Position numbers and translations under genes: made by a program
Notes under the pieces: model-generated
Databases searched by the model: none
What the model was told of the DNA's origin: nothing
The model's input: only the letters and a program-made list of their open reading frames with translations
Part shown: piece by piece, positions 1 through 30,165 of the stretch
Position numbering within the stretch: position 1 is the stretch's first letter
Layout of the letters: the number at the start of each line of letters is the position of its first letter
IMG/VR virus record: IMGVR_UViG_3300035191_000049
Direction: 5' to 3' (one strand)
Length of the DNA: 30,165 bases
DNA from: a virus

Positions 1-16
1 TTTTTTCGACAACACG

Positions 17-1267
17 ATGCCAGACGTTATCATCAACTTCGATGGGTACCGCGTCGAGATGCTCGAATCGATCGACCCGCGGGTCGCCTTCTTTGATGAC
101 ATCTTTGATTGGTCGGTTTCTGGTTCGAGCCGCCCCGAATACGCCTGGGACACCATAGAAAGTCCCCACGCTCGCCTCTATCTCGTCTCCAAAGTTGAAA
201 AGAGGCGAAACAAACCCGTTGCCATCGCGTGGGCCTGGCGAACTCAGGGGGTCTACGAAGAGGTAGAGGGCGGAACGAGGCCGGGCGGAACTCGTATGGA
301 GATGGTCGAGGTCGAGCCCGGACCCATCGTCGTCATCGACGCGGTCCAGACCATCTACAGGACGCGCAAGGCTAACGTGAAGATCTTGAAGGCGATCGAG
401 GCGCTGGCTCATGCGATGCTCGAAAACGAAGAGACTATCACAGAGGTGCGCATTCAAAACGACGAGCTGAGTTCCTACGAAGTTCAGGAATATCTTTCTT
501 CGCCCTATGCCAGCCCGTGGAAGAAAGTAGGCGACGAGAGCGTGTGGCGTGAAGAGATGCACAAACACCCGCAGATCGATAAGTTTGGCCAGGGGTGGAT
601 GCAGACCCAGTGGCTCCTTGCATCACGCGAATCACCAGACGAGAACCCGCAAGAGTGGAAATGCCCGCTCCGCACCGAGATGTACGGCGGCATGCCTGAG
701 GGCGGCAACTTCGGATCCGCAACCATGCTGGAGCTGGGCGCCCAGAACATCGCTGAGGCTGCTCACTGCATCCTTGGCTCTCTCGGAAAGCTGACCAGGC
801 GAGGAGACTCAGGGCAAGACGAGTGGGCGAGGTGGCAGTATTCCCTTGTCTACGAGGTGGCCCATCTCAAAGAGGAGCTGGGCATCATCAACATGTGGGT
901 GTGGAAGTGGTATGAGTACGGCTGGCATCGGGATACTCAGGAGAAATTCAACGACCCGACGCCGGACCAGCTCCCCTACGTCGAGAGATCAGTCGAGAAC
1001 ATCCGAGACGTTGCTCCTCCGCTGGTCGTTCTCGCCGAGCTGAAGCGCGCTCATGTCGAAGCGCAGGAAGACATGCCTGAGCCGATCAAGGCGGCGGCGC
1101 TTTCCTCCTACGACGTAATCATCGCCGTCGCAAACGCTGTTTTCGACGCTGTCGAGGGCTGGCCAGAGGAAAAGGTCTACAACCCCTTCACGGTTACGCC
1201 CCTTCAGGCGGCGACACAGCGGCTCGGAGAGACCATAAATGAGCTACTAACCTACGTGAGGCGATGA
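17..1267 (+). CDS. hypothetical protein (416 aa)
   Basis: ATG at 17 directly after a T-run. Long ORF with GC-rich third codon positions. TGA at 1265-1267 sits one nt before the next ATG. No motif I can name. Confidence 0.6.
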   Translation: MPDVIINFDGYRVEMLESIDPRVAFFDDIFDWSVSGSSRPEYAWDTIESPHARLYLVSKVEKRRNKPVAIAWAWRTQGVYEEVEGGTRPGGTRMEMVEVEPGPIVVIDAVQTIYRTRKANVKILKAIEALAHAMLENEETITEVRIQNDELSSYEVQEYLSSPYASPWKKVGDESVWREEMHKHPQIDKFGQGWMQTQWLLASRESPDENPQEWKCPLRTEMYGGMPEGGNFGSATMLELGAQNIAEAAHCILGSLGKLTRRGDSGQDEWARWQYSLVYEVAHLKEELGIINMWVWKWYEYGWHRDTQEKFNDPTPDQLPYVERSVENIRDVAPPLVVLAELKRAHVEAQEDMPEPIKAAALSSYDVIIAVANAVFDAVEGWPEEKVYNPFTVTPLQAATQRLGETINELLTYVRR

Positions 1268-1268
1268 G

Positions 1269-2225
1269 ATGTCCTTCGATTTGAAGATTGAATGCGACGG
1301 CAATGAATACGACGCCACCATTGATGATGATGGCGACCTGCTCATCTTCGAGTACGATGCCTCCGAAGACGAGACGCTCGCCGAGATGGGTTATGAGCCC
1401 ACAGAATGCATGATGCTTTCGACGGGTTGGAAAGACTTCCGTGCGCTGCTGGAGAAGGACGGTCAGTGGGAAGACTTCATGGACGGCGTCACCGGCGCCG
1501 AAACAACGTTCGAGCTTGACGGTGAGGAGTTCACGGAACGATACGACATGGAGTTTGACGAGTTTCTGGACTACTTGACTACTTTCCTCAAGAAGTCCCT
1601 GGAAGATTTTGACAGCAGAAGCAGGAGTATCGCTCGCATCATCGGAGCGCTTTCGGACAGCTATGGGATCAGCATCGTTCTCCACTCGGTGCATGTTGAG
1701 GACCCTTCCCGGATACTGGAAGATGTCAGTCTTCAGCACATCCCTGAGATTTTTGAGAACGAGCTTGTTATCAACGATAAGTCGATAGCGAAGTGGAAAC
1801 GCGGATCGGCCCTGATCACCAACGACGTAATCGACTTGTACTACACCGAGCACGACATGGGGGAGTATGACGACGACTACAGGCCCCCAGGGATGTGGCC
1901 AGACTTCTGGACTATGGATAACAAAAACGACATGGATCACGTGCTCGCGAGCTTTGGCCTCGAAGACCAAGTCCCGCCACTACCAGAGCGCCCATGGGTT
2001 CCGGAGAAAGATCCCGATGGTCCGTATGGTGTCGAGTTCGTCGACTACTATTGGGACCAGCATGCGCAGGGTGGCAGAGAAATCAACACGACGGTCTGGT
2101 ATCCCGACCTGGAGTCAGCGAAGCGCCATTTCGAGATCGTCACGGACATCGGAACAGCAAACCAGCAGACGGAGGGTTTTCGAGTGATCGATCGAGAGGG
2201 AGAAATTGTCGCTTGGCATTTGTAG
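1269..2225 (+). CDS. paralog family member 1 (318 aa): shared N-terminal module + unique C-terminal region
   Basis: N-terminus FDLKIECDGNEYDATIDDDGDLLIFEYDASEDETLAEMGYEPTEC aligns with the N-termini of 2654-3418, 3421-4149, 4149-4982, 4985-5791 and the reverse gene 24688-24999. GTGAGG SD upstream. GC3-rich. Confidence 0.75.
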   Translation: MSFDLKIECDGNEYDATIDDDGDLLIFEYDASEDETLAEMGYEPTECMMLSTGWKDFRALLEKDGQWEDFMDGVTGAETTFELDGEEFTERYDMEFDEFLDYLTTFLKKSLEDFDSRSRSIARIIGALSDSYGISIVLHSVHVEDPSRILEDVSLQHIPEIFENELVINDKSIAKWKRGSALITNDVIDLYYTEHDMGEYDDDYRPPGMWPDFWTMDNKNDMDHVLASFGLEDQVPPLPERPWVPEKDPDGPYGVEFVDYYWDQHAQGGREINTTVWYPDLESAKRHFEIVTDIGTANQQTEGFRVIDREGEIVAWHL

Positions 2226-2234
2226 GAGAGTTTC

Positions 2235-2657
2235 ATGACGACATACGACTACGTCACCGAGTTTGATCCTGGTTTCAACGAGGGGAAGGTTCGATACGCG
2301 GCCCCCACTCACGTCCTTCAGGTCTATGGGACGCCAACGGAAGCGCGCAAGTACATCGCTGAGGAGTTTGGGCTTCCAGCGATCCCGCCGCCTGTCACCG
2401 TGCTTCCTCCTTACGATATTCGCAGCGGCCCCACGCGCACGTTGACGGTCGTTCCCCCTGGCTCAGTTCCAGGCGACCTGATCTCACAGCCCACCATGTG
2501 GAAGCAGATCGTCCCGGCGACGGGACTCGAAGGCTTCGGCACTGTTGCCAGTGGCAACGGCTCTGGCAACGGTTGGTTTCTCACAATTGGCGCGATCATT
2601 GGAGGATTCGTCCTCGCTCGCGTCGCGGCGGCGATGCTCGAACGGCGGGAGCGATGA
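2235..2657 (+). CDS. small hypothetical protein with C-terminal hydrophobic helix (membrane-anchored?)
   Basis: ATG 2235 preceded by GGAGAG (2224-2229). C-terminus GWFLTIGAIIGGFVLARVAAAML is TM-like. It interrupts the paralog array. Confidence 0.6.
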   Translation: MTTYDYVTEFDPGFNEGKVRYAAPTHVLQVYGTPTEARKYIAEEFGLPAIPPPVTVLPPYDIRSGPTRTLTVVPPGSVPGDLISQPTMWKQIVPATGLEGFGTVASGNGSGNGWFLTIGAIIGGFVLARVAAAMLERRER

Positions 2658-3418
2658 AGTCGAAGACCTTCGAGTTGGTCTGTGACGATGAGCGTCACAC
2701 CTTCATCCTCTACGAAGACGGGTCCATGGAGATTGAGAACTTCGACGAGGAAGAAGCCGAGACGCTTCGAGAGATGGGGTATCGAGAAGACTGTCTGTTT
2801 ACGCTTGAAGACTATCAGAATCGGCCCCTTCGATTCCTCGTTATTTTCTCGACCTATTTGTGTGGCGAAAAGCTTCGGCTGCTGCTTCACGGCATGATCG
2901 CAGAGTATTTTTACATGGTCCGAGAGGCGGTCCCGACGGACATGGCGAACCATCTCGAAAGAATGATGAATGTCATCGAGGAGGGCGACGGTTACAAAAG
3001 AGGCGATTGGGTCTGGGCAAAGAAAATGATCCGCAACTGGACTCAATTGAAAAAAGAAGCGCGGTGGCGCAGAGAGGACAAGGCCATGTATCCCACAGTC
3101 GTCGTGGGGCGAGGGCCTGACCCTGAGGTGGAGCGCCGTGTTCAAAAGATTTGCCTAACGATCATTTCTTTGTACGTCAGAAGCAGCAAGGGGGCGTTGG
3201 ATTGTGGGCAGTCTGCGGCGAAACGCATTGATGCATGGGACAATGTAGAGGAAATCGTACATAGGATAAGAGAGGTCGCCAGAGAACTTGCTGTCGATGA
3301 AGTCGTGGAAGCGGGCGGCGGTCTCAATGATATCGGTGACGTCAGGGAAGAGTCTTTCGAGGAATTTAATAGAGAGATTTTTGAAAAAGCTCTCAACATC
3401 ATCTTCGAGGAGGACTGA
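2654..3418 (+). CDS. paralog family member 2 (254 aa)
   Basis: ATG 2654 overlaps the upstream stop (ATGA). N-terminus KTFELVCDDERHTFILYEDGSMEIENFDEEEAETLREMGYREDC. The ORF-track start 2498 is a frame extension overlapping gene 2235-2657. Confidence 0.7.
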   Translation: MKSKTFELVCDDERHTFILYEDGSMEIENFDEEEAETLREMGYREDCLFTLEDYQNRPLRFLVIFSTYLCGEKLRLLLHGMIAEYFYMVREAVPTDMANHLERMMNVIEEGDGYKRGDWVWAKKMIRNWTQLKKEARWRREDKAMYPTVVVGRGPDPEVERRVQKICLTIISLYVRSSKGALDCGQSAAKRIDAWDNVEEIVHRIREVARELAVDEVVEAGGGLNDIGDVREESFEEFNREIFEKALNIIFEED

Positions 3419-3420
3419 CG

Positions 3421-4149
3421 GTGCCGGTTTCGATCACTATCTACTGCGACGACGAGCGTCAGGACGTCATCATCTATGAGGACGGATCCTTCGAGTTCGT
3501 GGGCTACGACTTCAGCGAGGACTTGACGCTCGAAGAGCTTGGATATGAGCCCTCGGATTGCCTGAGCGCGGCAAGGGAACTTGAAGGCGACATGGTCAAC
3601 TTTCTCCTGGGGTCGTGGACGGGCCTCGCATTCAACGCCGGCATCGAAGACATTCCTGGGACGGCCGTCGAATACGTCCTCGACTGCTTTGCTCACGTCG
3701 CTCAGCAGTTTGGAGAGGCGGTTCCAGATTTCAAGTGGGTGGCTGGGGATGTCATAACGATAGCGCGTGCTCACAACATGAACGTCGACAACGTCGAGCT
3801 GGAAGAGAGCATGTGGATTCGTGCCGACCTGATGCTGAAGTGGTTGCGTCAGTATGGTGTGCGCAGCGAGCCGGTTCCTTACGACCGCGAAGAGATGGAA
3901 AAAGTCCTCAATGAGTACATCGTCCTGCTCAAGGATTTTCTCAAGTACATCCTGAACGAGGACAACCTGCTAGAAGACATGGCCAGCGGAGACATTGATA
4001 CGACCGTCAGCCAGCTTCGTATCATCATGTCGGACTATGCCAGGGCCACTGGAGACCTCGAAGACCCGACCGCCAGCGAGATCGAAGAGGTCGAGTTCCG
4101 AGAGGAATCGTGGCAGCTCGCTCGGCTCTTGCAGTATTTGGAGGCGTGA
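3421..4149 (+). CDS. paralog family member 3 (242 aa)
   Basis: GTG start with strong SD GAGGAGGA upstream. N-terminus VSITIYCDDERQDVIIYEDGSFEFVGYDFSEDLTLEELGYEPSDC. Confidence 0.75.
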   Translation: MPVSITIYCDDERQDVIIYEDGSFEFVGYDFSEDLTLEELGYEPSDCLSAARELEGDMVNFLLGSWTGLAFNAGIEDIPGTAVEYVLDCFAHVAQQFGEAVPDFKWVAGDVITIARAHNMNVDNVELEESMWIRADLMLKWLRQYGVRSEPVPYDREEMEKVLNEYIVLLKDFLKYILNEDNLLEDMASGDIDTTVSQLRIIMSDYARATGDLEDPTASEIEEVEFREESWQLARLLQYLEA

Positions 4150-4982
4150 TGTCAGTGATCGTTCCTGTGAACTGTGAGAATACTCAGATCGAGATCGAAT
4201 TCTTTGAACACGGGAGCTTCGACGTTCACGGCTACGATATCGAAGAAGCCAAAGTGCTCGAAGAGATGGGCTACGACACACCCGAGTGTCTTGCGTTCCT
4301 TCGGAGGTTGAGCCAAAGGACACTCCGGTTTCTCCTCAAGCGGGTGCCACTCGACCCCTACGAGCTGATGATTACCTACCTGCTCGACTGCCTGCAGCAC
4401 TCCGCGGACTACGCCGAGTTCGATGAGTTCATCCCCTGGATGGATCAGGTTGCCGAGGCGATCCGGGAACTGGGGACTGAGGGAGAGCCCCTGCAAGGCG
4501 AGCTGTATGAGGAAGCTATCGGCCAGTACCGAAAGTTCAAGGAGTGGTGGACGCTCGAATATGGTGATTACATCTCTGGCGAAAGAGCAATTCAGAGTGG
4601 TTTTCGTGAATATGGGGGTCAAGAATTTGACGGGAACTACATGGCCTACCTCAACGACATAGTAAAGGCACACCTTCGATGGATCTTGGGGATGGCGATC
4701 GATCAAGACCCCAAGCGCGCGTGGGACCCAGGCGGCATGGGCTTTCCCAAGCTCTACCATTTCGTTGACGCCATGGCCAAGGGTGCCTCTTATTTTAGGG
4801 TATTCAAGGAATACCCAGAAATCACATGGGAGGATACTCTTGTCTACGAAGAGGGCATTTGGTTTCCGGCAACGGATGCTCCTCAGACTGCACAAACAAT
4901 CGATTTTCACGAACGCTTTTTCCCCGAGGAGCGCGCCTGGCAGATTGGCCGCTACGTCAAGTATCTTGAAGGCACGGAGTAG
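4149..4982 (+). CDS. paralog family member 4 (277 aa)
   Basis: ATG 4149 overlaps the TGA of the previous gene (TGATG). N-terminus VIVPVNCENTQIEIEFFEHGSFDVHGYDIEEAKVLEEMGYDTPEC. The segment after the module (RTLRFLLKRV...ITYLLDCLQH) also resembles members 2 and 3. Confidence 0.7.
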   Translation: MSVIVPVNCENTQIEIEFFEHGSFDVHGYDIEEAKVLEEMGYDTPECLAFLRRLSQRTLRFLLKRVPLDPYELMITYLLDCLQHSADYAEFDEFIPWMDQVAEAIRELGTEGEPLQGELYEEAIGQYRKFKEWWTLEYGDYISGERAIQSGFREYGGQEFDGNYMAYLNDIVKAHLRWILGMAIDQDPKRAWDPGGMGFPKLYHFVDAMAKGASYFRVFKEYPEITWEDTLVYEEGIWFPATDAPQTAQTIDFHERFFPEERAWQIGRYVKYLEGTE

Positions 4983-4984
4983 CC

Positions 4985-5791
4985 ATGGAGTGCATGTTCA
5001 AGGTCGGTGATGACTACGTCGGCATCGAGATCGACGACGAGGGGAATCTTCTCATCGACCAGGACGACATCGAGGAGGCAGTCGTTCTCGCCGAGATGGG
5101 CTACCCCATGAGTGACCTTGTCAAGTTCTACGACGCCTGGGCTCACCTCGAATACAACGAGCGCTGGAAGATCGTGAACCGCGGCGGCGATTTCGCGACG
5201 AGCGGCGATATTGGTGCGCTCCCTGTCTACAGCTATCTCAACGCGGAGCAGCGAGCGTGCCTCTCACTGAGTCTGACCGAGAAAGACAGGGCCGACGCTG
5301 CGCTCTATGCCGACAACCTCAACCCAGAGCTTCGTCTTCAGATGATCGAGAGCATCGGGACGGATGAAGCGTGGTCGAACTTTCTGGGCGAGTACCGATT
5401 CCTCGACGAGCAGCGACAGCGACAGCTCATCGACCAGCTCGCTCCCGAGTGGAAGGGCTGGCTCGCCCGCAAGGCGCGGGTGCTGACATATCCTCATCGT
5501 TTTGAGCTGATACTTGAAGCCCCGGACGGCGAGAAGATGGAGTTCCTGCAGACGCAGCAGTGGCTGACGCAGAACCAGCAGTTCGTCCTGATCAACTCAC
5601 TGGAGGACGAAGAATCTCTCTTCCACGTGCTCAGGTTGCCGCTCCAGCTCGCGATCACCTCTGACCAGAGGTTCGCCTTCGCCGATGCGATCGAGGACCC
5701 AGGACTGAGGGAAGAGCTGGCCCGCGTAGCGCCAGGACTCACTGATCAGCAGCGGGCTCTTCTGATCGATCCTGAGCTTGAGCCTCTTTGA
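4985..5791 (+). CDS. paralog family member 5 (268 aa, degenerate module lacking both Cys)
   Basis: N-terminus KVGDDYVGIEIDDEGNLLIDQDDIEEAVVLAEMGYPMSDL aligns with member 1 (DDDGDLLIFEYDASEDETLAEMGY). Its 3' end overlaps the convergent MTase gene by 53 nt. Confidence 0.7.
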   Translation: MECMFKVGDDYVGIEIDDEGNLLIDQDDIEEAVVLAEMGYPMSDLVKFYDAWAHLEYNERWKIVNRGGDFATSGDIGALPVYSYLNAEQRACLSLSLTEKDRADAALYADNLNPELRLQMIESIGTDEAWSNFLGEYRFLDEQRQRQLIDQLAPEWKGWLARKARVLTYPHRFELILEAPDGEKMEFLQTQQWLTQNQQFVLINSLEDEESLFHVLRLPLQLAITSDQRFAFADAIEDPGLREELARVAPGLTDQQRALLIDPELEPL

Positions 5792-6485
5792 TTCGCCGTG
5801 TAGAAACTTCGATCGCTTCGTCGCAAATATCACTTCCGCAGAAGATGCGCCCCAGCTCGACAGCCGCGACGCCGGCCGAGCCGCTCCCGCAGAAGGGGTC
5901 GCAGACGACTTCGCCAGGCTCAGTGCTTTGGCTGATGAGCGTCCGGAGGACGGGGACTGGCTTCTCGGTGGGGTAGCCCTTGTAGATGCGTTTCTCTCTG
6001 ATGACGTCTGGAATGGAGAGGTCGTTGAGCTTTCGCTTTCCTTTTTCGAAGAAGAGGATCAGTTCGTACCGGGCTCTGTAGTGATAGCCCATGCCGATGG
6101 CGACCTTATCCCATACGAGCGGCTTGTGGAACGTGAACCCGGCCTCTTCGGCGATCGGCTTTGCCACAAACATCGTTTCCTGGTCACAGAACAGGTAGCA
6201 ATGTGAATCCATCCTGAGGACGCGGTACAGTACTCTGAACAGATCATCGAAGCGTGAGTTTGGGAAGATTTGAAACCAGTCATTTGAAGAGGATTTCGAG
6301 TGGCTGAGCCTGGTCGTTGTCCCTTTTGCTCGGTGTTTCTCCAGTGATTCGTAGGGAGGGTCGGTCACGACGAGGTCGACCGATTCGTCCTCAAGACTTC
6401 CCAAAAAGTCAAGCGCATCCTGCTTAACGACCTGTGAAGTGACAAATCGCGGTCCCCCGCGAAAAAAGAGCGGTTCCTGTTTCAT
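5739..6485 (-). CDS. DNA methyltransferase, beta-class amino-MTase (N6-adenine or N4-cytosine), 248 aa
   Basis: Motif IV VVTDPPY comes before motif I VVCDPFCGSGSAGVAA. DPPY before FxGxG defines the beta class. Start set at internal Met 6483-6485 (MKQEPLFFRGG...). The 581-aa ORF-track version has an R/G/P-rich N-terminal extension overlapping the + gene 6573-7334. Confidence 0.8.
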   Translation of the reverse strand: MKQEPLFFRGGPRFVTSQVVKQDALDFLGSLEDESVDLVVTDPPYESLEKHRAKGTTTRLSHSKSSSNDWFQIFPNSRFDDLFRVLYRVLRMDSHCYLFCDQETMFVAKPIAEEAGFTFHKPLVWDKVAIGMGYHYRARYELILFFEKGKRKLNDLSIPDVIREKRIYKGYPTEKPVPVLRTLISQSTEPGEVVCDPFCGSGSAGVAAVELGRIFCGSDICDEAIEVSTRRIKEAQAQDRSEEPAADQ

Positions 6486-6495
6486 CGGCGGCAAT

Positions 6496-6541
6496 ATAGC
6501 ACATGCAATATCCTCTGGACAAGGTAGGTTGCATATGTTAC
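6496..6541 (+). promoter_or_regulatory. divergent regulatory region: partial palindrome ATAGCACATGCAAT (6496-6509), TGGACA (6516-6521), palindrome GTTGCATATGTTAC (6528-6541)
   Basis: Lies between the leftward MTase start (6485) and the rightward gene 6573. Same architecture as the other four sites. Confidence 0.55.
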
Positions 6542-6572
6542 CCCTAGGATATGTGCGAGCGAAAGGACCATC

Positions 6573-7334
6573 GTGATGTCCAAGGAAAAAGAGCGATGCC
6601 CCGAGTGCAGAATGTTGGGCCAGCACAAGCTTCAGTGCAGTCGTCGTGAGGACGGAGGGCAGGTGCGCCTGCCTATGAAGATGGTCAAGCGCGCTGTGCC
6701 TCATCCAGAGCACCCCTCGGGAAAGGACCACTTCTCCGTCCAGGTGCTCTCTGACCCATGGTGTTGGGTCGTTGTCCGCTTCAAGCTCGAAACGATGCAC
6801 GAGGACATGGGGACGCTCATCACCATGCTCGGGGCCGACTACGGATCGAAAAGCCCCAAGATGCTCCGGGACGATCTGTTCCGAATGGAGTTCCCCTTCA
6901 GCGATGGAAATACTCACGCTGGCATGTTCGCGCTCGAAGCGTGGCAGGCGCTCAGCCGCAACATGTGGTGCGGCGATCTCGACGAAGAGCTTTCCTTCTT
7001 CAGGACCCATCGAACTATCTGGGAGCTGGGCCACGAGCTGACCTACCACGAGGAGCTGAAGATTCTCCGTTTCCTGCGCGATAACCCCGAGAAGCAGTGG
7101 GGGAAGAAGGGGGCTGTCCTCATCGAGCTTCAGGACACGCTGGGCATTGGCGGCGGCGCCATCCTCACGCTCATCGAGCCGAGCGGCGGCTTCGAGGATT
7201 ACCAGTACGTCGTCACCATCGGCGGCTTCCGCTCCGGCAACCCCTTTACCATCGACCTGCCAGCCGTCGAAGCGCGGATCGCCCTGATGGAGGAACAGGG
7301 GCCTCCAGACCCCTGGGAGGAGTCGGCAGATTGA
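6573..7334 (+). CDS. hypothetical protein with N-terminal CPEC-x9-C zinc-finger-like motif (253 aa)
   Basis: GTG 6573 / ATG 6576. GC3-rich long ORF. Lies downstream of the divergent palindrome region. Confidence 0.6.
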   Translation: MMSKEKERCPECRMLGQHKLQCSRREDGGQVRLPMKMVKRAVPHPEHPSGKDHFSVQVLSDPWCWVVVRFKLETMHEDMGTLITMLGADYGSKSPKMLRDDLFRMEFPFSDGNTHAGMFALEAWQALSRNMWCGDLDEELSFFRTHRTIWELGHELTYHEELKILRFLRDNPEKQWGKKGAVLIELQDTLGIGGGAILTLIEPSGGFEDYQYVVTIGGFRSGNPFTIDLPAVEARIALMEEQGPPDPWEESAD

Positions 7335-7732
7335 TTTGGTTTGTTTCACTCGACGAGGGTCGTTTTCACATCTACTGCAAAGACGGCCGCAAGAACGACG
7401 GCAAGTGGTTCGATCCTGATGATATCGAAGGGATGAAGGCGTTCTGTAAGAAGATGGAGATCGATCACGTCTGCGGCCTCTCATCGGTTGACTTTCCTGA
7501 GGAGAATGGGCTCGACGAGGACTTCAATGCCAATGAGGTCATCGGCAAGGTGCTATGGTCAGGTCCCGCTCTCCTTCACCTCCAGGAAGGTCTCGTGTCC
7601 CTGTACCGCGCCTATCACTCGGGCCAGCTCACCGAGGACGAAGCCAACAGGCTGGAGAAGGCTGGCGACGAGATCAAAGCTATCTACGATGAGGCCGAGC
7701 CTCGTCTCAACCCCGGTGGTAACCCCGAGTGA
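7331..7732 (+). CDS. hypothetical protein (~133 aa)
   Basis: TTG 7331 overlaps the stop of the upstream gene (TTGA). The ORF-track start 7097 lies in another frame inside gene 6573-7334, so it is rejected. The start codon is uncertain. Confidence 0.4.
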   Translation: MIWFVSLDEGRFHIYCKDGRKNDGKWFDPDDIEGMKAFCKKMEIDHVCGLSSVDFPEENGLDEDFNANEVIGKVLWSGPALLHLQEGLVSLYRAYHSGQLTEDEANRLEKAGDEIKAIYDEAEPRLNPGGNPE

Positions 7733-8013
7733 TCTGTCTACGCTGCGGCTACTGCTGCACAACCACCATGGTCGTCATCGTGGACGACCCAAAGCTCGGC
7801 ATCGTAGAAGATAACCTCAAGGCCGTGGGCTTCAATGGTCCCGAGCGATGTCAGCATCTCGTCGGCGACAAGCCAGGCGAGTATTCCTGCGCCGTTCACG
7901 ACGAGCCCTGGTACTGCGAGACGCCTTGTGCCTCTCACGGGCAGATTGAGCGATCGCCCACAGACGAGTGCCGAATGGGTCGCTACATCCTAGACGGTGG
8001 CCTCGACGACTAA
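7729..8013 (+). CDS. CxxCxxCC cysteine-cluster protein (YkgJ/UPF0153-like putative metal-chelating domain)
   Basis: N-terminus ICLRCGYCC matches CxxCgxCC, with further Cys downstream. GTG 7729 overlaps the upstream stop. Confidence 0.55.
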   Translation: MICLRCGYCCTTTMVVIVDDPKLGIVEDNLKAVGFNGPERCQHLVGDKPGEYSCAVHDEPWYCETPCASHGQIERSPTDECRMGRYILDGGLDD

Positions 8014-8034
8014 TTGCATCTGCTACTTTTTCAC

Positions 8035-8060
8035 TGGACAAGAAATGTAGCATATGCTAC
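8035..8060 (+). promoter_or_regulatory. promoter/operator-like site 2: CTTTTTCAC-TGGACA-AGAAAT-GTAGCATATGCTAC (perfect 14-bp palindrome)
   Basis: Sits in the 60-nt gap after the 8013 stop. A T-tract lies just upstream. The degenerate half-site TTGCATCTGCTAC at 8014-8026 sits alongside. Confidence 0.55.
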
Positions 8061-8073
8061 CTCTCTCTGCACT

Positions 8074-8229
8074 ATGGGTGAGGAGTCGATTTACGAGAAG
8101 AGCGAGTGCCCGGTCTGCCATCGCATGGAGTACTGTGACTGGTTTCTTTTCGGTGAATACCGCTGCGATTCTTGCTACTTCAGCTACATCTACTCCATGT
8201 GGGACACCTGGAGATTATTGGGGTATTGA
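8074..8229 (+). CDS. small zinc-ribbon protein (51 aa)
   Basis: MGEESIYEKSECPVCHRMEYCDWFLFGEYRCDSCYF contains CxxC-x3-C and CxxC. The first ATG lies downstream of promoter-like site 2. The TTG 8014 start in the ORF track would read straight through the motif. Confidence 0.45.
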   Translation: MGEESIYEKSECPVCHRMEYCDWFLFGEYRCDSCYFSYIYSMWDTWRLLGY

Positions 8230-8486
8230 TGATGCGTCGCAAAGATGCGCCAAAGCAAAAGAAGCAGAAGAGCTACTCGCTCAAGTGGCTCGGCATGAAC
8301 TTCATGATCGATGTCTACAAGACGGACGACGAGAAGCACAAGCTCTACTGGATCTGGAAAGAAGACTCTCCGGGCGTCTACGCGCTCCGAGCGGTCATCC
8401 CTGTCGTCAGTGGCAAGCCGATTCTCTCGGCTGGCCACCTGGCCTACGGCTTCATGCTGGGAAAGCTCAAGGCGCTCCGTGGCTGA
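8229..8486 (+). CDS. hypothetical basic protein (85 aa)
   Basis: ATG 8229 overlaps the upstream TGA. The ORF-track 8172 start lies inside the previous gene. Confidence 0.5.
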   Translation: MMRRKDAPKQKKQKSYSLKWLGMNFMIDVYKTDDEKHKLYWIWKEDSPGVYALRAVIPVVSGKPILSAGHLAYGFMLGKLKALRG

Positions 8487-8778
8487 GTTCGCAAAGATCT
8501 TTTTTGCTGCGTTCATCTGGGTGCTGTTTATCGGCATCAACACTCGAATTGTGGCCCATAGAACCGATTTCCTCATTCCGGCCTTCTGGTCGATGGTCGT
8601 CGGCATCGTCTGGGTCATCGTCATCCGTGAAGTCATTTTTGCAGAGCACGTCAGGTCGCTCGCGGCCTATCCGATAGGCGCAGCCCTCGCAACCGGGCTC
8701 GTCACCAAGTTCGTTCCGTCACGGGCCAAATGGCTCAATCACGACTGCAAGGAGAAAGAAGACAATGCCAAGACTTGA
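8479..8778 (+). CDS. small membrane protein (2-3 predicted TM helices)
   Basis: Hydrophobic stretches FFAAFIWVLFIGI and FWSMVVGIVWVIVI. Start assigned to GTG 8479 and is uncertain. Confidence 0.45.
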   Translation: MAEFAKIFFAAFIWVLFIGINTRIVAHRTDFLIPAFWSMVVGIVWVIVIREVIFAEHVRSLAAYPIGAALATGLVTKFVPSRAKWLNHDCKEKEDNAKT

Positions 8779-9013
8779 TGATCAGATCCCCGTCACCAAG
8801 GGTGCGGCTCAGGGTCGACTCGCAAAGGCGCTTCGCGCGTATTTCGAGGAGGAGCAGGTCGAGGTTGTCGACGTCAGGGTGCGTGCGATCGATGTCGATG
8901 TGACCGTGTGGATCGAGAATCACGGCGAGGACACGACGTTCAACGTCCGCCTCCCCAACGAGGACGAAGAGGGGACCTGCGCGCTCATTGTCGAACGGAA
9001 ATACGGGGACTGA
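8765..9013 (+). CDS. hypothetical protein (82 aa)
   Basis: AAGGAG SD upstream of ATG 8765. GC3-rich. Confidence 0.55.
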   Translation: MPRLDDQIPVTKGAAQGRLAKALRAYFEEEQVEVVDVRVRAIDVDVTVWIENHGEDTTFNVRLPNEDEEGTCALIVERKYGD

Positions 9014-9016
9014 GCC

Positions 9017-9430
9017 ATGGGAATCCCCACGCTCCCTAAAAGAGAGGTCCCCGAGGTCGGCTACCGCGAGATCCGCGACTGGGTCATTAATCATCTTGGG
9101 GACGAATTGGACGGTGAGAAGACGACGAGCGAGATCGTCATTGAACTCCTTAAGAATGCTGTGACCTACCGTGACGACCGCGACATGTGGAAGGCCCGAA
9201 CCCGAATGATGCAAGAGGAGCAGGCCGACGTCATGGAGCACTATTTCAACCTCTTCAGCCCGCTCGACACCGAGAAGGCGCACGAGGCGCTGAGACGGGC
9301 CGACGAGCTGCTCAACAAGTACGACCCAGACCGTCGGGAGAAAGCTCTCGCCAAGCTAAGGTCACTGCCATCGTTTCCTGACTCGCTCTTGGCGGCGTCG
9401 GGGTTCCCGGATGAGGAGAACAAACCATGA
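9017..9430 (+). CDS. hypothetical protein (137 aa)
   Basis: ORF with GC3 bias, packed tightly against neighbours. Confidence 0.6.
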   Translation: MGIPTLPKREVPEVGYREIRDWVINHLGDELDGEKTTSEIVIELLKNAVTYRDDRDMWKARTRMMQEEQADVMEHYFNLFSPLDTEKAHEALRRADELLNKYDPDRREKALAKLRSLPSFPDSLLAASGFPDEENKP

Positions 9431-9750
9431 GCTTCACAATAGACGAAGGCGTCTTCGGTCTCCTCCAGGACGCGGTAAAAGACCCCAGGGGCGAGCGAGA
9501 CAAAGAGCACACCTTCACGCTCAGGGGAGATCTTTGCTCTATGTCAGCACAGAAGGAGCTTCTGCGGCGGCGAGGCTTTGACGTGGGGCAAAGCAACGTG
9601 TACCCATGCCTGAAGGAGAAGGACGTTGACGCGGCGCTCAAGGTCATCTGGGAGATGCGCTGCAAAGGCTGGTGGCACTACCGCAAGGAAATGGTGAAGT
9701 TCAATATCTGCTCTGAAGAGGCGTGGGTCGAAGCGCTGAACCAGGAGTAA
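9427..9750 (+). CDS. hypothetical protein (107 aa)
   Basis: ATGA overlap with the upstream gene. Confidence 0.6.
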   Translation: MSFTIDEGVFGLLQDAVKDPRGERDKEHTFTLRGDLCSMSAQKELLRRRGFDVGQSNVYPCLKEKDVDAALKVIWEMRCKGWWHYRKEMVKFNICSEEAWVEALNQE

Positions 9751-9752
9751 CC

Positions 9753-10292
9753 ATGGGACTCGATCTCAAGTTCACAGACACGCTGGTGAAGCTCGAATGC
9801 GCCGAGGGTGACCTTGGCAAATTCTGCGAACGAGAAGACCACGAATGCCTCTACAACATCATGGAGTCGATCAATCGTGGTAAAGGGCTCCCCGAGCCCA
9901 TCGTTATGGCTCGCAACCTGAACCACATTCTTCTCTATGGTTGTTTCGACACTCGTTACTTTCGCAGAGCACCCATCGGGGCCTACGCGCTCTATGGCGA
10001 GTTCCGAAACCAGCTCGCCAGGCTCGTTCACGACGTTGAAGCAATCGAGTCGCTCTGGGACGATCCGGACCAGTACGCCGAGTCGACCTTCGCCGGAATA
10101 CTTTTCTTTGGGGACAACGAAGGATGTATCGGCCCCGAGTGGTCGCAGCGCCTCGCCACAGACTTTGCGAACTGGAGATACCGCGTCGTCGAGCATTCCG
10201 CAAAGACGGGGCCATGGTTTCTCTCAACCTATACAAAACTGTATGCTGCGTTCGAGACAGCAGCCCAAGGAGGCTGCGTCAAGTTCTGCTGA
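9753..10292 (+). CDS. hypothetical protein (179 aa)
   Basis: ATG 9753 lies 2 nt after the upstream TAA. The ORF-track start 9723 overlaps the previous gene. Confidence 0.6.
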   Translation: MGLDLKFTDTLVKLECAEGDLGKFCEREDHECLYNIMESINRGKGLPEPIVMARNLNHILLYGCFDTRYFRRAPIGAYALYGEFRNQLARLVHDVEAIESLWDDPDQYAESTFAGILFFGDNEGCIGPEWSQRLATDFANWRYRVVEHSAKTGPWFLSTYTKLYAAFETAAQGGCVKFC

Positions 10293-10315
10293 GAGTAAAG
10301 AAAGGAAGGCACGAC

Positions 10316-10555
10316 ATGGGTTGGATTCTGTTTATCGACGAGAAGGGGGCACACTGCGCATGGCCCGACGCGATCACGCGGATGAGCCCGATCGCCGATG
10401 GTGACGGCATCGTGCTCGAAGCTGGCACCAAGTCGAGCACCCCACAAGAAACACCACAACACACCAACGACTTCGAGCAGGCCGTGATGTGGGTCGAAGA
10501 GGACGTTGAGGGGATGGACGAGGAAGGACCACCTGAGGAAGACGACGAAGTGTAG
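10316..10555 (+). CDS. hypothetical acidic protein (79 aa)
   Basis: ATG 10316 preceded by AAGGAAGG SD. Acidic C-terminus EEDVEGMDEEGPPEEDDEV. The ORF-track 10124 start is a frame extension. Confidence 0.5.
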   Translation: MGWILFIDEKGAHCAWPDAITRMSPIADGDGIVLEAGTKSSTPQETPQHTNDFEQAVMWVEEDVEGMDEEGPPEEDDEV

Positions 10556-10557
10556 CG

Positions 10558-10905
10558 ATGGTCCAGTGGGACTACAAGACGACCAAGCGGCAGAACCTCC
10601 ATCTTTGTTCTGCGTTGACGTGGGTGGAAGACATTTCTGTCGAATGGGACGGTCAAGAGGGGCTTTGCAAAATCGAAGCAGACCTCGACTACCGTTTCGC
10701 TGATGTCCGGATTGTTCTGATTCGCGACGGCAACCACTCTATCCTCAGTGATCGCCTTAGCCTTGGGTCCAAGAAAGAATTTCGTGACCAGCTCGAAATG
10801 AAGAAGGGTGACATCGTCGCCATCCATTGGCGAGCGTTCAATAAGAGCCAATGTGCTCAGTCGGAGATGGCTCGTCTTCGCGTCGAGGAAGTCGAAGGAC
10901 ATTGA
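10558..10905 (+). CDS. hypothetical protein (115 aa)
   Basis: ATG lies 2 nt after the upstream TAG. GC3 bias. Confidence 0.6.
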   Translation: MVQWDYKTTKRQNLHLCSALTWVEDISVEWDGQEGLCKIEADLDYRFADVRIVLIRDGNHSILSDRLSLGSKKEFRDQLEMKKGDIVAIHWRAFNKSQCAQSEMARLRVEEVEGH

Positions 10906-10961
10906 AACGTTCTTTCTCAGTCCTATTTCTCCTCATCTCGGCCCGCGGGAGGTGAGCCCCC

Positions 10962-11231
10962 ATGCCCGATGAGAACAAGCTCAAGATACTTGCCGACCAC
11001 GAGGTCCGAATCGTCGAGAGCTGCGTCACCTGCAAGCACTCCAGCTTCAAATTCGCCTGGTGGGGCATCTGCAAGAACTGGAGTTACCTCCACGCCAAGC
11101 ATATGGATGCTCGATTCAAGCCGGCTCACGTGGCCTTCGTCTGCAAATACTACATCGAGGATCCAGAGGTCGAGACCAAGACGGGTCTCGGAAAGTACTT
11201 TGTCATCATCCGTTCGTGGATGGGATTATGA
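10962..11231 (+). CDS. hypothetical Cys-containing protein (89 aa)
   Basis: GGGAGGTGA SD upstream. Contains CVTC-x12-C-x17-C. Confidence 0.6.
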   Translation: MPDENKLKILADHEVRIVESCVTCKHSSFKFAWWGICKNWSYLHAKHMDARFKPAHVAFVCKYYIEDPEVETKTGLGKYFVIIRSWMGL

Positions 11232-11710
11232 AACGCACTTGCATCAAATGCAGAGGCACTGGCTATGCGCCGATGATCATTGGCCGGCAGGAATACTACG
11301 AGTTTCATCGCTCGCAGATGATGGAGTACCTGGAACAGTGGCATGACTTCTCGGAGCGAGAAGAAGGCCCTGGAGACGTCAACCCTTGGGGGTGCTGGTA
11401 TCTGACCGAAGAGGGCCGTTCTTGCATGCAGATGCGGATCTGCCGCTTCTGTGGAGGCACTGGCTACTACCCGATGGGGCCTTGTCCACAGACGCAGCAG
11501 CGCGCCTGGGAGCTACTCCTCGATTGGACACCCGAGCAAGCGCTTCAGCGCGTCTTGGAATTGGGCCGCATTGTCGACAGAGAGGAGGGCATCGAGGACG
11601 ATGACACCGTCGTCCTGAGGATGGACGAAATTCGCACCATTCACAACGTATTACTCCTGTGTGTCAACATCATAGATTCACTAAACCGAGAGAGGGAGAG
11701 ACAACAATGA
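11228..11710 (+). CDS. protein with two DnaJ-type CxxCxGxG zinc-finger motifs (160 aa)
   Basis: CIKCRGTGY and CRFCGGTGYYPMGPC. ATGA overlap at 11228. The ORF-track 11060 start is a frame extension. Confidence 0.6.
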   Translation: MKRTCIKCRGTGYAPMIIGRQEYYEFHRSQMMEYLEQWHDFSEREEGPGDVNPWGCWYLTEEGRSCMQMRICRFCGGTGYYPMGPCPQTQQRAWELLLDWTPEQALQRVLELGRIVDREEGIEDDDTVVLRMDEIRTIHNVLLLCVNIIDSLNRERERQQ

Positions 11711-12018
11711 AAGCAGAATCAAAAGAAACCGTCGAGCTTACAAGATCTGAGATGGTGCAGGTTGCATGTGCGCTGGACTTCATTGATCTTGCCACGGGTC
11801 ATGCGCCGAGCAATCTATACGATTTCTTGGAGAGGGTATACACGTCGCCCCATGATTTCAGTGACCTAAAGAACAAGCTTATGGCTGCTGCTGGAGTTGG
11901 CGAGTGCCACTGCTGCTGTGAAATAACGAAGCCTCCCCTTTTTGATGAAAACGGCAACGCACCCGACGACTGCGCTGAATGCCCGTTTGCTGATTCAAGA
12001 GTCGGGAAGCTTCCATAG
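11707..12018 (+). CDS. hypothetical Cys-rich protein (103 aa)
   Basis: ATGA overlap. GGGAGAG SD. C-terminal ECHCCCE and CAECPF. Confidence 0.55.
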   Translation: MKAESKETVELTRSEMVQVACALDFIDLATGHAPSNLYDFLERVYTSPHDFSDLKNKLMAAAGVGECHCCCEITKPPLFDENGNAPDDCAECPFADSRVGKLP

Positions 12019-12501
12019 ATGGGCTATCGAACCACCAAAATCGAAACCCCCATGCTCGTCAAACGCTGGTGGGCTCGGCCCGTCTGCTGGTTTATCGGTC
12101 ACAAGTGGTATGTGCTCGGCATCAACATGGGGAAGAACGCCGGGCTCTCGCACCTCCATCCAGACGCCGGCATCGACAAGTTCTGCACCCGTTGCGGAGC
12201 CGAATGGTACGACGGCAAAATGGTGACCGATGGCTTCCAACGCGCGCCTCGCGACAAAGAACCCATCCCCCCGAAGAAGAAGCTGAAGAAGCCGGTTATC
12301 AAGAAGCCGAAGCGTCCGAAGCGTCCAAAGCGTCCGAAGCCACCGACGAGCCCATGGAGGATGAAGATGCGTCCGAAGACGAGCCCATGGAGGATGAAGA
12401 TGCCTCCGAAGCCGCCTATGCCGAAGATGCCAAAGATGCCGAAAATGTCTGACTTTGGTGGCGGCATCTTTGACTCCACCATATTCGACAAGGACGATTA
12501 G
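12019..12501 (+). CDS. basic K/P-rich repeat protein (160 aa) with N-terminal CxxC domain
   Basis: ATG follows the upstream TAG directly. The C-terminal half is encoded by DNA tandem repeats (PKRPKRPKRPK, 2x TSPWRMKM, 3x PKM). GC3 analysis favours this frame over the acidic overlapping frame 12069-12452. Confidence 0.55.
   Translation: MGYRTTKIETPMLVKRWWARPVCWFIGHKWYVLGINMGKNAGLSHLHPDAGIDKFCTRCGAEWYDGKMVTDGFQRAPRDKEPIPPKKKLKKPVIKKPKRPKRPKRPKPPTSPWRMKMRPKTSPWRMKMPPKPPMPKMPKMPKMSDFGGGIFDSTIFDKDD
12307..12449 (+). repeat. in-frame tandem repeats (4 x 9 bp CCGAAGCGT-like; 2 x 33 bp GACGAGCCCATGGAGGATGAAGATGCGTCCGAA; 3 x 9 bp ATGCCGAAG)
   Basis: Direct repeats are visible in the sequence. The repeat unit boundaries are approximate. 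Confidence 0.7.
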
Positions 12502-12503
12502 CC

Positions 12504-13001
12504 ATGACGACGGAAAAAGAAAAGAACAGCGACATCGCGATGCCTGAAAGAATCTTTCAGCGCACCGTCTCCATCTTGACAAACGAACGCATCACAACCG
12601 TTACGTCGTCCTCTGACCAGGGGGGATCGTCCGGAGGATACTTCGGTGGCTCCATGCTCTTTACCAATCCCCAGATCGTCAAGAACGCACATGACGCCGT
12701 CTCCTACCTTCGGACATACCTGACAGGAGACCTCTCCGCGCTTCCTGAGACTCGCTCTATCGATCGCGACGAGATGATCGGCGAGAAAGAGACGGCGCGG
12801 GGAGTATCGATACGCACCGGGAGAAACGGCTACATCGTCGAGCCCCACTTCAACAACGGACATGGCTGGATCAAGTCGATAGGAGACGAGGTCGTCTTCA
12901 CCGATCTGACCGATATGCTCAAGTTCTGTATGGACCACCTCGAAGGCAAGCCAGGAACCGCCTGGTGGGACTGGGAGGGCGAGAAGATATGGACAAAGTA
13001 A
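12504..13001 (+). CDS. hypothetical protein (165 aa)
   Basis: GC3-rich ORF. G/S-rich linker SSDQGGSSGGYFGGS. Confidence 0.6.
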   Translation: MTTEKEKNSDIAMPERIFQRTVSILTNERITTVTSSSDQGGSSGGYFGGSMLFTNPQIVKNAHDAVSYLRTYLTGDLSALPETRSIDRDEMIGEKETARGVSIRTGRNGYIVEPHFNNGHGWIKSIGDEVVFTDLTDMLKFCMDHLEGKPGTAWWDWEGEKIWTK

Positions 13002-13615
13002 AAGTCGGCGTAGCAGCCATCATCGAGCGCGACGGCAAGATCCTCATGGGCCAGAGGAAAAACTCACACGGGGCCGGCCGCTGGTCCTTTCCAGGTGGAC
13101 ACATCGAGCCCGGTGAGACGCCAGAGCAGGCCTGCGAGCGCGAGGCAATGGAGGAGACGGGACTGCGGTTGCTCAACATTCGCCGTGGCCCATGGACCAA
13201 CGATATCTTTCTTGCAGAGAAGAAGCACTACATCACCCTGTTCCTCTTTGCCGATGCAGAAGGCACGCCTGCGCTTCGAGAACCTGATAAGTGCGCAAAA
13301 TGGCTCTGGGTTGAAAAGGACAACATTCCATTTCCCCAGTTTCTCCCCGTTTTCAATCTGATGAAGGAACACCCTGACATCCTTGGAAAGCAGCCGGATG
13401 GTGTCTCCGACGACGCAGGTGTCCCCGTTGAGATCCAAAGGGGGCTCCAGTCCAATGCCGATAAGCTCGATGCGATGGGCGGGACCTGTCCGGAGTGCCA
13501 GATCACCGCGGACATGTTCCGATACCTTCCCGTCGCCAACTACTTCAACCTCGGCACCAGATGCACGGGGACATGCAAGACATGCGGCATAGGCCCATGG
13601 GAGGAAATACTGTGA
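12989..13615 (+). CDS. NUDIX hydrolase with C-terminal Cys4 zinc-ribbon-like extension
   Basis: Perfect Nudix box GGHIEPGETPEQACEREAMEETGL (G-x5-E-x7-REUxEExGU). C-terminus has CPEC...CTGTCKTC. Start ATG 12989; GTG 12965 is also possible. Confidence 0.8.
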   Translation: MDKVKVGVAAIIERDGKILMGQRKNSHGAGRWSFPGGHIEPGETPEQACEREAMEETGLRLLNIRRGPWTNDIFLAEKKHYITLFLFADAEGTPALREPDKCAKWLWVEKDNIPFPQFLPVFNLMKEHPDILGKQPDGVSDDAGVPVEIQRGLQSNADKLDAMGGTCPECQITADMFRYLPVANYFNLGTRCTGTCKTCGIGPWEEIL

Positions 13616-14442
13616 GCGAGACAGAAAAACCACGCATTCAAGAGATGATCGCAGTCCATCTCATCAGCGACAAGGAGGGGAGCCCGGCTCATGGCTGGGT
13701 TCATACCCATGGGCTCGACAAGTTCGGGCTCCCCGAGCTGGAGATTCGCGGGCTCCAGACGTTTCTCTACGGGATGGCTGGCAGCATCCTTAATCAGGTC
13801 GGCGAGTACATGATCGAGCTGAAAGAGGAGGGGCGAGCCATCAATCTCGGTGAGTCCATGCAGCTCGGAGACAAGTTCTGCATCTTTCAGTTCGCCAAGC
13901 TCCCTCCTATCGAAGGTCATGAGCACCACTACGAAGTCGAGCGCTGGTGTCTCGTCGAGCCCCCTGGAGCGCACGATTTCTGCGAAGGCTGCAAGACAGG
14001 ACCACTCTCCTATGAGCACGGGGAGGAAGCCTGTGACTGCGGGCAGTGCGGCTGCAACCACGGGGTCGACGAAGAGCAGAAGATGGAGGTCGAGTTTCTC
14101 GACGCGGTGGGTGAAAAAATACCCTACCACGCCATGGAGGCGATTGCTGCCTGGACGCTAGCCGACCCCCAGGCTGCCTTCGCAATGCTTATCGATCGAC
14201 TCGATGAGAAGGGAATGGCTACCATCGAAGTGGTCAGCGATGAAGAGAAGTACGTGAGACTCACCGATCGCGTCAAAGAGGCCATCGAAGCCGGTAAGTC
14301 CTCTGACCTCATCGATGAGATCCTCGACGGCTGGAAGCACCAGAAGCATGTCGAGGCGATCCAGGGCGAGGAGTTCTGCGAAATGCCCGTCTCTGGGCGC
14401 GTTGCCAAGCTCGTCGAGCTGTTCGGCGAGACTCCGTTATAA
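13612..14442 (+). CDS. hypothetical Cys/His-rich protein (276 aa)
   Basis: GTG 13612 overlaps the upstream TGA. Motif HGWVHTHGLDKFGLPELEIRG is loosely reminiscent of SUFU-like domains, from memory and unverified. Cys cluster CEGCKTG...CDCGQCGCNHG. Confidence 0.55.
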   Translation: MSETEKPRIQEMIAVHLISDKEGSPAHGWVHTHGLDKFGLPELEIRGLQTFLYGMAGSILNQVGEYMIELKEEGRAINLGESMQLGDKFCIFQFAKLPPIEGHEHHYEVERWCLVEPPGAHDFCEGCKTGPLSYEHGEEACDCGQCGCNHGVDEEQKMEVEFLDAVGEKIPYHAMEAIAAWTLADPQAAFAMLIDRLDEKGMATIEVVSDEEKYVRLTDRVKEAIEAGKSSDLIDEILDGWKHQKHVEAIQGEEFCEMPVSGRVAKLVELFGETPL

Positions 14443-14488
14443 TCCATCCTCAGGACTATTCATCTCCGCAAGACCTCGACCTTTTTTC

Positions 14489-14515
14489 TGGACACCGCTG
14501 TGTAGCACATGCTAC
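14489..14515 (+). promoter_or_regulatory. promoter/operator-like site 3: CTTTTTTC-TGGACA-CCGCTGT-GTAGCACATGCTAC followed by TTTTGG
   Basis: Sits in the 107-nt intergenic gap 14443-14549. T6 tract directly upstream of the -35-like TGGACA. Confidence 0.55.
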
Positions 14516-14549
14516 TTTTGGTACCGCACAAAGTCAAAGGTACGGCCCC

Positions 14550-14897
14550 ATGACTCACAGAACCAAAGCAATCGGGTGGGGGATACCCACCGCGCTCATG
14601 TTTGCCTTCTGGATCAACTTCATTTTCACCGCTCCAGGCTGCGAGGACCCGCCGTCGACGACCTGTAACAATATTTGCGACAGCGCGAAGCCGGCAGAGT
14701 GCTCTGGAGGAGGGCAGATTCTCAGCGTCAACGAGTCTGGTGAGGAGGAACCGCTCGGGACCGAGTCCTACTGGATGTGTGTTTGTCGCGGTGAGGACAA
14801 CAGGGCTATTCAGTTTCTCTCGAAGCGCGTCCGGTGCGCGATGCCCCGTGAGTCTGTGGCTTACGGAGAAGGCGAGGCTGGATACAGCGACGACTAG
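14550..14897 (+). CDS. Cys-rich protein with N-terminal hydrophobic segment (secreted/membrane?) (115 aa)
   Basis: N-terminus IGWGIPTALMFAFWINFIFTAPGC followed by 8 Cys. First gene after promoter-like site 3. Confidence 0.55.
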   Translation: MTHRTKAIGWGIPTALMFAFWINFIFTAPGCEDPPSTTCNNICDSAKPAECSGGGQILSVNESGEEEPLGTESYWMCVCRGEDNRAIQFLSKRVRCAMPRESVAYGEGEAGYSDD

Positions 14898-14906
14898 GGG
14901 GGATCA

Positions 14907-15194
14907 ATGTCGCTCGGCGAAGCAAAGATGGCAGCGCTCTGCGCGCTCAAAAACTGTGGCGAACAGGATGGTCGATTTCAGACCTATGGACACCTCGCTG
15001 GCTGGGTCGTTGACGAGTTCGATTACAAGGATCGACTTGTGTCCGAATTTCTCAACTGGTGTGTATGGCGCAAGATTACGAAGCCCACACGGTTCGACCG
15101 TCCTGACGATGGAAAACGTGTGAGCGGTTACGAGATCGATTTTCAGCAGATCGAACGAGCGCTCGAATTTCTGGAGGCGAAAGCACATGCCTAA
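14907..15194 (+). CDS. hypothetical protein (95 aa)
   Basis: G-rich SD then ATG 14907. GC3 bias. Confidence 0.55.
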   Translation: MSLGEAKMAALCALKNCGEQDGRFQTYGHLAGWVVDEFDYKDRLVSEFLNWCVWRKITKPTRFDRPDDGKRVSGYEIDFQQIERALEFLEAKAHA

Positions 15195-17724
15195 GATCGT
15201 TGGAGTCAGAGAGAGCTGCTGCTGGCGCCCCATTTTCGACACATGGTTCGATGGGGGCTGCGTCATCCCCGAGCATTTTCGCGATGCGGCCAAGGCGCTC
15301 ACAGAGCACGAGGGGAACTCCGACTACGAATGCACCAGCGACGACTGGTTCAAATACCTGCGCTTCTATATCGACGGGCCGAACGACAACATGGCCAAGG
15401 ACACCGAAGAGTTTATCGTCTGGTGTCAACACGTCGGCATCTTTACCGTCAGGGTCGAAGCTATGAAGCCGGCCGTCTTGGAGCTGAACAAAAAGCAACT
15501 CGACTCGATGATCTACGACCAGAATGTGCTTGTCGTCCTGCACCACTTCAGGGATCGCGCCAAGAAAAAATACTGTGGGATGGGGTTTCCGACGGCGAGA
15601 GACATCGCTAGAGAGTACGACTTTGACGCGGACTTCGTCTACTCGGTCATCGTCTGGATGAAGTGCGAAAGCACCTTCAAGCTGAACGGCCAAATTAGAC
15701 CCGACGCTGTCGACAAGCTCATCAGTGACATCGTCAACCGCAATAGATTCCAGAAGCATGAGGAGGAGCCGATGCCTCAAACCGTACAAGAAGAGCTAAC
15801 CAAGCTCCGCCAAGAACAGCTCAGTGCCTTGTGGTGGGTCGCCACCGAGACCAGCAGCGAAGAGACACCGACCTACGCAAAGCCAATGACCCTGAGGCAG
15901 CTCCATAAGCGCCTGCTCCTTACCCGAGCGTTCAAGGGTTCTTCAGATCGAAAGCTCAACGCTTTTATCAACTGGGCGTCGGCTTGCAATAACTTCATCT
16001 ACAAGACGGATGACGAGCTGTACCACATCAACCTCATTTATATCGCACAACACTTCAAGGACAAGGCTCGCTGGTTCGTTCAGCCCTTCTTCCCAAATGC
16101 GCTCATAGGACTCCGATGGATCGCCGAGAAGAACAACTGCGACGAGTTCGACCGCGAGATCGAGTGGTATCACCTGCGCTGCGGTCCATACTTTTCGAAC
16201 CTCGAACAAACGAAGGTCTTTTGTCTCTGGTGCCAGTGGGAAGGCATCCTGCGCCAGAAGACGCCGGGTGTCGTCGCCTTCGTCTATAACGAAGAGCAGC
16301 TCAACCGAGCGCTGGGCGAGTACATGGACGAGCAGAAGCTCAAAGAGGCGACAGAGTGGGATCCCACCGCCTCTGGCGAGCGCTTCCCCGGCGAGGAGAA
16401 AGCTCTTCAGTGGATGGTCGACAACTACGGGGGGTCCTGGATGTTCATCTCGGGCATCACCCAGGGCATCTTCGAGAAGAAGCGCGTACAGGTTCAGAGC
16501 GAAGAGCTTGAGTGGTTGCGCCAGTTCATGACCCGGCGACCTGCCGACCATCCAGAGGGCATGAAAAAGGGCATCGAGTACTTCGGCATCGACTACCAGG
16601 CGGCTGAGAACCGTCTCTATGAGATAGCGGAAACGAGGCAGAAGATGGGCTACAAGCATGAAGACTTCAAAGGTGAGAAGCGTGTCCTTCAGTACCTGCT
16701 CCGAGTACAGGGTAGCTGGCAGGGAGCGGACGCCGACGTGGCCATTCAAAAGGCCATCAAAGGAACGGCTGAGGCGAACGGAATCGACGTAGATCTTTTC
16801 AAGCAGTACAGCCTCGAATTCCCGTGGCTGAACGTCGGTACAGAGAAGACGCGTAAAGAGGACCACATGGGTAACCTCACCCGGAAGAAAGTCAGCGTCG
16901 CGACGGTCGACAAAGATACAATCCGCGAACGTCTCGCTCTCCTCGGTTTTATCGACATCGACGCCGAAATGAAGCCCGAGGTGCAGCTCCGTGCTCTCAT
17001 GATGACGCTGAAGCACGAGAGCGGAAGCAAGACCTGGGAAGACCTCATCAACTGCCCCTGGGACTGTCACATCCAAGCAGCAGGCGGCTACAAGTCCATG
17101 TGGCGCAAGATCGCCCAAGACATGAAGCAGCGGGGCATCATCAAGGTGGTCAGGGAAGCCGGCAAGAAGGGTGACCGGCACAAGGTGGACACTGCTCTGC
17201 TCAAGAATCGAATGGAAGAGCTGCAGCGGGTGATCGAGATGAAGGGCGGTCGGTGCTCAGAGGTTCTGGTTCTGAAGGACCAAGAGTGCGACGACTGCAA
17301 CACCGTGTTCAACCCGAGCGATCCCGGCGTCGAGAGCCAAACATCAGGAGACGGCGACATCTGCCCATCCTGCGAGCAGACTCGCATCGCGGTCGAGATC
17401 GCCGAGCACCGAACGTGGCTCGCGAGCACCTTCAAGACCTCGATGGGTTCTGGACCGCCGCCCGGGGAAGTCGCGGCCTCCATCATATACGGCCATGCGA
17501 CCGCACTCGCTGGCTCCGAGCACATCGCGTGGCTCCAGGAACAGATCCGCAACGCGAAGAAGCTCACTAACGAGCCGACGCGTTACATGCAGTGGATGAA
17601 GGCGTCTGAGCTGCTGAGTCGCGTCGAGTCGCGCGTCAAGGGCGTCAAGGTCACAGAAGACGGACTTCTCCTCTCGAACTACCAACAGGCACGGCTGCGT
17701 CTGGAAGAGATGACAGAGGAGTAG
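15187..17724 (+). CDS. large hypothetical protein (845 aa)
   Basis: Long ORF with consistent GC3 bias. Start overlaps the upstream gene by 8 nt. No catalytic motif I recognise. Several CxxC pairs near the C-terminus (CDDC, CPSC). Confidence 0.7.
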   Translation: MPKIVGVRESCCWRPIFDTWFDGGCVIPEHFRDAAKALTEHEGNSDYECTSDDWFKYLRFYIDGPNDNMAKDTEEFIVWCQHVGIFTVRVEAMKPAVLELNKKQLDSMIYDQNVLVVLHHFRDRAKKKYCGMGFPTARDIAREYDFDADFVYSVIVWMKCESTFKLNGQIRPDAVDKLISDIVNRNRFQKHEEEPMPQTVQEELTKLRQEQLSALWWVATETSSEETPTYAKPMTLRQLHKRLLLTRAFKGSSDRKLNAFINWASACNNFIYKTDDELYHINLIYIAQHFKDKARWFVQPFFPNALIGLRWIAEKNNCDEFDREIEWYHLRCGPYFSNLEQTKVFCLWCQWEGILRQKTPGVVAFVYNEEQLNRALGEYMDEQKLKEATEWDPTASGERFPGEEKALQWMVDNYGGSWMFISGITQGIFEKKRVQVQSEELEWLRQFMTRRPADHPEGMKKGIEYFGIDYQAAENRLYEIAETRQKMGYKHEDFKGEKRVLQYLLRVQGSWQGADADVAIQKAIKGTAEANGIDVDLFKQYSLEFPWLNVGTEKTRKEDHMGNLTRKKVSVATVDKDTIRERLALLGFIDIDAEMKPEVQLRALMMTLKHESGSKTWEDLINCPWDCHIQAAGGYKSMWRKIAQDMKQRGIIKVVREAGKKGDRHKVDTALLKNRMEELQRVIEMKGGRCSEVLVLKDQECDDCNTVFNPSDPGVESQTSGDGDICPSCEQTRIAVEIAEHRTWLASTFKTSMGSGPPPGEVAASIIYGHATALAGSEHIAWLQEQIRNAKKLTNEPTRYMQWMKASELLSRVESRVKGVKVTEDGLLLSNYQQARLRLEEMTEE

Positions 17725-17733
17725 GCCCGATCC

Positions 17734-18075
17734 ATGAAACGAAAAGCAATTGACTACAAAGACGAGCGTTGGGTCAACGAAGAGACCGTCGCGAAGATCT
17801 CACGAGCCTTTTGTCGCGAGGCGAGGATACATCTCATCGGGCTCATCATCACGATGGCCATCCTGCTCGTTATTCTCTGGGTCCAGGGACACCTGTGGAT
17901 GCCTCTTGTCTTTGTCTTCTTCGGATACCTCATCGGCGGGCGATGGGTGAAATACAAGAGCAGCATCGCATCACGAAAATTCTTTCTGAAGACGATGCAG
18001 GAGGAGCGCGACAAGATCCGCCGCGAGAACATCGCCTACTACGAGGCGAACCGAAAGAAAAAGATCGTTCACTGA
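17734..18075 (+). CDS. small membrane protein (2 TM helices, 113 aa)
   Basis: LIGLIITMAILLVILWV and LVFVFFGYLIGG. GAGGAG upstream. Confidence 0.6.
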   Translation: MKRKAIDYKDERWVNEETVAKISRAFCREARIHLIGLIITMAILLVILWVQGHLWMPLVFVFFGYLIGGRWVKYKSSIASRKFFLKTMQEERDKIRRENIAYYEANRKKKIVH

Positions 18076-18353
18076 TGGGACACAAGCCGCAGCTCCCTAA
18101 TCCAAAGGAGCACTACGTAACGGTCGAGGGCGTTGAGGGCCGTCGCGGGCTCATCGTCACTGAGTTTTTCGATGGAAAGCGCACCGAACTTCACATGCAG
18201 TTCTCCCCATGGTCGCACCCTGGGAAGCGTCGGCGATTCAGCTACTTTCGATGCACCCACAAAGACGGAGCGAAGCTCTTTGTAGCAACTTTGCGTAAGC
18301 TCGCAGATCTCGTCGAAGGCTTCATCGATCGACTACCAGACGAGCCGAGCTAG
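18075..18353 (+). CDS. hypothetical protein (92 aa)
   Basis: ATG 18075 in a TGATG overlap. The ORF-track start 17769 overlaps the membrane-protein gene in another frame. Confidence 0.5.
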   Translation: MGHKPQLPNPKEHYVTVEGVEGRRGLIVTEFFDGKRTELHMQFSPWSHPGKRRRFSYFRCTHKDGAKLFVATLRKLADLVEGFIDRLPDEPS

Positions 18354-18362
18354 GAGAAAAAC

Positions 18363-18557
18363 GTGAGACAGTGGGTCTACGATGTACAGGACACGGCGAT
18401 TGCTTGGCTCCCGGCAGGATTTCGCCTCTTTTTGGCCATCATCCTCGCTCTGGCCTCTTATCCGACGCCCGAACCGTACAATATGGTGATCCTCATCGCA
18501 GCGGTCGCCGCCCTGACACTCCGCAGTACAAAAACACAAAAATCAAAAGGAGACTGA
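18363..18557 (+). CDS. small membrane protein (64 aa)
   Basis: GTG start after AGGAG SD. Two hydrophobic helices. Confidence 0.5.
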   Translation: MRQWVYDVQDTAIAWLPAGFRLFLAIILALASYPTPEPYNMVILIAAVAALTLRSTKTQKSKGD

Positions 18558-18558
18558 C

Positions 18559-18840
18559 ATGCACCCCGTTACCTTCATCATCAAGACTTCCAAGGGTGAG
18601 ACCGAAGAGAAGAAGTTTTCGATGCCCTTCATTCCGATGCCGATCGGAACCAAGGTCACCTTCACCAAGGACCCCAGGGTGTTCTATGTGGACTCGCTTG
18701 AGTGCGAGACCATCGACTACGGCACCACCGGGAGCGCTCCGTCGAAGGCATCTCAGCGCTTCATCGTCAACGTGAGCGAGGAGAGAGAGGTGCCTGTGGA
18801 GATGAGCTTCAACGGAGAAAGTCGTCCTGGGGACGAATAG
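18559..18840 (+). CDS. hypothetical protein (93 aa)
   Basis: AAAGGAGA SD upstream of ATG 18559. Confidence 0.55.
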   Translation: MHPVTFIIKTSKGETEEKKFSMPFIPMPIGTKVTFTKDPRVFYVDSLECETIDYGTTGSAPSKASQRFIVNVSEEREVPVEMSFNGESRPGDE

Positions 18841-18857
18841 AAGGATCCAGGGGCAGA

Positions 18858-19346
18858 ATGATCACACTGCTGAAAAAGACGGCGCAGTACGCCAAGTACA
18901 TCGCCAAGCACAAATGGTTCGTCTTCGTCGAGTGCGCGAAGATGGGGCTCATTCGCCGAGGGCTTGTCCACGACGCCTCGAAGTTCCTGCCCGATGAGTG
19001 GATTCCATATCAAGACTTCTTCTACGGCAAGAAGAACGATGAGGGATACTTCCACCAGCCGGGTACCGAGGAGGCGTTCGACGAGGCATGGCTCCGTCAC
19101 ATCCACCGCAACCCTCACCACTGGCAGTATTGGTTGCTCCAGCAAGACGACGGGCCGGTTAAGACGCTCAAGATGCCCAGAGAGTTTCTTCTTGAGATGA
19201 TCGCCGATTGGCGAGGCGCCGGCAAAGCCCAGGGCTTCGCTACGATCAATGCCTGGTACGCCAAGCAGCGTGAAAAGATTGTTTTGCACCCAGAATCGCG
19301 GCGCGAGCTGGAGCAGATCCTTCGCGACGCTGGAGAATTGGAATAA
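18858..19346 (+). CDS. conserved-looking phage protein with HD-like motifs (162 aa)
   Basis: Start at internal ATG 18858 (MITLLKK). Motifs GLVHDASKF and HIHRNPHHWQYW. The ORF-track 18702 extension is R-rich. Confidence 0.55.
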   Translation: MITLLKKTAQYAKYIAKHKWFVFVECAKMGLIRRGLVHDASKFLPDEWIPYQDFFYGKKNDEGYFHQPGTEEAFDEAWLRHIHRNPHHWQYWLLQQDDGPVKTLKMPREFLLEMIADWRGAGKAQGFATINAWYAKQREKIVLHPESRRELEQILRDAGELE

Positions 19347-19975
19347 TGACTTTCAGAACGTGGAAAGACCTTCAGGTCGACGTCCCGGAAGGCACCGTCG
19401 GAAAATGGACGGTCGATAGGTGGACACCGGATCCGAACGACATCCACTTCCAGCTCCAGAACATGCGGGACCCCGCTCGTCAAATCCTGCCCGGCTACAC
19501 CTACACTCGCCTGCTTCGGGGCGACAACCCCATCATGACCGACACGCCGGCTGAGCTTAACGACCTGTGGGCTATCCTGAAAAAGGTTCGAGATTCACAA
19601 GAGCCCTCGGTGCTCATCCATGGGCTCGGGCTCGGCTGCGTCCTGAACGGCTGCTTCATCTACGGAGCAAGCAACGTCACCGTTGTCGAGAAGGAAGAGG
19701 ACGTCATCGCGCTCGTCGGCCAGCACTGGCAGGAGCGCTACGCAGACCGCTTGGAGATCATCCACGGCGATGCGTTTACCTGGAAGCCGCCCAAGGGCGC
19801 TCACTGGGACCTTGTCTACCACGACATCTGGGACGATCTGTGCACAGACAACCTGAAGGAGATGTCGAAGCTCCACAGGCGCTTTGGCCGGCGATGCGAA
19901 GAACAGCTCTCATGGTGCCGGGATCTCCTCGAATCCCAGCGGCGACGAAACCGAAGGCGACCGAGCTATTTCTAG
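19346..19975 (+). CDS. class I SAM-binding Rossmann-fold enzyme (methyltransferase / spermidine-synthase-like)
   Basis: Motif I SVLIHGLGLGCVL, acidic beta-2 VTVVEKEED, IIHGDAF and DLVYHDIWDD. This order matches the spermidine synthase / SAM-MTase fold. TAATG overlap with the upstream gene. Confidence 0.55.
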   Translation: MTFRTWKDLQVDVPEGTVGKWTVDRWTPDPNDIHFQLQNMRDPARQILPGYTYTRLLRGDNPIMTDTPAELNDLWAILKKVRDSQEPSVLIHGLGLGCVLNGCFIYGASNVTVVEKEEDVIALVGQHWQERYADRLEIIHGDAFTWKPPKGAHWDLVYHDIWDDLCTDNLKEMSKLHRRFGRRCEEQLSWCRDLLESQRRRNRRRPSYF

Positions 19976-19984
19976 GAGGTCCAG

Positions 19985-20623
19985 ATGTTCACAGAGCGAA
20001 AGAACCACGAGCTAACCCTGCGCAGCTCACACGTCGTCGACGGCGCCCTCGGCGAGTACGGCCACACCGAAATCACCCGCGCCGATAACGAGATGCGGAT
20101 CGTTTGCGGCTCGGACGACAACCCGCACATGTTCGAGAACTTCAGCTCCGACCGCTACGCAATAGTCAACGGGCTGCGGATCATCATCAAGCTCTGGAAC
20201 CCAGAGCAAATACTCACGCTCGTCCGCGGACTCACCGTCGCGCTCTATACCTCAAGGGAACCAAACCCTCTCCGGGCCACTTGGAAGAAAGCGAACCGGC
20301 AGATCTACTTCCCAGGAGGCATTATCCTCGACAAGCGCATGGGGCGGTGGGAGATCGGTGACCACGGAGAGCGAATCTGCAACCTGTGGACGATGGACCC
20401 TGCCGTTATCGACAACGAGACAAGAGTTTGGATCGTGATGACGCTCGACAACGCGGCGCTCGAAGTCTTCCATTCAATTGAGCGCGTTACAAGTCCCGTC
20501 AATCGGTTTGCATCTGTCGAGGTCAAACTGCTCGGTGATGTCATCGAGGAGAAACAGGTTTCGGAGCCCCGGTCTTTGCCCTCAGACCCCGCAGACGACT
20601 CCATGAAAAAACAGGAAGGCTAG
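19985..20623 (+). CDS. hypothetical protein (212 aa)
   Basis: AGGAGG SD upstream. GC3 bias. Confidence 0.6.
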   Translation: MFTERKNHELTLRSSHVVDGALGEYGHTEITRADNEMRIVCGSDDNPHMFENFSSDRYAIVNGLRIIIKLWNPEQILTLVRGLTVALYTSREPNPLRATWKKANRQIYFPGGIILDKRMGRWEIGDHGERICNLWTMDPAVIDNETRVWIVMTLDNAALEVFHSIERVTSPVNRFASVEVKLLGDVIEEKQVSEPRSLPSDPADDSMKKQEG

Positions 20624-20626
20624 CCG

Positions 20627-20713
20627 ATGATACGAAAAGAACTTGAATCATCACACAGCTTCATTCAGGAGATCATGGAGTACTTACGCGGGCAGAAGGA
20701 GAAGGGGGCATGA
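20627..20713 (+). CDS. possible 28-aa micro-ORF (MIRKELESSHSFIQEIMEYLRGQKEKGA)
   Basis: AGGAAGG SD 7 nt upstream. Its stop overlaps the next ATG (ATGA). The 5' half is unusually AT-rich for this genome, so it may be non-coding leader. Confidence 0.25.
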   Translation: MIRKELESSHSFIQEIMEYLRGQKEKGA

Positions 20714-21288
20714 GGAGCATCACCGAAATCAACGGAGAGCGTCATTACAAAGAAGAGCATCCTCCGAACATCAAGCGCATCATCGAGCTACCCTGGGTCG
20801 GCGTCGCCGAGATCGGCATCCGCACCATTCGCCTGCAGAAGCGCTTCGAACGCGTCCTCTTCCCAGACAATCTCCCCGAGATGCTCGAAAGCCAAAGCGT
20901 GCGCTTCAACCAGCTTGAAGGGACCCCATACACCGTCGCTGAGGATTCGCTCCGCATTCACCAGCTCGTCCCCTACCTCATCAGCTCGAAGCACCTAGGA
21001 CTCACTACCCACGTCAAGTTCACGGTCATCATCGGCGACACCTACAGGATGCCCGTCATGCTCGGCCAGGTTGACCAGGGGTGCGGAGGCACCGCGGTTC
21101 ACATGGGTCAGCCGGTCCCGGTTCCTCCGAGACAGCCGCTCGTCGTCGACATCGACTTCGACTGCCGTACCAACTTCGTCCTGGCCAATGCTCTCGGTGA
21201 GATGCTCAAGGATACGAATGCGCGCTTCGCGCTCGGTCTCAGGCTGGTCGGCTTCCAGAGGACGGAGATTCGCCGGGACGAGTGGTAG
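20710..21288 (+). CDS. hypothetical protein (192 aa)
   Basis: Strong SD AAGGAGAAGGGGG. The stop abuts the stop of the convergent gene at 21289. Confidence 0.6.
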   Translation: MRSITEINGERHYKEEHPPNIKRIIELPWVGVAEIGIRTIRLQKRFERVLFPDNLPEMLESQSVRFNQLEGTPYTVAEDSLRIHQLVPYLISSKHLGLTTHVKFTVIIGDTYRMPVMLGQVDQGCGGTAVHMGQPVPVPPRQPLVVDIDFDCRTNFVLANALGEMLKDTNARFALGLRLVGFQRTEIRRDEW

Positions 21289-21876
21289 TCAGCGGACGAT
21301 CCAGGTTGCCAGCGCCAACGGCTGCCAGTTATCGGCGTTCCAGGACTCCAAATTCAGGTCGTGATCCTCGACGGCCTTTTCTATATCCGCTGGCCCCACC
21401 TCTCCCGGCCAGTCATGCACGCTCACGACGCTCCCCGGGGCCATCAGCGGAACGAACGTGTAGAACTCCCATTTCTTAGAGCCGTTGTCACAGTAGAGGT
21501 AGGCCGGTTCGGTTCCCAGTGCCTCGATCACCTGAGGCTTGCCAATGTCAGAAAAAATGTCAGTCCAGTGCGTCTGTATCCCGAGCGCATCGTAGATGGG
21601 CTTCGCCCCGTCGTCGATGTTGTGCTCCTTGTTAAAGGGAAAAGAATCCTGGTCGAAGGTGTGCATCGGAATGCCGAGCCTCACGGCCCACAGACCGAGA
21701 TAGATCGACATTGCACCCATAGACGTTCCAAGCTCGACGATCGACCGAATCTGCCTGTTCTCGTGCAAGAGCACACTGAGCTGATGGTAAAGCGCGAAGG
21801 CGTGCTGAGCGCGCTGTCCCGCAAAGAGTTTTTCGTAGCCAAAGGTCGTTACTGAATCCGTCAACGCTGCCTCCAT
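21289..21876 (-). CDS. class I SAM-dependent methyltransferase, TylF/CmcI-like (195 aa)
   Basis: Motif I IVELGTSMGAMSIYLG follows the IvE.G...G.S pattern of TylF/CmcI O-MTase-like enzymes. GC3-rich on the minus strand. The divergent region upstream carries palindrome site 4. Confidence 0.6.
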   Translation of the reverse strand: MEAALTDSVTTFGYEKLFAGQRAQHAFALYHQLSVLLHENRQIRSIVELGTSMGAMSIYLGLWAVRLGIPMHTFDQDSFPFNKEHNIDDGAKPIYDALGIQTHWTDIFSDIGKPQVIEALGTEPAYLYCDNGSKKWEFYTFVPLMAPGSVVSVHDWPGEVGPADIEKAVEDHDLNLESWNADNWQPLALATWIVR

Positions 21877-21882
21877 TTTCCC

Positions 21883-21908
21883 TGGACACCCAAGGTAGCA
21901 TATGTTAC
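21883..21908 (+). promoter_or_regulatory. divergent promoter/operator-like site 4: CATTTTCCC-TGGACA-CCCAAG-GTAGCATATGTTAC; TACTTT sits 17 nt after TGGACA
   Basis: Lies between the leftward gene start 21876 and the rightward gene 21954. Confidence 0.55.
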
Positions 21909-21953
21909 TTTACGGGCGCAACCGAAAGCAATTGTTTATCACTAGGGGCCTAC

Positions 21954-22649
21954 ATGACCACTGAAAACGCTCTGAAAAAGTACAAGGAACAACTGGAGGC
22001 GCTCGCTCTCGACGCCTACAAGGATCACCGAATAAAACGAGAAGGCGACCGCCGCTGGCTCATCCAGCGAAAAACAGCCAAGGGCTGGGAAGGCTTTCAC
22101 TGGACCGAGATCATCATCGTTACCGGTGGCATCTTGGTCCACGGCGACGGCGATACCTGCCTCTTCAAGGTCTACCACCCGCCGAAGGGAGAGGACGACC
22201 CCATCGCTGCCGCGCGCTGGATCGCCAAAGCCCCAGACCAATACGCCCAGGAGAAGTGCAACATCGGCATGGACACGAGTGGCGTAGCCGGCGTCAACAA
22301 CACCTTCGACGACGAGGTCGCGATCTGGGAGCTGCAAGAGCGAGTCAAGGAACGCACCAGCGAGATCACAGACGAGGCAGGCAACATCGCGGAAGCTCTG
22401 AAAGAGGACAAGGAGCTTGCTGCGTGGCGCAACGCTCTCGAAGCCATGCAGCAGGGGTGGGAAGACTGGTACTTCGTCAAGAACACGCTGTACGACGACC
22501 TCTGTGAAGCTGACGTTGGTGACGAGAGCGAGCTAATCTCCGACATCGGCATCGTGCCGGCTCCGCGCCTCTACTACGCCAGGGCCGCTCTCCGAAAATT
22601 CGTTGAGCTGTACGACGCAAGAAAGGCGGCGACCAGTGACGCCGCATGA
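21954..22649 (+). CDS. hypothetical protein (231 aa)
   Basis: First rightward gene after divergent site 4. GC3 bias. Confidence 0.6.
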   Translation: MTTENALKKYKEQLEALALDAYKDHRIKREGDRRWLIQRKTAKGWEGFHWTEIIIVTGGILVHGDGDTCLFKVYHPPKGEDDPIAAARWIAKAPDQYAQEKCNIGMDTSGVAGVNNTFDDEVAIWELQERVKERTSEITDEAGNIAEALKEDKELAAWRNALEAMQQGWEDWYFVKNTLYDDLCEADVGDESELISDIGIVPAPRLYYARAALRKFVELYDARKAATSDAA

Positions 22650-22947
22650 ACTTGCTTGCCTCATCGAACAGAAGGCCGTGTCCGCCGCGGTAGAGACGTT
22701 CTATAAGGAGCTGCTCAAGGAAATGGCGGAGGTGGGGCTCAATCCCTTCATCCTGGCTGAGACCGTTCACAGCCACACGGCTTCGATGATCGTCGAAAAT
22801 CTCGAACCTGCCATGCCGATGACCTTTACCGTCGACTTCGGCCCCATCGTCTCCAAGACGGAGCTGCTCAAGGCCATCGAGGAGTCCGATCCGGAAGATG
22901 GCTGGAGGGGAACTATCATCGGCGACAAGGTTATCGGAGAAAGCTGA
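22636..22947 (+). CDS. hypothetical protein (~103 aa)
   Basis: GTG 22636 is preferred because its overlap is short. TTG 22603 (the ORF-track start) is also possible. Confidence 0.45.
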   Translation: MTPHELACLIEQKAVSAAVETFYKELLKEMAEVGLNPFILAETVHSHTASMIVENLEPAMPMTFTVDFGPIVSKTELLKAIEESDPEDGWRGTIIGDKVIGES

Positions 22948-22960
22948 AGGGGGGAGAAAC

Positions 22961-23440
22961 ATGCCAGTTGAGTACGTCAAGAGGGATCTCGTCAAGAACC
23001 CAAAGCAGGGTGAGCACGAGCAGATCATCATCGCCCACATTTGCAACGACATCGGCGGCTGGGGCGCCGGGTTCACCGGCGCGCTTTCGGGCCGGTGGCT
23101 GCATCCGGAGATGTTCTACCGGCGCTGGCGACGGGGTGTTGAGTCTCGCGACATCCCCTTTGAGCTGGGGCAGACGCAGTTCGTCAACATATCGGCGACG
23201 ATCACTGTCGCAAACATGATCGCACAGCACGGCGTCGGCCGAGGAAAACGCCGTATTCGATACCGAGCACTCGCCGAGTGCTTGGATAAGGTTTGCGAGC
23301 ACGCGAAAAGCCTCGGGGCGTCGGTTCACATGCCCCGGATAGGCTGCGGACTCGCTGGCGGCACATGGGACGAAATCGAGCCCATCATCAACACCACCTT
23401 AGTAGGCAAGGGCGTCCGCACCGTTGTCTACGACCTGTAG
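22961..23440 (+). CDS. macro domain protein, TARG1/DarG-macro-like (putative ADP-ribose glycohydrolase), 159 aa
   Basis: VEYVKRDLV...IAHICNDIGGWGAGF...HMPRIGCGLAGGTWDEI...TVVYDL aligns with human TARG1 (ITYVKGDLF...LAHCISEDCRMGAGIA...SMPRIGCGLDRLQWENV...ITVYTL), recalled from memory. AGGGGGGAG SD. Confidence 0.75.
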   Translation: MPVEYVKRDLVKNPKQGEHEQIIIAHICNDIGGWGAGFTGALSGRWLHPEMFYRRWRRGVESRDIPFELGQTQFVNISATITVANMIAQHGVGRGKRRIRYRALAECLDKVCEHAKSLGASVHMPRIGCGLAGGTWDEIEPIINTTLVGKGVRTVVYDL

Positions 23441-23449
23441 GAGGAGAAC

Positions 23450-23737
23450 GTGAGCAATCTCAAAGCCGACATTATCCAGTCAGGCGTTGAAATCGAGAGG
23501 ACCGCTCCTGGCGAGTTCCTGATCATTCACCAGAAACAGCGTCGAATGGGAATCAAGTTCTTACCGACCGGCCAATGGCAGATCACTACGCCCAATGAAA
23601 AGACGCTCATCGGTGACGCGCTCAAGATGATGACGATCCTGAAGGGGCATTGCGGGCTGGATACAGCGATTGCTCCAGTCCTAGCGACGGTGATCGACCT
23701 GGAAATGCAGGCTCGTAAAGACTCCGAGTTCGTCTAA
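23450..23737 (+). CDS. hypothetical protein (95 aa)
   Basis: GTG start after AGGAGAA SD. Confidence 0.5.
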   Translation: MSNLKADIIQSGVEIERTAPGEFLIIHQKQRRMGIKFLPTGQWQITTPNEKTLIGDALKMMTILKGHCGLDTAIAPVLATVIDLEMQARKDSEFV

Positions 23738-23964
23738 TGGCCGCAATCGCCCCACCAGGAGGACGGCCACACCTACTCGAAGCGATGAAGCTCGCAGGGC
23801 TTCTTCGGGAACAGAGCAAGACACTCAACTGGAAAGAGATGCAGCTTCTCGCCGTCAAGAACGACATCCGTCACCTTCAGCGTGCTTTGTTTTCCGCCAT
23901 CGAGGTCGGTATGATCGACGTCCAGTTCAGCGCACCCGACAGGAGCACCGATGGGGAAGGGTAA
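23737..23964 (+). CDS. hypothetical protein (75 aa)
   Basis: TAATG overlap. GC3 bias. Confidence 0.45.
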   Translation: MAAIAPPGGRPHLLEAMKLAGLLREQSKTLNWKEMQLLAVKNDIRHLQRALFSAIEVGMIDVQFSAPDRSTDGEG

Positions 23965-24487
23965 AAGGGGACGAGTCACTCACAGGGTACCGTCTCGTCG
24001 AAAAAAGAAATCGGCAGAGAAGCCCTCGATTCAAATCAAGCGGATTCAGCGGGTCATCCAGGCGACGGTTCCGGATGACATGAGCTTGAAACAGCTCGCC
24101 GAGCTGTACCGCTACGAGGGTATGCACCTCGGAATGAAGATCGCCGTCGGACTCCCAGACGGGCTCGTCGACCAGGTCTCGCTGGGAGAAATGCCGACCA
24201 GGGTCGAGACCATCAAACTCTGCCGAATGATCGGTGAGGGGCTCAGGGCAGCGCTCCGGAAGACGTTGGCTCACCTGGAGACGCTCCAGGCTGATATTGA
24301 AAACGCCGCTGGTTACGTTCCGGCTGGTGACGAAGAAAACATCGTTCCGGACGACTTCGTCCGTCTCATTACGCTGCCCGAAGACGAGGGCGGCGGCACC
24401 TGCGCCGAGTTGGATCCCGCGCGTCGCTGCATCGGGTCGACTCCAGCAGAAGCCCTAAGAGCCCTTGCCGATGTCCTCGAAAGCTAG
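23951..24487 (+). CDS. hypothetical protein with basic N-terminus (178 aa)
   Basis: N-terminus GKGKRGRVTHRVPSRRKKKS. GC3 bias. Confidence 0.55.
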   Translation: MGKGKRGRVTHRVPSRRKKKSAEKPSIQIKRIQRVIQATVPDDMSLKQLAELYRYEGMHLGMKIAVGLPDGLVDQVSLGEMPTRVETIKLCRMIGEGLRAALRKTLAHLETLQADIENAAGYVPAGDEENIVPDDFVRLITLPEDEGGGTCAELDPARRCIGSTPAEALRALADVLES

Positions 24488-24719
24488 TGAGAAAATCCTC
24501 GCCGCCCACAGAGCGAGCTACGGTCGCGACATGATCCGCAACCTCCGCATCGAGGGCCGGTGCTTTACTTGCCTGATGCGCGAAGAGCTGTACCCGGCCA
24601 CTCACCCTGAGAGCGGATCAAGAATCTATCTGTGTGAGTACTGCAAGCTCGATCAGGAGCTGAAGGAGGCGTTCGAGCAGAGTATTTTCAGCCCTCGATC
24701 TGCCCTGTCAGCTTCTTGA
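24465..24719 (+). CDS. small zinc-ribbon protein (84 aa)
   Basis: CFTC-x20-CEYC. ATG 24471 is an alternative start. The 3' end overlaps the convergent gene 24688-24999 by 32 nt. Confidence 0.5.
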   Translation: MPMSSKASEKILAAHRASYGRDMIRNLRIEGRCFTCLMREELYPATHPESGSRIYLCEYCKLDQELKEAFEQSIFSPRSALSAS

Positions 24720-24999
24720 ACGTCTCGGCGTGCCGATCGAAGGTTCTCTGAGCCATTGCCATAGAGTAGGCACTCTCAACCAACCCCTTCGACACCTCGA
24801 CACCTTCAGCGTTGTAGAACCCCATCTGGCTCAGCTCTTCGCTCGTCGTCTCGAAGACGCACATGCGGCCGTCCCAGAAATAGATGACCAGATGGACACC
24901 ATGCGTCTTGGCGATGATGCGGTCGATGGTGACTTTCATGCCGTGAGATAGATGGAGATCGCTCGGTGTGATGTCCTGCTTGACGTGGGTTGCTTTCAT
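24688..24999 (-). CDS. paralog family member 6: stand-alone copy of the shared module (103 aa)
   Basis: HLVIYFWDGRMCVFETTSEELSQMGFYNAEG aligns with DDDGDLLIFEYDASEDETLAEMGYEPTE of member 1. GC3-rich on the minus strand. Its start lies 26 nt from palindrome site 5. Confidence 0.6.
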   Translation of the reverse strand: MKATHVKQDITPSDLHLSHGMKVTIDRIIAKTHGVHLVIYFWDGRMCVFETTSEELSQMGFYNAEGVEVSKGLVESAYSMAMAQRTFDRHAETFKKLTGQIEG

Positions 25000-25024
25000 T
25001 TTTTCCGGAGCCCCCTTTTATGAT

Positions 25025-25054
25025 GTTGCATATGCTACCTTTCTTCCATATAAT
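25025..25054 (+). promoter_or_regulatory. site 5: palindrome GTTGCATATGCTAC (25025-25038) embedded in a sigma70-like promoter TTGCAT (25026-25031) - 17 nt - TATAAT (25049-25054)
   Basis: Near-consensus -10 with exact 17-nt spacing. T-tracts upstream. Lies between the leftward gene start 24999 and the rightward gene 25199. Confidence 0.6.
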
Positions 25055-25198
25055 GGCTCAGGTGTCAATGTGGATGGCAGGGAGTGCACAGGACGGGACG
25101 AGCATATCGTCTTTTGGATCGATGGACTAATCTCCGATCCATTCGACAGGTATGGCCTCTGCTCGTCTTCTCTGCCATCGAGGGAATATGTAACGACC

Positions 25199-26998
25199 AT
25201 GGGTCGCCAAGACGGGATATTCGGCGACGACGATGACGACGGCGTCTTCGGCCCTCAGTCCGACGACGTAGGCGCATCGCGTGACGCCACCTGGCAGCGC
25301 CTGGAAACCTCACCAGAGGTCCCAAGGACGCGTGACTCCGTCTATCTGCGCCACTGGGACAACGACCTTTCCGTGAAGCAGCCAACTGACCTGTCGCTAC
25401 TCGACCGAGACCTCGCCTCCCAAAGAAGCGCGCCGCGAGTGGCTCAAAAGTCGTCTTTCCGACCTGGAGGACCGCCAAAGATCGTGACTATTGGTGACAT
25501 GCTGAAGGCTCACAGGGACTTCACTGGGATACAGGTCAAGCGATGTCAGCCCCAGACATGGAAGGGCCAGCAGGTTGCTGGGTTTCTTGCGACCTATGAC
25601 CACCCCATCGACGCTGACTTCATCAAGAAGCACCACGGCGGCGGCGTGTACGACGTCACCGTTCGAGGGCCTTCACCGAAAGGTACAGGCCGAAACGTTT
25701 TTCTCGACAGCATGCGGGTCAAGATTTCCGGAGATCCGCTACTCCTCACCGACGCAAAAAAGGAGGAGGACGAAAATAAGATGCCCTTCTCGCGAAAGAT
25801 TTCAAGAGTCGAATTTCTCGAAGGTCTGCACCGCTTCCTTTCGACAGCAGAACTGGAAGATCACAACGACGCGAGACGTCCATTCTTTACCAAGCAACAG
25901 CTTCTGCGACACTTCATCGATATCGACAACACCATCTCCAGCATCTCGCTCGAAAATCGGTGGCAGGAGTATATTCAGGGCTTCCAATGGAGCGTTGGCG
26001 TATCAACATGGAGAACCAATGAAGCGGTTCTCAATAATGACGTCGATAGGACGCTCTGGGAAATAACTAACCAGCTCGCCCAGGCAAAGAACCTCGACGA
26101 GCAGGAAGCGCAGGGCCTCATTGCAGAGCCAGAGACGCAGCTCGTCTCGACACCGACGGACCCAGTGCTTCTTCAAGCCATTGAGAGCGTGGCAAGCGAG
26201 CTGCGCATGACCCGAGAGCAGATGCCCTATCAGCCAGACCAGTGGCAGCTCGCCCAAAGGAGAATGGAGGACGAGCAGCGCGCCCGAGAGCTTCTCGAAG
26301 CGATAAATAATGTCGGCGGAAACATTAGCCAATTGAACAGCCAAATGGGTGATATCTACCACGGGCTCGACGCGCTGGTGCAGTACCAGCTCGAAGCTCA
26401 AAGAATGAAAGAGTTGGCAGCGCGTGAGGCTGCCACGAATCCAGAGAGGATGACCATGGCAGAGAGAATCAAGAACGCAGCGCTCGAAACCGGCACCGGC
26501 GTCGTCAGCGCCTTCCAGGAGGGGCTCAAGATATCGGGCTCACAACGCCTGAGCAAGAAAGTGGTCAGCGTCTTCCACAGCAAGCTCGGTCAACACATCC
26601 CAGGCGCTGAGACAGCGGTGGGTCAGAAGGTCGAGCAACTCATGATCCCAGCGCTCGTCCACTTTATGTCGAGCGCCTTCTCCGACAAGGTGCCAAAGGC
26701 AGACCTCGTGCAGCGCACCTGCCTCCGAGCCATCACCGGTGAAGCCAAGGACTCAGGCGACGAGCTGCTCGACCTGTTCCTCCCGGTCTTCGGTGAGATC
26801 GCATCGATGGATTCGATGACTGACCTCGCCTCGCAGTTCGCGCAGGAGGACACCCCGGAGATGGCGGAAAAGTCCAGCGCCCAGTCGCTCAGCGAGTCCA
26901 TCGCGGGACAACTCGATGGTCTTCAGGACGGAGACAAGGTCGAGATCACCGTCAAGCGATCCAGCGACCAGAAGGTTGCGGCCGAGGCCGACGAGTAA
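25199..26998 (+). CDS. hypothetical protein (599 aa): poly-Asp N-terminus, long Q/E-rich helical region
   Basis: The ORF-track start 24968 overlaps the reverse gene and the promoter. GC3 bias is strong only from ATG 25199 onward. GTG 25070 is an alternative start. Confidence 0.55.
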   Translation: MGRQDGIFGDDDDDGVFGPQSDDVGASRDATWQRLETSPEVPRTRDSVYLRHWDNDLSVKQPTDLSLLDRDLASQRSAPRVAQKSSFRPGGPPKIVTIGDMLKAHRDFTGIQVKRCQPQTWKGQQVAGFLATYDHPIDADFIKKHHGGGVYDVTVRGPSPKGTGRNVFLDSMRVKISGDPLLLTDAKKEEDENKMPFSRKISRVEFLEGLHRFLSTAELEDHNDARRPFFTKQQLLRHFIDIDNTISSISLENRWQEYIQGFQWSVGVSTWRTNEAVLNNDVDRTLWEITNQLAQAKNLDEQEAQGLIAEPETQLVSTPTDPVLLQAIESVASELRMTREQMPYQPDQWQLAQRRMEDEQRARELLEAINNVGGNISQLNSQMGDIYHGLDALVQYQLEAQRMKELAAREAATNPERMTMAERIKNAALETGTGVVSAFQEGLKISGSQRLSKKVVSVFHSKLGQHIPGAETAVGQKVEQLMIPALVHFMSSAFSDKVPKADLVQRTCLRAITGEAKDSGDELLDLFLPVFGEIASMDSMTDLASQFAQEDTPEMAEKSSAQSLSESIAGQLDGLQDGDKVEITVKRSSDQKVAAEADE

Positions 26999-27162
26999 GA
27001 GCGTCTAGTCAGGGGTTCTTCATGGGAAAGGCGGAACCTGCTGGGATATGCCCGTGGTTCGAACACGGCACGGGGCACTGCATGCACCCGGCGCCACAAT
27101 TCGGCCACTGTGCACTACCACTTTTTCCAGAACAATGCCCTGTTAGCCCCCAAGAGAGGCGA

Positions 27163-27708
27163 ATGATGTCTGACCCCGACACGTTGAAGCTGACCCCGAA
27201 GGAGCGGTTGGAAGCCATCGCCGCCCAGATAAAGAGCCTCGAAGAGCAGAGGCGCGAGATCTATCGCGCGAGCCTCGAAGCGCCAGACGACGAGAAGGTC
27301 TGTGCCGACGTCCTCGCCGAGATGTGCGCCGAGGAACCCTGGGGTACCTTCGAGTACCCGATCGAGGTCCACGGCATCAACTGGGAAGACGGGATGGGCC
27401 GAGACTTTCCGCCGAGGCTCGTCCAGGTCAAGCCTTGTAATGAGGAGAAGACCTACGTCGGCATCCTCGTCGGCGACCTTCCCCTCGGTGTCGGAATAAC
27501 GTTTCACGCCGAGAGTGGAGTGTTGACTGCATCGCCGACGCACTACAACCCGGCGATCGTCGTCCCTGAGCTTCGCCGTATCGTCATGGGAGCTGAGTCC
27601 TGGTGGTCACCGATCGAGAGTGAGGACCAGCTTACTCAGATCGCCGACGAAGACATCGAGGGCGTCTGGTACGTCAAGGCGCTGAAGTCGTTCATCGGAG
27701 AAGAGTGA
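27163..27708 (+). CDS. hypothetical protein (181 aa)
   Basis: ATGATG 27163 preceded by AGAGAGG. Strong GC3 bias starts here. The ORF-track start 27022 lies in a weakly biased region. Confidence 0.55.
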   Translation: MMSDPDTLKLTPKERLEAIAAQIKSLEEQRREIYRASLEAPDDEKVCADVLAEMCAEEPWGTFEYPIEVHGINWEDGMGRDFPPRLVQVKPCNEEKTYVGILVGDLPLGVGITFHAESGVLTASPTHYNPAIVVPELRRIVMGAESWWSPIESEDQLTQIADEDIEGVWYVKALKSFIGEE

Positions 27709-28031
27709 TGGCCCTGTTCTACGGCGATATGATCACGTTCTGGTCCAAGCTTATGGCGAAGATCCGGCCCACGATGATGTCTTCTGACGGCTGGCCGCTC
27801 TCCCATCTGAAATGGGAAGGGCTAACCGAAGAGCAGCAGACATCGATACGCGTTGAGTTCGACGAGATGCTCTGCAAGCTTGGACGCCACGACTACGAGT
27901 ACGTCGACTCATTCGTGGATGACGGCGACTCGCAGAAATTCGAACTGCGCTGTTTCCATTGCGGTGCAGTTAAGAGCGGGACTCAGCACAACGACGAGTA
28001 CAAGCGGTGGCGCGATAAGAGAGAGGTGTGA
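27705..28031 (+). CDS. hypothetical protein (108 aa)
   Basis: GTGATG overlaps the upstream TGA. C-terminal CFHC. Confidence 0.55.
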   Translation: MMALFYGDMITFWSKLMAKIRPTMMSSDGWPLSHLKWEGLTEEQQTSIRVEFDEMLCKLGRHDYEYVDSFVDDGDSQKFELRCFHCGAVKSGTQHNDEYKRWRDKREV

Positions 28032-28032
28032 G

Positions 28033-28746
28033 ATGAAACTCAAACGCGACAAACGAGTCGGTATATTCTTCAGTTACAACTCAGAGATCGCGCGCTTTCT
28101 CGGATATGCTCGGTTTCACGGGGACCAAGAGCTTTCCGAGGCTGCCATCGAACGCCTTGCCGTCGCCGGTGAGTTCGATGGCAGCAATGTCAACCTCGGT
28201 CGATCCACGAGGGCCAAGAGCGAAAGCCGACAGGAAAAGTTTTGCCTCGAAAAGGACGGCCTCATCATCTACGGCCAAGAATGTTGTTACGCAGATGAGA
28301 CGCGTACCAAACGACTCCTCAAGAACGCCAAGAAAGTAGAGGAGGTTGACATCGAGGAGCTGCGCAAGAAGGAGAAAGCGCGCCAGGAAGCACTCAGCGA
28401 CCTGACTGGCAGTCGCGTCATTCACGGCTTTGTCCAGATCAATGTCTCATTCAGGATGGCTCACGTTCGCGAGGGCGAAGAGCTGGAAGACCTGATCGTG
28501 AAACAGCTTCTTCGCGCCGGAAAATACGACACGACACCATTCGCCGGCTGCCTCAAAGATGACATCGAAGTAAAGGTCAGACAGGATGATTGGCACTTCT
28601 GCGCTATCGATGAGTCGCACGGGCTCGCCACCGAGGTCGCCTACGTTAAGACGCGAGGCAAGGACTTGCCGCTCTGCCTCGCCTGCTATGCGGAAGCAAC
28701 CGGTACCACCGTCGAGAAGCTGAACACAATAAGAAGTAAGAGATGA
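28033..28746 (+). CDS. hypothetical protein (237 aa)
   Basis: ATG 28033 lies 1 nt after the upstream TGA, with GAGAGAGG SD. The ORF-track start 27853 is a frame extension through the previous gene. Confidence 0.6.
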   Translation: MKLKRDKRVGIFFSYNSEIARFLGYARFHGDQELSEAAIERLAVAGEFDGSNVNLGRSTRAKSESRQEKFCLEKDGLIIYGQECCYADETRTKRLLKNAKKVEEVDIEELRKKEKARQEALSDLTGSRVIHGFVQINVSFRMAHVREGEELEDLIVKQLLRAGKYDTTPFAGCLKDDIEVKVRQDDWHFCAIDESHGLATEVAYVKTRGKDLPLCLACYAEATGTTVEKLNTIRSKR

Positions 28747-28865
28747 AACCATTTACGTAAAGACTCGAACCATGGCCAACACATTCCCTGAAAAATGCAA
28801 AGTCGCGCGCTCCACCGAGGTCATCGAACAGATGGACCACGAGAACTTGGAGACAGAACTATCGC

Positions 28866-29399
28866 ATGAAGGGAATGAGACCCATGACACGTATCCTACT
28901 GGACCTCGCCGGGCTGGAGCGCCTCATCGGTGGCGACAACGAGGCCGAAATCAAGATTCGCGAATGCATCGTCCAGACGTTCGCGAAGAAGCACCTGAAG
29001 AAACTCGTCAACGCACAGGCATTCCAGCCGAAGCTCGACGAGATCAAGGAAGCCGTCCAGGCGGAGTTTCAGGCGCAAATCCCCATCAAGGTGAAAAAGT
29101 CGACACACTGGAACAGCCGCGACCAGTACATCCTCGACGAGCGGCATCCGACGTGCCAGAAGCTCAAGCAGCTCATCAAGGAGGAGGCGGAGTCGCTGAT
29201 GAAGGACATCCTCAGGACGGTCAAGGCCGAAATCCGCGAGGAGTGGACTTCTCTCATCGAAAAGACCCGCCTAAGGCTCCTCGAAGAGATTCAAAAGGCG
29301 GTCAAGAAAAACATCGACGACGCCTTCGAGGCGACGGTCAAGGCCGAGGTCAACCGTCGCTTTCAGGCGATCGCTGCTCAGGTGGCGCAGGAGGGCTGA
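28866..29399 (+). CDS. hypothetical helical protein (177 aa)
   Basis: Strong GC3 bias and helical K/E-rich composition. ATG 28884, with AAGGGA SD, is an alternative start. The overlapping frame 28772-29407 becomes R/G/P-rich junk downstream. Confidence 0.55.
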   Translation: MKGMRPMTRILLDLAGLERLIGGDNEAEIKIRECIVQTFAKKHLKKLVNAQAFQPKLDEIKEAVQAEFQAQIPIKVKKSTHWNSRDQYILDERHPTCQKLKQLIKEEAESLMKDILRTVKAEIREEWTSLIEKTRLRLLEEIQKAVKKNIDDAFEATVKAEVNRRFQAIAAQVAQEG

Positions 29400-29588
29400 A
29401 TGTCTGAACGACGAATTTGCACCAAGGAACGGCCATACGATCGTGATAACCCAGAACACGAGGGGCAATGGGCGCACCCGGACGCCTATGAGGTTGGTGA
29501 GCAAAAGAACGGCTGGCCTGCTGGCGATATCCAGGGCTACAAGTGCCCGCACTGTAAAAAGTATTTCGAGGTGGAGCTTCCACAGTAG
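29400..29588 (+). CDS. small hypothetical protein (62 aa) with CPHC
   Basis: TGAATG junction with the upstream gene. Confidence 0.45.
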   Translation: MSERRICTKERPYDRDNPEHEGQWAHPDAYEVGEQKNGWPAGDIQGYKCPHCKKYFEVELPQ

Positions 29589-29611
29589 GCCGCAGGAGAA
29601 GGAGATTTCTC

Positions 29612-29830
29612 ATGAAAGTCGAGTGCGAGGTCAACTACGAAGACTTAGAAGGCGCCCACGGGCCTGTTGAAGGCGTCCGCGTCATCTGCGGGCGCTGCGG
29701 ACATGAGGTCACGTCTTTCGGAACGACGGGGCGGTCGGTGCGCCGTTGCATGGCCATGCTCAAAGACCAGTGCCCCTGGAACGAGAACAACTACTACGTC
29801 GCCGAGGACGGATCAGACGAAGAGGACTGA
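29612..29830 (+). CDS. small zinc-ribbon protein (72 aa)
   Basis: AGGAGAAGGAG SD. CGRCGH...C-x8-C. Confidence 0.5.
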   Translation: MKVECEVNYEDLEGAHGPVEGVRVICGRCGHEVTSFGTTGRSVRRCMAMLKDQCPWNENNYYVAEDGSDEED

Positions 29831-29842
29831 AGGGAGCTGACG

Positions 29843-30127
29843 GTGGAAGGTGAGAGGGAGCAGAGGCAAGCGCTGATGACGCTGTTCAAGACGTTCGGAG
29901 TTGCCTGCATCGAGTGCGGAGACATCGACGAGAACATGATGGACCGCGGAGACGGCACCAAGATCTGCGCTCAGTGCATCGCGCTTCAAGCCGCAGACGA
30001 GGGCGAACGGAGTGGCAACATCTCCAAGGAGATGGCCGACGAGATTCGTCGCAGGGTCGAAATGCACCGGCGTGGAGAGGACGTGCCACCATGGGACTAC
30101 GGGAACATCAGCAACACCAGGACTTGA
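29843..30127 (+). CDS. small zinc-ribbon protein (94 aa)
   Basis: GTG start after AAGGGA. CIECGD...CAQC. Confidence 0.5.
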   Translation: MEGEREQRQALMTLFKTFGVACIECGDIDENMMDRGDGTKICAQCIALQAADEGERSGNISKEMADEIRRRVEMHRRGEDVPPWDYGNISNTRT

Positions 30128-30131
30128 TTTT

Positions 30132-30165
30132 ATGTTGGAAAGCAAGTTTGAGGTCGCCTGCTGGC
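30132..30165 (+). CDS. 5' end of a further gene (partial, runs off the window)
   Basis: ATG 30132 lies 4 nt after the upstream TGA. The reading frame MLESKFEVACW stays open to the end of the window. Confidence 0.3.
   Translation, partial: MLESKFEVACW

Follow-up and report, generated by a model that had tools for sequence, protein, structure and literature searches.

We focused on a stretch of viral DNA of 30,165 nucleotides (IMG/VR record IMGVR_UViG_3300035191_000049; referred to as the window here), in which five co-directional genes, A to E, encode proteins with similar N termini. The genes are tightly spaced, with stop/start overlaps or gaps of 1 to 9 nt, and a GGAG-type Shine-Dalgarno sequence lies 5 to 9 nt before each of the five start codons (Table 1). 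Their neighbors are the end of a longer family member, a nonmember gene that is conserved in the related contig L001 (95% amino acid identity), and a convergent DNA methyltransferase gene, which shares 53 nt with E at their 3′ ends. The dN/dS of A versus its L001 ortholog is 0.07, and the range across the compared array genes is 0.06 to 0.13, showing that these are genuine genes under purifying selection. B diverges fast, with 61% amino acid identity to its ortholog against 86 to 95% for neighboring genes. The dedicated promoter element proposed in the first-pass annotation found no support: a scan with the σ70 consensus, the sole promoter type tried, placed no site inside or at the head of the five-gene stretch. 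It gave two matches versus 3.0 expected, one at 6-33 (+), far upstream and inside another gene, and one at 6522-6493 (−), upstream of the methyltransferase start.

Table 1. Features at the 3′ end of the array, in window coordinates
Feature	Position	Strand	Module and remarks
3′ portion (416 aa) of 561-aa family member	17-1267	+	Module upstream of window
Member A, 318 aa	1269-2225	+	Module aa 1-53, nt 1269-1427
Gene X, nonmember between A and B, 140 aa	2235-2657	+	Hydrophobic C-terminal membrane anchor
Member B, 254 aa	2654-3418	+	Module nt 2654-2815
Member C, 242 aa, GTG start	3421-4149	+	Module nt 3421-3579
Member D, 277 aa	4149-4982	+	Module nt 4149-4307
Member E, 268 aa, last gene of array	4985-5791	+	Module nt 4985-5137
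N6/N4 DNA methyltransferase, convergent, closes array	5739-6485	−	PF01555, E = 1.4e-30; gene call in L002

The first-pass annotation had aligned the five N termini, and this alignment was confirmed. In pairwise blastp comparisons, the first ∼50 residues of A to E are 31 to 48% identical over 23 to 108 aa. When the 568 six-frame open reading frames (ORFs) of the window were searched with a profile built from the five modules, only A to E matched (72 to 93 bits), and the next-best ORF reached 4.6 bits. In leave-one-out profiles, the omitted member still scored 46.9 (A), 42.2 (B), 58.2 (C), 49.9 (D), and 28.6 (E) bits, versus at most 7.0 bits for any other ORF of the window. A chance or compositional artifact of acidic low-complexity N termini might be suspected, given that the module is Asp/Glu rich and that 5 of the 46 matches of our database search (see below) are false positives, namely, long repetitive or acidic proteins. 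However, isolated 52-residue modules scored 31 to 65 bits directly, against maxima of 9 to 14 bits for 1,000 composition-preserving shuffles per member, so that significance holds under permutation and acidic composition does not explain the similarity. Together with the database search and with the conservation and predicted fold of the module described below, these results refute the artifact reading, to which we assign a practically negligible probability. Beyond the module, Smith-Waterman z scores are ∼0 in all pairs except C-D (z = 3.1), and the earlier description of the C termini as unrelated thus holds at the sequence level.

A sixth, stand-alone copy had been proposed at 24688-24999 (−). 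This gene is not a family member: it scores 1.1 to 1.3 bits (window-wide E = 11), a level that 3.9% of its shuffled versions also reach, it has no match at an E value of ≤1 to a 40-sequence module profile, and a profile-profile comparison with the module alignment gives a probability of 1.2%.

Although all five genes of the proposed array stand, their number does not. Positions 18442-21080 of metagenome contig L005 are 100% identical to window positions 1-2639, and this contig lengthens the array by 18 kb upstream of the window. About 15 further members precede the 561-aa member there (full gene at L005 18023-19708; module profile score, 16.2 bits; E = 1.5e-4; module core ...EEALVLEEMGYPLP...), making “five” an artifact of the window edge. 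The full array comprises ∼21 closely packed, co-directional module-bearing genes over ∼24 kb, with A to E at its 3′ end. At its head, it also includes two MoxR ATPases and one von Willebrand factor A (vWA)-metallopeptidase, which look functional judging from their intact HExxH, MIDAS DxSxS, and Walker A/B motifs. Both the ∼4-fold-larger reach of the array and the MoxR/vWA-metallopeptidase link lie outside the window sequence.

The array is closed by the convergent methyltransferase, and the same array-then-methyltransferase order is found in L011, L016, and L017. The complete order of ATPase, vWA-peptidase, array, and convergent methyltransferase occurs in five divergent genomes (that of the window, L010, L011, L016, and L017), with GC contents of 0.47 to 0.60. 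From synteny only, we infer a functional link between the MoxR/vWA pair and the array. However, this linkage may be just gene order kept within one phage lineage: the MoxR/DUF2201 pair is frequent in phages without the module family, such as N4-like phages, cyanophages, and phage G, and it was not seen in the ∼45 kb examined around a 63-copy ankyrin array. The genome that carries the array appears to be that of an uncultivated large phage, as judged from gene content and architecture, with contigs of up to 165 kb; no capsid or terminase gene was seen in the contig stretches available. We found no toxin or known defense gene next to the array, so that its neighbors point to no target for the array proteins.

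The module consists of ∼50 residues forming three strands and two helices (in C, strands at residues 3 to 9, 12 to 18, and 24 to 26 and a helix at residues 31 to 39), and the fold that AF2 predicts is the same in two contexts, with pLDDT values of 89 to 97. Its consensus is h.h.C.G..h.h.h.DDG.h.h..[HY]D[IL]EEE..L.EMG[YF]..S.C. Across 131 distinct modules, G22, D30, G41, and C47 are near invariant, and the two cysteines are lost jointly; the module of E lacks both. The first-pass annotation did not recognize the module as a described domain, and profile and fold checks agree: nothing in Pfam, NCBIfam, PHROGs, or PADLOC or among the sequences and folds of the PDB matches it. In one module class, a C-H-H-C pattern hints at zinc binding. 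In the window's class, hydrophobic or aromatic residues take the place of both histidines, suggesting that this module is probably a metal-free derivative.

To see how far the family extends, we searched 1.84e9 protein cluster representatives with HMMER (E ≤ 1e-3). This yielded 46 matches, of which about 41 are true family members, and the module thus recurs with different C termini in about 40 further representatives. It starts within residues 1 to 9 in all of them but P0029 (residues 86 to 130). One genome carries 63 copies in 41.7 kb, and arrays elsewhere have 10, 16, 15, and 7. Proteins of the family are 71 to 561 aa long and include stand-alone modules (P0049, 89 aa; L011 15502-15717, 71 aa). 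The family was not found in 185,579 GTDB species genomes. The array genes belong to an undescribed multigene family.

The C-terminal payloads fall into at least 21 BLAST clusters and comprise ankyrin repeats, Imm5-like helical domains, DUF5983_C, and >15 unclassified clusters. Pfam ankyrin models match P0009 and P0024, DUF5983 matches P0018 (34.1 bits, over the 27-bit cutoff), and Imm5_like matches P0042 (23.4 bits). Among 20 array proteins checked, 4 match Imm5 and 3 match Imm5_like, and in L011 such matches lie on module-bearing genes. NCBIfam matches to Legionella Ank effectors are at the repeat level only. All three classifiable payload types represent nonenzymatic families, which either have a documented role as immunity or binder domains or occur next to toxin genes. 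By sequence, no protein among A to E matches Imm5, ankyrin, or DUF5983. The C-terminal part of C is an eight-helix domain resembling DUF416 and the SsdAI immunity protein. An Imm5-type C-terminal profile with the module removed finds L005 11083-11808 (1e-9) and 16198-16938 (1.5e-9) and, marginally, D (E = 0.027). The C-terminal region of A forms a separate subfamily with P0011 and P0023; A has no match in Pfam, PDB, or NCBIfam, and no fold could be assigned to A, B, or E from the searches run. Profile-profile comparisons of the C-terminal groups all gave probabilities of <55%.

These data bear on whether the proteins are ordinary fast-diverging paralogs, that is, one ancestor duplicated repeatedly with the N terminus as its most constrained part, perhaps functioning outside conflict (e.g., as MoxR-vWA chaperone clients or cofactors in assembly). 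C and D have ∼100 N-terminal residues and a C-terminal motif (E..WQI..Y..YLE) in common, and several Imm5-like proteins occur in the array of the window genome, so that many “unrelated” C termini may be one diverged helical fold. The DNA identity of the module core is as low as 61 to 76%, which points to duplications that are old and not to a recent exchange of cassettes, and module and remainder are under comparable purifying selection. Nevertheless, we consider this reading distinctly unlikely, as ankyrin, DUF5983, and Imm5-like C termini are clearly different folds, each with independent Pfam support, and protein lengths are widely spread. Moreover, module classes and payloads occur in mixed combinations (CHHC with Imm5-like in P0042, C..Y..C with ankyrin in P0041), implying domain shuffling.

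The earlier proposal of a constant N-terminal module with a variable payload is thus strengthened by family-wide recurrence and diverse C termini. In polymorphic toxin systems, Imm5 and Imm-Ank serve as immunity domains and make up polyimmunity loci (PMC3482391). Of the three analogies offered in the first-pass annotation, an anti-defense array appears to fit best, and polymorphic effector sets fit worst, since the payloads are immunity or binder like rather than toxins and no toxin gene lies nearby. We tentatively favor, at somewhat less than an even chance, a phage library of immunity-like binders with a common handle. Such an array would encode stoichiometric binders or inhibitors, as the viral equivalent of polyimmunity loci in bacteria, and would neutralize varied host or competitor toxins and defense effectors, while the constant module would confer one property on all members. 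The preferred role of this handle would be docking to one partner, the MoxR AAA+ ATPase and vWA (MIDAS) metallopeptidase pair. MIDAS sites of vWA domains bind acidic ligand residues and pass substrates to MoxR ATPases (CbbQO and RavA-ViaA); the module's invariant acidic face (D30 and the EEE helix) would be a plausible MIDAS ligand. Overall, the combination of one small shared N-terminal domain with differing protein-binding domains, of the type that serve bacteria as toxin-immunity proteins, suggests a counterdefense binder library.

The third analogy, a capsid-targeting signal, is possible and corresponds to packaged or ejected internal proteins. The module would then serve in prohead targeting or as a propeptide cut by the vWA-metallopeptidase or a prohead protease, and the payloads would be injected with the DNA, like T4 IPI/II/III and giant-phage ejection proteins, which is compatible with anti-defense binders. 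The extreme N-terminal position of the module in nearly all members agrees with this, and a possible further lead is that ankyrin-class members start with MKTY(E/S)IEC, as compared with MKTYQEFIAE in the targeting sequence of T4 IPIII. T4 provides the precedent of a capsid-targeting sequence common to otherwise divergent proteins, the set of which differs among related phages (PMC9026906), and the MoxR/vWA-metallopeptidase pair that heads the array in five genomes was proposed for virion assembly and proteolytic processing in jumbo phages (Iyer et al. 2021; PMC7824862). However, T4 uses a signal of 10 unstructured residues, whereas the module is a confidently predicted fold with conserved Cys/His positions that also exists alone. 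In addition, 21 to 63 different packaged proteins would be unusual, the array lies among accessory genes (methyltransferases, NUDIX, and macro) away from head genes, and no conserved cleavage motif is distinguishable within the Glu-rich sequence. Overall, we regard internal proteins as unlikely.

Finally, the huge ankyrin expansion within one genome and the typical occurrence of ankyrin repeats in effectors aimed at eukaryotic proteins might suggest nondefense host manipulation, either “ankyphage”-like action of a symbiont phage on a eukaryotic host or bacterial takeover, with the module as a secretion or localization signal. This is very unlikely: Pfam ankyrin matches are absent from the five window and 16 upstream array proteins, Imm5 and DUF5983 payloads indicate bacterial toxin biology, and the module itself is acidic and folded, without signal-peptide character.

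Compared with known systems, A to E fall below every Pfam threshold; in the comparison with SsdAI (PDB 7jtu_B), DUF416 proteins (3f7c and 2q9r), and Pfam Imm5/Imm5_like, sequence identity is 6 to 10%, and the neighborhood encodes neither a cognate deaminase nor another toxin. The MoxR AAA+/vWA-metallopeptidase (DUF2201_N plus DUF2201) pair of jumbo and N4-like phages is the same two-gene pair that heads the array but was described there without the module family (PMC7824862). Like the array, T4 IPI/IPII/IPIII place a constant N-terminal element on otherwise unrelated small proteins in a phage-variable set, at least one of which (IPI*) is an anti-restriction protein; however, the T4 element is a cleaved propeptide, whereas the array's is a domain present in 21 to 63 copies per genome. 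Poxvirus ankyrin/PRANC families are also tandemly expanded viral multigene families that join a small constant adaptor to variable ankyrin or other binders. Their constant domain lies at the C terminus, resembles an F-box, and links the protein to eukaryotic SCF ubiquitin ligases, while ours is N-terminal, structurally unrelated, and from a prokaryotic virus, with a hypothetical common partner. Polyimmunity loci lie on bacterial chromosomes rather than large phage-like contigs, and in our case the immunity role is putative, each member has an extra N-terminal module, and arrays are bracketed by the MoxR/vWA-peptidase pair and a DNA methyltransferase. They resemble the array in being long tandem, fold-heterogeneous sets of functionally equivalent nonenzymatic binders, including Imm5-type helical domains and ankyrin repeats, for which an adjacent toxin is dispensable (Zhang, de Souza, Anantharaman, Iyer, and Aravind 2012; PMC3482391).

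All six ORFs proposed by the first-pass annotation are present with the boundaries it gave, and five of them, here called A to E (318, 254, 242, 277 and 268 amino acids), begin with a common domain of about 50 residues (the module) that is followed by a variable C-terminal part (the payload). These five genes are codirectional and tightly packed, with junctions that are stop/start overlaps or gaps of 1 to 9 nt, and a GGAG-type Shine-Dalgarno sequence lies 5 to 9 nt 5′ of every start. An unrelated gene, X (2235-2657, 140 amino acids), which encodes a C-terminal hydrophobic anchor, is interposed between A and B. In pairwise blastp comparisons, the N termini of A to E (first 23 to 108 residues) were 31 to 48% identical. 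A profile built from these five N termini matched only A to E among 568 six-frame ORFs of the window (72 to 93 bits; next ORF, 4.6 bits). In leave-one-out profiles, where four members were used to find the fifth, the omitted member scored 46.9 (A), 42.2 (B), 58.2 (C), 49.9 (D) and 28.6 (E) bits, with every other window ORF at 7.0 bits or less. When the isolated 52-residue modules were scored directly, the real sequences reached 31 to 65 bits versus 9 to 14 bits for the best of 1,000 composition-preserving shuffles per member. The leave-one-out and shuffle results thus confirm that the five paralogs share an N-terminal module and show that acidic composition, which the first-pass annotation had named as a possible artifact, is not the cause of their similarity.

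Behind the module, Smith-Waterman scores were at shuffle level for all pairs except C and D (z = 3.1), which have a common C-terminal motif in the full-length alignment ("...E..WQI..Y..YLE"), so that the proposed divergence of the payloads holds for every pair but this one. The module cores of A to E are 61 to 76% identical at the DNA level, which rules out recent gene conversion of the module and indicates that the copies are old and were kept by protein-level selection. dN/dS relative to orthologs on a related contig was 0.06 to 0.13, in the module and the remainder alike, indicating that these are real, constrained genes. B is a locally accelerated gene within the array, being 61% identical in amino acid sequence (2654-3418 versus 1789-2553 of the fetched contig stretch L001), compared with 86 to 95% for the orthologs of A, X and C.

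The sixth ORF, at 24688-24999 (−), had been proposed as a further, stand-alone copy of the module, and this assignment was ruled out by every profile and shuffle test. Its module score within the window was 1.1 to 1.3 bits (E = 11), a value equaled by 3.9% of its own shuffles; a 40-sequence module profile did not match it, and profile-profile comparison with the module alignment gave a probability of 1.2%. It is instead a separate, conserved small gene of 101 to 103 amino acids, whose orthologs are 82 to 100% identical and found on contigs of up to 123.6 kb.

The five genes are the end of a far larger array. A relative of A (P0023, one of the database proteins retrieved with the module profile) sits on a JGI contig, and positions 18442-21080 of the stretch fetched from it (L005) are 100% identical to positions 1-2639 of the window, which is therefore prolonged 18.4 kb upstream by L005. 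In L005, 17 consecutive genes on the + strand match the module profile, 11 of them at 40 to 76 bits and 6 at 16 to 28 bits, the weaker six retaining the core "EE..VLEEMGY". One of these six encodes a 561-amino-acid protein, whose 3′ part is the window ORF at 17-1267. Together with B to E, this brings the array to about 21 members in about 24 kb, so that the five members first described are real and are a small part of the whole. The array is interrupted by two MoxR-type AAA_5 ATPases, one protein with DUF2201_N and DUF2201 (vWA) domains, gene X and nothing else, and the gene for a convergent DNA methyltransferase overlaps the 3′ end of E by 53 nt (see the table). A consensus scan of the window (sigma-70 type for promoters) found no promoters or terminators above chance inside the five-gene stretch. 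Contigs that carry array members of this genome reach 165.6 kb.

Each of the two tandem ATPases carries a long N-terminal extension; a "GMGAIQPSEAQLF"-like motif is repeated three times in the first ATPase, and the second has a hydrophobic, membrane-like segment (WWFWVGIGVGVGAGIYFV). In the vWA-metallopeptidases of L005 and of another contig, L010 (5497-7401), HExxH and MIDAS are intact and the two domains are joined by long low-complexity linkers, Glu/Gly/Pro rich in L005 and (GQ)n/Pro rich in L010. The PHROGs label of this family, "HNH endonuclease," looks like a misannotation.

Coordinates of array genes and associated genes in the window and in its upstream extension (L005), followed by the other array-bearing contigs
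Feature	Sequence	Coordinates or length	Strand	Description
Member A	Window	1269-2225	+	ORF
Member B	Window	2654-3418	+	ORF
Member C	Window	3421-4149	+	ORF
Member D	Window	4149-4982	+	ORF
Member E	Window	4985-5791	+	ORF
N6/N4 DNA methyltransferase	Window	5739-6485	−	PF01555, E 1.4e-30; convergent, closes the array
MoxR-type AAA_5 ATPase 1	L005	1375-2955		Walker A and B intact
MoxR-type AAA_5 ATPase 2	L005	2952-4415		Walker A and B intact
DUF2201_N + DUF2201 (vWA) protein	L005	5299-6888		HExxH and MIDAS DxSxS intact
63-copy genome	ENA k141_1130832 = JGI Ga0180433_10000161	143.6 kb		GC 0.47; 63 nonredundant module genes in 41.7 kb
Array contig	L010	290 kb		GC 0.60; 10 module genes; MoxR ATPase and DUF2201 protein at head
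Array contig	L011	270 kb		GC 0.47; 16 module genes; DUF2201_N upstream; convergent methyltransferase at end
Array contig	L016	47.5 kb		GC 0.545; 15 module genes; same array order; ankyrin repeats on last member
Array contig	L017	100.8 kb		GC 0.485; 7 module genes; same array order

Word-indexed protein searches returned near-identical relatives only (for C, itself and one 86% relative, on contigs that keep the same gene order), and the wider family surfaced in an exhaustive HMMER search of 1.84 billion cluster representatives with the five-module profile. This yielded 46 matches at E ≤ 1e-3, from which we discarded five long repetitive proteins as false positives. The true matches are A and C themselves, B in truncated form, orthologs close to D and E, and about 36 further proteins of 150 to 360 amino acids, in which the module begins at residues 1 to 9, except for P0029 (residues 86-130). 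The module thus recurs with different C termini elsewhere, as the first-pass annotation had suggested could be checked, and the C termini of the family representatives fall into at least 21 BLAST clusters, supporting its central proposal of a constant module with a variable payload.

The largest array occupies positions 45,374-87,111 of the JGI contig of the 63-copy genome (loci L003, L009 and L012 to L014), with 32 module genes on one strand followed by 31 convergent ones on the opposite strand, most of which carry ankyrin repeats. The approximately 2 kb between the two blocks hold one gene for DUF5662 and one for T5orf172/MUG113; the window, too, has a DUF5662 gene (18843-19346). The order ATPase, vWA-peptidase, array and convergent methyltransferase is kept across five genomes, with just 20 to 40% identity among their module proteins. 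The methyltransferase that follows the array lies at 16328-17119 in L011, from 20471 in L016 and at 18670-19359 in L017. We also observed a single module-bearing Imm5-type gene (P0013; L007/L008, from the same samples as the window's contigs) outside any array, beside two NUDIX genes and close to a DnaJ-domain gene; its protein is also recorded on a 182.8-kb contig. The main array therefore does not hold all members.

All family instances that we found are on phage-like metagenome contigs. Among 50,697 GenBank phage records, 25 kb of the window had no megablast match, and tblastn with C and two module consensus sequences returned nothing useful. Three module alignments found no relatives among the IMG/VR viral contigs, and two did not find the family in GTDB (185,579 prokaryotic species, each represented by a single genome). 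In the JGI metagenomes, an alignment of the window's module class gave no match, and the sole return for a second class (CHHC, see below) was the 63-copy genome.

The module had no significant sequence or fold match in Pfam-A, NCBIfam, PHROGs, PADLOC or the PDB, in agreement with the initial impression that it is not a described domain. Hints of a beta-grasp, ferredoxin or ubiquitin-like fold (E values of 0.06 to 0.8) were dropped because the order of secondary-structure elements did not fit. AlphaFold2 predicts strands at residues 3-9, 12-18 and 24-26 and a helix at 31-39 for the module within full-length C (pLDDT, 90 to 97), and the same fold with a second helix at 46-54 for the module alone (pLDDT, 89.5). 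The existence of stand-alone modules of 71 to 89 amino acids inside arrays makes it probable that the module is autonomous. Two such stand-alone or nearly stand-alone modules are P0049 (L003 10001-10270, 89 amino acids) and the product of L011 15502-15717 (71 amino acids), suggesting that the module can act by itself, e.g., as a competitor or regulator.

Across 131 nonidentical modules, the most conserved positions are G41 (96%), D30 (94%), C47 (84%), G22 (81%) and C9 (73%). Fifty-four of these modules, mostly fused to ankyrin repeats, have the combination C9-H14-H29-C47 (CHHC), and five more have CHCC. A second class, C-x-[Y/F]-C, takes in the window members, which have C-Q-Y-C, C-Y-Y-C, C-I-Y-C and C-H-F-C at the four positions, with E lacking both cysteines; the C-H-H-C ligand set of a zinc knuckle is absent from A to E. 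The two cysteines are retained or lost together (both in 96 modules, C9 alone in 0, C47 alone in 4 and neither in 4, counts that are inflated by shared ancestry), and H14 and H29 covary. These sequence patterns suggest a four-ligand metal site in the CHHC class; in the window's class, hydrophobic packing may have taken its place.

With regard to the payloads, A to E, X and F had no match in Pfam, PHROGs, NCBIfam or PADLOC, and A to E had none to Pfam Imm5 or Imm5_like (PF14423, PF21805) at E ≤ 1, hence below the gathering score; ankyrin repeats were likewise absent from A to E by Pfam. Elsewhere in the family, several payloads could be classified. Among 20 array proteins (16 from L005, 3 from L011 and 1 from L016), four matched Imm5 and three Imm5_like; three module genes of L011 carry precomputed Imm5/Imm5_like matches, and P0042 scored just below the Imm5_like cutoff (23.4 versus 25 bits). 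A profile of the Imm5-matching C termini only extended this type to L005 11083-11808 and 16198-16938 (E of about 1e-9), with D marginal (E, 0.027) and no match for C (E, 1.0). The AlphaFold2 model of C, from a 25-sequence alignment (pLDDT, 81.4; pTM, 0.80), has an eight-helix domain after the module, which may resemble the helical folds of the solved Imm5 relatives SsdAI and DUF416. Pfam ankyrin repeats occur in 12 of the ∼40 family representatives and in most genes of the 63-copy array. DUF5983 defines one BLAST cluster (P0015, P0018 and P0021; P0018 at 34.1 bits versus a cutoff of 27), with weak matches in P0014 and P0030, and the first two array genes are DUF5983-like (weak Pfam match, E 0.006; BLAST link to P0018). 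The remaining representatives have C termini without a Pfam match. A groups with P0011 and P0023 in a separate subfamily, P0006 is a near relative of E, and B is known from itself and its ortholog alone; A, B and E have no Pfam or NCBIfam match, and PDB sequence searches with the A subfamily and E found none. In profile-profile comparison of the C-terminal groups, no pair exceeded a probability of 53%. Module class and payload type also occur in mixed pairs, CHHC with an Imm5-like payload in P0042 and C..Y..C with ankyrin repeats in P0041, which points to domain shuffling and not divergence alone.

The payloads that can be classified are thus nonenzymatic, and their families either provide immunity or binder domains or neighbor toxin genes. 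Imm5 is an immunity domain against DYW-type deaminases and CdiA-CT toxins, and it occurs in tandem "polyimmunity loci," as does the ankyrin-repeat immunity domain "Imm-Ank" (Zhang et al. 2012, PMC3482391). DUF5983 genes of Escherichia coli lie directly 3′ of CbtA toxins. Neither Pfam nor precomputed annotations revealed a toxin domain in the window or L005, nor did they reveal a DYW-type deaminase or CdiA-CT as a cognate toxin for Imm5-type genes there. A set of polymorphic effectors, one of the possibilities first raised, is therefore not what the array looks like, given that no toxin domains were found in these searches and that toxin and immunity genes do not alternate. The array may rather be a library of stoichiometric inhibitors directed against toxins and defense effectors of the host or of competitors.

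Near the array are accessory genes of the kinds expected in conflict regions, encoding a NUDIX protein, a macro-like domain and additional methyltransferases. The accessory genes lie at 12965-13615, 13615-14442, 19346-19975, 21289-21876 (−) and 22898-23440, and this stretch contains a NUDIX hydrolase (E 3.8e-25), a DUF4026_C protein, a methyltransferase (phrog_15480, E 3.6e-32), a weak Methyltransf_24 match and a macro-like domain below cutoff (E 6.7e-4), a content consistent with a host-takeover or counterdefense region. Two large ORFs (15187-17724, 845 amino acids; 24968-26998, 676 amino acids) have no Pfam or PHROGs match, and tblastn against GenBank phages found nothing for the former. In a 160-amino-acid ORF at 12019-12501 (+), the C-terminal half is strongly basic, rich in proline and composed of short tandem repeats (KRPKRPKRPK, two copies of TSPWRMKM and PKMPKMPKM); its DNA also contains long ORFs in other frames and on the opposite strand.

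The module would confer one shared property on all array members, and the synteny leads us to favor docking to two neighboring gene products, the vWA (MIDAS) protein and the MoxR ATPase. Acidic ligand residues are recognized by vWA co-chaperones, and the most conserved surface features of the module are acidic. The docking proposal is weakened by the fact that the MoxR/vWA pair is widespread in phages without the family and was not seen in the ∼45 kb surrounding the 63-copy array that were examined. The nearest database relatives of the array ATPase are phage MoxR-like ATPases (22 to 27% identity), which supports a viral origin; in those phages, too, a DUF2201 vWA gene accompanies the ATPase, showing that the pair exists without the module family.

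The main rival, by analogy with the internal proteins of T4, is that the module acts as a capsid-targeting element or propeptide; the N termini of ankyrin-class members may resemble the T4 "MKTY" sequence. The T4 capsid-targeting sequence provides a precedent (PMC9026906), and an assembly role has been proposed for the phage MoxR/vWA-peptidase pair (PMC7824862), but the shared element of T4-type internal proteins is a propeptide of ∼10 amino acids, whereas here it is a predicted folded domain of ∼50 residues (pLDDT, 89 to 97) that is also found alone. Capsid targeting and a docking module with binder payloads are mutually compatible, and if the array encoded internal proteins it would still be the largest known protein set with a common targeting element.

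Docking could be extended to a programmable capture-and-remodel/destroy system, in which each variable domain would seize a different host defense or toxin protein and the acidic module would use the vWA MIDAS site to pass this target to a single common unfoldase/protease formed by the phage MoxR AAA+ ATPase and the vWA-metallopeptidase. We consider this version improbable. It would resemble the poxvirus ankyrin-F-box adaptors that feed the SCF ligase, here in a prokaryotic virus.

If the inhibitor library is real, a lineage of large, uncultivated phages spends 15 to 30% of its genome on a diversifying collection of immunity-like binders that share a single undescribed N-terminal domain, with up to 63 copies in ∼42 kb on a contig of at least 143 kb. 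This would establish a new domain family, extend the concept of polyimmunity from bacteria to their viruses and offer dozens of directly screenable candidate inhibitors of bacterial toxins and defense effectors. The conserved linkage also provides a concrete hypothesis for the role of the widespread, unexplained MoxR/vWA-metallopeptidase pair of phages.

Among known systems, the array resembles polyimmunity loci in its tandem architecture, here of 21 codirectional paralogs, with immunity-type domains demonstrated in some members only. Polyimmunity loci belong to bacterial genomes facing polymorphic toxins, whereas this family was found on phage-like contigs and in none of the 185,579 species genomes. 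The combination of a constant adaptor with variable binders is already known from polyimmunity arrays and viral multigene families; relative to the databases and literature searched, the domain, the family and its phage scale with MoxR/vWA linkage are new.

Follow-up and report, generated by a model that had tools for sequence, protein, structure and literature searches.

Back-to-back pairs of divergent promoters that share an operator are general in bacteria and phages, and orphan DNA methyltransferases are a typical form of accessory, or "moron"-type, cargo. Morons usually differ from their surroundings in GC content, carry a promoter and a terminator of their own, and are expressed from a repressed prophage (PMC3594210). 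In T4-type phages, the element known as PeSL pairs a promoter with a stem-loop which is an effective terminator (Arbiol et al. 2010, PMC2839356).

The arrangement described here, which lies in a 30,165-nt stretch of DNA ("the window", meaning the whole stretch that was analysed) from a genome which is uncultured and probably that of a phage, seems to be a compact form of the accessory-gene cassettes already known in phages, and not a new kind of system. Only three credible leftward genes are present in the window. The original prediction held that all three follow one design, with a palindrome upstream and a 3' end that overlaps or abuts the convergent rightward gene, and that they are independently transcribed, moron-like cassettes. 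Like morons of the HK97 gene 15 or lambda bor/lom type, they are single accessory genes amid conserved phage genes, they seem to be present or replaced in close relatives, and two of the three may have promoters of their own, as judged here from consensus matches; unlike morons, they have native composition, lack terminators and overlap a neighbour at their 3' ends. Because their composition is native and terminators are absent, they can be called morons only loosely. Pfam detected neither an integrase nor a repressor family in the 52 proteins encoded by the rightward genes of the window.

The likeness to PeSL lies in a short, conserved, predicted sigma-70-like promoter module which is repeated (five copies in 30 kb) and in breakpoints of insertion, replacement and partner-swapping which fall at the module in a small sample of relatives (L006, L037, L043, L009 and L021); the differences are that the only structure is a weak 5-bp palindromic stem within the predicted promoter, that no terminator is present, and that the associated genes are reversed. 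With divergent promoter pairs the locus shares candidate promoters on opposite strands within ~70 bp, overlapping -35 elements and a palindrome lying over one promoter, but here the palindrome is on the rightward promoter only (with a weak second one at the motif copies P1 and P2; Table 1), and the module also occurs without a divergent partner. Gene 1 resembles phage orphan beta-class DNA methyltransferases (PF01555; CcrM/MboIIA/DpnA-like) in its domain, in its DPPY motif and in that no cognate nuclease is seen nearby, whereas a reversed, promoter-linked position does not characterise that family.

Table 1. Coordinates of the leftward genes, motif copies, candidate leftward promoters and convergent junctions in the window.
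Feature	Position	Strand	Description
Leftward gene 1	5739-6485	-	beta-class (DPPY) N6-adenine/N4-cytosine DNA methyltransferase, 248 aa
Leftward gene 2	21289-21876	-	class I SAM-dependent O-methyltransferase-like, 195 aa (191 aa if TTG 21864)
Leftward gene 3	24688-24999	-	103-aa protein, function not assigned
Motif copy P1	6515-6544	+	CTGGACA, N6, GTTGCATATGTTAC, ccc; heads genes from 6573/6576
Weak secondary palindrome ATAGCACATGCAAT	6496-6509	.	32 bp away from the main palindrome of P1; overlaps the candidate leftward -10
Motif copy P2	8013-8063	+	weak palindrome 8013-8026, CTGGACA 8034-8040, perfect palindrome 8047-8060; no leftward gene
Motif copy P3	14488-14518	+	CTGGACA, N7, GTAGCACATGCTAC, ttt; no leftward gene; heads genes from 14550
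Motif copy P4	21882-21911	+	CTGGACA, N6, GTAGCATATGTTAC, ttt; heads genes from 21954
Motif copy P5	25025-25054	+	palindrome GTTGCATATGCTAC without CTGGACA; heads gene from GTG 25070
Candidate leftward promoter, gene 1	6493-6522	-	TTGTCC, 18 nt, TG-n-TATATT; consensus scan
Candidate leftward promoter, gene 2	21892-21921	-	on the opposite face of the palindrome; TTGCGC, 18 nt, TGC-TACCTT
Convergent overlap, 3' end of gene 1 / rightward 4985-5791	5739-5791	.	53 nt
Stop-to-stop junction, 20710-21288 (+) / gene 2 (-)	21286-21291	.	TAG|TCA, 0 nt between
Convergent overlap, gene 3 / rightward 24471-24719 (alternative start 24465)	24688-24719	.	32 nt

Leftward genes and their convergent 3' ends

The assignment of gene 1 is based on matches to the Pfam family N6_N4_Mtase (PF01555; E = 1.3e-30, 107.5 bits against a cut-off of 26.7) and to a PHROG DNA methyltransferase (1e-44), together with the catalytic DPPY and SAM-binding FCGSGS motifs in its translation; its relatives in the PDB are CcrM, MboIIA and DpnA. 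The gene is kept in four related contigs (L023, L007, L009 and L021), and comparison with relatives gives a pN of 0.26 and a pS of 0.78 (saturated). Gene 2 has a weak match to the Pfam family Methyltransf_24, which is below the family threshold. Its AlphaFold model (pLDDT 83) consists of alternating beta and alpha elements, its top Foldseek matches in the PDB (probability 1.0) are the sugar O-methyltransferase MeT1, a cation-dependent COMT-like enzyme, CmcI and TrmR, and a VELGT..G motif is invariant; as modelled, the protein has a Rossmann-type methyltransferase fold with a glycine-rich SAM motif. Homologues of gene 2 are 37-71% identical, several of them adjoin glycosyltransferases, and dN/dS against relatives is ~0.10. 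A TTG codon at 21864, with GGAGG before it, may be the start of this gene instead of the ATG at 21876. Gene 3 has no match in Pfam or PHROG, and its structure model is unusable (pLDDT 51); its homologues are 82-89% identical, with a dN/dS of ~0.11 against L041.

These comparisons with relatives indicate purifying selection on all three leftward genes, and, with their coordinates also confirmed, the reading frames are what the original prediction took them to be, namely real, single reversed genes. They are not foreign in composition: GC content, GC1-3 and a synonymous codon score lie within 1.3 SD of those of 47 rightward genes. A Shine-Dalgarno-like core was found for none of the three leftward genes, as against 36 of the 52 rightward genes.

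The predicted overlap or abutment with the convergent neighbour, without a terminator, was confirmed at all three junctions. The same overlaps were returned by independent gene callers run on identical contigs, and none of the three 3' junctions contains a terminator-like hairpin or an unusually stable fold, all six z-scores being at least -0.5. If both strands are transcribed, then the convergent transcripts must overlap, because there is no terminator to separate them. In relatives, reversed homologues overlap their convergent neighbour by 4 nt (L037), 11 nt (L042) and 11 nt (L043) in the case of gene 2, and by 26 nt (L041) in the case of gene 3, and the protein tails of gene 1 and of its rightward partner are variable or extended compared to L023, where TGATCA joins the two genes end to end. 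Dense packing is found throughout the window, in which many same-strand junctions overlap too, by 1-19 nt.

The palindrome-containing motif

The palindrome GTWGCAYATGYTAC lies upstream of each leftward gene (at 6528-6541, 21895-21908 and 25025-25038), respectively 42, 18 and 25 nt from the start codons of genes 1, 2 and 3. The idea that it is a signal belonging to the leftward genes does not hold, since the same core stands at all five starts of forward blocks, and two of these (with palindromes at 8047 and 14502) have no leftward gene. When up to two mismatches are allowed, the pattern GTWRCATATGYWAC has six matches in the window, compared to an expected 0.21; the five strong copies are all intergenic and all upstream of rightward genes. 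The random probability that all three leftward starts fall at junctions with the motif is ~4e-4, assuming ~55 gene junctions in the window, five of which have the motif. A reversed gene, a 3' overlap or abutment and an upstream palindrome are indeed common to the three loci, but the "one design" of the original prediction is a loose one, because the distance from palindrome to start codon differs from gene to gene and two layouts of the candidate leftward promoter are proposed below.

The palindrome is part of a larger, oriented motif. CTGGACA precedes it on the + strand, at a fixed N6/N7, in four of the five window copies, and the order T-tract, CTGGACA, N6-7, palindrome, CTT is found in four of the five window copies and in most of the 11 instances from relatives. 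The consensus of the 16 instances from the window and its relatives is TTTT..CTGGACA-N6-GTAGCAYATGYTAC-CT, with flanking DNA that is not conserved, and it is kept in relatives with 30-40% protein divergence. At P4, the ~62 nt which extend from CTGGACA to ~35 nt past the palindrome have one mismatch against L022, in which the flanking coding DNA is 78-82% identical, and at P5 L041 matches the window exactly over the 35 nt that begin with the palindrome. P2 is conserved in L006, and the 13 nt downstream of it diverge; the gene after P2 starts at 8074, 13 nt past the palindrome, without a Shine-Dalgarno sequence. P5 contains TGC-TACCTT (25034-25041), and a second reading of it is TTGCAT, 17 nt, TATAAT (25026-25054). 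The 642-aa start downstream of P5 is also called on L031. The weak secondary palindrome near P1 ranks seventh in the window in a PWM scan; its score is not significant, and it is its position that is notable.

The motif reads as a rightward sigma-70-type promoter with an operator-like palindrome, the predicted promoter consisting of a -35 TGGACA, a 17-nt spacer, a TGn extended -10 and a -10 TACCTT. The spacer of this predicted promoter contains the left half of the palindrome, the conservation of which would there be best explained by a putative dimeric DNA-binding regulator. Neither an HTH nor any other DNA-binding family was recognised by Pfam in the 52 window proteins. All promoter assignments are consensus matches, and the -10 hexamers TACCCC, TACCTC and TACTTT are poor by E. 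coli standards. A sigma-54 promoter was considered and rejected, since the GG and GC in CTGGACA-N6-GTWGC are ~14 nt apart, against a consensus spacing of ~12 nt. The identity of the palindrome with the EBNA1 binding site of Epstein-Barr virus is regarded as a coincidence (literature matches were otherwise just to primers), and CATATG, evaluated as a target or an avoided site of the methyltransferase, gave no signal, with five occurrences observed and 4.2 expected.

Related contigs and candidate leftward promoters

A megablast search with 25 kb gave no match in 50,697 phage records, viral contigs gave none when scanned with the 845-aa and 253-aa proteins or with the motif, and the motif has 0 matches in 185,579 reference genomes; a homology search with the 253-aa protein returned only itself and L006. 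A profile of gene 2 found one locus in reference genomes, a co-oriented, non-phage-looking cluster in a Planctomycetota MAG, which is uninformative on the host. A tRNA scan and Rfam found nothing. Contigs L001-L005 and L031-L036 are identical and show no variation, and hence carry no population-level signal.

The evidence for exchange comes from a few short metagenomic contigs. In L006, the DNA of which is 90% identical, + strand genes are found in place of the methyltransferase gene and P1, and homology to the window begins at 6554, which places the breakpoint (6553/6554) 12 nt past the P1 palindrome. The genes which lie downstream of P1 in the window are coupled directly to upstream + strand genes in L006, with no promoter between them; P1 is thus present only together with the methyltransferase gene. 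Where the window has gene 2, L009 and L021 have the methyltransferase gene, with the motif next and beyond it a homologue of the 231-aa gene. In L043, gene 2 and its motif adjoin an RNA ligase gene, and the similarity of both L037 and L043 to the window stops within a few nt of the palindrome. The homologue is the sole reversed gene in L037, L042 and L043 (gene 2) and in L041 (gene 3); in L039, L040 and L044, gene-2 homologues point the same way as the genes beside them. L042 has no motif, and the motif at 9236 in L023 has no leftward ORF. Leftward gene and module appear from these comparisons to form one exchangeable unit. With regard to possible insertions or deletions, L006, L009, L021 and L043 suggest cassette-like swaps, but L006 (only 3.3 kb, with the left boundary not visible) shows replacement and not a clean insertion.

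The candidate leftward promoter of gene 1 has a -10 followed by 7 nt and then the ATG, with no Shine-Dalgarno sequence, which is a leaderless-like arrangement. In the gaps beside gene-2 homologues, the consensus scan reported TTGTCC-17-TACAAT in L037 and TTGTCT-17-TATGAT in L043. In all three of these divergent gaps, the candidate leftward -35 overlaps the rightward -35 (TTGTCC/GGACAA). The candidate for gene 2 was read by eye and is conserved in L022; the consensus scan did not report it. For gene 3, the search gave no convincing leftward promoter. A mirrored minus-strand -35/-10, which was tried as a marker of divergent as opposed to non-divergent motif copies, is not discriminating. Of the original interpretation, the cassette-like behaviour in relatives is supported, and sigma-70-like leftward candidates can be found for two of the three genes. 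The original prediction also proposed pre-early or lysogenic expression and antisense coupling, both of which are conjectural.

A proposed promoter module at the reversed genes: the favoured account and its alternatives

We consider it moderately probable, taking the account as a whole, that the reversed genes form exchangeable units with a module, of which the 14-bp palindrome is the core. This conserved, oriented, ~30-bp promoter-plus-operator-like module (T-tract, -35 TGGACA, 17-nt spacer, TGn, -10 TACCTT) heads each rightward block; each leftward gene fills the junction between two rightward blocks, directly against the module, which would restart rightward transcription behind it. The reversed gene would have a sigma-70-like promoter of its own, lying back to back with that of the rightward block, the two sharing -35 base pairs at the methyltransferase gene of the window and in L037 and L043, while the leftward promoter of gene 2 and of L022 may use the mirror face of the palindrome. 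The 3' overlaps probably arose as a side effect when genes were inserted, with hardly any spare DNA, into a tightly packed genome, and strong rightward transcription would be expected to dampen the reversed genes, given convergence without terminators. We infer the promoter function, the regulator and this transcriptional interference from sequence features.

It is unlikely that the ~30-bp module acts as a portable linker, such that reversed genes travel with it and swap from one rightward-block start to another by homologous recombination among motif copies and a putative dimeric regulator sets the direction of firing. The regulator would choose between leftward and rightward firing because both promoters share -35 base pairs, and the process would amount to PeSL-like shuffling without the terminator.

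It is also improbable that the arrangement has no regulatory meaning, the motif being the strong promoter of the lineage and the overlaps an expression of general compaction; reversed genes would then survive only at block boundaries, because elsewhere the operon would break. The native composition of the leftward genes, the frequent 1-19 nt overlaps of same-strand window genes and the fact that any divergent junction requires a rightward promoter anyway all agree with this explanation, but it does not sit well with the promoterless coupling in L006 of the genes found downstream of P1, with the occurrence of the same left partner (gene plus motif) beside different right partners, or with the recurrence of reversed gene-2 homologues in four different contexts.

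Somewhat less probable again is that the palindrome is a bidirectional control element of the leftward genes, which a dimeric regulator would switch, with the copies at 8047 and 14502 being relics or drivers of antisense RNA. The symmetric palindrome does produce TGnTAC on both strands, the minus strand of P4 and of L022 reads TTGCGC-18-TGC-TACCTT with the next 35 nt on the right of the palindrome conserved, and weak second palindromes flank P1 and P2, that of P1 overlapping the -10 of the methyltransferase gene. However, CTGGACA and the T-tract are always one-sided and CTGGACA stands at a fixed distance from the palindrome, whereas the palindrome can stand anywhere from 18 to 58 nt from the leftward start; two of the five window copies and the copy at 9236 in L023 are without a leftward ORF, and a minus-strand -10 (TAnnnT) is about equally frequent at non-divergent and divergent copies.

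That the palindrome forms an RNA or DNA hairpin (a terminator of the upstream block or a hairpin promoter of the N4 virion RNAP type) or is a restriction-modification C-box is scarcely credible, for although a 5-bp stem with a 4-nt loop is possible, a scan flagged 8060-8047 (-) as terminator-like and one copy adjoins a DNA methyltransferase gene, the terminator hairpin and the controller box were rejected on hairpin stability (predicted to be just -1.1 to -6.1 kcal/mol), on the side of the T-tract (before and not after the hairpin on the + strand) and on the family scan (no Rfam match, and, for the 52 rightward proteins of the window, no Pfam match to a C-protein/HTH or restriction-enzyme family), four of the five copies are not beside a DNA methyltransferase gene, and the only ORF of giant-RNAP size that was seen is a 1056-aa gene just outside the window.

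A reversed accessory gene with a restart promoter, and with alternative cargo in the same slot, would be a clean small example of how phages can add such genes without breaking an operon, though no new principle is involved; accessory genes of this type may include anti-restriction functions. The lineage is almost entirely dark matter: besides the DNA methyltransferase, a PHROG scan of ten proteins gave one weak match, and Pfam matches are limited to a handful of the 52 rightward window proteins. Because nearly all of the lineage is of this kind, a defined promoter/operator motif gives a handle on its transcription units. The motif may also point to the sigma-factor preference of the host, and it could be used as a search key for related genomes, having led to ~10 contigs with detectable similarity to the window.

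The leftward genes and their setting

The coordinates and 3' overlaps of the three leftward genes in the original prediction are all correct (see table), and independent gene calls on identical contigs concur. The open reading frames are real, with GC3 of 0.66-0.76, resembling the other genes, and dN/dS against relatives of about 0.1. Gene 1 encodes a DPPY beta-class DNA methyltransferase (MTase); a confident structure model gives the gene 2 product a Rossmann fold of the class I O-methyltransferase-like type, with the sugar O-MTase MeT1, COMT-like enzymes, CmcI and TrmR as top structural matches, and glycosyltransferases surround its homologue in some relatives; no recognisable family was found for gene 3. 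A Shine-Dalgarno-like core is present at none of the three annotated starts, compared with 36 of 52 rightward genes, and an alternative start for gene 2 may be TTG 21864, with GGAGG just before it. The predicted palindrome is found upstream of every leftward start, and a terminator-like site or unusually stable fold at none of the three 3' junctions; because terminators are lacking, the convergent units could plausibly interfere with each other's transcription.

Leftward genes, their 3' junctions and the distance from palindrome to start
Gene	Coordinates	Strand	3' junction	Palindrome to start (nt)
1 (MTase)	5739-6485	-	53-nt overlap with 4985-5791 (+)	42
2	21289-21876	-	abuts 20710-21288 (+) as TAGTCA	18
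3	24688-24999	-	32-nt overlap with rightward gene ending 24719	25

These are the only leftward genes in the window, beside about 52 densely packed rightward ones. The metagenomic contig containing the window is at least 83 kb long, and contigs as long as 123 kb encode proteins identical to the window's. No nucleotide match was found in the phage collection, a PHROGs scan of 10 window proteins gave one weak match besides the DNA methyltransferase, and Pfam matches outside that enzyme were very few (NUDIX, Macro, DUF5662, DUF4026_C and Zn-ribbon). The gene density, the one-strand organization and the fact that several 6-bp palindromes are strongly avoided are consistent with a phage or a mobile element of similar type. 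Across the whole window GAGCTC, CTCGAG, CAGCTG and GGGCCC are absent (25, 23, 12 and 6 expected) and CTAG is depleted (14 observed, 30 expected), which looks like restriction-site avoidance.

Two repeat features were also observed. Five tandem rightward genes (1269-5791) are distant paralogues (15-20% identity) sharing the N-terminal motif D.EEA..L.EMGY, seen also as a DNA repeat family, and the same array lies upstream of the MTase in the metagenomic contig L023. Inside gene 12019-12501, a 33-nt tandem duplication, exact to 97% (GACGAGCCCATGGAGGATGAAGATGC.TCCGAA, 12345-12410), contributes an acidic 11-residue repeat.

The palindrome-bearing motif and its candidate promoters

The palindrome GTWGCAYATGYTAC occurs five times in the window (P1 to P5, at 6528, 8047, 14502, 21895 and 25025), against 0.21 expected. 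All five lie between genes, each preceding a rightward gene, and at P2 and P3 there is no leftward gene. On the + strand CTGGACA precedes the palindrome in four of the five, exactly 6 nt away (7 nt at 14502), and a T-tract stands before CTGGACA. Aligning 16 motif instances, drawn from the window and from relatives, gives the consensus TTTT..CTGGACA-N6-GTAGCAYATGYTAC-CT, the flanking DNA being unconserved. The motif can be read from its sequence as a sigma-70-type promoter, with TGGACA as the -35 element, a 17-nt spacer, TGn as the extended -10 and TACCTT (TAnnnT) as the -10. The TGnTAC of this candidate promoter comes from the right half of the palindrome and the left half falls inside the spacer; this symmetry, kept beyond the needs of a promoter alone, suggests a dimeric DNA-binding protein as the ligand. 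The five motifs split the window into rightward blocks, and the reversed genes occupy three of the five block junctions.

P1 and P2 each have a weak second palindrome 32-34 bp upstream, at 6496 and 8013. In a PWM scan these two rank sixth and seventh among all window positions, and their score alone does not make them significant. The eighth and ninth best matches (20620-20633 and 28736-28749), with scores within the chance range, fall at the only other long gaps between genes (20623-20710 and 28746-28884) and might be degenerate copies. From the P2 palindrome to the next gene start there are 13 nt without a Shine-Dalgarno (8047-8076), and GTGATG stands at equal distance in the L023 group (L023 9236-9265), which suggests that leaders after these motifs are very short or absent. 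For the large gene after P5, callers differ between 642 aa from GTG 25070 and 599 aa from ATG 25199, with the same DNA sequence in every contig.

Consensus scanning for leftward promoters found sigma-70-like sequences upstream of the MTase (TTGTCC-18-TG-n-TATATT, ending 7 nt before the ATG) and of the gene 2 homologues in the metagenomic contigs L037 (TTGTCC-17-TACAAT) and L043 (TTGTCT-17-TATGAT). At all three the leftward -35 coincides with the base pairs of the rightward -35 (GGACAA on the other strand), making these loci candidate back-to-back promoters about 70 bp across. This layout is impossible at P4, in the window and in the relative L022, and in the contig L009, because the leftward start lies 5-15 nt from CTGGACA; there we read the minus strand of the palindrome, TGC-TACCTT, with TTGCGC 18 nt upstream, as a possible leftward promoter. 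No convincing promoter was found for gene 3.

Apparent exchange of leftward genes and motif among relatives

Scanning metagenomes with the motif gave 24 contigs, about 10 of which resemble the window in sequence or in protein, and further relatives were added by homology searches seeded with genes 2 and 3. In L006 (90% nucleotide identity) homology to the window begins at 6554, 12 nt beyond the P1 palindrome; upstream of this breakpoint are two other + strand genes, translationally coupled to the next gene, and the MTase and the P1 motif are missing while P2 is kept. In L009 and L021 a leftward MTase is followed by the motif and then by a homologue of the 231-aa gene; the slot of this MTase is the one that gene 2 has in the window. 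L022 (80% nucleotide identity) retains gene 2 and P4, with one mismatch over about 62 nt that begin at CTGGACA and end about 35 nt beyond the palindrome; identity in the adjacent coding DNA is only 78-82%. The gene 2 homologue is reversed and adjoins the motif both in L037, where it is syntenic (71% amino acid identity), and in L043, where it is rearranged beside an RNA ligase (68%); L041 has a gene 3 homologue (87% amino acid identity) and an unchanged P5. In L023 and L007 the reversed MTase abuts the upstream gene as TGATCA, and beside it the motif takes the form CTTGCCA-N6-palindrome. The homologue is the sole reversed gene in L037, L042, L043 and L041, with convergent overlaps of 4, 11, 11 and 26 nt. 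Counter-examples are the gene 2 homologues of L039, L040 and L044, which share their neighbours' orientation, and L042, which has no motif.

A 253-aa window protein appears to be a fusion (6573-6675 versus L006 591-1025): the ~30 N-terminal residues, which resemble a Zn-ribbon (CPECR...C), correspond to the beginning of a separate 144-aa L006 gene, the remainder corresponds to the 219-aa gene after it, and about 330 nt of L006 are absent from the window. The motif search also matched rhizosphere contigs (L012, L015-L018, L020, L024, L025, L027-L030) in which no similarity to the window was detected; this family carries a near-perfect ~41-bp palindrome, CTGGACAAATGCGTGTAGCATATGCTACACGAATTCTCCAG, within ~107-nt repeats (GGTTCATGGAAAGCC...GTGCATTGGGAC), and its match could be chance. 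L040, an unrelated-looking phage contig with a gene 2 homologue, has similar palindromes, ATAGCAYRTGCTAT and GTTGCATATGTAAC (2918-2931, 8528-8572), which adjoin TTGACA/TTGACG hexamers and in one place are paired at a spacing of 31 bp; it also has a small HTH_3 gene. Together these hint that the operator type extends beyond the lineage studied.

Interpretation

The observation on the three leftward genes is confirmed, and its interpretation is supported in part only. Morons usually have a differing composition and their own terminator (PMC3594210); the leftward genes have native composition and no terminator, and are therefore only loosely moron-like. The module resembles the promoter-early stem-loop (PeSL) cassettes of T4-type phages (PMC2839356) in being a repeated promoter-like module at an apparent recombination boundary, but PeSLs include an effective terminator stem-loop, which it lacks. 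The reading with the best support combines three elements: each gene block would be headed by a promoter/operator-like module facing rightward, which would restart rightward transcription and also abut or overlap a leftward promoter; reversed accessory genes would be joined to this module as exchangeable units; and the 3' overlaps would be by-products of tight packing. The leftward-gene arrangement neatly illustrates principles that are already known, in an uncharacterised lineage.

Follow-up and report, generated by a model that had tools for sequence, protein, structure and literature searches.

The window, the whole stretch of 30,165 nucleotides of viral DNA analysed here, carries a module of about 45 bp in five to seven copies, placed before gene blocks. 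It consists of a T-rich tract, the hexamer TGGACA, a spacer of six or seven nucleotides (N6-7) and a 14-bp palindrome. The proposal of the sequence-only reading that these sites form a promoter family is well supported by the orientation of the module, its 17-18 bp spacer, its TGnTAC element, its conservation as an island in relatives and the recurrence of SD-less starts, and the family appears to be of the sigma-70 type. We lean towards a whole reading in which sigma-70-type promoters of the host polymerase, with an embedded operator for a dimeric protein, head early-type gene units.

A search of the window for the palindrome with up to two mismatches gave exactly five matches, against 0.02 expected, and none of 100 shuffles reached five. 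These are the five copies that had been listed from the letters. Relaxing the search to three mismatches added a sixth copy, and a seventh is found with four mismatches:

6528-6541: GTTGCATATGTTAC, variant with one or two mismatches
8047-8060: GTAGCATATGCTAC, perfect palindrome
14502-14515: GTAGCACATGCTAC, variant with one or two mismatches
21895-21908: GTAGCATATGTTAC, variant with one or two mismatches
25025-25038: GTTGCATATGCTAC, variant with one or two mismatches
8013-8026, no strand: ATTGCATCTGCTAC, degenerate upstream copy with three mismatches, 34 bp upstream of the main copy at 8047
6496-6509: ATAGCACATGCAAT, full copy with four mismatches

The last two had been described as degenerate half-sites; both are present, but they are degenerate full copies and not halves. 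The copy at 8013-8026 could serve as an auxiliary operator, or it could be what is left of a tandem promoter.

Gene calls were taken from identical public contigs and defined the intergenic fraction of the window, which amounts to about 1.1 kb of 30.2 kb (3.6%) and contains all of the palindrome copies, so that the earlier statement that every copy is intergenic holds with these calls. Beyond the window, the flanking genome (8.7 kb upstream on contig L051 and 7.9 kb downstream on contig L003, 16.6 kb in total) contained no copies, with the sole exception of one match with three mismatches inside a gene, which is at chance level. Since the flanks are free of copies, the motif is confined to positions 6.5-25 kb of the window, a stretch of mostly small genes.

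The modules and their predicted promoter elements are as follows:

6516-6544, plus strand: rightward promoter P6528, with TGGACA at 6516-6521, N6, GTTGCATATGTTAC at 6528-6541 and TACCCC at 6539-6544 as the putative -10
6485-6521, minus strand: predicted leftward promoter of the DNA methyltransferase gene (5739-6485), with TGTCCA (complement of 6516-6521), N6 and the degenerate ATTGCATGTGCTAT at 6496-6509
8027-8063, plus strand: promoter P8047, with a T-tract at 8027-8031, TGGACA at 8035-8040, N6, the perfect palindrome at 8047-8060 and TACCTC at 8058-8063
14482-14518, plus strand: promoter P14502, with a T-tract at 14482-14487, TGGACA at 14489-14494, N7, GTAGCACATGCTAC at 14502-14515 and TACTTT at 14513-14518
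21877-21921, plus strand: bidirectional site, rightward, with TTTCCC, TGGACA at 21883-21888, N6, the palindrome at 21895-21908 and TACTTT, towards gene 21954-22649
21877-21921, minus strand: the same site, leftward, with TTGCGC (complement of 21916-21921), N7, the same 21895 palindrome and TACCTT
25025-25054, no strand: palindrome GTTGCATATGCTAC at 25025-25038, between a divergent 103-aa gene (24688-24999, minus strand) and a 642-aa gene (25070-26998)

As had been noted, TGGACA precedes four of the five palindromes by six or seven nucleotides (N6 at 6528, 8047 and 21895, N7 at 14502), and it is absent from either side of the 25025 site. The T or pyrimidine run before the hexamer is strong at P8047 and P14502; elsewhere there is TTTCCC at 21877-21882, only ATCCTC at 6510-6515 and, at the 25025 site, TTTTTCC at 25000-25006. 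The hexamer matches the sigma-70 -35 sequence TTGACA at five of six positions, and it is found at four of the five window sites and at all of the main sites of the relatives but one, L030-6533, where TTGCCA is a different five-of-six match to TTGACA. The hexamer and the T-tract always lie on the side facing away from the downstream plus-strand genes, so that the module is oriented toward these genes.

Comparison of the distance between the hexamer and the TAC of the palindrome showed a spacer of 17 bp (N6 plus 11 bases of the palindrome) or 18 bp (N7, at 14502). The right half of the palindrome reads (T/C)ATG-n-TAC, followed by YTT at most sites, which corresponds to a TRTGn extended -10. The TG and the TA were invariant in 12 of 12 non-identical sites from the window and its relatives, and the only freely variable base of the right half is the n of TGn. 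The final T of the -10 (TAnnnT) was present at eight of these sites and missing at four. TACYTT matches TATAAT at only three of six positions, which is why the sites are missed by a generic sigma-70 scan.

If transcription started about 11 nt after the palindrome, the T-rich tract would lie at about -43 to -37 as an UP-like element, TGGACA would act as the -35, and the right half of the palindrome would provide, after a spacer of 17-18 bp, the TRTGn extended -10 with a weak TAnnnT. Host RNA polymerase would then read these promoters at the heads of the transcription units of a region of about 19 kb of small, probably early, genes. P6528 is predicted to drive the gene at 6573/6576-7334, whose product has an N-terminal zinc ribbon, and the next two genes. 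On the minus strand, the palindrome at 6496-6509 contains TGcTATATT, and a promoter scan reports TTGTCC-18-TATATT with TG. P8047 stands before a run of about 17 small genes ending at 14442; a Cys-rich ORF of 51 aa (8074-8229), which is called as a gene on L053, starts 14 nt after its palindrome. The predicted targets of P14502 are 14550-14897, 14907-15194, the gene of an 845-aa protein and onward to about 21288. Leftward from 21895, the ATG of a 195-aa gene (21289-21876) is found at +19. At 25025, the left half provides TTGCAT at 17 bp from a perfect TATAAT (25049-25054), and this palindrome thus overlaps a -35 position and also carries TGcTACCTT.

The position of the start codons is the best available evidence, at the level of sequence, for a promoter and for some leaderless transcripts. 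The predicted transcription start is 10-11 nt after the palindrome, with a Y-R step at +10 to +12, and SD-less in-frame starts recur at +11 to +16 after the palindrome, mostly at exactly +11. Those at +11 belong to the methyltransferase gene of the window (ATG at 6485, by way of the minus-strand palindrome 6496-6509), to L014 and to L030-9236 (GTG), while the 51-aa ORF at 8074 starts at +14 and the methyltransferase gene of L027 at +16. An in-frame ATG is found at +11 in L011 and at L027-4208 too, but alternative starts with an SD exist there. Genes with longer leaders carry SD-like purine runs, and most genes of the window have GGAG-type ribosome-binding sites. Since the ATG at 6485 is located at +11 and has no SD, the mRNA of the methyltransferase is probably leaderless.

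We scanned metagenomes and species-representative genomes with the composite pattern. The metagenome scan gave 36 loci, eight of which (L007, L011, L014, L017, L027, L028, L030 and L035) are from diverged relatives of the phage, with partial similarity of about 40-70% at the protein level and coding DNA about 60-70% identical. These relatives keep the arrangement T-tract/TGGACA/N6-7/GTWRCAYATGYTAC/CTTTGG as an island in intergenic DNA that cannot be aligned, and the block TTTTC-TGGACA-N6-GTAGCACATGCTAC-CTTTGG persists despite different surroundings and even different neighbouring genes. Because the N6 spacer is fully variable, this conservation reflects selection, and recent duplication does not account for it. 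The P14502 block is kept in L030-9236, L007, L017, L035 and L014, with flanks that cannot be aligned; the L028 orthologue of the 21895 site is identical throughout the block, and a related site in L027 retains the P6528 block plus the CCCTAG after it. The 231-aa gene lies behind the methyltransferase-side promoter in L011 and L027 and behind another promoter in the window. The methyltransferase family is 65-73% identical over thousands of proteins from several phyla, and its use as a guide to relatives was abandoned, the two long contigs tried being cellular or integrative and without the motif. The gaps without the motif showed no common motif for a second promoter class.

The source of the window is likely a large, uncultivated and very novel phage, as judged from a DUF5662 protein, dense small ORFs and contigs of up to 123.6 kb without cellular genes. 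Overlapping contigs of 71 kb and 67 kb from one sample indicate a genome of at least 138 kb, and a contig of 123.6 kb also exists. Searches of INPHARED and IMG/VR found no relatives resembling the window. Nearly all of the phage proteins are unrecognisable, including those of 845, 642 and 1056 aa, and the 845-aa protein had no homologue among 5.8 billion proteins. The only Pfam matches above threshold in the window were DNA methyltransferase, NUDIX, DUF4026_C and DUF5662, the last of which has relatives in phage records; Macro and Methyltransf_24 were weak matches below threshold. No hallmark structural gene was recognised in the proteins examined.

Analysis of the dyad in the 12 non-identical sites showed that the pairs T2/A13, C5/G10 and A6/T9 are invariant in all of them, that G1/C14 and G4 are nearly so, and that G or A is tolerated at position 4 of the half-site in both halves. 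The left half varies as little as the right, also at sites without leftward transcription. It is perfect at four sites that have neither a leftward gene nor a -35-like hexamer on the right and are thus unidirectional, namely 8047, 14502, L014 and L030-9236 with its orthologues. Both halves are constrained independently of the needs of the polymerase. Pair 3-12 is broken in five of the 12 sites, one double change was seen, and covariation was not above that of shuffles (281/500); since the variation is not compensatory, a DNA or RNA hairpin is not supported. The spacings between paired dyads (32, 34 and 48 bp) do not keep a constant helical phase and so give no sign of cooperative binding.

The simplest account of this symmetry, and the one we prefer as plausible, would be a dimeric protein that binds duplex DNA at the half-site GTWRCAY. 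The left half of the palindrome mirrors the right, and the polymerase would not need it for rightward transcription. Bound at about -24 to -11, such a protein would occlude the -10 region, and occupancy of the operators would shut the whole promoter set together, as a temporal shut-off or as lysogenic repression. At divergent pairs, which have either one dyad with -35-like hexamers on both sides (21895, L030-6533 and L011) or a second dyad (6496 and L027-4256), one regulator would then control both directions. The earlier idea that the palindrome is the operator of a dimeric regulator is thus plausible: the left half is invariant beyond the need of the polymerase, with dyad-type symmetry and no covariation, but no DNA-binding protein was found in the window.

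The search for such a protein covered about 55 proteins of the window with Pfam and 20 of them with PHROGs, and gave no HTH or other DNA-binding domain; PHROGs on 10 proteins of the flanking contigs L051 and L003 gave no DNA-binding family. No repressor gene and no integrase were found that would point to lysogeny. One orphan was retained:

14907-15194, plus strand: 95-aa orphan, a weak candidate regulator of predicted H-H-H-E-E-H topology, like that of small PadR-type winged-helix dimers

An exhaustive HMMER search of 1.8 billion representatives gave no homologue of this protein, and hence no alignment, and the structure was modelled with AF2 from the single sequence (pLDDT of 55). The top Foldseek matches of the model were PadR, Pex, MarR and RTP, all of them non-significant (E of 0.14 or higher). 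The model gives only a hint that this orphan could be the regulator that binds the palindrome.

The composite pattern also returned coherent loci from the chromosomes of soil and rhizosphere bacteria with a GC content of 56-62%, and one from a Phycisphaerales MAG:

L021 and orthologues: composite near an S9 peptidase gene
L029/L039: composite before an operon of a BadF-type kinase and SIS
L034: composite before a pectate lyase gene
L038: composite after an AhpC gene
L045, Phycisphaerales MAG: composite between the gene of a DtxR-family regulator and znuA/ABC transporter genes

These loci have in common TGGACAAA-N3-4-T-GTAGCAYATGCTAC with a mirrored arm, and their composite is the centre of a palindrome of 40-58 bp, TGGACAAATTCGT-GTAGCATATGCTAC-ACGAATTTGTCCA. 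In L041, a second copy, not forced by the pattern, lies 235 bp away. The chromosomal palindrome is a genuine multi-locus element in those bacteria.

The symmetry of the palindrome can be read in another way, since each half, TRTGnTAC, is an extended -10 for the opposite direction, and extended -10 promoters can work without a -35. A symmetric bidirectional core promoter with no separate regulator, made of two back-to-back extended -10s (TGnTAC on each strand), is therefore a serious rival, if an unlikely one; polymerase would engage either way and the flanking -35-like hexamer would set the favoured direction, which we regard as just as doubtful. Each of the three genes on the minus strand of the window has its start 11-26 nt from a palindrome, as this rival would have it, and a single dyad has -35-like hexamers on both sides, at N6 or N7, at 21895 (TGGACA/TTGCGC), L030-6533 (TTGCCA/TTGTGA) and L011 (TGGACA/ATGACG). 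The arrangement at 6528 consists of two back-to-back promoters with a common hexamer region (pal-N6-TGGACA-N6-pal). The earlier suggestion that three divergent copies could control both directions holds only in part: 21895 agrees with it, having hexamers on both sides, whereas at 6528 the leftward gene has its own palindrome and 25025 has no hexamer. Divergent bacterial transcription is known to arise from sequence symmetry (PMC10268837, citing Warman 2021), and the sites resemble this class in that a pseudo-symmetric core between divergent genes could engage polymerase both ways. As PMC10268837 summarises it, however, the divergent starts of the symmetric bidirectional class are separated by 7-25 bp (18 bp in most cases), and -11A and -7T are reciprocally paired in an odd-centred TAnnnTA, whereas the dyad here is even-centred and the starts implied by its -35 geometry are about 35 bp apart, outside that range. 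Reading TATGCT as the -10 would place the starts 23 bp apart, but TGGACA would then be only 12 bp from it. A bidirectional core also leaves unexplained the perfect left half at the four unidirectional sites. A T stands at position 3 of the left half in the two regions with a further palindrome for the leftward gene (6528 and L027-4208), and likewise at 25025, where a second copy is lacking. It thus seems that the left half tolerates the loss of the leftward TAC while its other positions are fixed. An operator read by a dimeric protein remains our preferred account of the left half.

The protein that reads the dyad could also be that of the host. Host regulators of phage promoters are well known, as with DtxR at the corynephage tox promoter, LexA and Fur, and the chromosomal loci described above, with the unforced second copy in L041, would agree with a host regulator or host sigma specificity and with phage promoters that copy the composite TGGACA-N6/7-GTAGCAYATGCTAC of bacterial chromosomes. 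We think this improbable, and give the same low credence to its corollary that the composite is a regulatory element at home in some lineage of bacteria, perhaps planctomycete-like ones or others from soil, with the early promoters of the phage wired to a host factor. The search pattern itself forced the likeness of the chromosomal to the phage sites, and the phage sites lack the features that the pattern left free (AAA behind the hexamer, a T ahead of the core and the mirrored arm). The number of matches is of the order expected by chance, several are clearly unrelated (L020, for example, looks eukaryotic), the phage relatives and the look-alike bacteria come from different metagenome record sets, and the genes beside the bacterial sites have no function in common. 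A real connection is no more than possible; if the sites are truly related, the binding factor is that of the host and not of the phage, and host physiology would gate infection by a phage of at least 138 kb. That a phage-encoded sigma factor or RNA polymerase reads the whole block, with the symmetry incidental, is very unlikely. A divergent polymerase or sigma factor is conceivable in a phage of this size whose proteins are almost all unrecognisable, and the conservation reaches beyond the needs of sigma-70, but the conserved parts sit exactly at sigma-70 positions (-35, 17-18 bp spacer, TGn and TAnnnT), the hexamer drifts in the relatives toward TTGACA-like variants, and a polymerase reading in one direction gives no reason to expect three invariant base pairs in perfect symmetry. 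An N4-type hairpin promoter is unsupported, and a sigma-54 promoter was rejected because the GG-to-GC distance in TGGACA-N6/7-GTWGCA is 14-15 bp and variable while 12 is required (TGGCAC-N5-TTGCW). Least credible of all is a non-transcriptional site, such as a parS-like centromere, a site for packaging or for a nuclease, a target of methylation or an intrinsic terminator. Dispersed palindromes of 14-16 bp are able to act as centromeres, N15 being an example; here, one of the copies adjoins a DNA methyltransferase gene, and two were listed by a simple scan as weak hairpins of terminator type. Such a site would explain neither the -35-like hexamer with its set orientation nor the constant distance at which start codons follow; no ParB-like protein was found, the stem is only 5-6 bp with an AT-rich centre and no consistent T-run after it, and CATATG elsewhere is neither depleted nor enriched (5 found, 5.2 expected).

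Other assignments of the elements were tried and rejected. A Bacteroidetes-type TAnnTTTG -7 element (TACCTTTG) fits only 4-5 of the 12 sites, and most genes have a GGAG SD. Placing the -10 at TAGCAT or TATGCT within the palindrome would put TGGACA 7 or 12 bp away and leave the starts at +11 unexplained. Rfam gave no matches.

The modules most likely form a co-regulated phage promoter set of a familiar kind, closest in logic to the CIR early promoters of phiC31. In this Streptomyces phage, early promoters have conserved inverted repeats (CIRs) which are bound by the repressor c, and in the mycobacteriophages L5 and Bxb1 repressor sites are dispersed through intergenic DNA. The likeness to phiC31 and L5 is that of one short operator present in many copies in early-region gaps at promoters, through which one protein silences a gene set. 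The sequence and host of phiC31 are unrelated, and its early promoters are not sigma-70-like, whereas the sites described here are. The L5 sites are asymmetric "stoperators" within transcription units.

Extended -10 promoters (TGn or "TRTG -16 region") are a known type, and leaderless mRNAs are common in Actinobacteria and Deinococcus-Thermus. The sites share with them a TRTG one base before a TAnnnT-type -10, a -35 at 17-18 bp and SD-less starts at the predicted start site. In contrast to ordinary extended -10 promoters, TACYTT is unusually poor and contains a C, and the half that faces the -35 is no less conserved than the -10 half, which it mirrors. There is also a likeness to the PeSL-type mobile early-promoter cassettes of T4-like phages, reportedly described by Arbiol and colleagues in 2010, in that repeated promoter modules bound cassettes of small genes whose order differs between relatives, as with the 231-aa gene. 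Here, unlike in PeSL, the modules have no stem-loop terminator as a partner.

For a phage lineage with almost entirely unrecognisable proteins, the modules offer a first way into gene regulation. A promoter consensus and predicted transcription units follow from them, as do probable leaderless starts, which are a clue to the host, and a 14-bp bait for the regulator. The mechanism would be conventional, and its value practical (annotation, host inference and synthetic parts) and not conceptual, unless the chromosomal link proves real; the surrounding phage is a more unusual object than the promoter element.

A literature search for the exact string returned only EBNA1 sites and primers. The 14-mer core of the EBNA1 site of the Epstein-Barr virus oriP (GGGTAGCATATGCTACCC) is identical to the phage palindrome, but EBNA1 is the protein of a eukaryotic virus without a counterpart here, and chance alone would let a 7-position dyad match one among thousands of known sites.

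At the palindrome at 14502-14515 (a variant of the perfect palindrome at 8047-8060) the generic sigma-70 promoter scan gave a match on the minus strand. This match, and the other features of the window and of its public extensions (contigs L051, upstream, and L003, downstream) that are considered here, are as follows.

Window 1-5791 and L051 292-8732 (the 8.7 kb upstream of the window), one strand: tandem gene array of at least 13 paralogues, 240-560 aa
Window 5739-6485, minus strand: N6_N4 DNA methyltransferase gene
Window 8074-8229: 51-aa Cys-rich ORF (CxxC...CxxC)
Window 12345-12410, inside gene 12019-12501: 33-bp tandem duplication in perfect register, 97% identical, unit GACGAGCCCATGGAGGATGAAGATGC(G/C)TCCGAA
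Window 14509-14537, minus strand: TTGACT-17-TAGCAT, generic scan
Window 15187-17724: 845-aa protein, no Pfam or PHROGs match
Window 25070-26998: 642-aa protein, no Pfam or PHROGs match
Window 29400-29588 and 29843-30127: small proteins with C4 zinc-finger or zinc-ribbon signatures
L003 12610-15780: 1056-aa protein, no match in PHROGs or in the contig's precomputed Pfam

The -10 hexamer of the minus-strand match is the palindrome's own TAGCAT, and such a promoter could drive leftward transcription, in antisense to the last part of gene 13597-14442. The 51-aa ORF begins 14 nt past the perfect palindrome and ends at the start of the next gene; its gene call is present on one public contig, L053, and missing on others.

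The EBNA1 binding site of Epstein-Barr virus has as its core the exact 14-mer of window 8047-8060, GTAGCATATGCTAC. It was the sole recurring literature match to this string, and the identity is almost certainly a coincidence. The same 14-mer was observed as the core of a 40-58 bp palindrome at bacterial chromosomal loci, retrieved with a composite pattern that itself imposed likeness to the phage sites.

Consensus, 40-58 bp: TGGACAAAT(T/G)CGT-GTAGCATATGCTAC-ACGAATT(T/C)(G/T)(T/C)CCA
Loci L016, L019, L021, L022, L024, L026, L032, L036, L037, L038, L029/L039 and L034: palindrome
L041, at 586 and 821: two copies
L045 (Phycisphaerales MAG), 5621-5634: palindrome

The genes adjoining these chromosomal palindromes are unrelated to one another; in the Phycisphaerales MAG the palindrome has a DtxR-family regulator gene on one side and znuA/ABC transporter genes on the other. 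Rfam returned no match for the chromosomal palindrome, which may be an operator, a bidirectional promoter or a repeated element.

Palindrome copies are absent from the paralogue array, whose members have in common a conserved N-terminal module of about 60 aa, which at the DNA level is repeat family D1 (...CTCGxxGAGATGGGxTAC). None of the paralogues matched Pfam, and the array gave a single weak local match in PHROGs, to a toxin of a TA system over 43 aa. The 33-bp duplication encodes an acidic 11-aa unit, duplicated in the protein. The small zinc proteins resemble DksA/TraR-type and TiaS/Brz zinc ribbons weakly, below threshold, and are possible polymerase-binding or nucleic-acid-binding factors.

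A search of 5.8 billion proteins at E <= 0.001 found no homologue of the 845-aa protein, and two overlapping contigs put the genome at 138 kb or more. The methyltransferase shares 65-73% identity with thousands of proteins across several phyla (Myxococcota MAGs, cyanobacteria, Vibrio and Acidobacteria), and its gene is therefore highly mobile and conserved. Its neighbours, unlike this widespread gene, are orphan genes.

Follow-up and report, generated by a model that had tools for sequence, protein, structure and literature searches.

A stand-alone SCO6735/BT1257-type macrodomain in a probably viral genome as a candidate eraser of DarT-type ADP-ribosylation

The window, the whole stretch of 30,165 nucleotides analysed here (IMG/VR record IMGVR_UViG_3300035191_000049), contains a small gene which an initial annotation described as a phage-encoded TARG1/DarG-like macrodomain that could reverse ADP-ribosylation of the DarT type. 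This raises the questions of which macrodomain lineage the product belongs to, whether its active site is compatible with such a reaction and whether the carrier is a phage. The gene and its surroundings comprise the following features.

22961-23440, plus strand: macrodomain gene of the SCO6735/BT1257 type, ALC1-like class, 159 amino acids plus stop
22949-22956, plus strand: Shine-Dalgarno-like sequence GGGGGGAG, read from the sequence, with a 4-nt spacer to the ATG at 22961
21954-24719, plus strand: seven tightly packed co-directional small genes, including the macrodomain gene (gene calls)
21954-22649 and 22636-22947, plus strand: genes of this block upstream of the macrodomain gene (gene calls)
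23450-23737, 23737-23964, 23951-24487 and 24471-24719, plus strand: genes of the block downstream of the macrodomain gene (gene calls)
21289-21876 and 24688-24999, minus strand: genes bounding the block (gene calls)

The translation of the open reading frame 22961-23440 (plus strand) does contain all four blocks quoted by the initial annotation, namely EYVKRDLV (residues 4-11), IAHICNDIGGWGAGF (residues 24-38), HMPRIGCGLAGGTWDEI (residues 123-139) and VVYDL (residues 155-159, the C-terminal end of the protein). The start at 22961 is favoured over the in-frame ATG at 22898 because it is preceded by GGGGGGAG; the stop of the upstream gene, at 22947, lies ahead of the ATG at 22961, and the alternative ATG would produce a 50-nt overlap with that gene. 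On six metagenome contigs, genes called independently give the same 159-aa product. The GC3 of the gene (0.73) is similar to that of the neighbouring genes, and the protein is basic, its pI of 9.2 placing it among the most basic 11% of family members. The copy is stand-alone, as had been supposed, the 159 residues comprising the macrodomain only. This is a real macrodomain enzyme gene, with a similarity far above chance, and its enzymatic activity is predicted.

As was found by the phmmer search against the PDB, the closest relatives of known structure are SCO6735 (5e3b, E 1.3e-41, residues 22-158) and BT1257 (2fg1, E 1.2e-38). The ALC1 macrodomain is matched at E 2e-9, and the direct match to TARG1 is weak (E 2.6e-3) and covers the C-terminal third only. 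The databases contain more than 5,000 homologues of the protein, which matches PHROG 335 with E 1.1e-24; the Pfam Macro match is weak (20.3 bits; gathering score, 22) and limited to the C-terminal part. The AlphaFold2 model (pLDDT 86, pTM 0.85) has the three-layer alpha/beta/alpha macro fold, and the top 25 Foldseek matches are macrodomains throughout with a probability of 1.00, led by 2fg1 (TM 0.83) and 5e3b (TM 0.78/0.84) and followed by ALC1, Poa1p, TARG1 and DarG. An hhalign comparison of the family profile gave a probability of 97% with TARG1 and 89% with the Thermus aquaticus DarG macrodomain, and SCO6735, BT1257, ALC1, TARG1 and DarG all outrank the viral nsP3 macrodomains and the MacroD-type YmdB. 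The 159-aa protein is thus a macrodomain of the ALC1-like class, not of the MacroD, PARG or macroH2A classes, and belongs to its SCO6735/BT1257 subgroup.

Assignment to TARG1 proper was rejected, with E about 3e-3 and the K84/D125 dyad not retained. Assignment to DarG was rejected as well: the protein scored 19 bits on the NCBIfam DarG equivalog, which has its cut-off at 250, and 20 bits on the PADLOC DarG model, over the C-terminal part only, and Gln replaces the catalytic Lys. The TARG1 blocks quoted in the initial annotation proved accurate when checked against PDB 2lgr, and its subfamily placement stands at the level of the ALC1-like class, as revealed by hhalign and Foldseek, but the nearest proteins are SCO6735 and BT1257.

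The functional sites were located as follows.

22979-22981, plus strand: Lys7, the lysine of the YVK block, earlier called catalytic; K in only 45 of 120 homologues
22985-22987, plus strand: Asp9, aligned with D20 of TARG1; D in 117 of 120 homologues
23036-23074, plus strand: loop 1, H26-I27-C28-N29-D-I-G-G-W-G-A36-G-F (5e3b alignment and census)
23225-23227, plus strand: Gln89 (CAG), equivalent to SCO6735 Gln85, at the position of TARG1 Lys84 and DarG Lys80
23234-23260, plus strand: mobile basic loop V92-G-R-G-K-R-R-I-R100 (alignment and census)
23333-23362, plus strand: loop 2, P125-R-I-G-C-G-L-A132-G-G134, diphosphate-binding (alignment and census)

The residue census covered 120 database homologues, 29 viral loci and 80 bacterial loci (229 sequences for Q89); the 5e3b alignment was read with an offset of 20 between the chain and the SCO6735 numbering, and the TARG1 sequence used for alignment was identical to that of PDB 2lgr. 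The ADP-ribose-binding features of a macrodomain are present and conserved in the family, including GGWGAGF (residues 32-38), PRIGCGLAGG (residues 125-134), which is the same in SCO6735 and BT1257, and D9, presumably the Asp by which macrodomains usually contact adenine. H26 and N29 occur without exception in the 120, 29 and 80 homologues.

The lysine of the YVKxDL block, which the initial annotation regarded as catalytic and on whose conservation it made its proposal depend, is replaced by Ser in P0001, a variant 91% identical, and the true catalytic position is occupied by Q89. This glutamine is kept by all the database homologues (120/120), viral loci (29/29) and bacterial loci (80/80), and T4 Tk.4 also has Q there. 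Its SCO6735 equivalent, Gln85, is the structural counterpart of TARG1 Lys84 and is essential, the Q85A mutant being inactive (PMC9411070). In TARG1 the residues K84 (LITKK) and D125 (GCGLD) are catalytic (PMC9411070); the site of D125 is occupied by A132, which is Ala in 119 of the 120 homologues. The replacement of K84/D125 by Q89/A132 means that the TARG1 Schiff-base mechanism cannot apply, and the lysine-based TARG1/DarG mechanism envisaged earlier fails. The functional idea survives, since SCO6735, with the same Gln active site, hydrolyses thymine-ADPr.

I27 aligns with V25 of SCO6735, the backbone of which has been proposed to hold the catalytic water (PMC9411070). The lysines K34 and K89 of SCO6735 position DNA, and their double mutant is dead on DNA; in the 159-aa protein they are replaced by A36 and G93. 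These positions vary within the family (position 36 is K in 66 and A in 46 of the 120 homologues), and therefore K34/K89 do not define the subfamily. Instead, the nearby basic loop supplies R94, K96, R97 and R98. In most relatives this loop has two more residues; here RR takes the place of the family PP, position 98 being P in 116 of 120 homologues. The SCO6735 counterpart of the loop was proposed to be a DNA clamp (PMC9411070), and by analogy the loop V92-R100 may have a DNA-clamping role.

We lean, with modest confidence, towards a stand-alone ADP-ribosylglycohydrolase of the SCO6735/BT1257 type that acts as an orphan antitoxin and undoes DarT2-type thymine-ADPr. This reading presupposes that the protein shares the substrate of its homologues and that the carrier is a phage which meets DarT2. 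A host DarT2-type toxin would place ADP-ribose on thymine of single-stranded DNA during infection, and the macrodomain would strip it off, so that replication and packaging could continue. The chemistry would follow the lysine-independent mechanism proposed for SCO6735: the GGWGAGF and PRIGCGLAGG loops and Asp9 would bind the ADP-ribose, Gln89 would place the diphosphate and the water network, a backbone-held water beside I27 would lead to protonation of the thymine keto group, and the basic loop GRGKRRIR may aid the grip on DNA. SCO6735, the one protein of the subgroup for which this activity has been demonstrated, reverses DarT thymine-ADPr on single-stranded DNA in vitro, in E. coli and in S. 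coelicolor, and rescues cells from DarT, although it possesses neither K84/D125 of TARG1 nor K80 of DarG (PMC9411070). In T4, knockout of tk.4 sensitised the phage to DarTG2 (preprint, bioRxiv 10.1101/2025.11.20.689424). Reversal of DarT-type ADP-ribosylation, as suggested initially, is the best-supported candidate function. The precedents of SCO6735 and Tk.4 make this guess reasonable, but already known in kind.

The gene lies among accessory genes in a compact setting of co-directional small ORFan genes with Shine-Dalgarno sites, DNA methyltransferases and a NUDIX gene, and near it are a few families confined to phages, phrog_20637 and phrog_15480 among them. The PHROG and Pfam scans, which covered 50 window ORFs, nine upstream ORFs and a downstream ORF of more than 1,000 aa, recovered two or three methyltransferases, the MutT-like NUDIX protein, DUF4026_C, DUF5662/phrog_20637 and phrog_3806. 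No Pfam match above the cut-off and no PHROG match was found for the six neighbours in the block and the two flanking minus-strand genes, the sole trace being a weak Methyltransf_24 match of the gene 21289-21876. Promoter- and terminator-like sites in the block were no more frequent than expected by chance, and the tRNA search found none.

Capsid, terminase, portal and tail genes were not found in the window and its flanks (10 kb upstream, L037, and 3 kb downstream, L001; about 23 kb of flanking sequence read). Megablast of window positions 20000-27000 against GenBank phages, the IMG/VR exact-pattern scan with the macrodomain gene DNA, the IMG/VR scan with the 845-aa neighbour protein and tblastn of the latter against phages gave no match; PDB sequence searches with the two largest proteins gave nothing useful, and a homologue walk over a 143-kb contig (P0134) and a 41-kb contig (P0130) did not find hallmark genes. 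Homologues of the macrodomain occur in 626 phage records and 29 IMG/VR contigs. The best relative in representative bacterial genomes is at most 58% identical, so none of these genomes carries this gene itself. The carrier is probably the genome of an uncultured virus, a large phage; the support is circumstantial, since no hallmark phage gene was found. The phage origin assumed by the initial annotation is plausible, with no hallmark virus gene in the sequence read.

A partner ADP-ribosyltransferase was not detected by Pfam in the 50 window ORFs, and when the full set of window proteins was compared by tblastn with 31 other loci bearing the macro gene (those of T4, of Streptomyces phage Francob and 29 viral loci from IMG/VR), no conserved neighbour of the macrodomain gene was found, so a fixed operon partner is rejected. 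The gene labelled "ADP-ribosyltransferase" in Francob proved to be the macro gene under a wrong name. An ADP-ribose disposal pair of the NUDIX and macrodomain proteins was rejected: the NUDIX protein is MutT-like, its gene is 10 kb away, and the two co-occur (10-kb flank) in only 2 of the 29 viral loci.

The same enzyme may have another substrate. SCO6735 also cleaves the Glu-linked ADPr of PARP1 E988Q (PMC9411070) and the uracil-ADPr of single-stranded RNA (PMC13036486), so that thymine in DNA is not the sole candidate. The protein could then remove Glu/Asp-linked ADPr from proteins or uracil-ADPr from RNA, thereby countering another ADP-ribosyltransferase defence or toxin, or resetting the marks of the carrier's own transferase. 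T4-like phages bearing homologues also encode the transferases Alt, ModA and ModB (PMC8120803), and non-DarT defences of this kind, such as CmdTAC, exist. However, none of the 50 scanned window ORFs has a transferase-like Pfam domain, the only known in-vivo phenotype of a phage homologue is directed against DarTG2, SCO6735 is inactive on 2'-OH RNA ADPr, and the adenine-ADPr produced by CmdT has so far been described as irreversible. We consider such a substrate rather unlikely. Still less probable is an enzyme for small molecules, either an O-acetyl-ADP-ribose deacetylase or an ADP-ribose-1''-phosphate phosphatase, that tidies NAD-derived metabolites and repairs no macromolecule. Annotations point that way, PHROG 335 and T4 Tk.4 being labelled "phosphatase", with "Appr-1-p processing" labels also in use and "O-acetyl-ADP-ribose deacetylase" as the JGI label of homologues, but these names are inherited domain labels rather than test results. 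Among the fold neighbours is the ADPR-1''-phosphatase Poa1p (TM 0.70), yet it is only about 20% identical and ranks after SCO6735, BT1257 and ALC1; moreover, the characterised close relative works on DNA, RNA and protein, and the basic surface and loop suit a nucleic-acid substrate. This alternative seems very improbable.

The remaining alternative concerns the carrier rather than the chemistry. The homologues, more than 5,000 in number, are mostly found on bacterial chromosomes, and SCO6735 is induced by DNA damage (PMC8120803), so the gene could be an ordinary SCO6735-family copy of a cell or another mobile element, protecting the cell from DNA ADP-ribosylation or damage rather than serving counter-defence; the missing hallmark gene and the unmatched IMG/VR scans agree with this. 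Nevertheless, the contig, of at least 113 kb, is unlike a bacterial chromosome: nearly all of it is made up of ORFans, which form tight arrays of co-directional genes and include paralogue families, and its few recognisable genes belong to phage families. In addition, a relative above 58% identity is absent among 185,579 representative genomes, and the identical gene block is present in at least six metagenome samples. A non-viral window therefore appears quite improbable.

The idea of a phage macrodomain acting against DarT has already been published. Protection of T4 from DarTG2 by Tk.4 was reported in a 2025 preprint (bioRxiv 10.1101/2025.11.20.689424), the AdfM of PhiKZ, gp104, a phage-borne orphan antitoxin with a DarG-like macrodomain, was published in 2026 (PMC13309987), and SCO6735 is the biochemical precedent. 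The 159-aa gene opens no new question and adds one rather divergent example to the phage "orphan antitoxin" erasers of DarT ADP-ribose marks. The name AdfM covers two macrodomain lineages, one DarG-like with Lys (PhiKZ gp104) and one SCO6735/BT1257-like with Gln (T4 Tk.4 and the 159-aa protein), and an annotation rule of the type "catalytic lysine present" would wrongly discard the latter. It is conceivable, though unlikely, that phage SCO6735-type macrodomains form a second, mechanistically distinct lineage of orphan ADP-ribosylation erasers, Gln-based, Lys-independent and with a remodelled Arg-rich clamp loop, whose origin from chromosomal genes of bacteria was separate from that of the DarG-derived AdfM. 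The 159-aa copy might then have broader or different substrates than DarG (for example, RNA uracil-ADPr or protein Glu-ADPr), and it might also block the toxin by binding it, as reported for the catalytically dead Q85A form of SCO6735. In that case, ADP-ribosylating defences beyond DarT2 would be neutralised, in an unstudied host clade. The gene could also be a functional handle on the biology of a very poorly known large element.

Among the known systems, human TARG1/OARD1 (4j5q, 2lgr) has the same class and fold (Foldseek TM about 0.69, about 21% identity) and has in common with the 159-aa protein its YVKxD start and two loops, AH...MGAG and PRIGCGL. It also removes thymine-ADPr, and its K84/D125 dyad corresponds to Q89/A132. 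PhiKZ gp104 and DarG (5m31, 5m3i) belong to the same broad ALC1-like class and remove the thymine-ADPr made by DarT2. They retain the FPTK catalytic lysine (K80 in the TK motif of DarG), whereas the 159-aa protein has Gln; BLASTP found no alignment with gp104 at E <= 100, and the PADLOC DarG model gives gp104 133 bits compared to 20 bits. DarG has a DarT-binding domain at its C-terminal end and is encoded next to darT; the 159-aa protein has no such domain and its gene no such neighbour.

SCO6735 of Streptomyces coelicolor (5e3b) and BT1257 of Bacteroides thetaiotaomicron (2fg1/2afc) are in the same subfamily, with 43-47% identity in the structure alignment and TM about 0.8, and they are likewise stand-alone proteins of about 160 aa. 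Their active site is shared, with the His, the Asn, an invariant Gln where the catalytic Lys would be and the PRIGCGLAGG loop, whose Ala replaces the TARG1 Asp. The differences are A36 and G93 instead of SCO6735 K34 and K89, and the mobile loop GRGKRR, two residues shorter, instead of the family PP. Both are bacterial chromosomal genes, while the 159-aa gene lies in an ORFan-rich, probably viral genome. The SCO6735-type family is mostly chromosomal in bacteria and has no adjacent DarT there.

T4 Tk.4, which the HIDEN-SEQ preprint (bioRxiv 10.1101/2025.11.20.689424) calls AdfM, is also a stand-alone, phage-encoded macrodomain. It belongs to PHROG 335 as well (E 1.3e-65, compared to 1.1e-24 for the 159-aa protein), its closest PDB relative is likewise BT1257, and BLASTP aligns the two proteins with E 3e-13 and only 29% identity, their Gln residues falling at the same position. 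Tk.4 is acidic (pI 5.9), in contrast to the basic 159-aa protein (pI 9.2), and its loop motifs, MGSGVAG and PRIGAGIGKG, are divergent. Unlike the 159-aa protein, Tk.4 has a known phage and a known host, and the genetic evidence of the preprint is that T4 needs it to grow on a DarTG2 host.

The stretch at 22961-23440 (+) encodes a macrodomain protein of 159 residues, MPVEYVKRDLVKNPKQGEHEQIIIAHICNDIGGWGAGFTGALSGRWLHPEMFYRRWRRGVESRDIPFELGQTQFVNISATITVANMIAQHGVGRGKRRIRYRALAECLDKVCEHAKSLGASVHMPRIGCGLAGGTWDEIEPIINTTLVGKGVRTVVYDL (translation), in which all four sequence blocks quoted in the initial annotation are found. The ATG at 22961 is preceded by GGGGGGAG at 22949-22956, and the stop of the upstream gene is at 22947. 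An alternative in-frame ATG at 22898 would create a 50-nt overlap with the upstream gene and is unsupported by homologues; the gene calls made independently on metagenome contigs give 159 aa every time and also argue against it. The GC3 of the macro gene (0.73) is similar to that of the plus-strand genes around it.

[quoted passage not shown] The Pfam Macro model gave a weak match to the C-terminus only (20.3 bits; gathering score 22). As was found by the phmmer search against PDB sequences, the nearest relatives are SCO6735 of Streptomyces coelicolor (5e3b, E 1.3e-41) and BT1257 of Bacteroides (2fg1/2afc, E 1.2e-38), followed by the human ALC1/CHD1L macrodomain (E 2e-9), and human TARG1/OARD1 was matched just at E 2.6e-3 over residues 95-158. 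The AlphaFold2 model (mean pLDDT 86, pTM 0.85, 58 homologues as input) was most similar to BT1257 in a Foldseek search of the PDB (TM 0.83), then to SCO6735 (TM 0.78/0.84), ALC1, Poa1p, TARG1 (~0.69) and DarG (~0.64-0.67), with viral nsP3 macrodomains and MacroD-type YmdB ranking behind all of these. The hhalign comparison of the family profile with TARG1 (97% probability, E 4e-11) and with the Thermus aquaticus DarG macrodomain (89% probability, E 2e-6) upholds the class proposed in the initial annotation. The TARG1/DarG subfamily named there does not stand: the protein scored 19 bits with the NCBIfam DarG equivalog, far under the cut-off of 250, and 20 bits, over the C-terminal third only, with the PADLOC DarG model.

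The catalytic residues of TARG1 are Lys84 and Asp125, and that of DarG is Lys80; SCO6735 possesses none of them and has Gln85 at the structural position of the lysine, where the Q85A substitution abolishes activity (PMC9411070). Residues were mapped through the phmmer alignment, applying an offset of 20 between the 5e3b chain and SCO6735 numbering.

Residues of SCO6735 and their counterparts in the window protein
SCO6735 H24: window protein H26
SCO6735 V25: window protein I27
SCO6735 N27: window protein N29
SCO6735 K34: window protein A36
SCO6735 Q85: window protein Q89
SCO6735 K89: window protein G93

In a MAFFT alignment of 120 database homologues with SCO6735, BT1257, the phage T4 homologue Tk.4 and TARG1 (exact match to PDB 2lgr; K84 within LITKK, D125 within GCGLD), Q89 is aligned with TARG1 K84 and A132 with D125. 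The hhalign alignment leaves a gap around the Gln; the pairing of Q89 with K84 follows from the unambiguous match of Q89 to SCO6735 Q85 and the published structural superposition. H26, N29 and Q89 are invariant in all 120 homologues, all 29 IMG/VR loci and all 80 bacterial genome loci. The lysine of the YVKxDL block (K7), thought earlier to be catalytic, is a lysine in just 45 of the 120 homologues and is replaced by Ser in P0001, a database variant 91% identical to the window protein; the TARG1 catalytic pair is K84/D125. Since lysine is variable at K7 and absent from the Q89 site in every alignment made, a conserved catalytic lysine is lacking, and this refutes the TARG1/DarG mechanism presumed earlier, Q89 and A132 standing where TARG1 has K84 and D125, but not hydrolytic function. 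The window protein is very probably an active ADP-ribosylglycohydrolase of the SCO6735 type.

SCO6735 removes the thymine-linked ADP-ribose that DarT places on ssDNA, more quickly than DarG or TARG1, relieves DarT toxicity in E. coli and S. coelicolor, and acts in addition on PARP1 E988Q, from which it takes off Glu-linked ADP-ribose; DarT is still inhibited by its catalytically dead mutant (PMC9411070). Uracil-linked ADP-ribose on ssRNA is a further substrate (PMC13036486), and 2'-OH ADP-ribosylation of RNA is not reversed by SCO6735 (PMC11833690). The proposed mechanism includes a water on the Val25 backbone and a network organised by Gln85, with Lys34 and Lys89 positioning the DNA. Unlike SCO6735, the window protein has Ala and Gly in place of these two lysines. 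Position 36 is naturally variable, being K in 66 and A in 46 of the 120 database homologues, while viral copies have mainly R, A or S. The adjacent mobile loop stands out: its sequence is GRGKRRIR, it is two residues shorter than in most relatives, and 116 of 120 relatives carry a proline at position 98. The protein is basic (pI 9.2, the top 11% of the family); its charge and loop would be compatible with a nucleic-acid substrate.

An identical macro protein is present on nine metagenome contigs. The window matches at 99.99% two loci, L037 (10 kb upstream) and L001 (reaching past the 3' end), and the recorded length of its own contig is 112,965 bp. The following features were identified across the window besides the macro gene:

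5739-7484, minus strand: 581-aa ORF with an N6/N4 DNA methyltransferase domain in its C-terminal part (residues 368-560) only
12989-13615, plus strand: MutT-like NUDIX hydrolase (Pfam NUDIX E 3e-25)
18858-19346, plus strand: DUF5662/phrog_20637 protein with relatives in phages, directly before the phrog_15480 gene
19346-19975, plus strand: methyltransferase, phrog_15480
21289-21876, minus strand: gene bounding the macro block, weak Methyltransf_24 match
24688-24999, minus strand: gene bounding the macro block
within the window: DUF4026_C gene

The gene layout is phage-like: compact, nearly all on one strand, SD-led and with more than 90% ORFans. At least 12 consecutive paralogous genes (240-560 aa), all in one direction, form an array over window 1-5791 and L037 1-10000, which fits a large phage, as does the finding of no relative above 58% identity among representative genomes of 185,579 species. 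A similar layout is seen in a 143.6-kb contig (ENA ERZ27256796 k141_1130832) that is distantly related. On the other side, no capsid, terminase, portal or tail gene was found in the ~43 kb examined, and neither a megablast of window 20000-27000 against GenBank phages nor scans of IMG/VR with the DNA of the macro gene and with the 845-aa protein at 15187-17724 gave a match. Viral origin is rated as likely.

In the array, an N-terminal segment of ~50-60 residues is kept at 35-50% identity, the C-termini are divergent, and one neighbouring pair is 46% identical over the full length; Pfam and PHROGs gave zero matches. These genes may belong to a diversified family built on one shared anchor domain, e.g. 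a set of receptor-binding proteins. The window begins inside one gene: ORF 17-1267 covers only the last 416 residues of a 561-aa product (L037 8314-9999). Just 3' of the window, L001 17357-20480 encodes a protein of >1,050 aa in which no domain could be recognised. Its 38%-identical homologue (locus L040) lies on the 143.6-kb contig, which also holds NUDIX, OMP decarboxylase and Methyltransf_24 genes and at least seven ankyrin-repeat paralogues in tandem; the homologue and these paralogues suggest that large uncharacterised elements in which gene families have expanded form a wider group.

The 581-aa ORF is probably an over-call, because metagenome gene calls split the region into a 248-aa methyltransferase (~5739-6485, minus strand) and a separate plus-strand gene (6573-7334, ~252 aa, GC3 0.80), and the domain is C-terminal only. 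Up to three methyltransferases (at 5739, 19346-19975 and the weak 21289-21876, just upstream of the macro block) are seen in 30 kb. The DUF5662 protein shares 46% identity with one from Moorella phage MTATph1. The top NCBIfam matches of the NUDIX protein are of the MutT type, not ADP-ribose pyrophosphatases; in two of 29 other viral loci the macro gene has a NUDIX gene at a distance of up to 10 kb, probably by coincidence. An 845-aa ORFan (15187-17724, +) has many Cys/Trp/His motifs, e.g. FCLWCQWE and INCPWDCH, and a marginal PHD-finger-like match (residues 700-744, E 6e-3); it had no Pfam, PHROG or NCBIfam match and no phage or IMG/VR relatives.

The block at 21954-24719 consists of seven closely spaced genes in one direction, of which the macro gene is the third; the other six gave zero Pfam and PHROG matches. 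The last gene of the block (24471-24719, +) and 24688-24999 (-) are convergent, with 3' ends overlapping by 32 nt, and a search for a terminator-like site between the two was negative. No ADP-ribosyltransferase or DarT-like domain was detected in the 50 window ORFs scanned, and other viral contigs bearing the macro gene have no neighbours in common with the window. The macro gene therefore behaves like an accessory gene that stands by itself, as the initial annotation had it.

Homologues were found by tblastn in 626 GenBank phage records (identity ≤52%), foremost in Streptomyces phages of ~125-130 kb, e.g. Wakanda and Annadreamy, and further in hundreds of T4-like phages, then in Vibrio, Acinetobacter, Erwinia and jumbo phages. 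The macrodomain homologue of Streptomyces phage Francob, gene 167 (L036 3998-4486), is labelled 'ADP-ribosyltransferase' in GenBank, which denotes the reverse activity; in further records of Streptomyces phages the homologue is named 'hypothetical protein', 'hydrolase' or 'phosphatase'. In T4-like phages the homologue adjoins the vs gene, the T4 copy being tk.4, labelled 'phosphatase; A1pp motif'. The window protein shares 29% identity with T4 Tk.4 (BLASTP, E 3e-13, Gln aligned), both belong to PHROG 335, and the closest PDB relative of Tk.4 is BT1257.

A HIDEN-SEQ preprint reports that tk.4 alone among the T4 genes is required on a DarTG2 host; its clean knockout makes T4 sensitive to DarTG2, and the gene was named adfM (bioRxiv 10.1101/2025.11.20.689424). 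By analogy with this published work, the function proposed in the initial annotation is sound: experiments on a homologue now provide a precedent for it, and the idea itself is not new any more. We put the chance that the window protein serves in counter-defence by reversing DarT2-type ADP-ribosylation of DNA at about even or slightly better. Overall, the class, the stand-alone nature and the plausible function given there hold, the subfamily, catalytic residue and mechanism do not, and the phage context is a probable one.

PhiKZ gp104, likewise named AdfM, strips DarT2 marks from DNA and is required on DarTG2 hosts (PMC13309987), and DarTG1 is countered likewise by the NADAR-type AdfN (PMC11825919). 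gp104 is a true DarG-like macrodomain (PDB 5m3i, 9e-25; PADLOC DarG, 133 bits), and BLASTP detects no similarity between it and the window protein; it has the FPTK lysine, whereas the window protein has Gln at the catalytic-lysine site. The name 'AdfM' spans two distinct macrodomain lineages, and a test for the catalytic lysine would miss the Gln-type lineage of T4 Tk.4 and the window protein.
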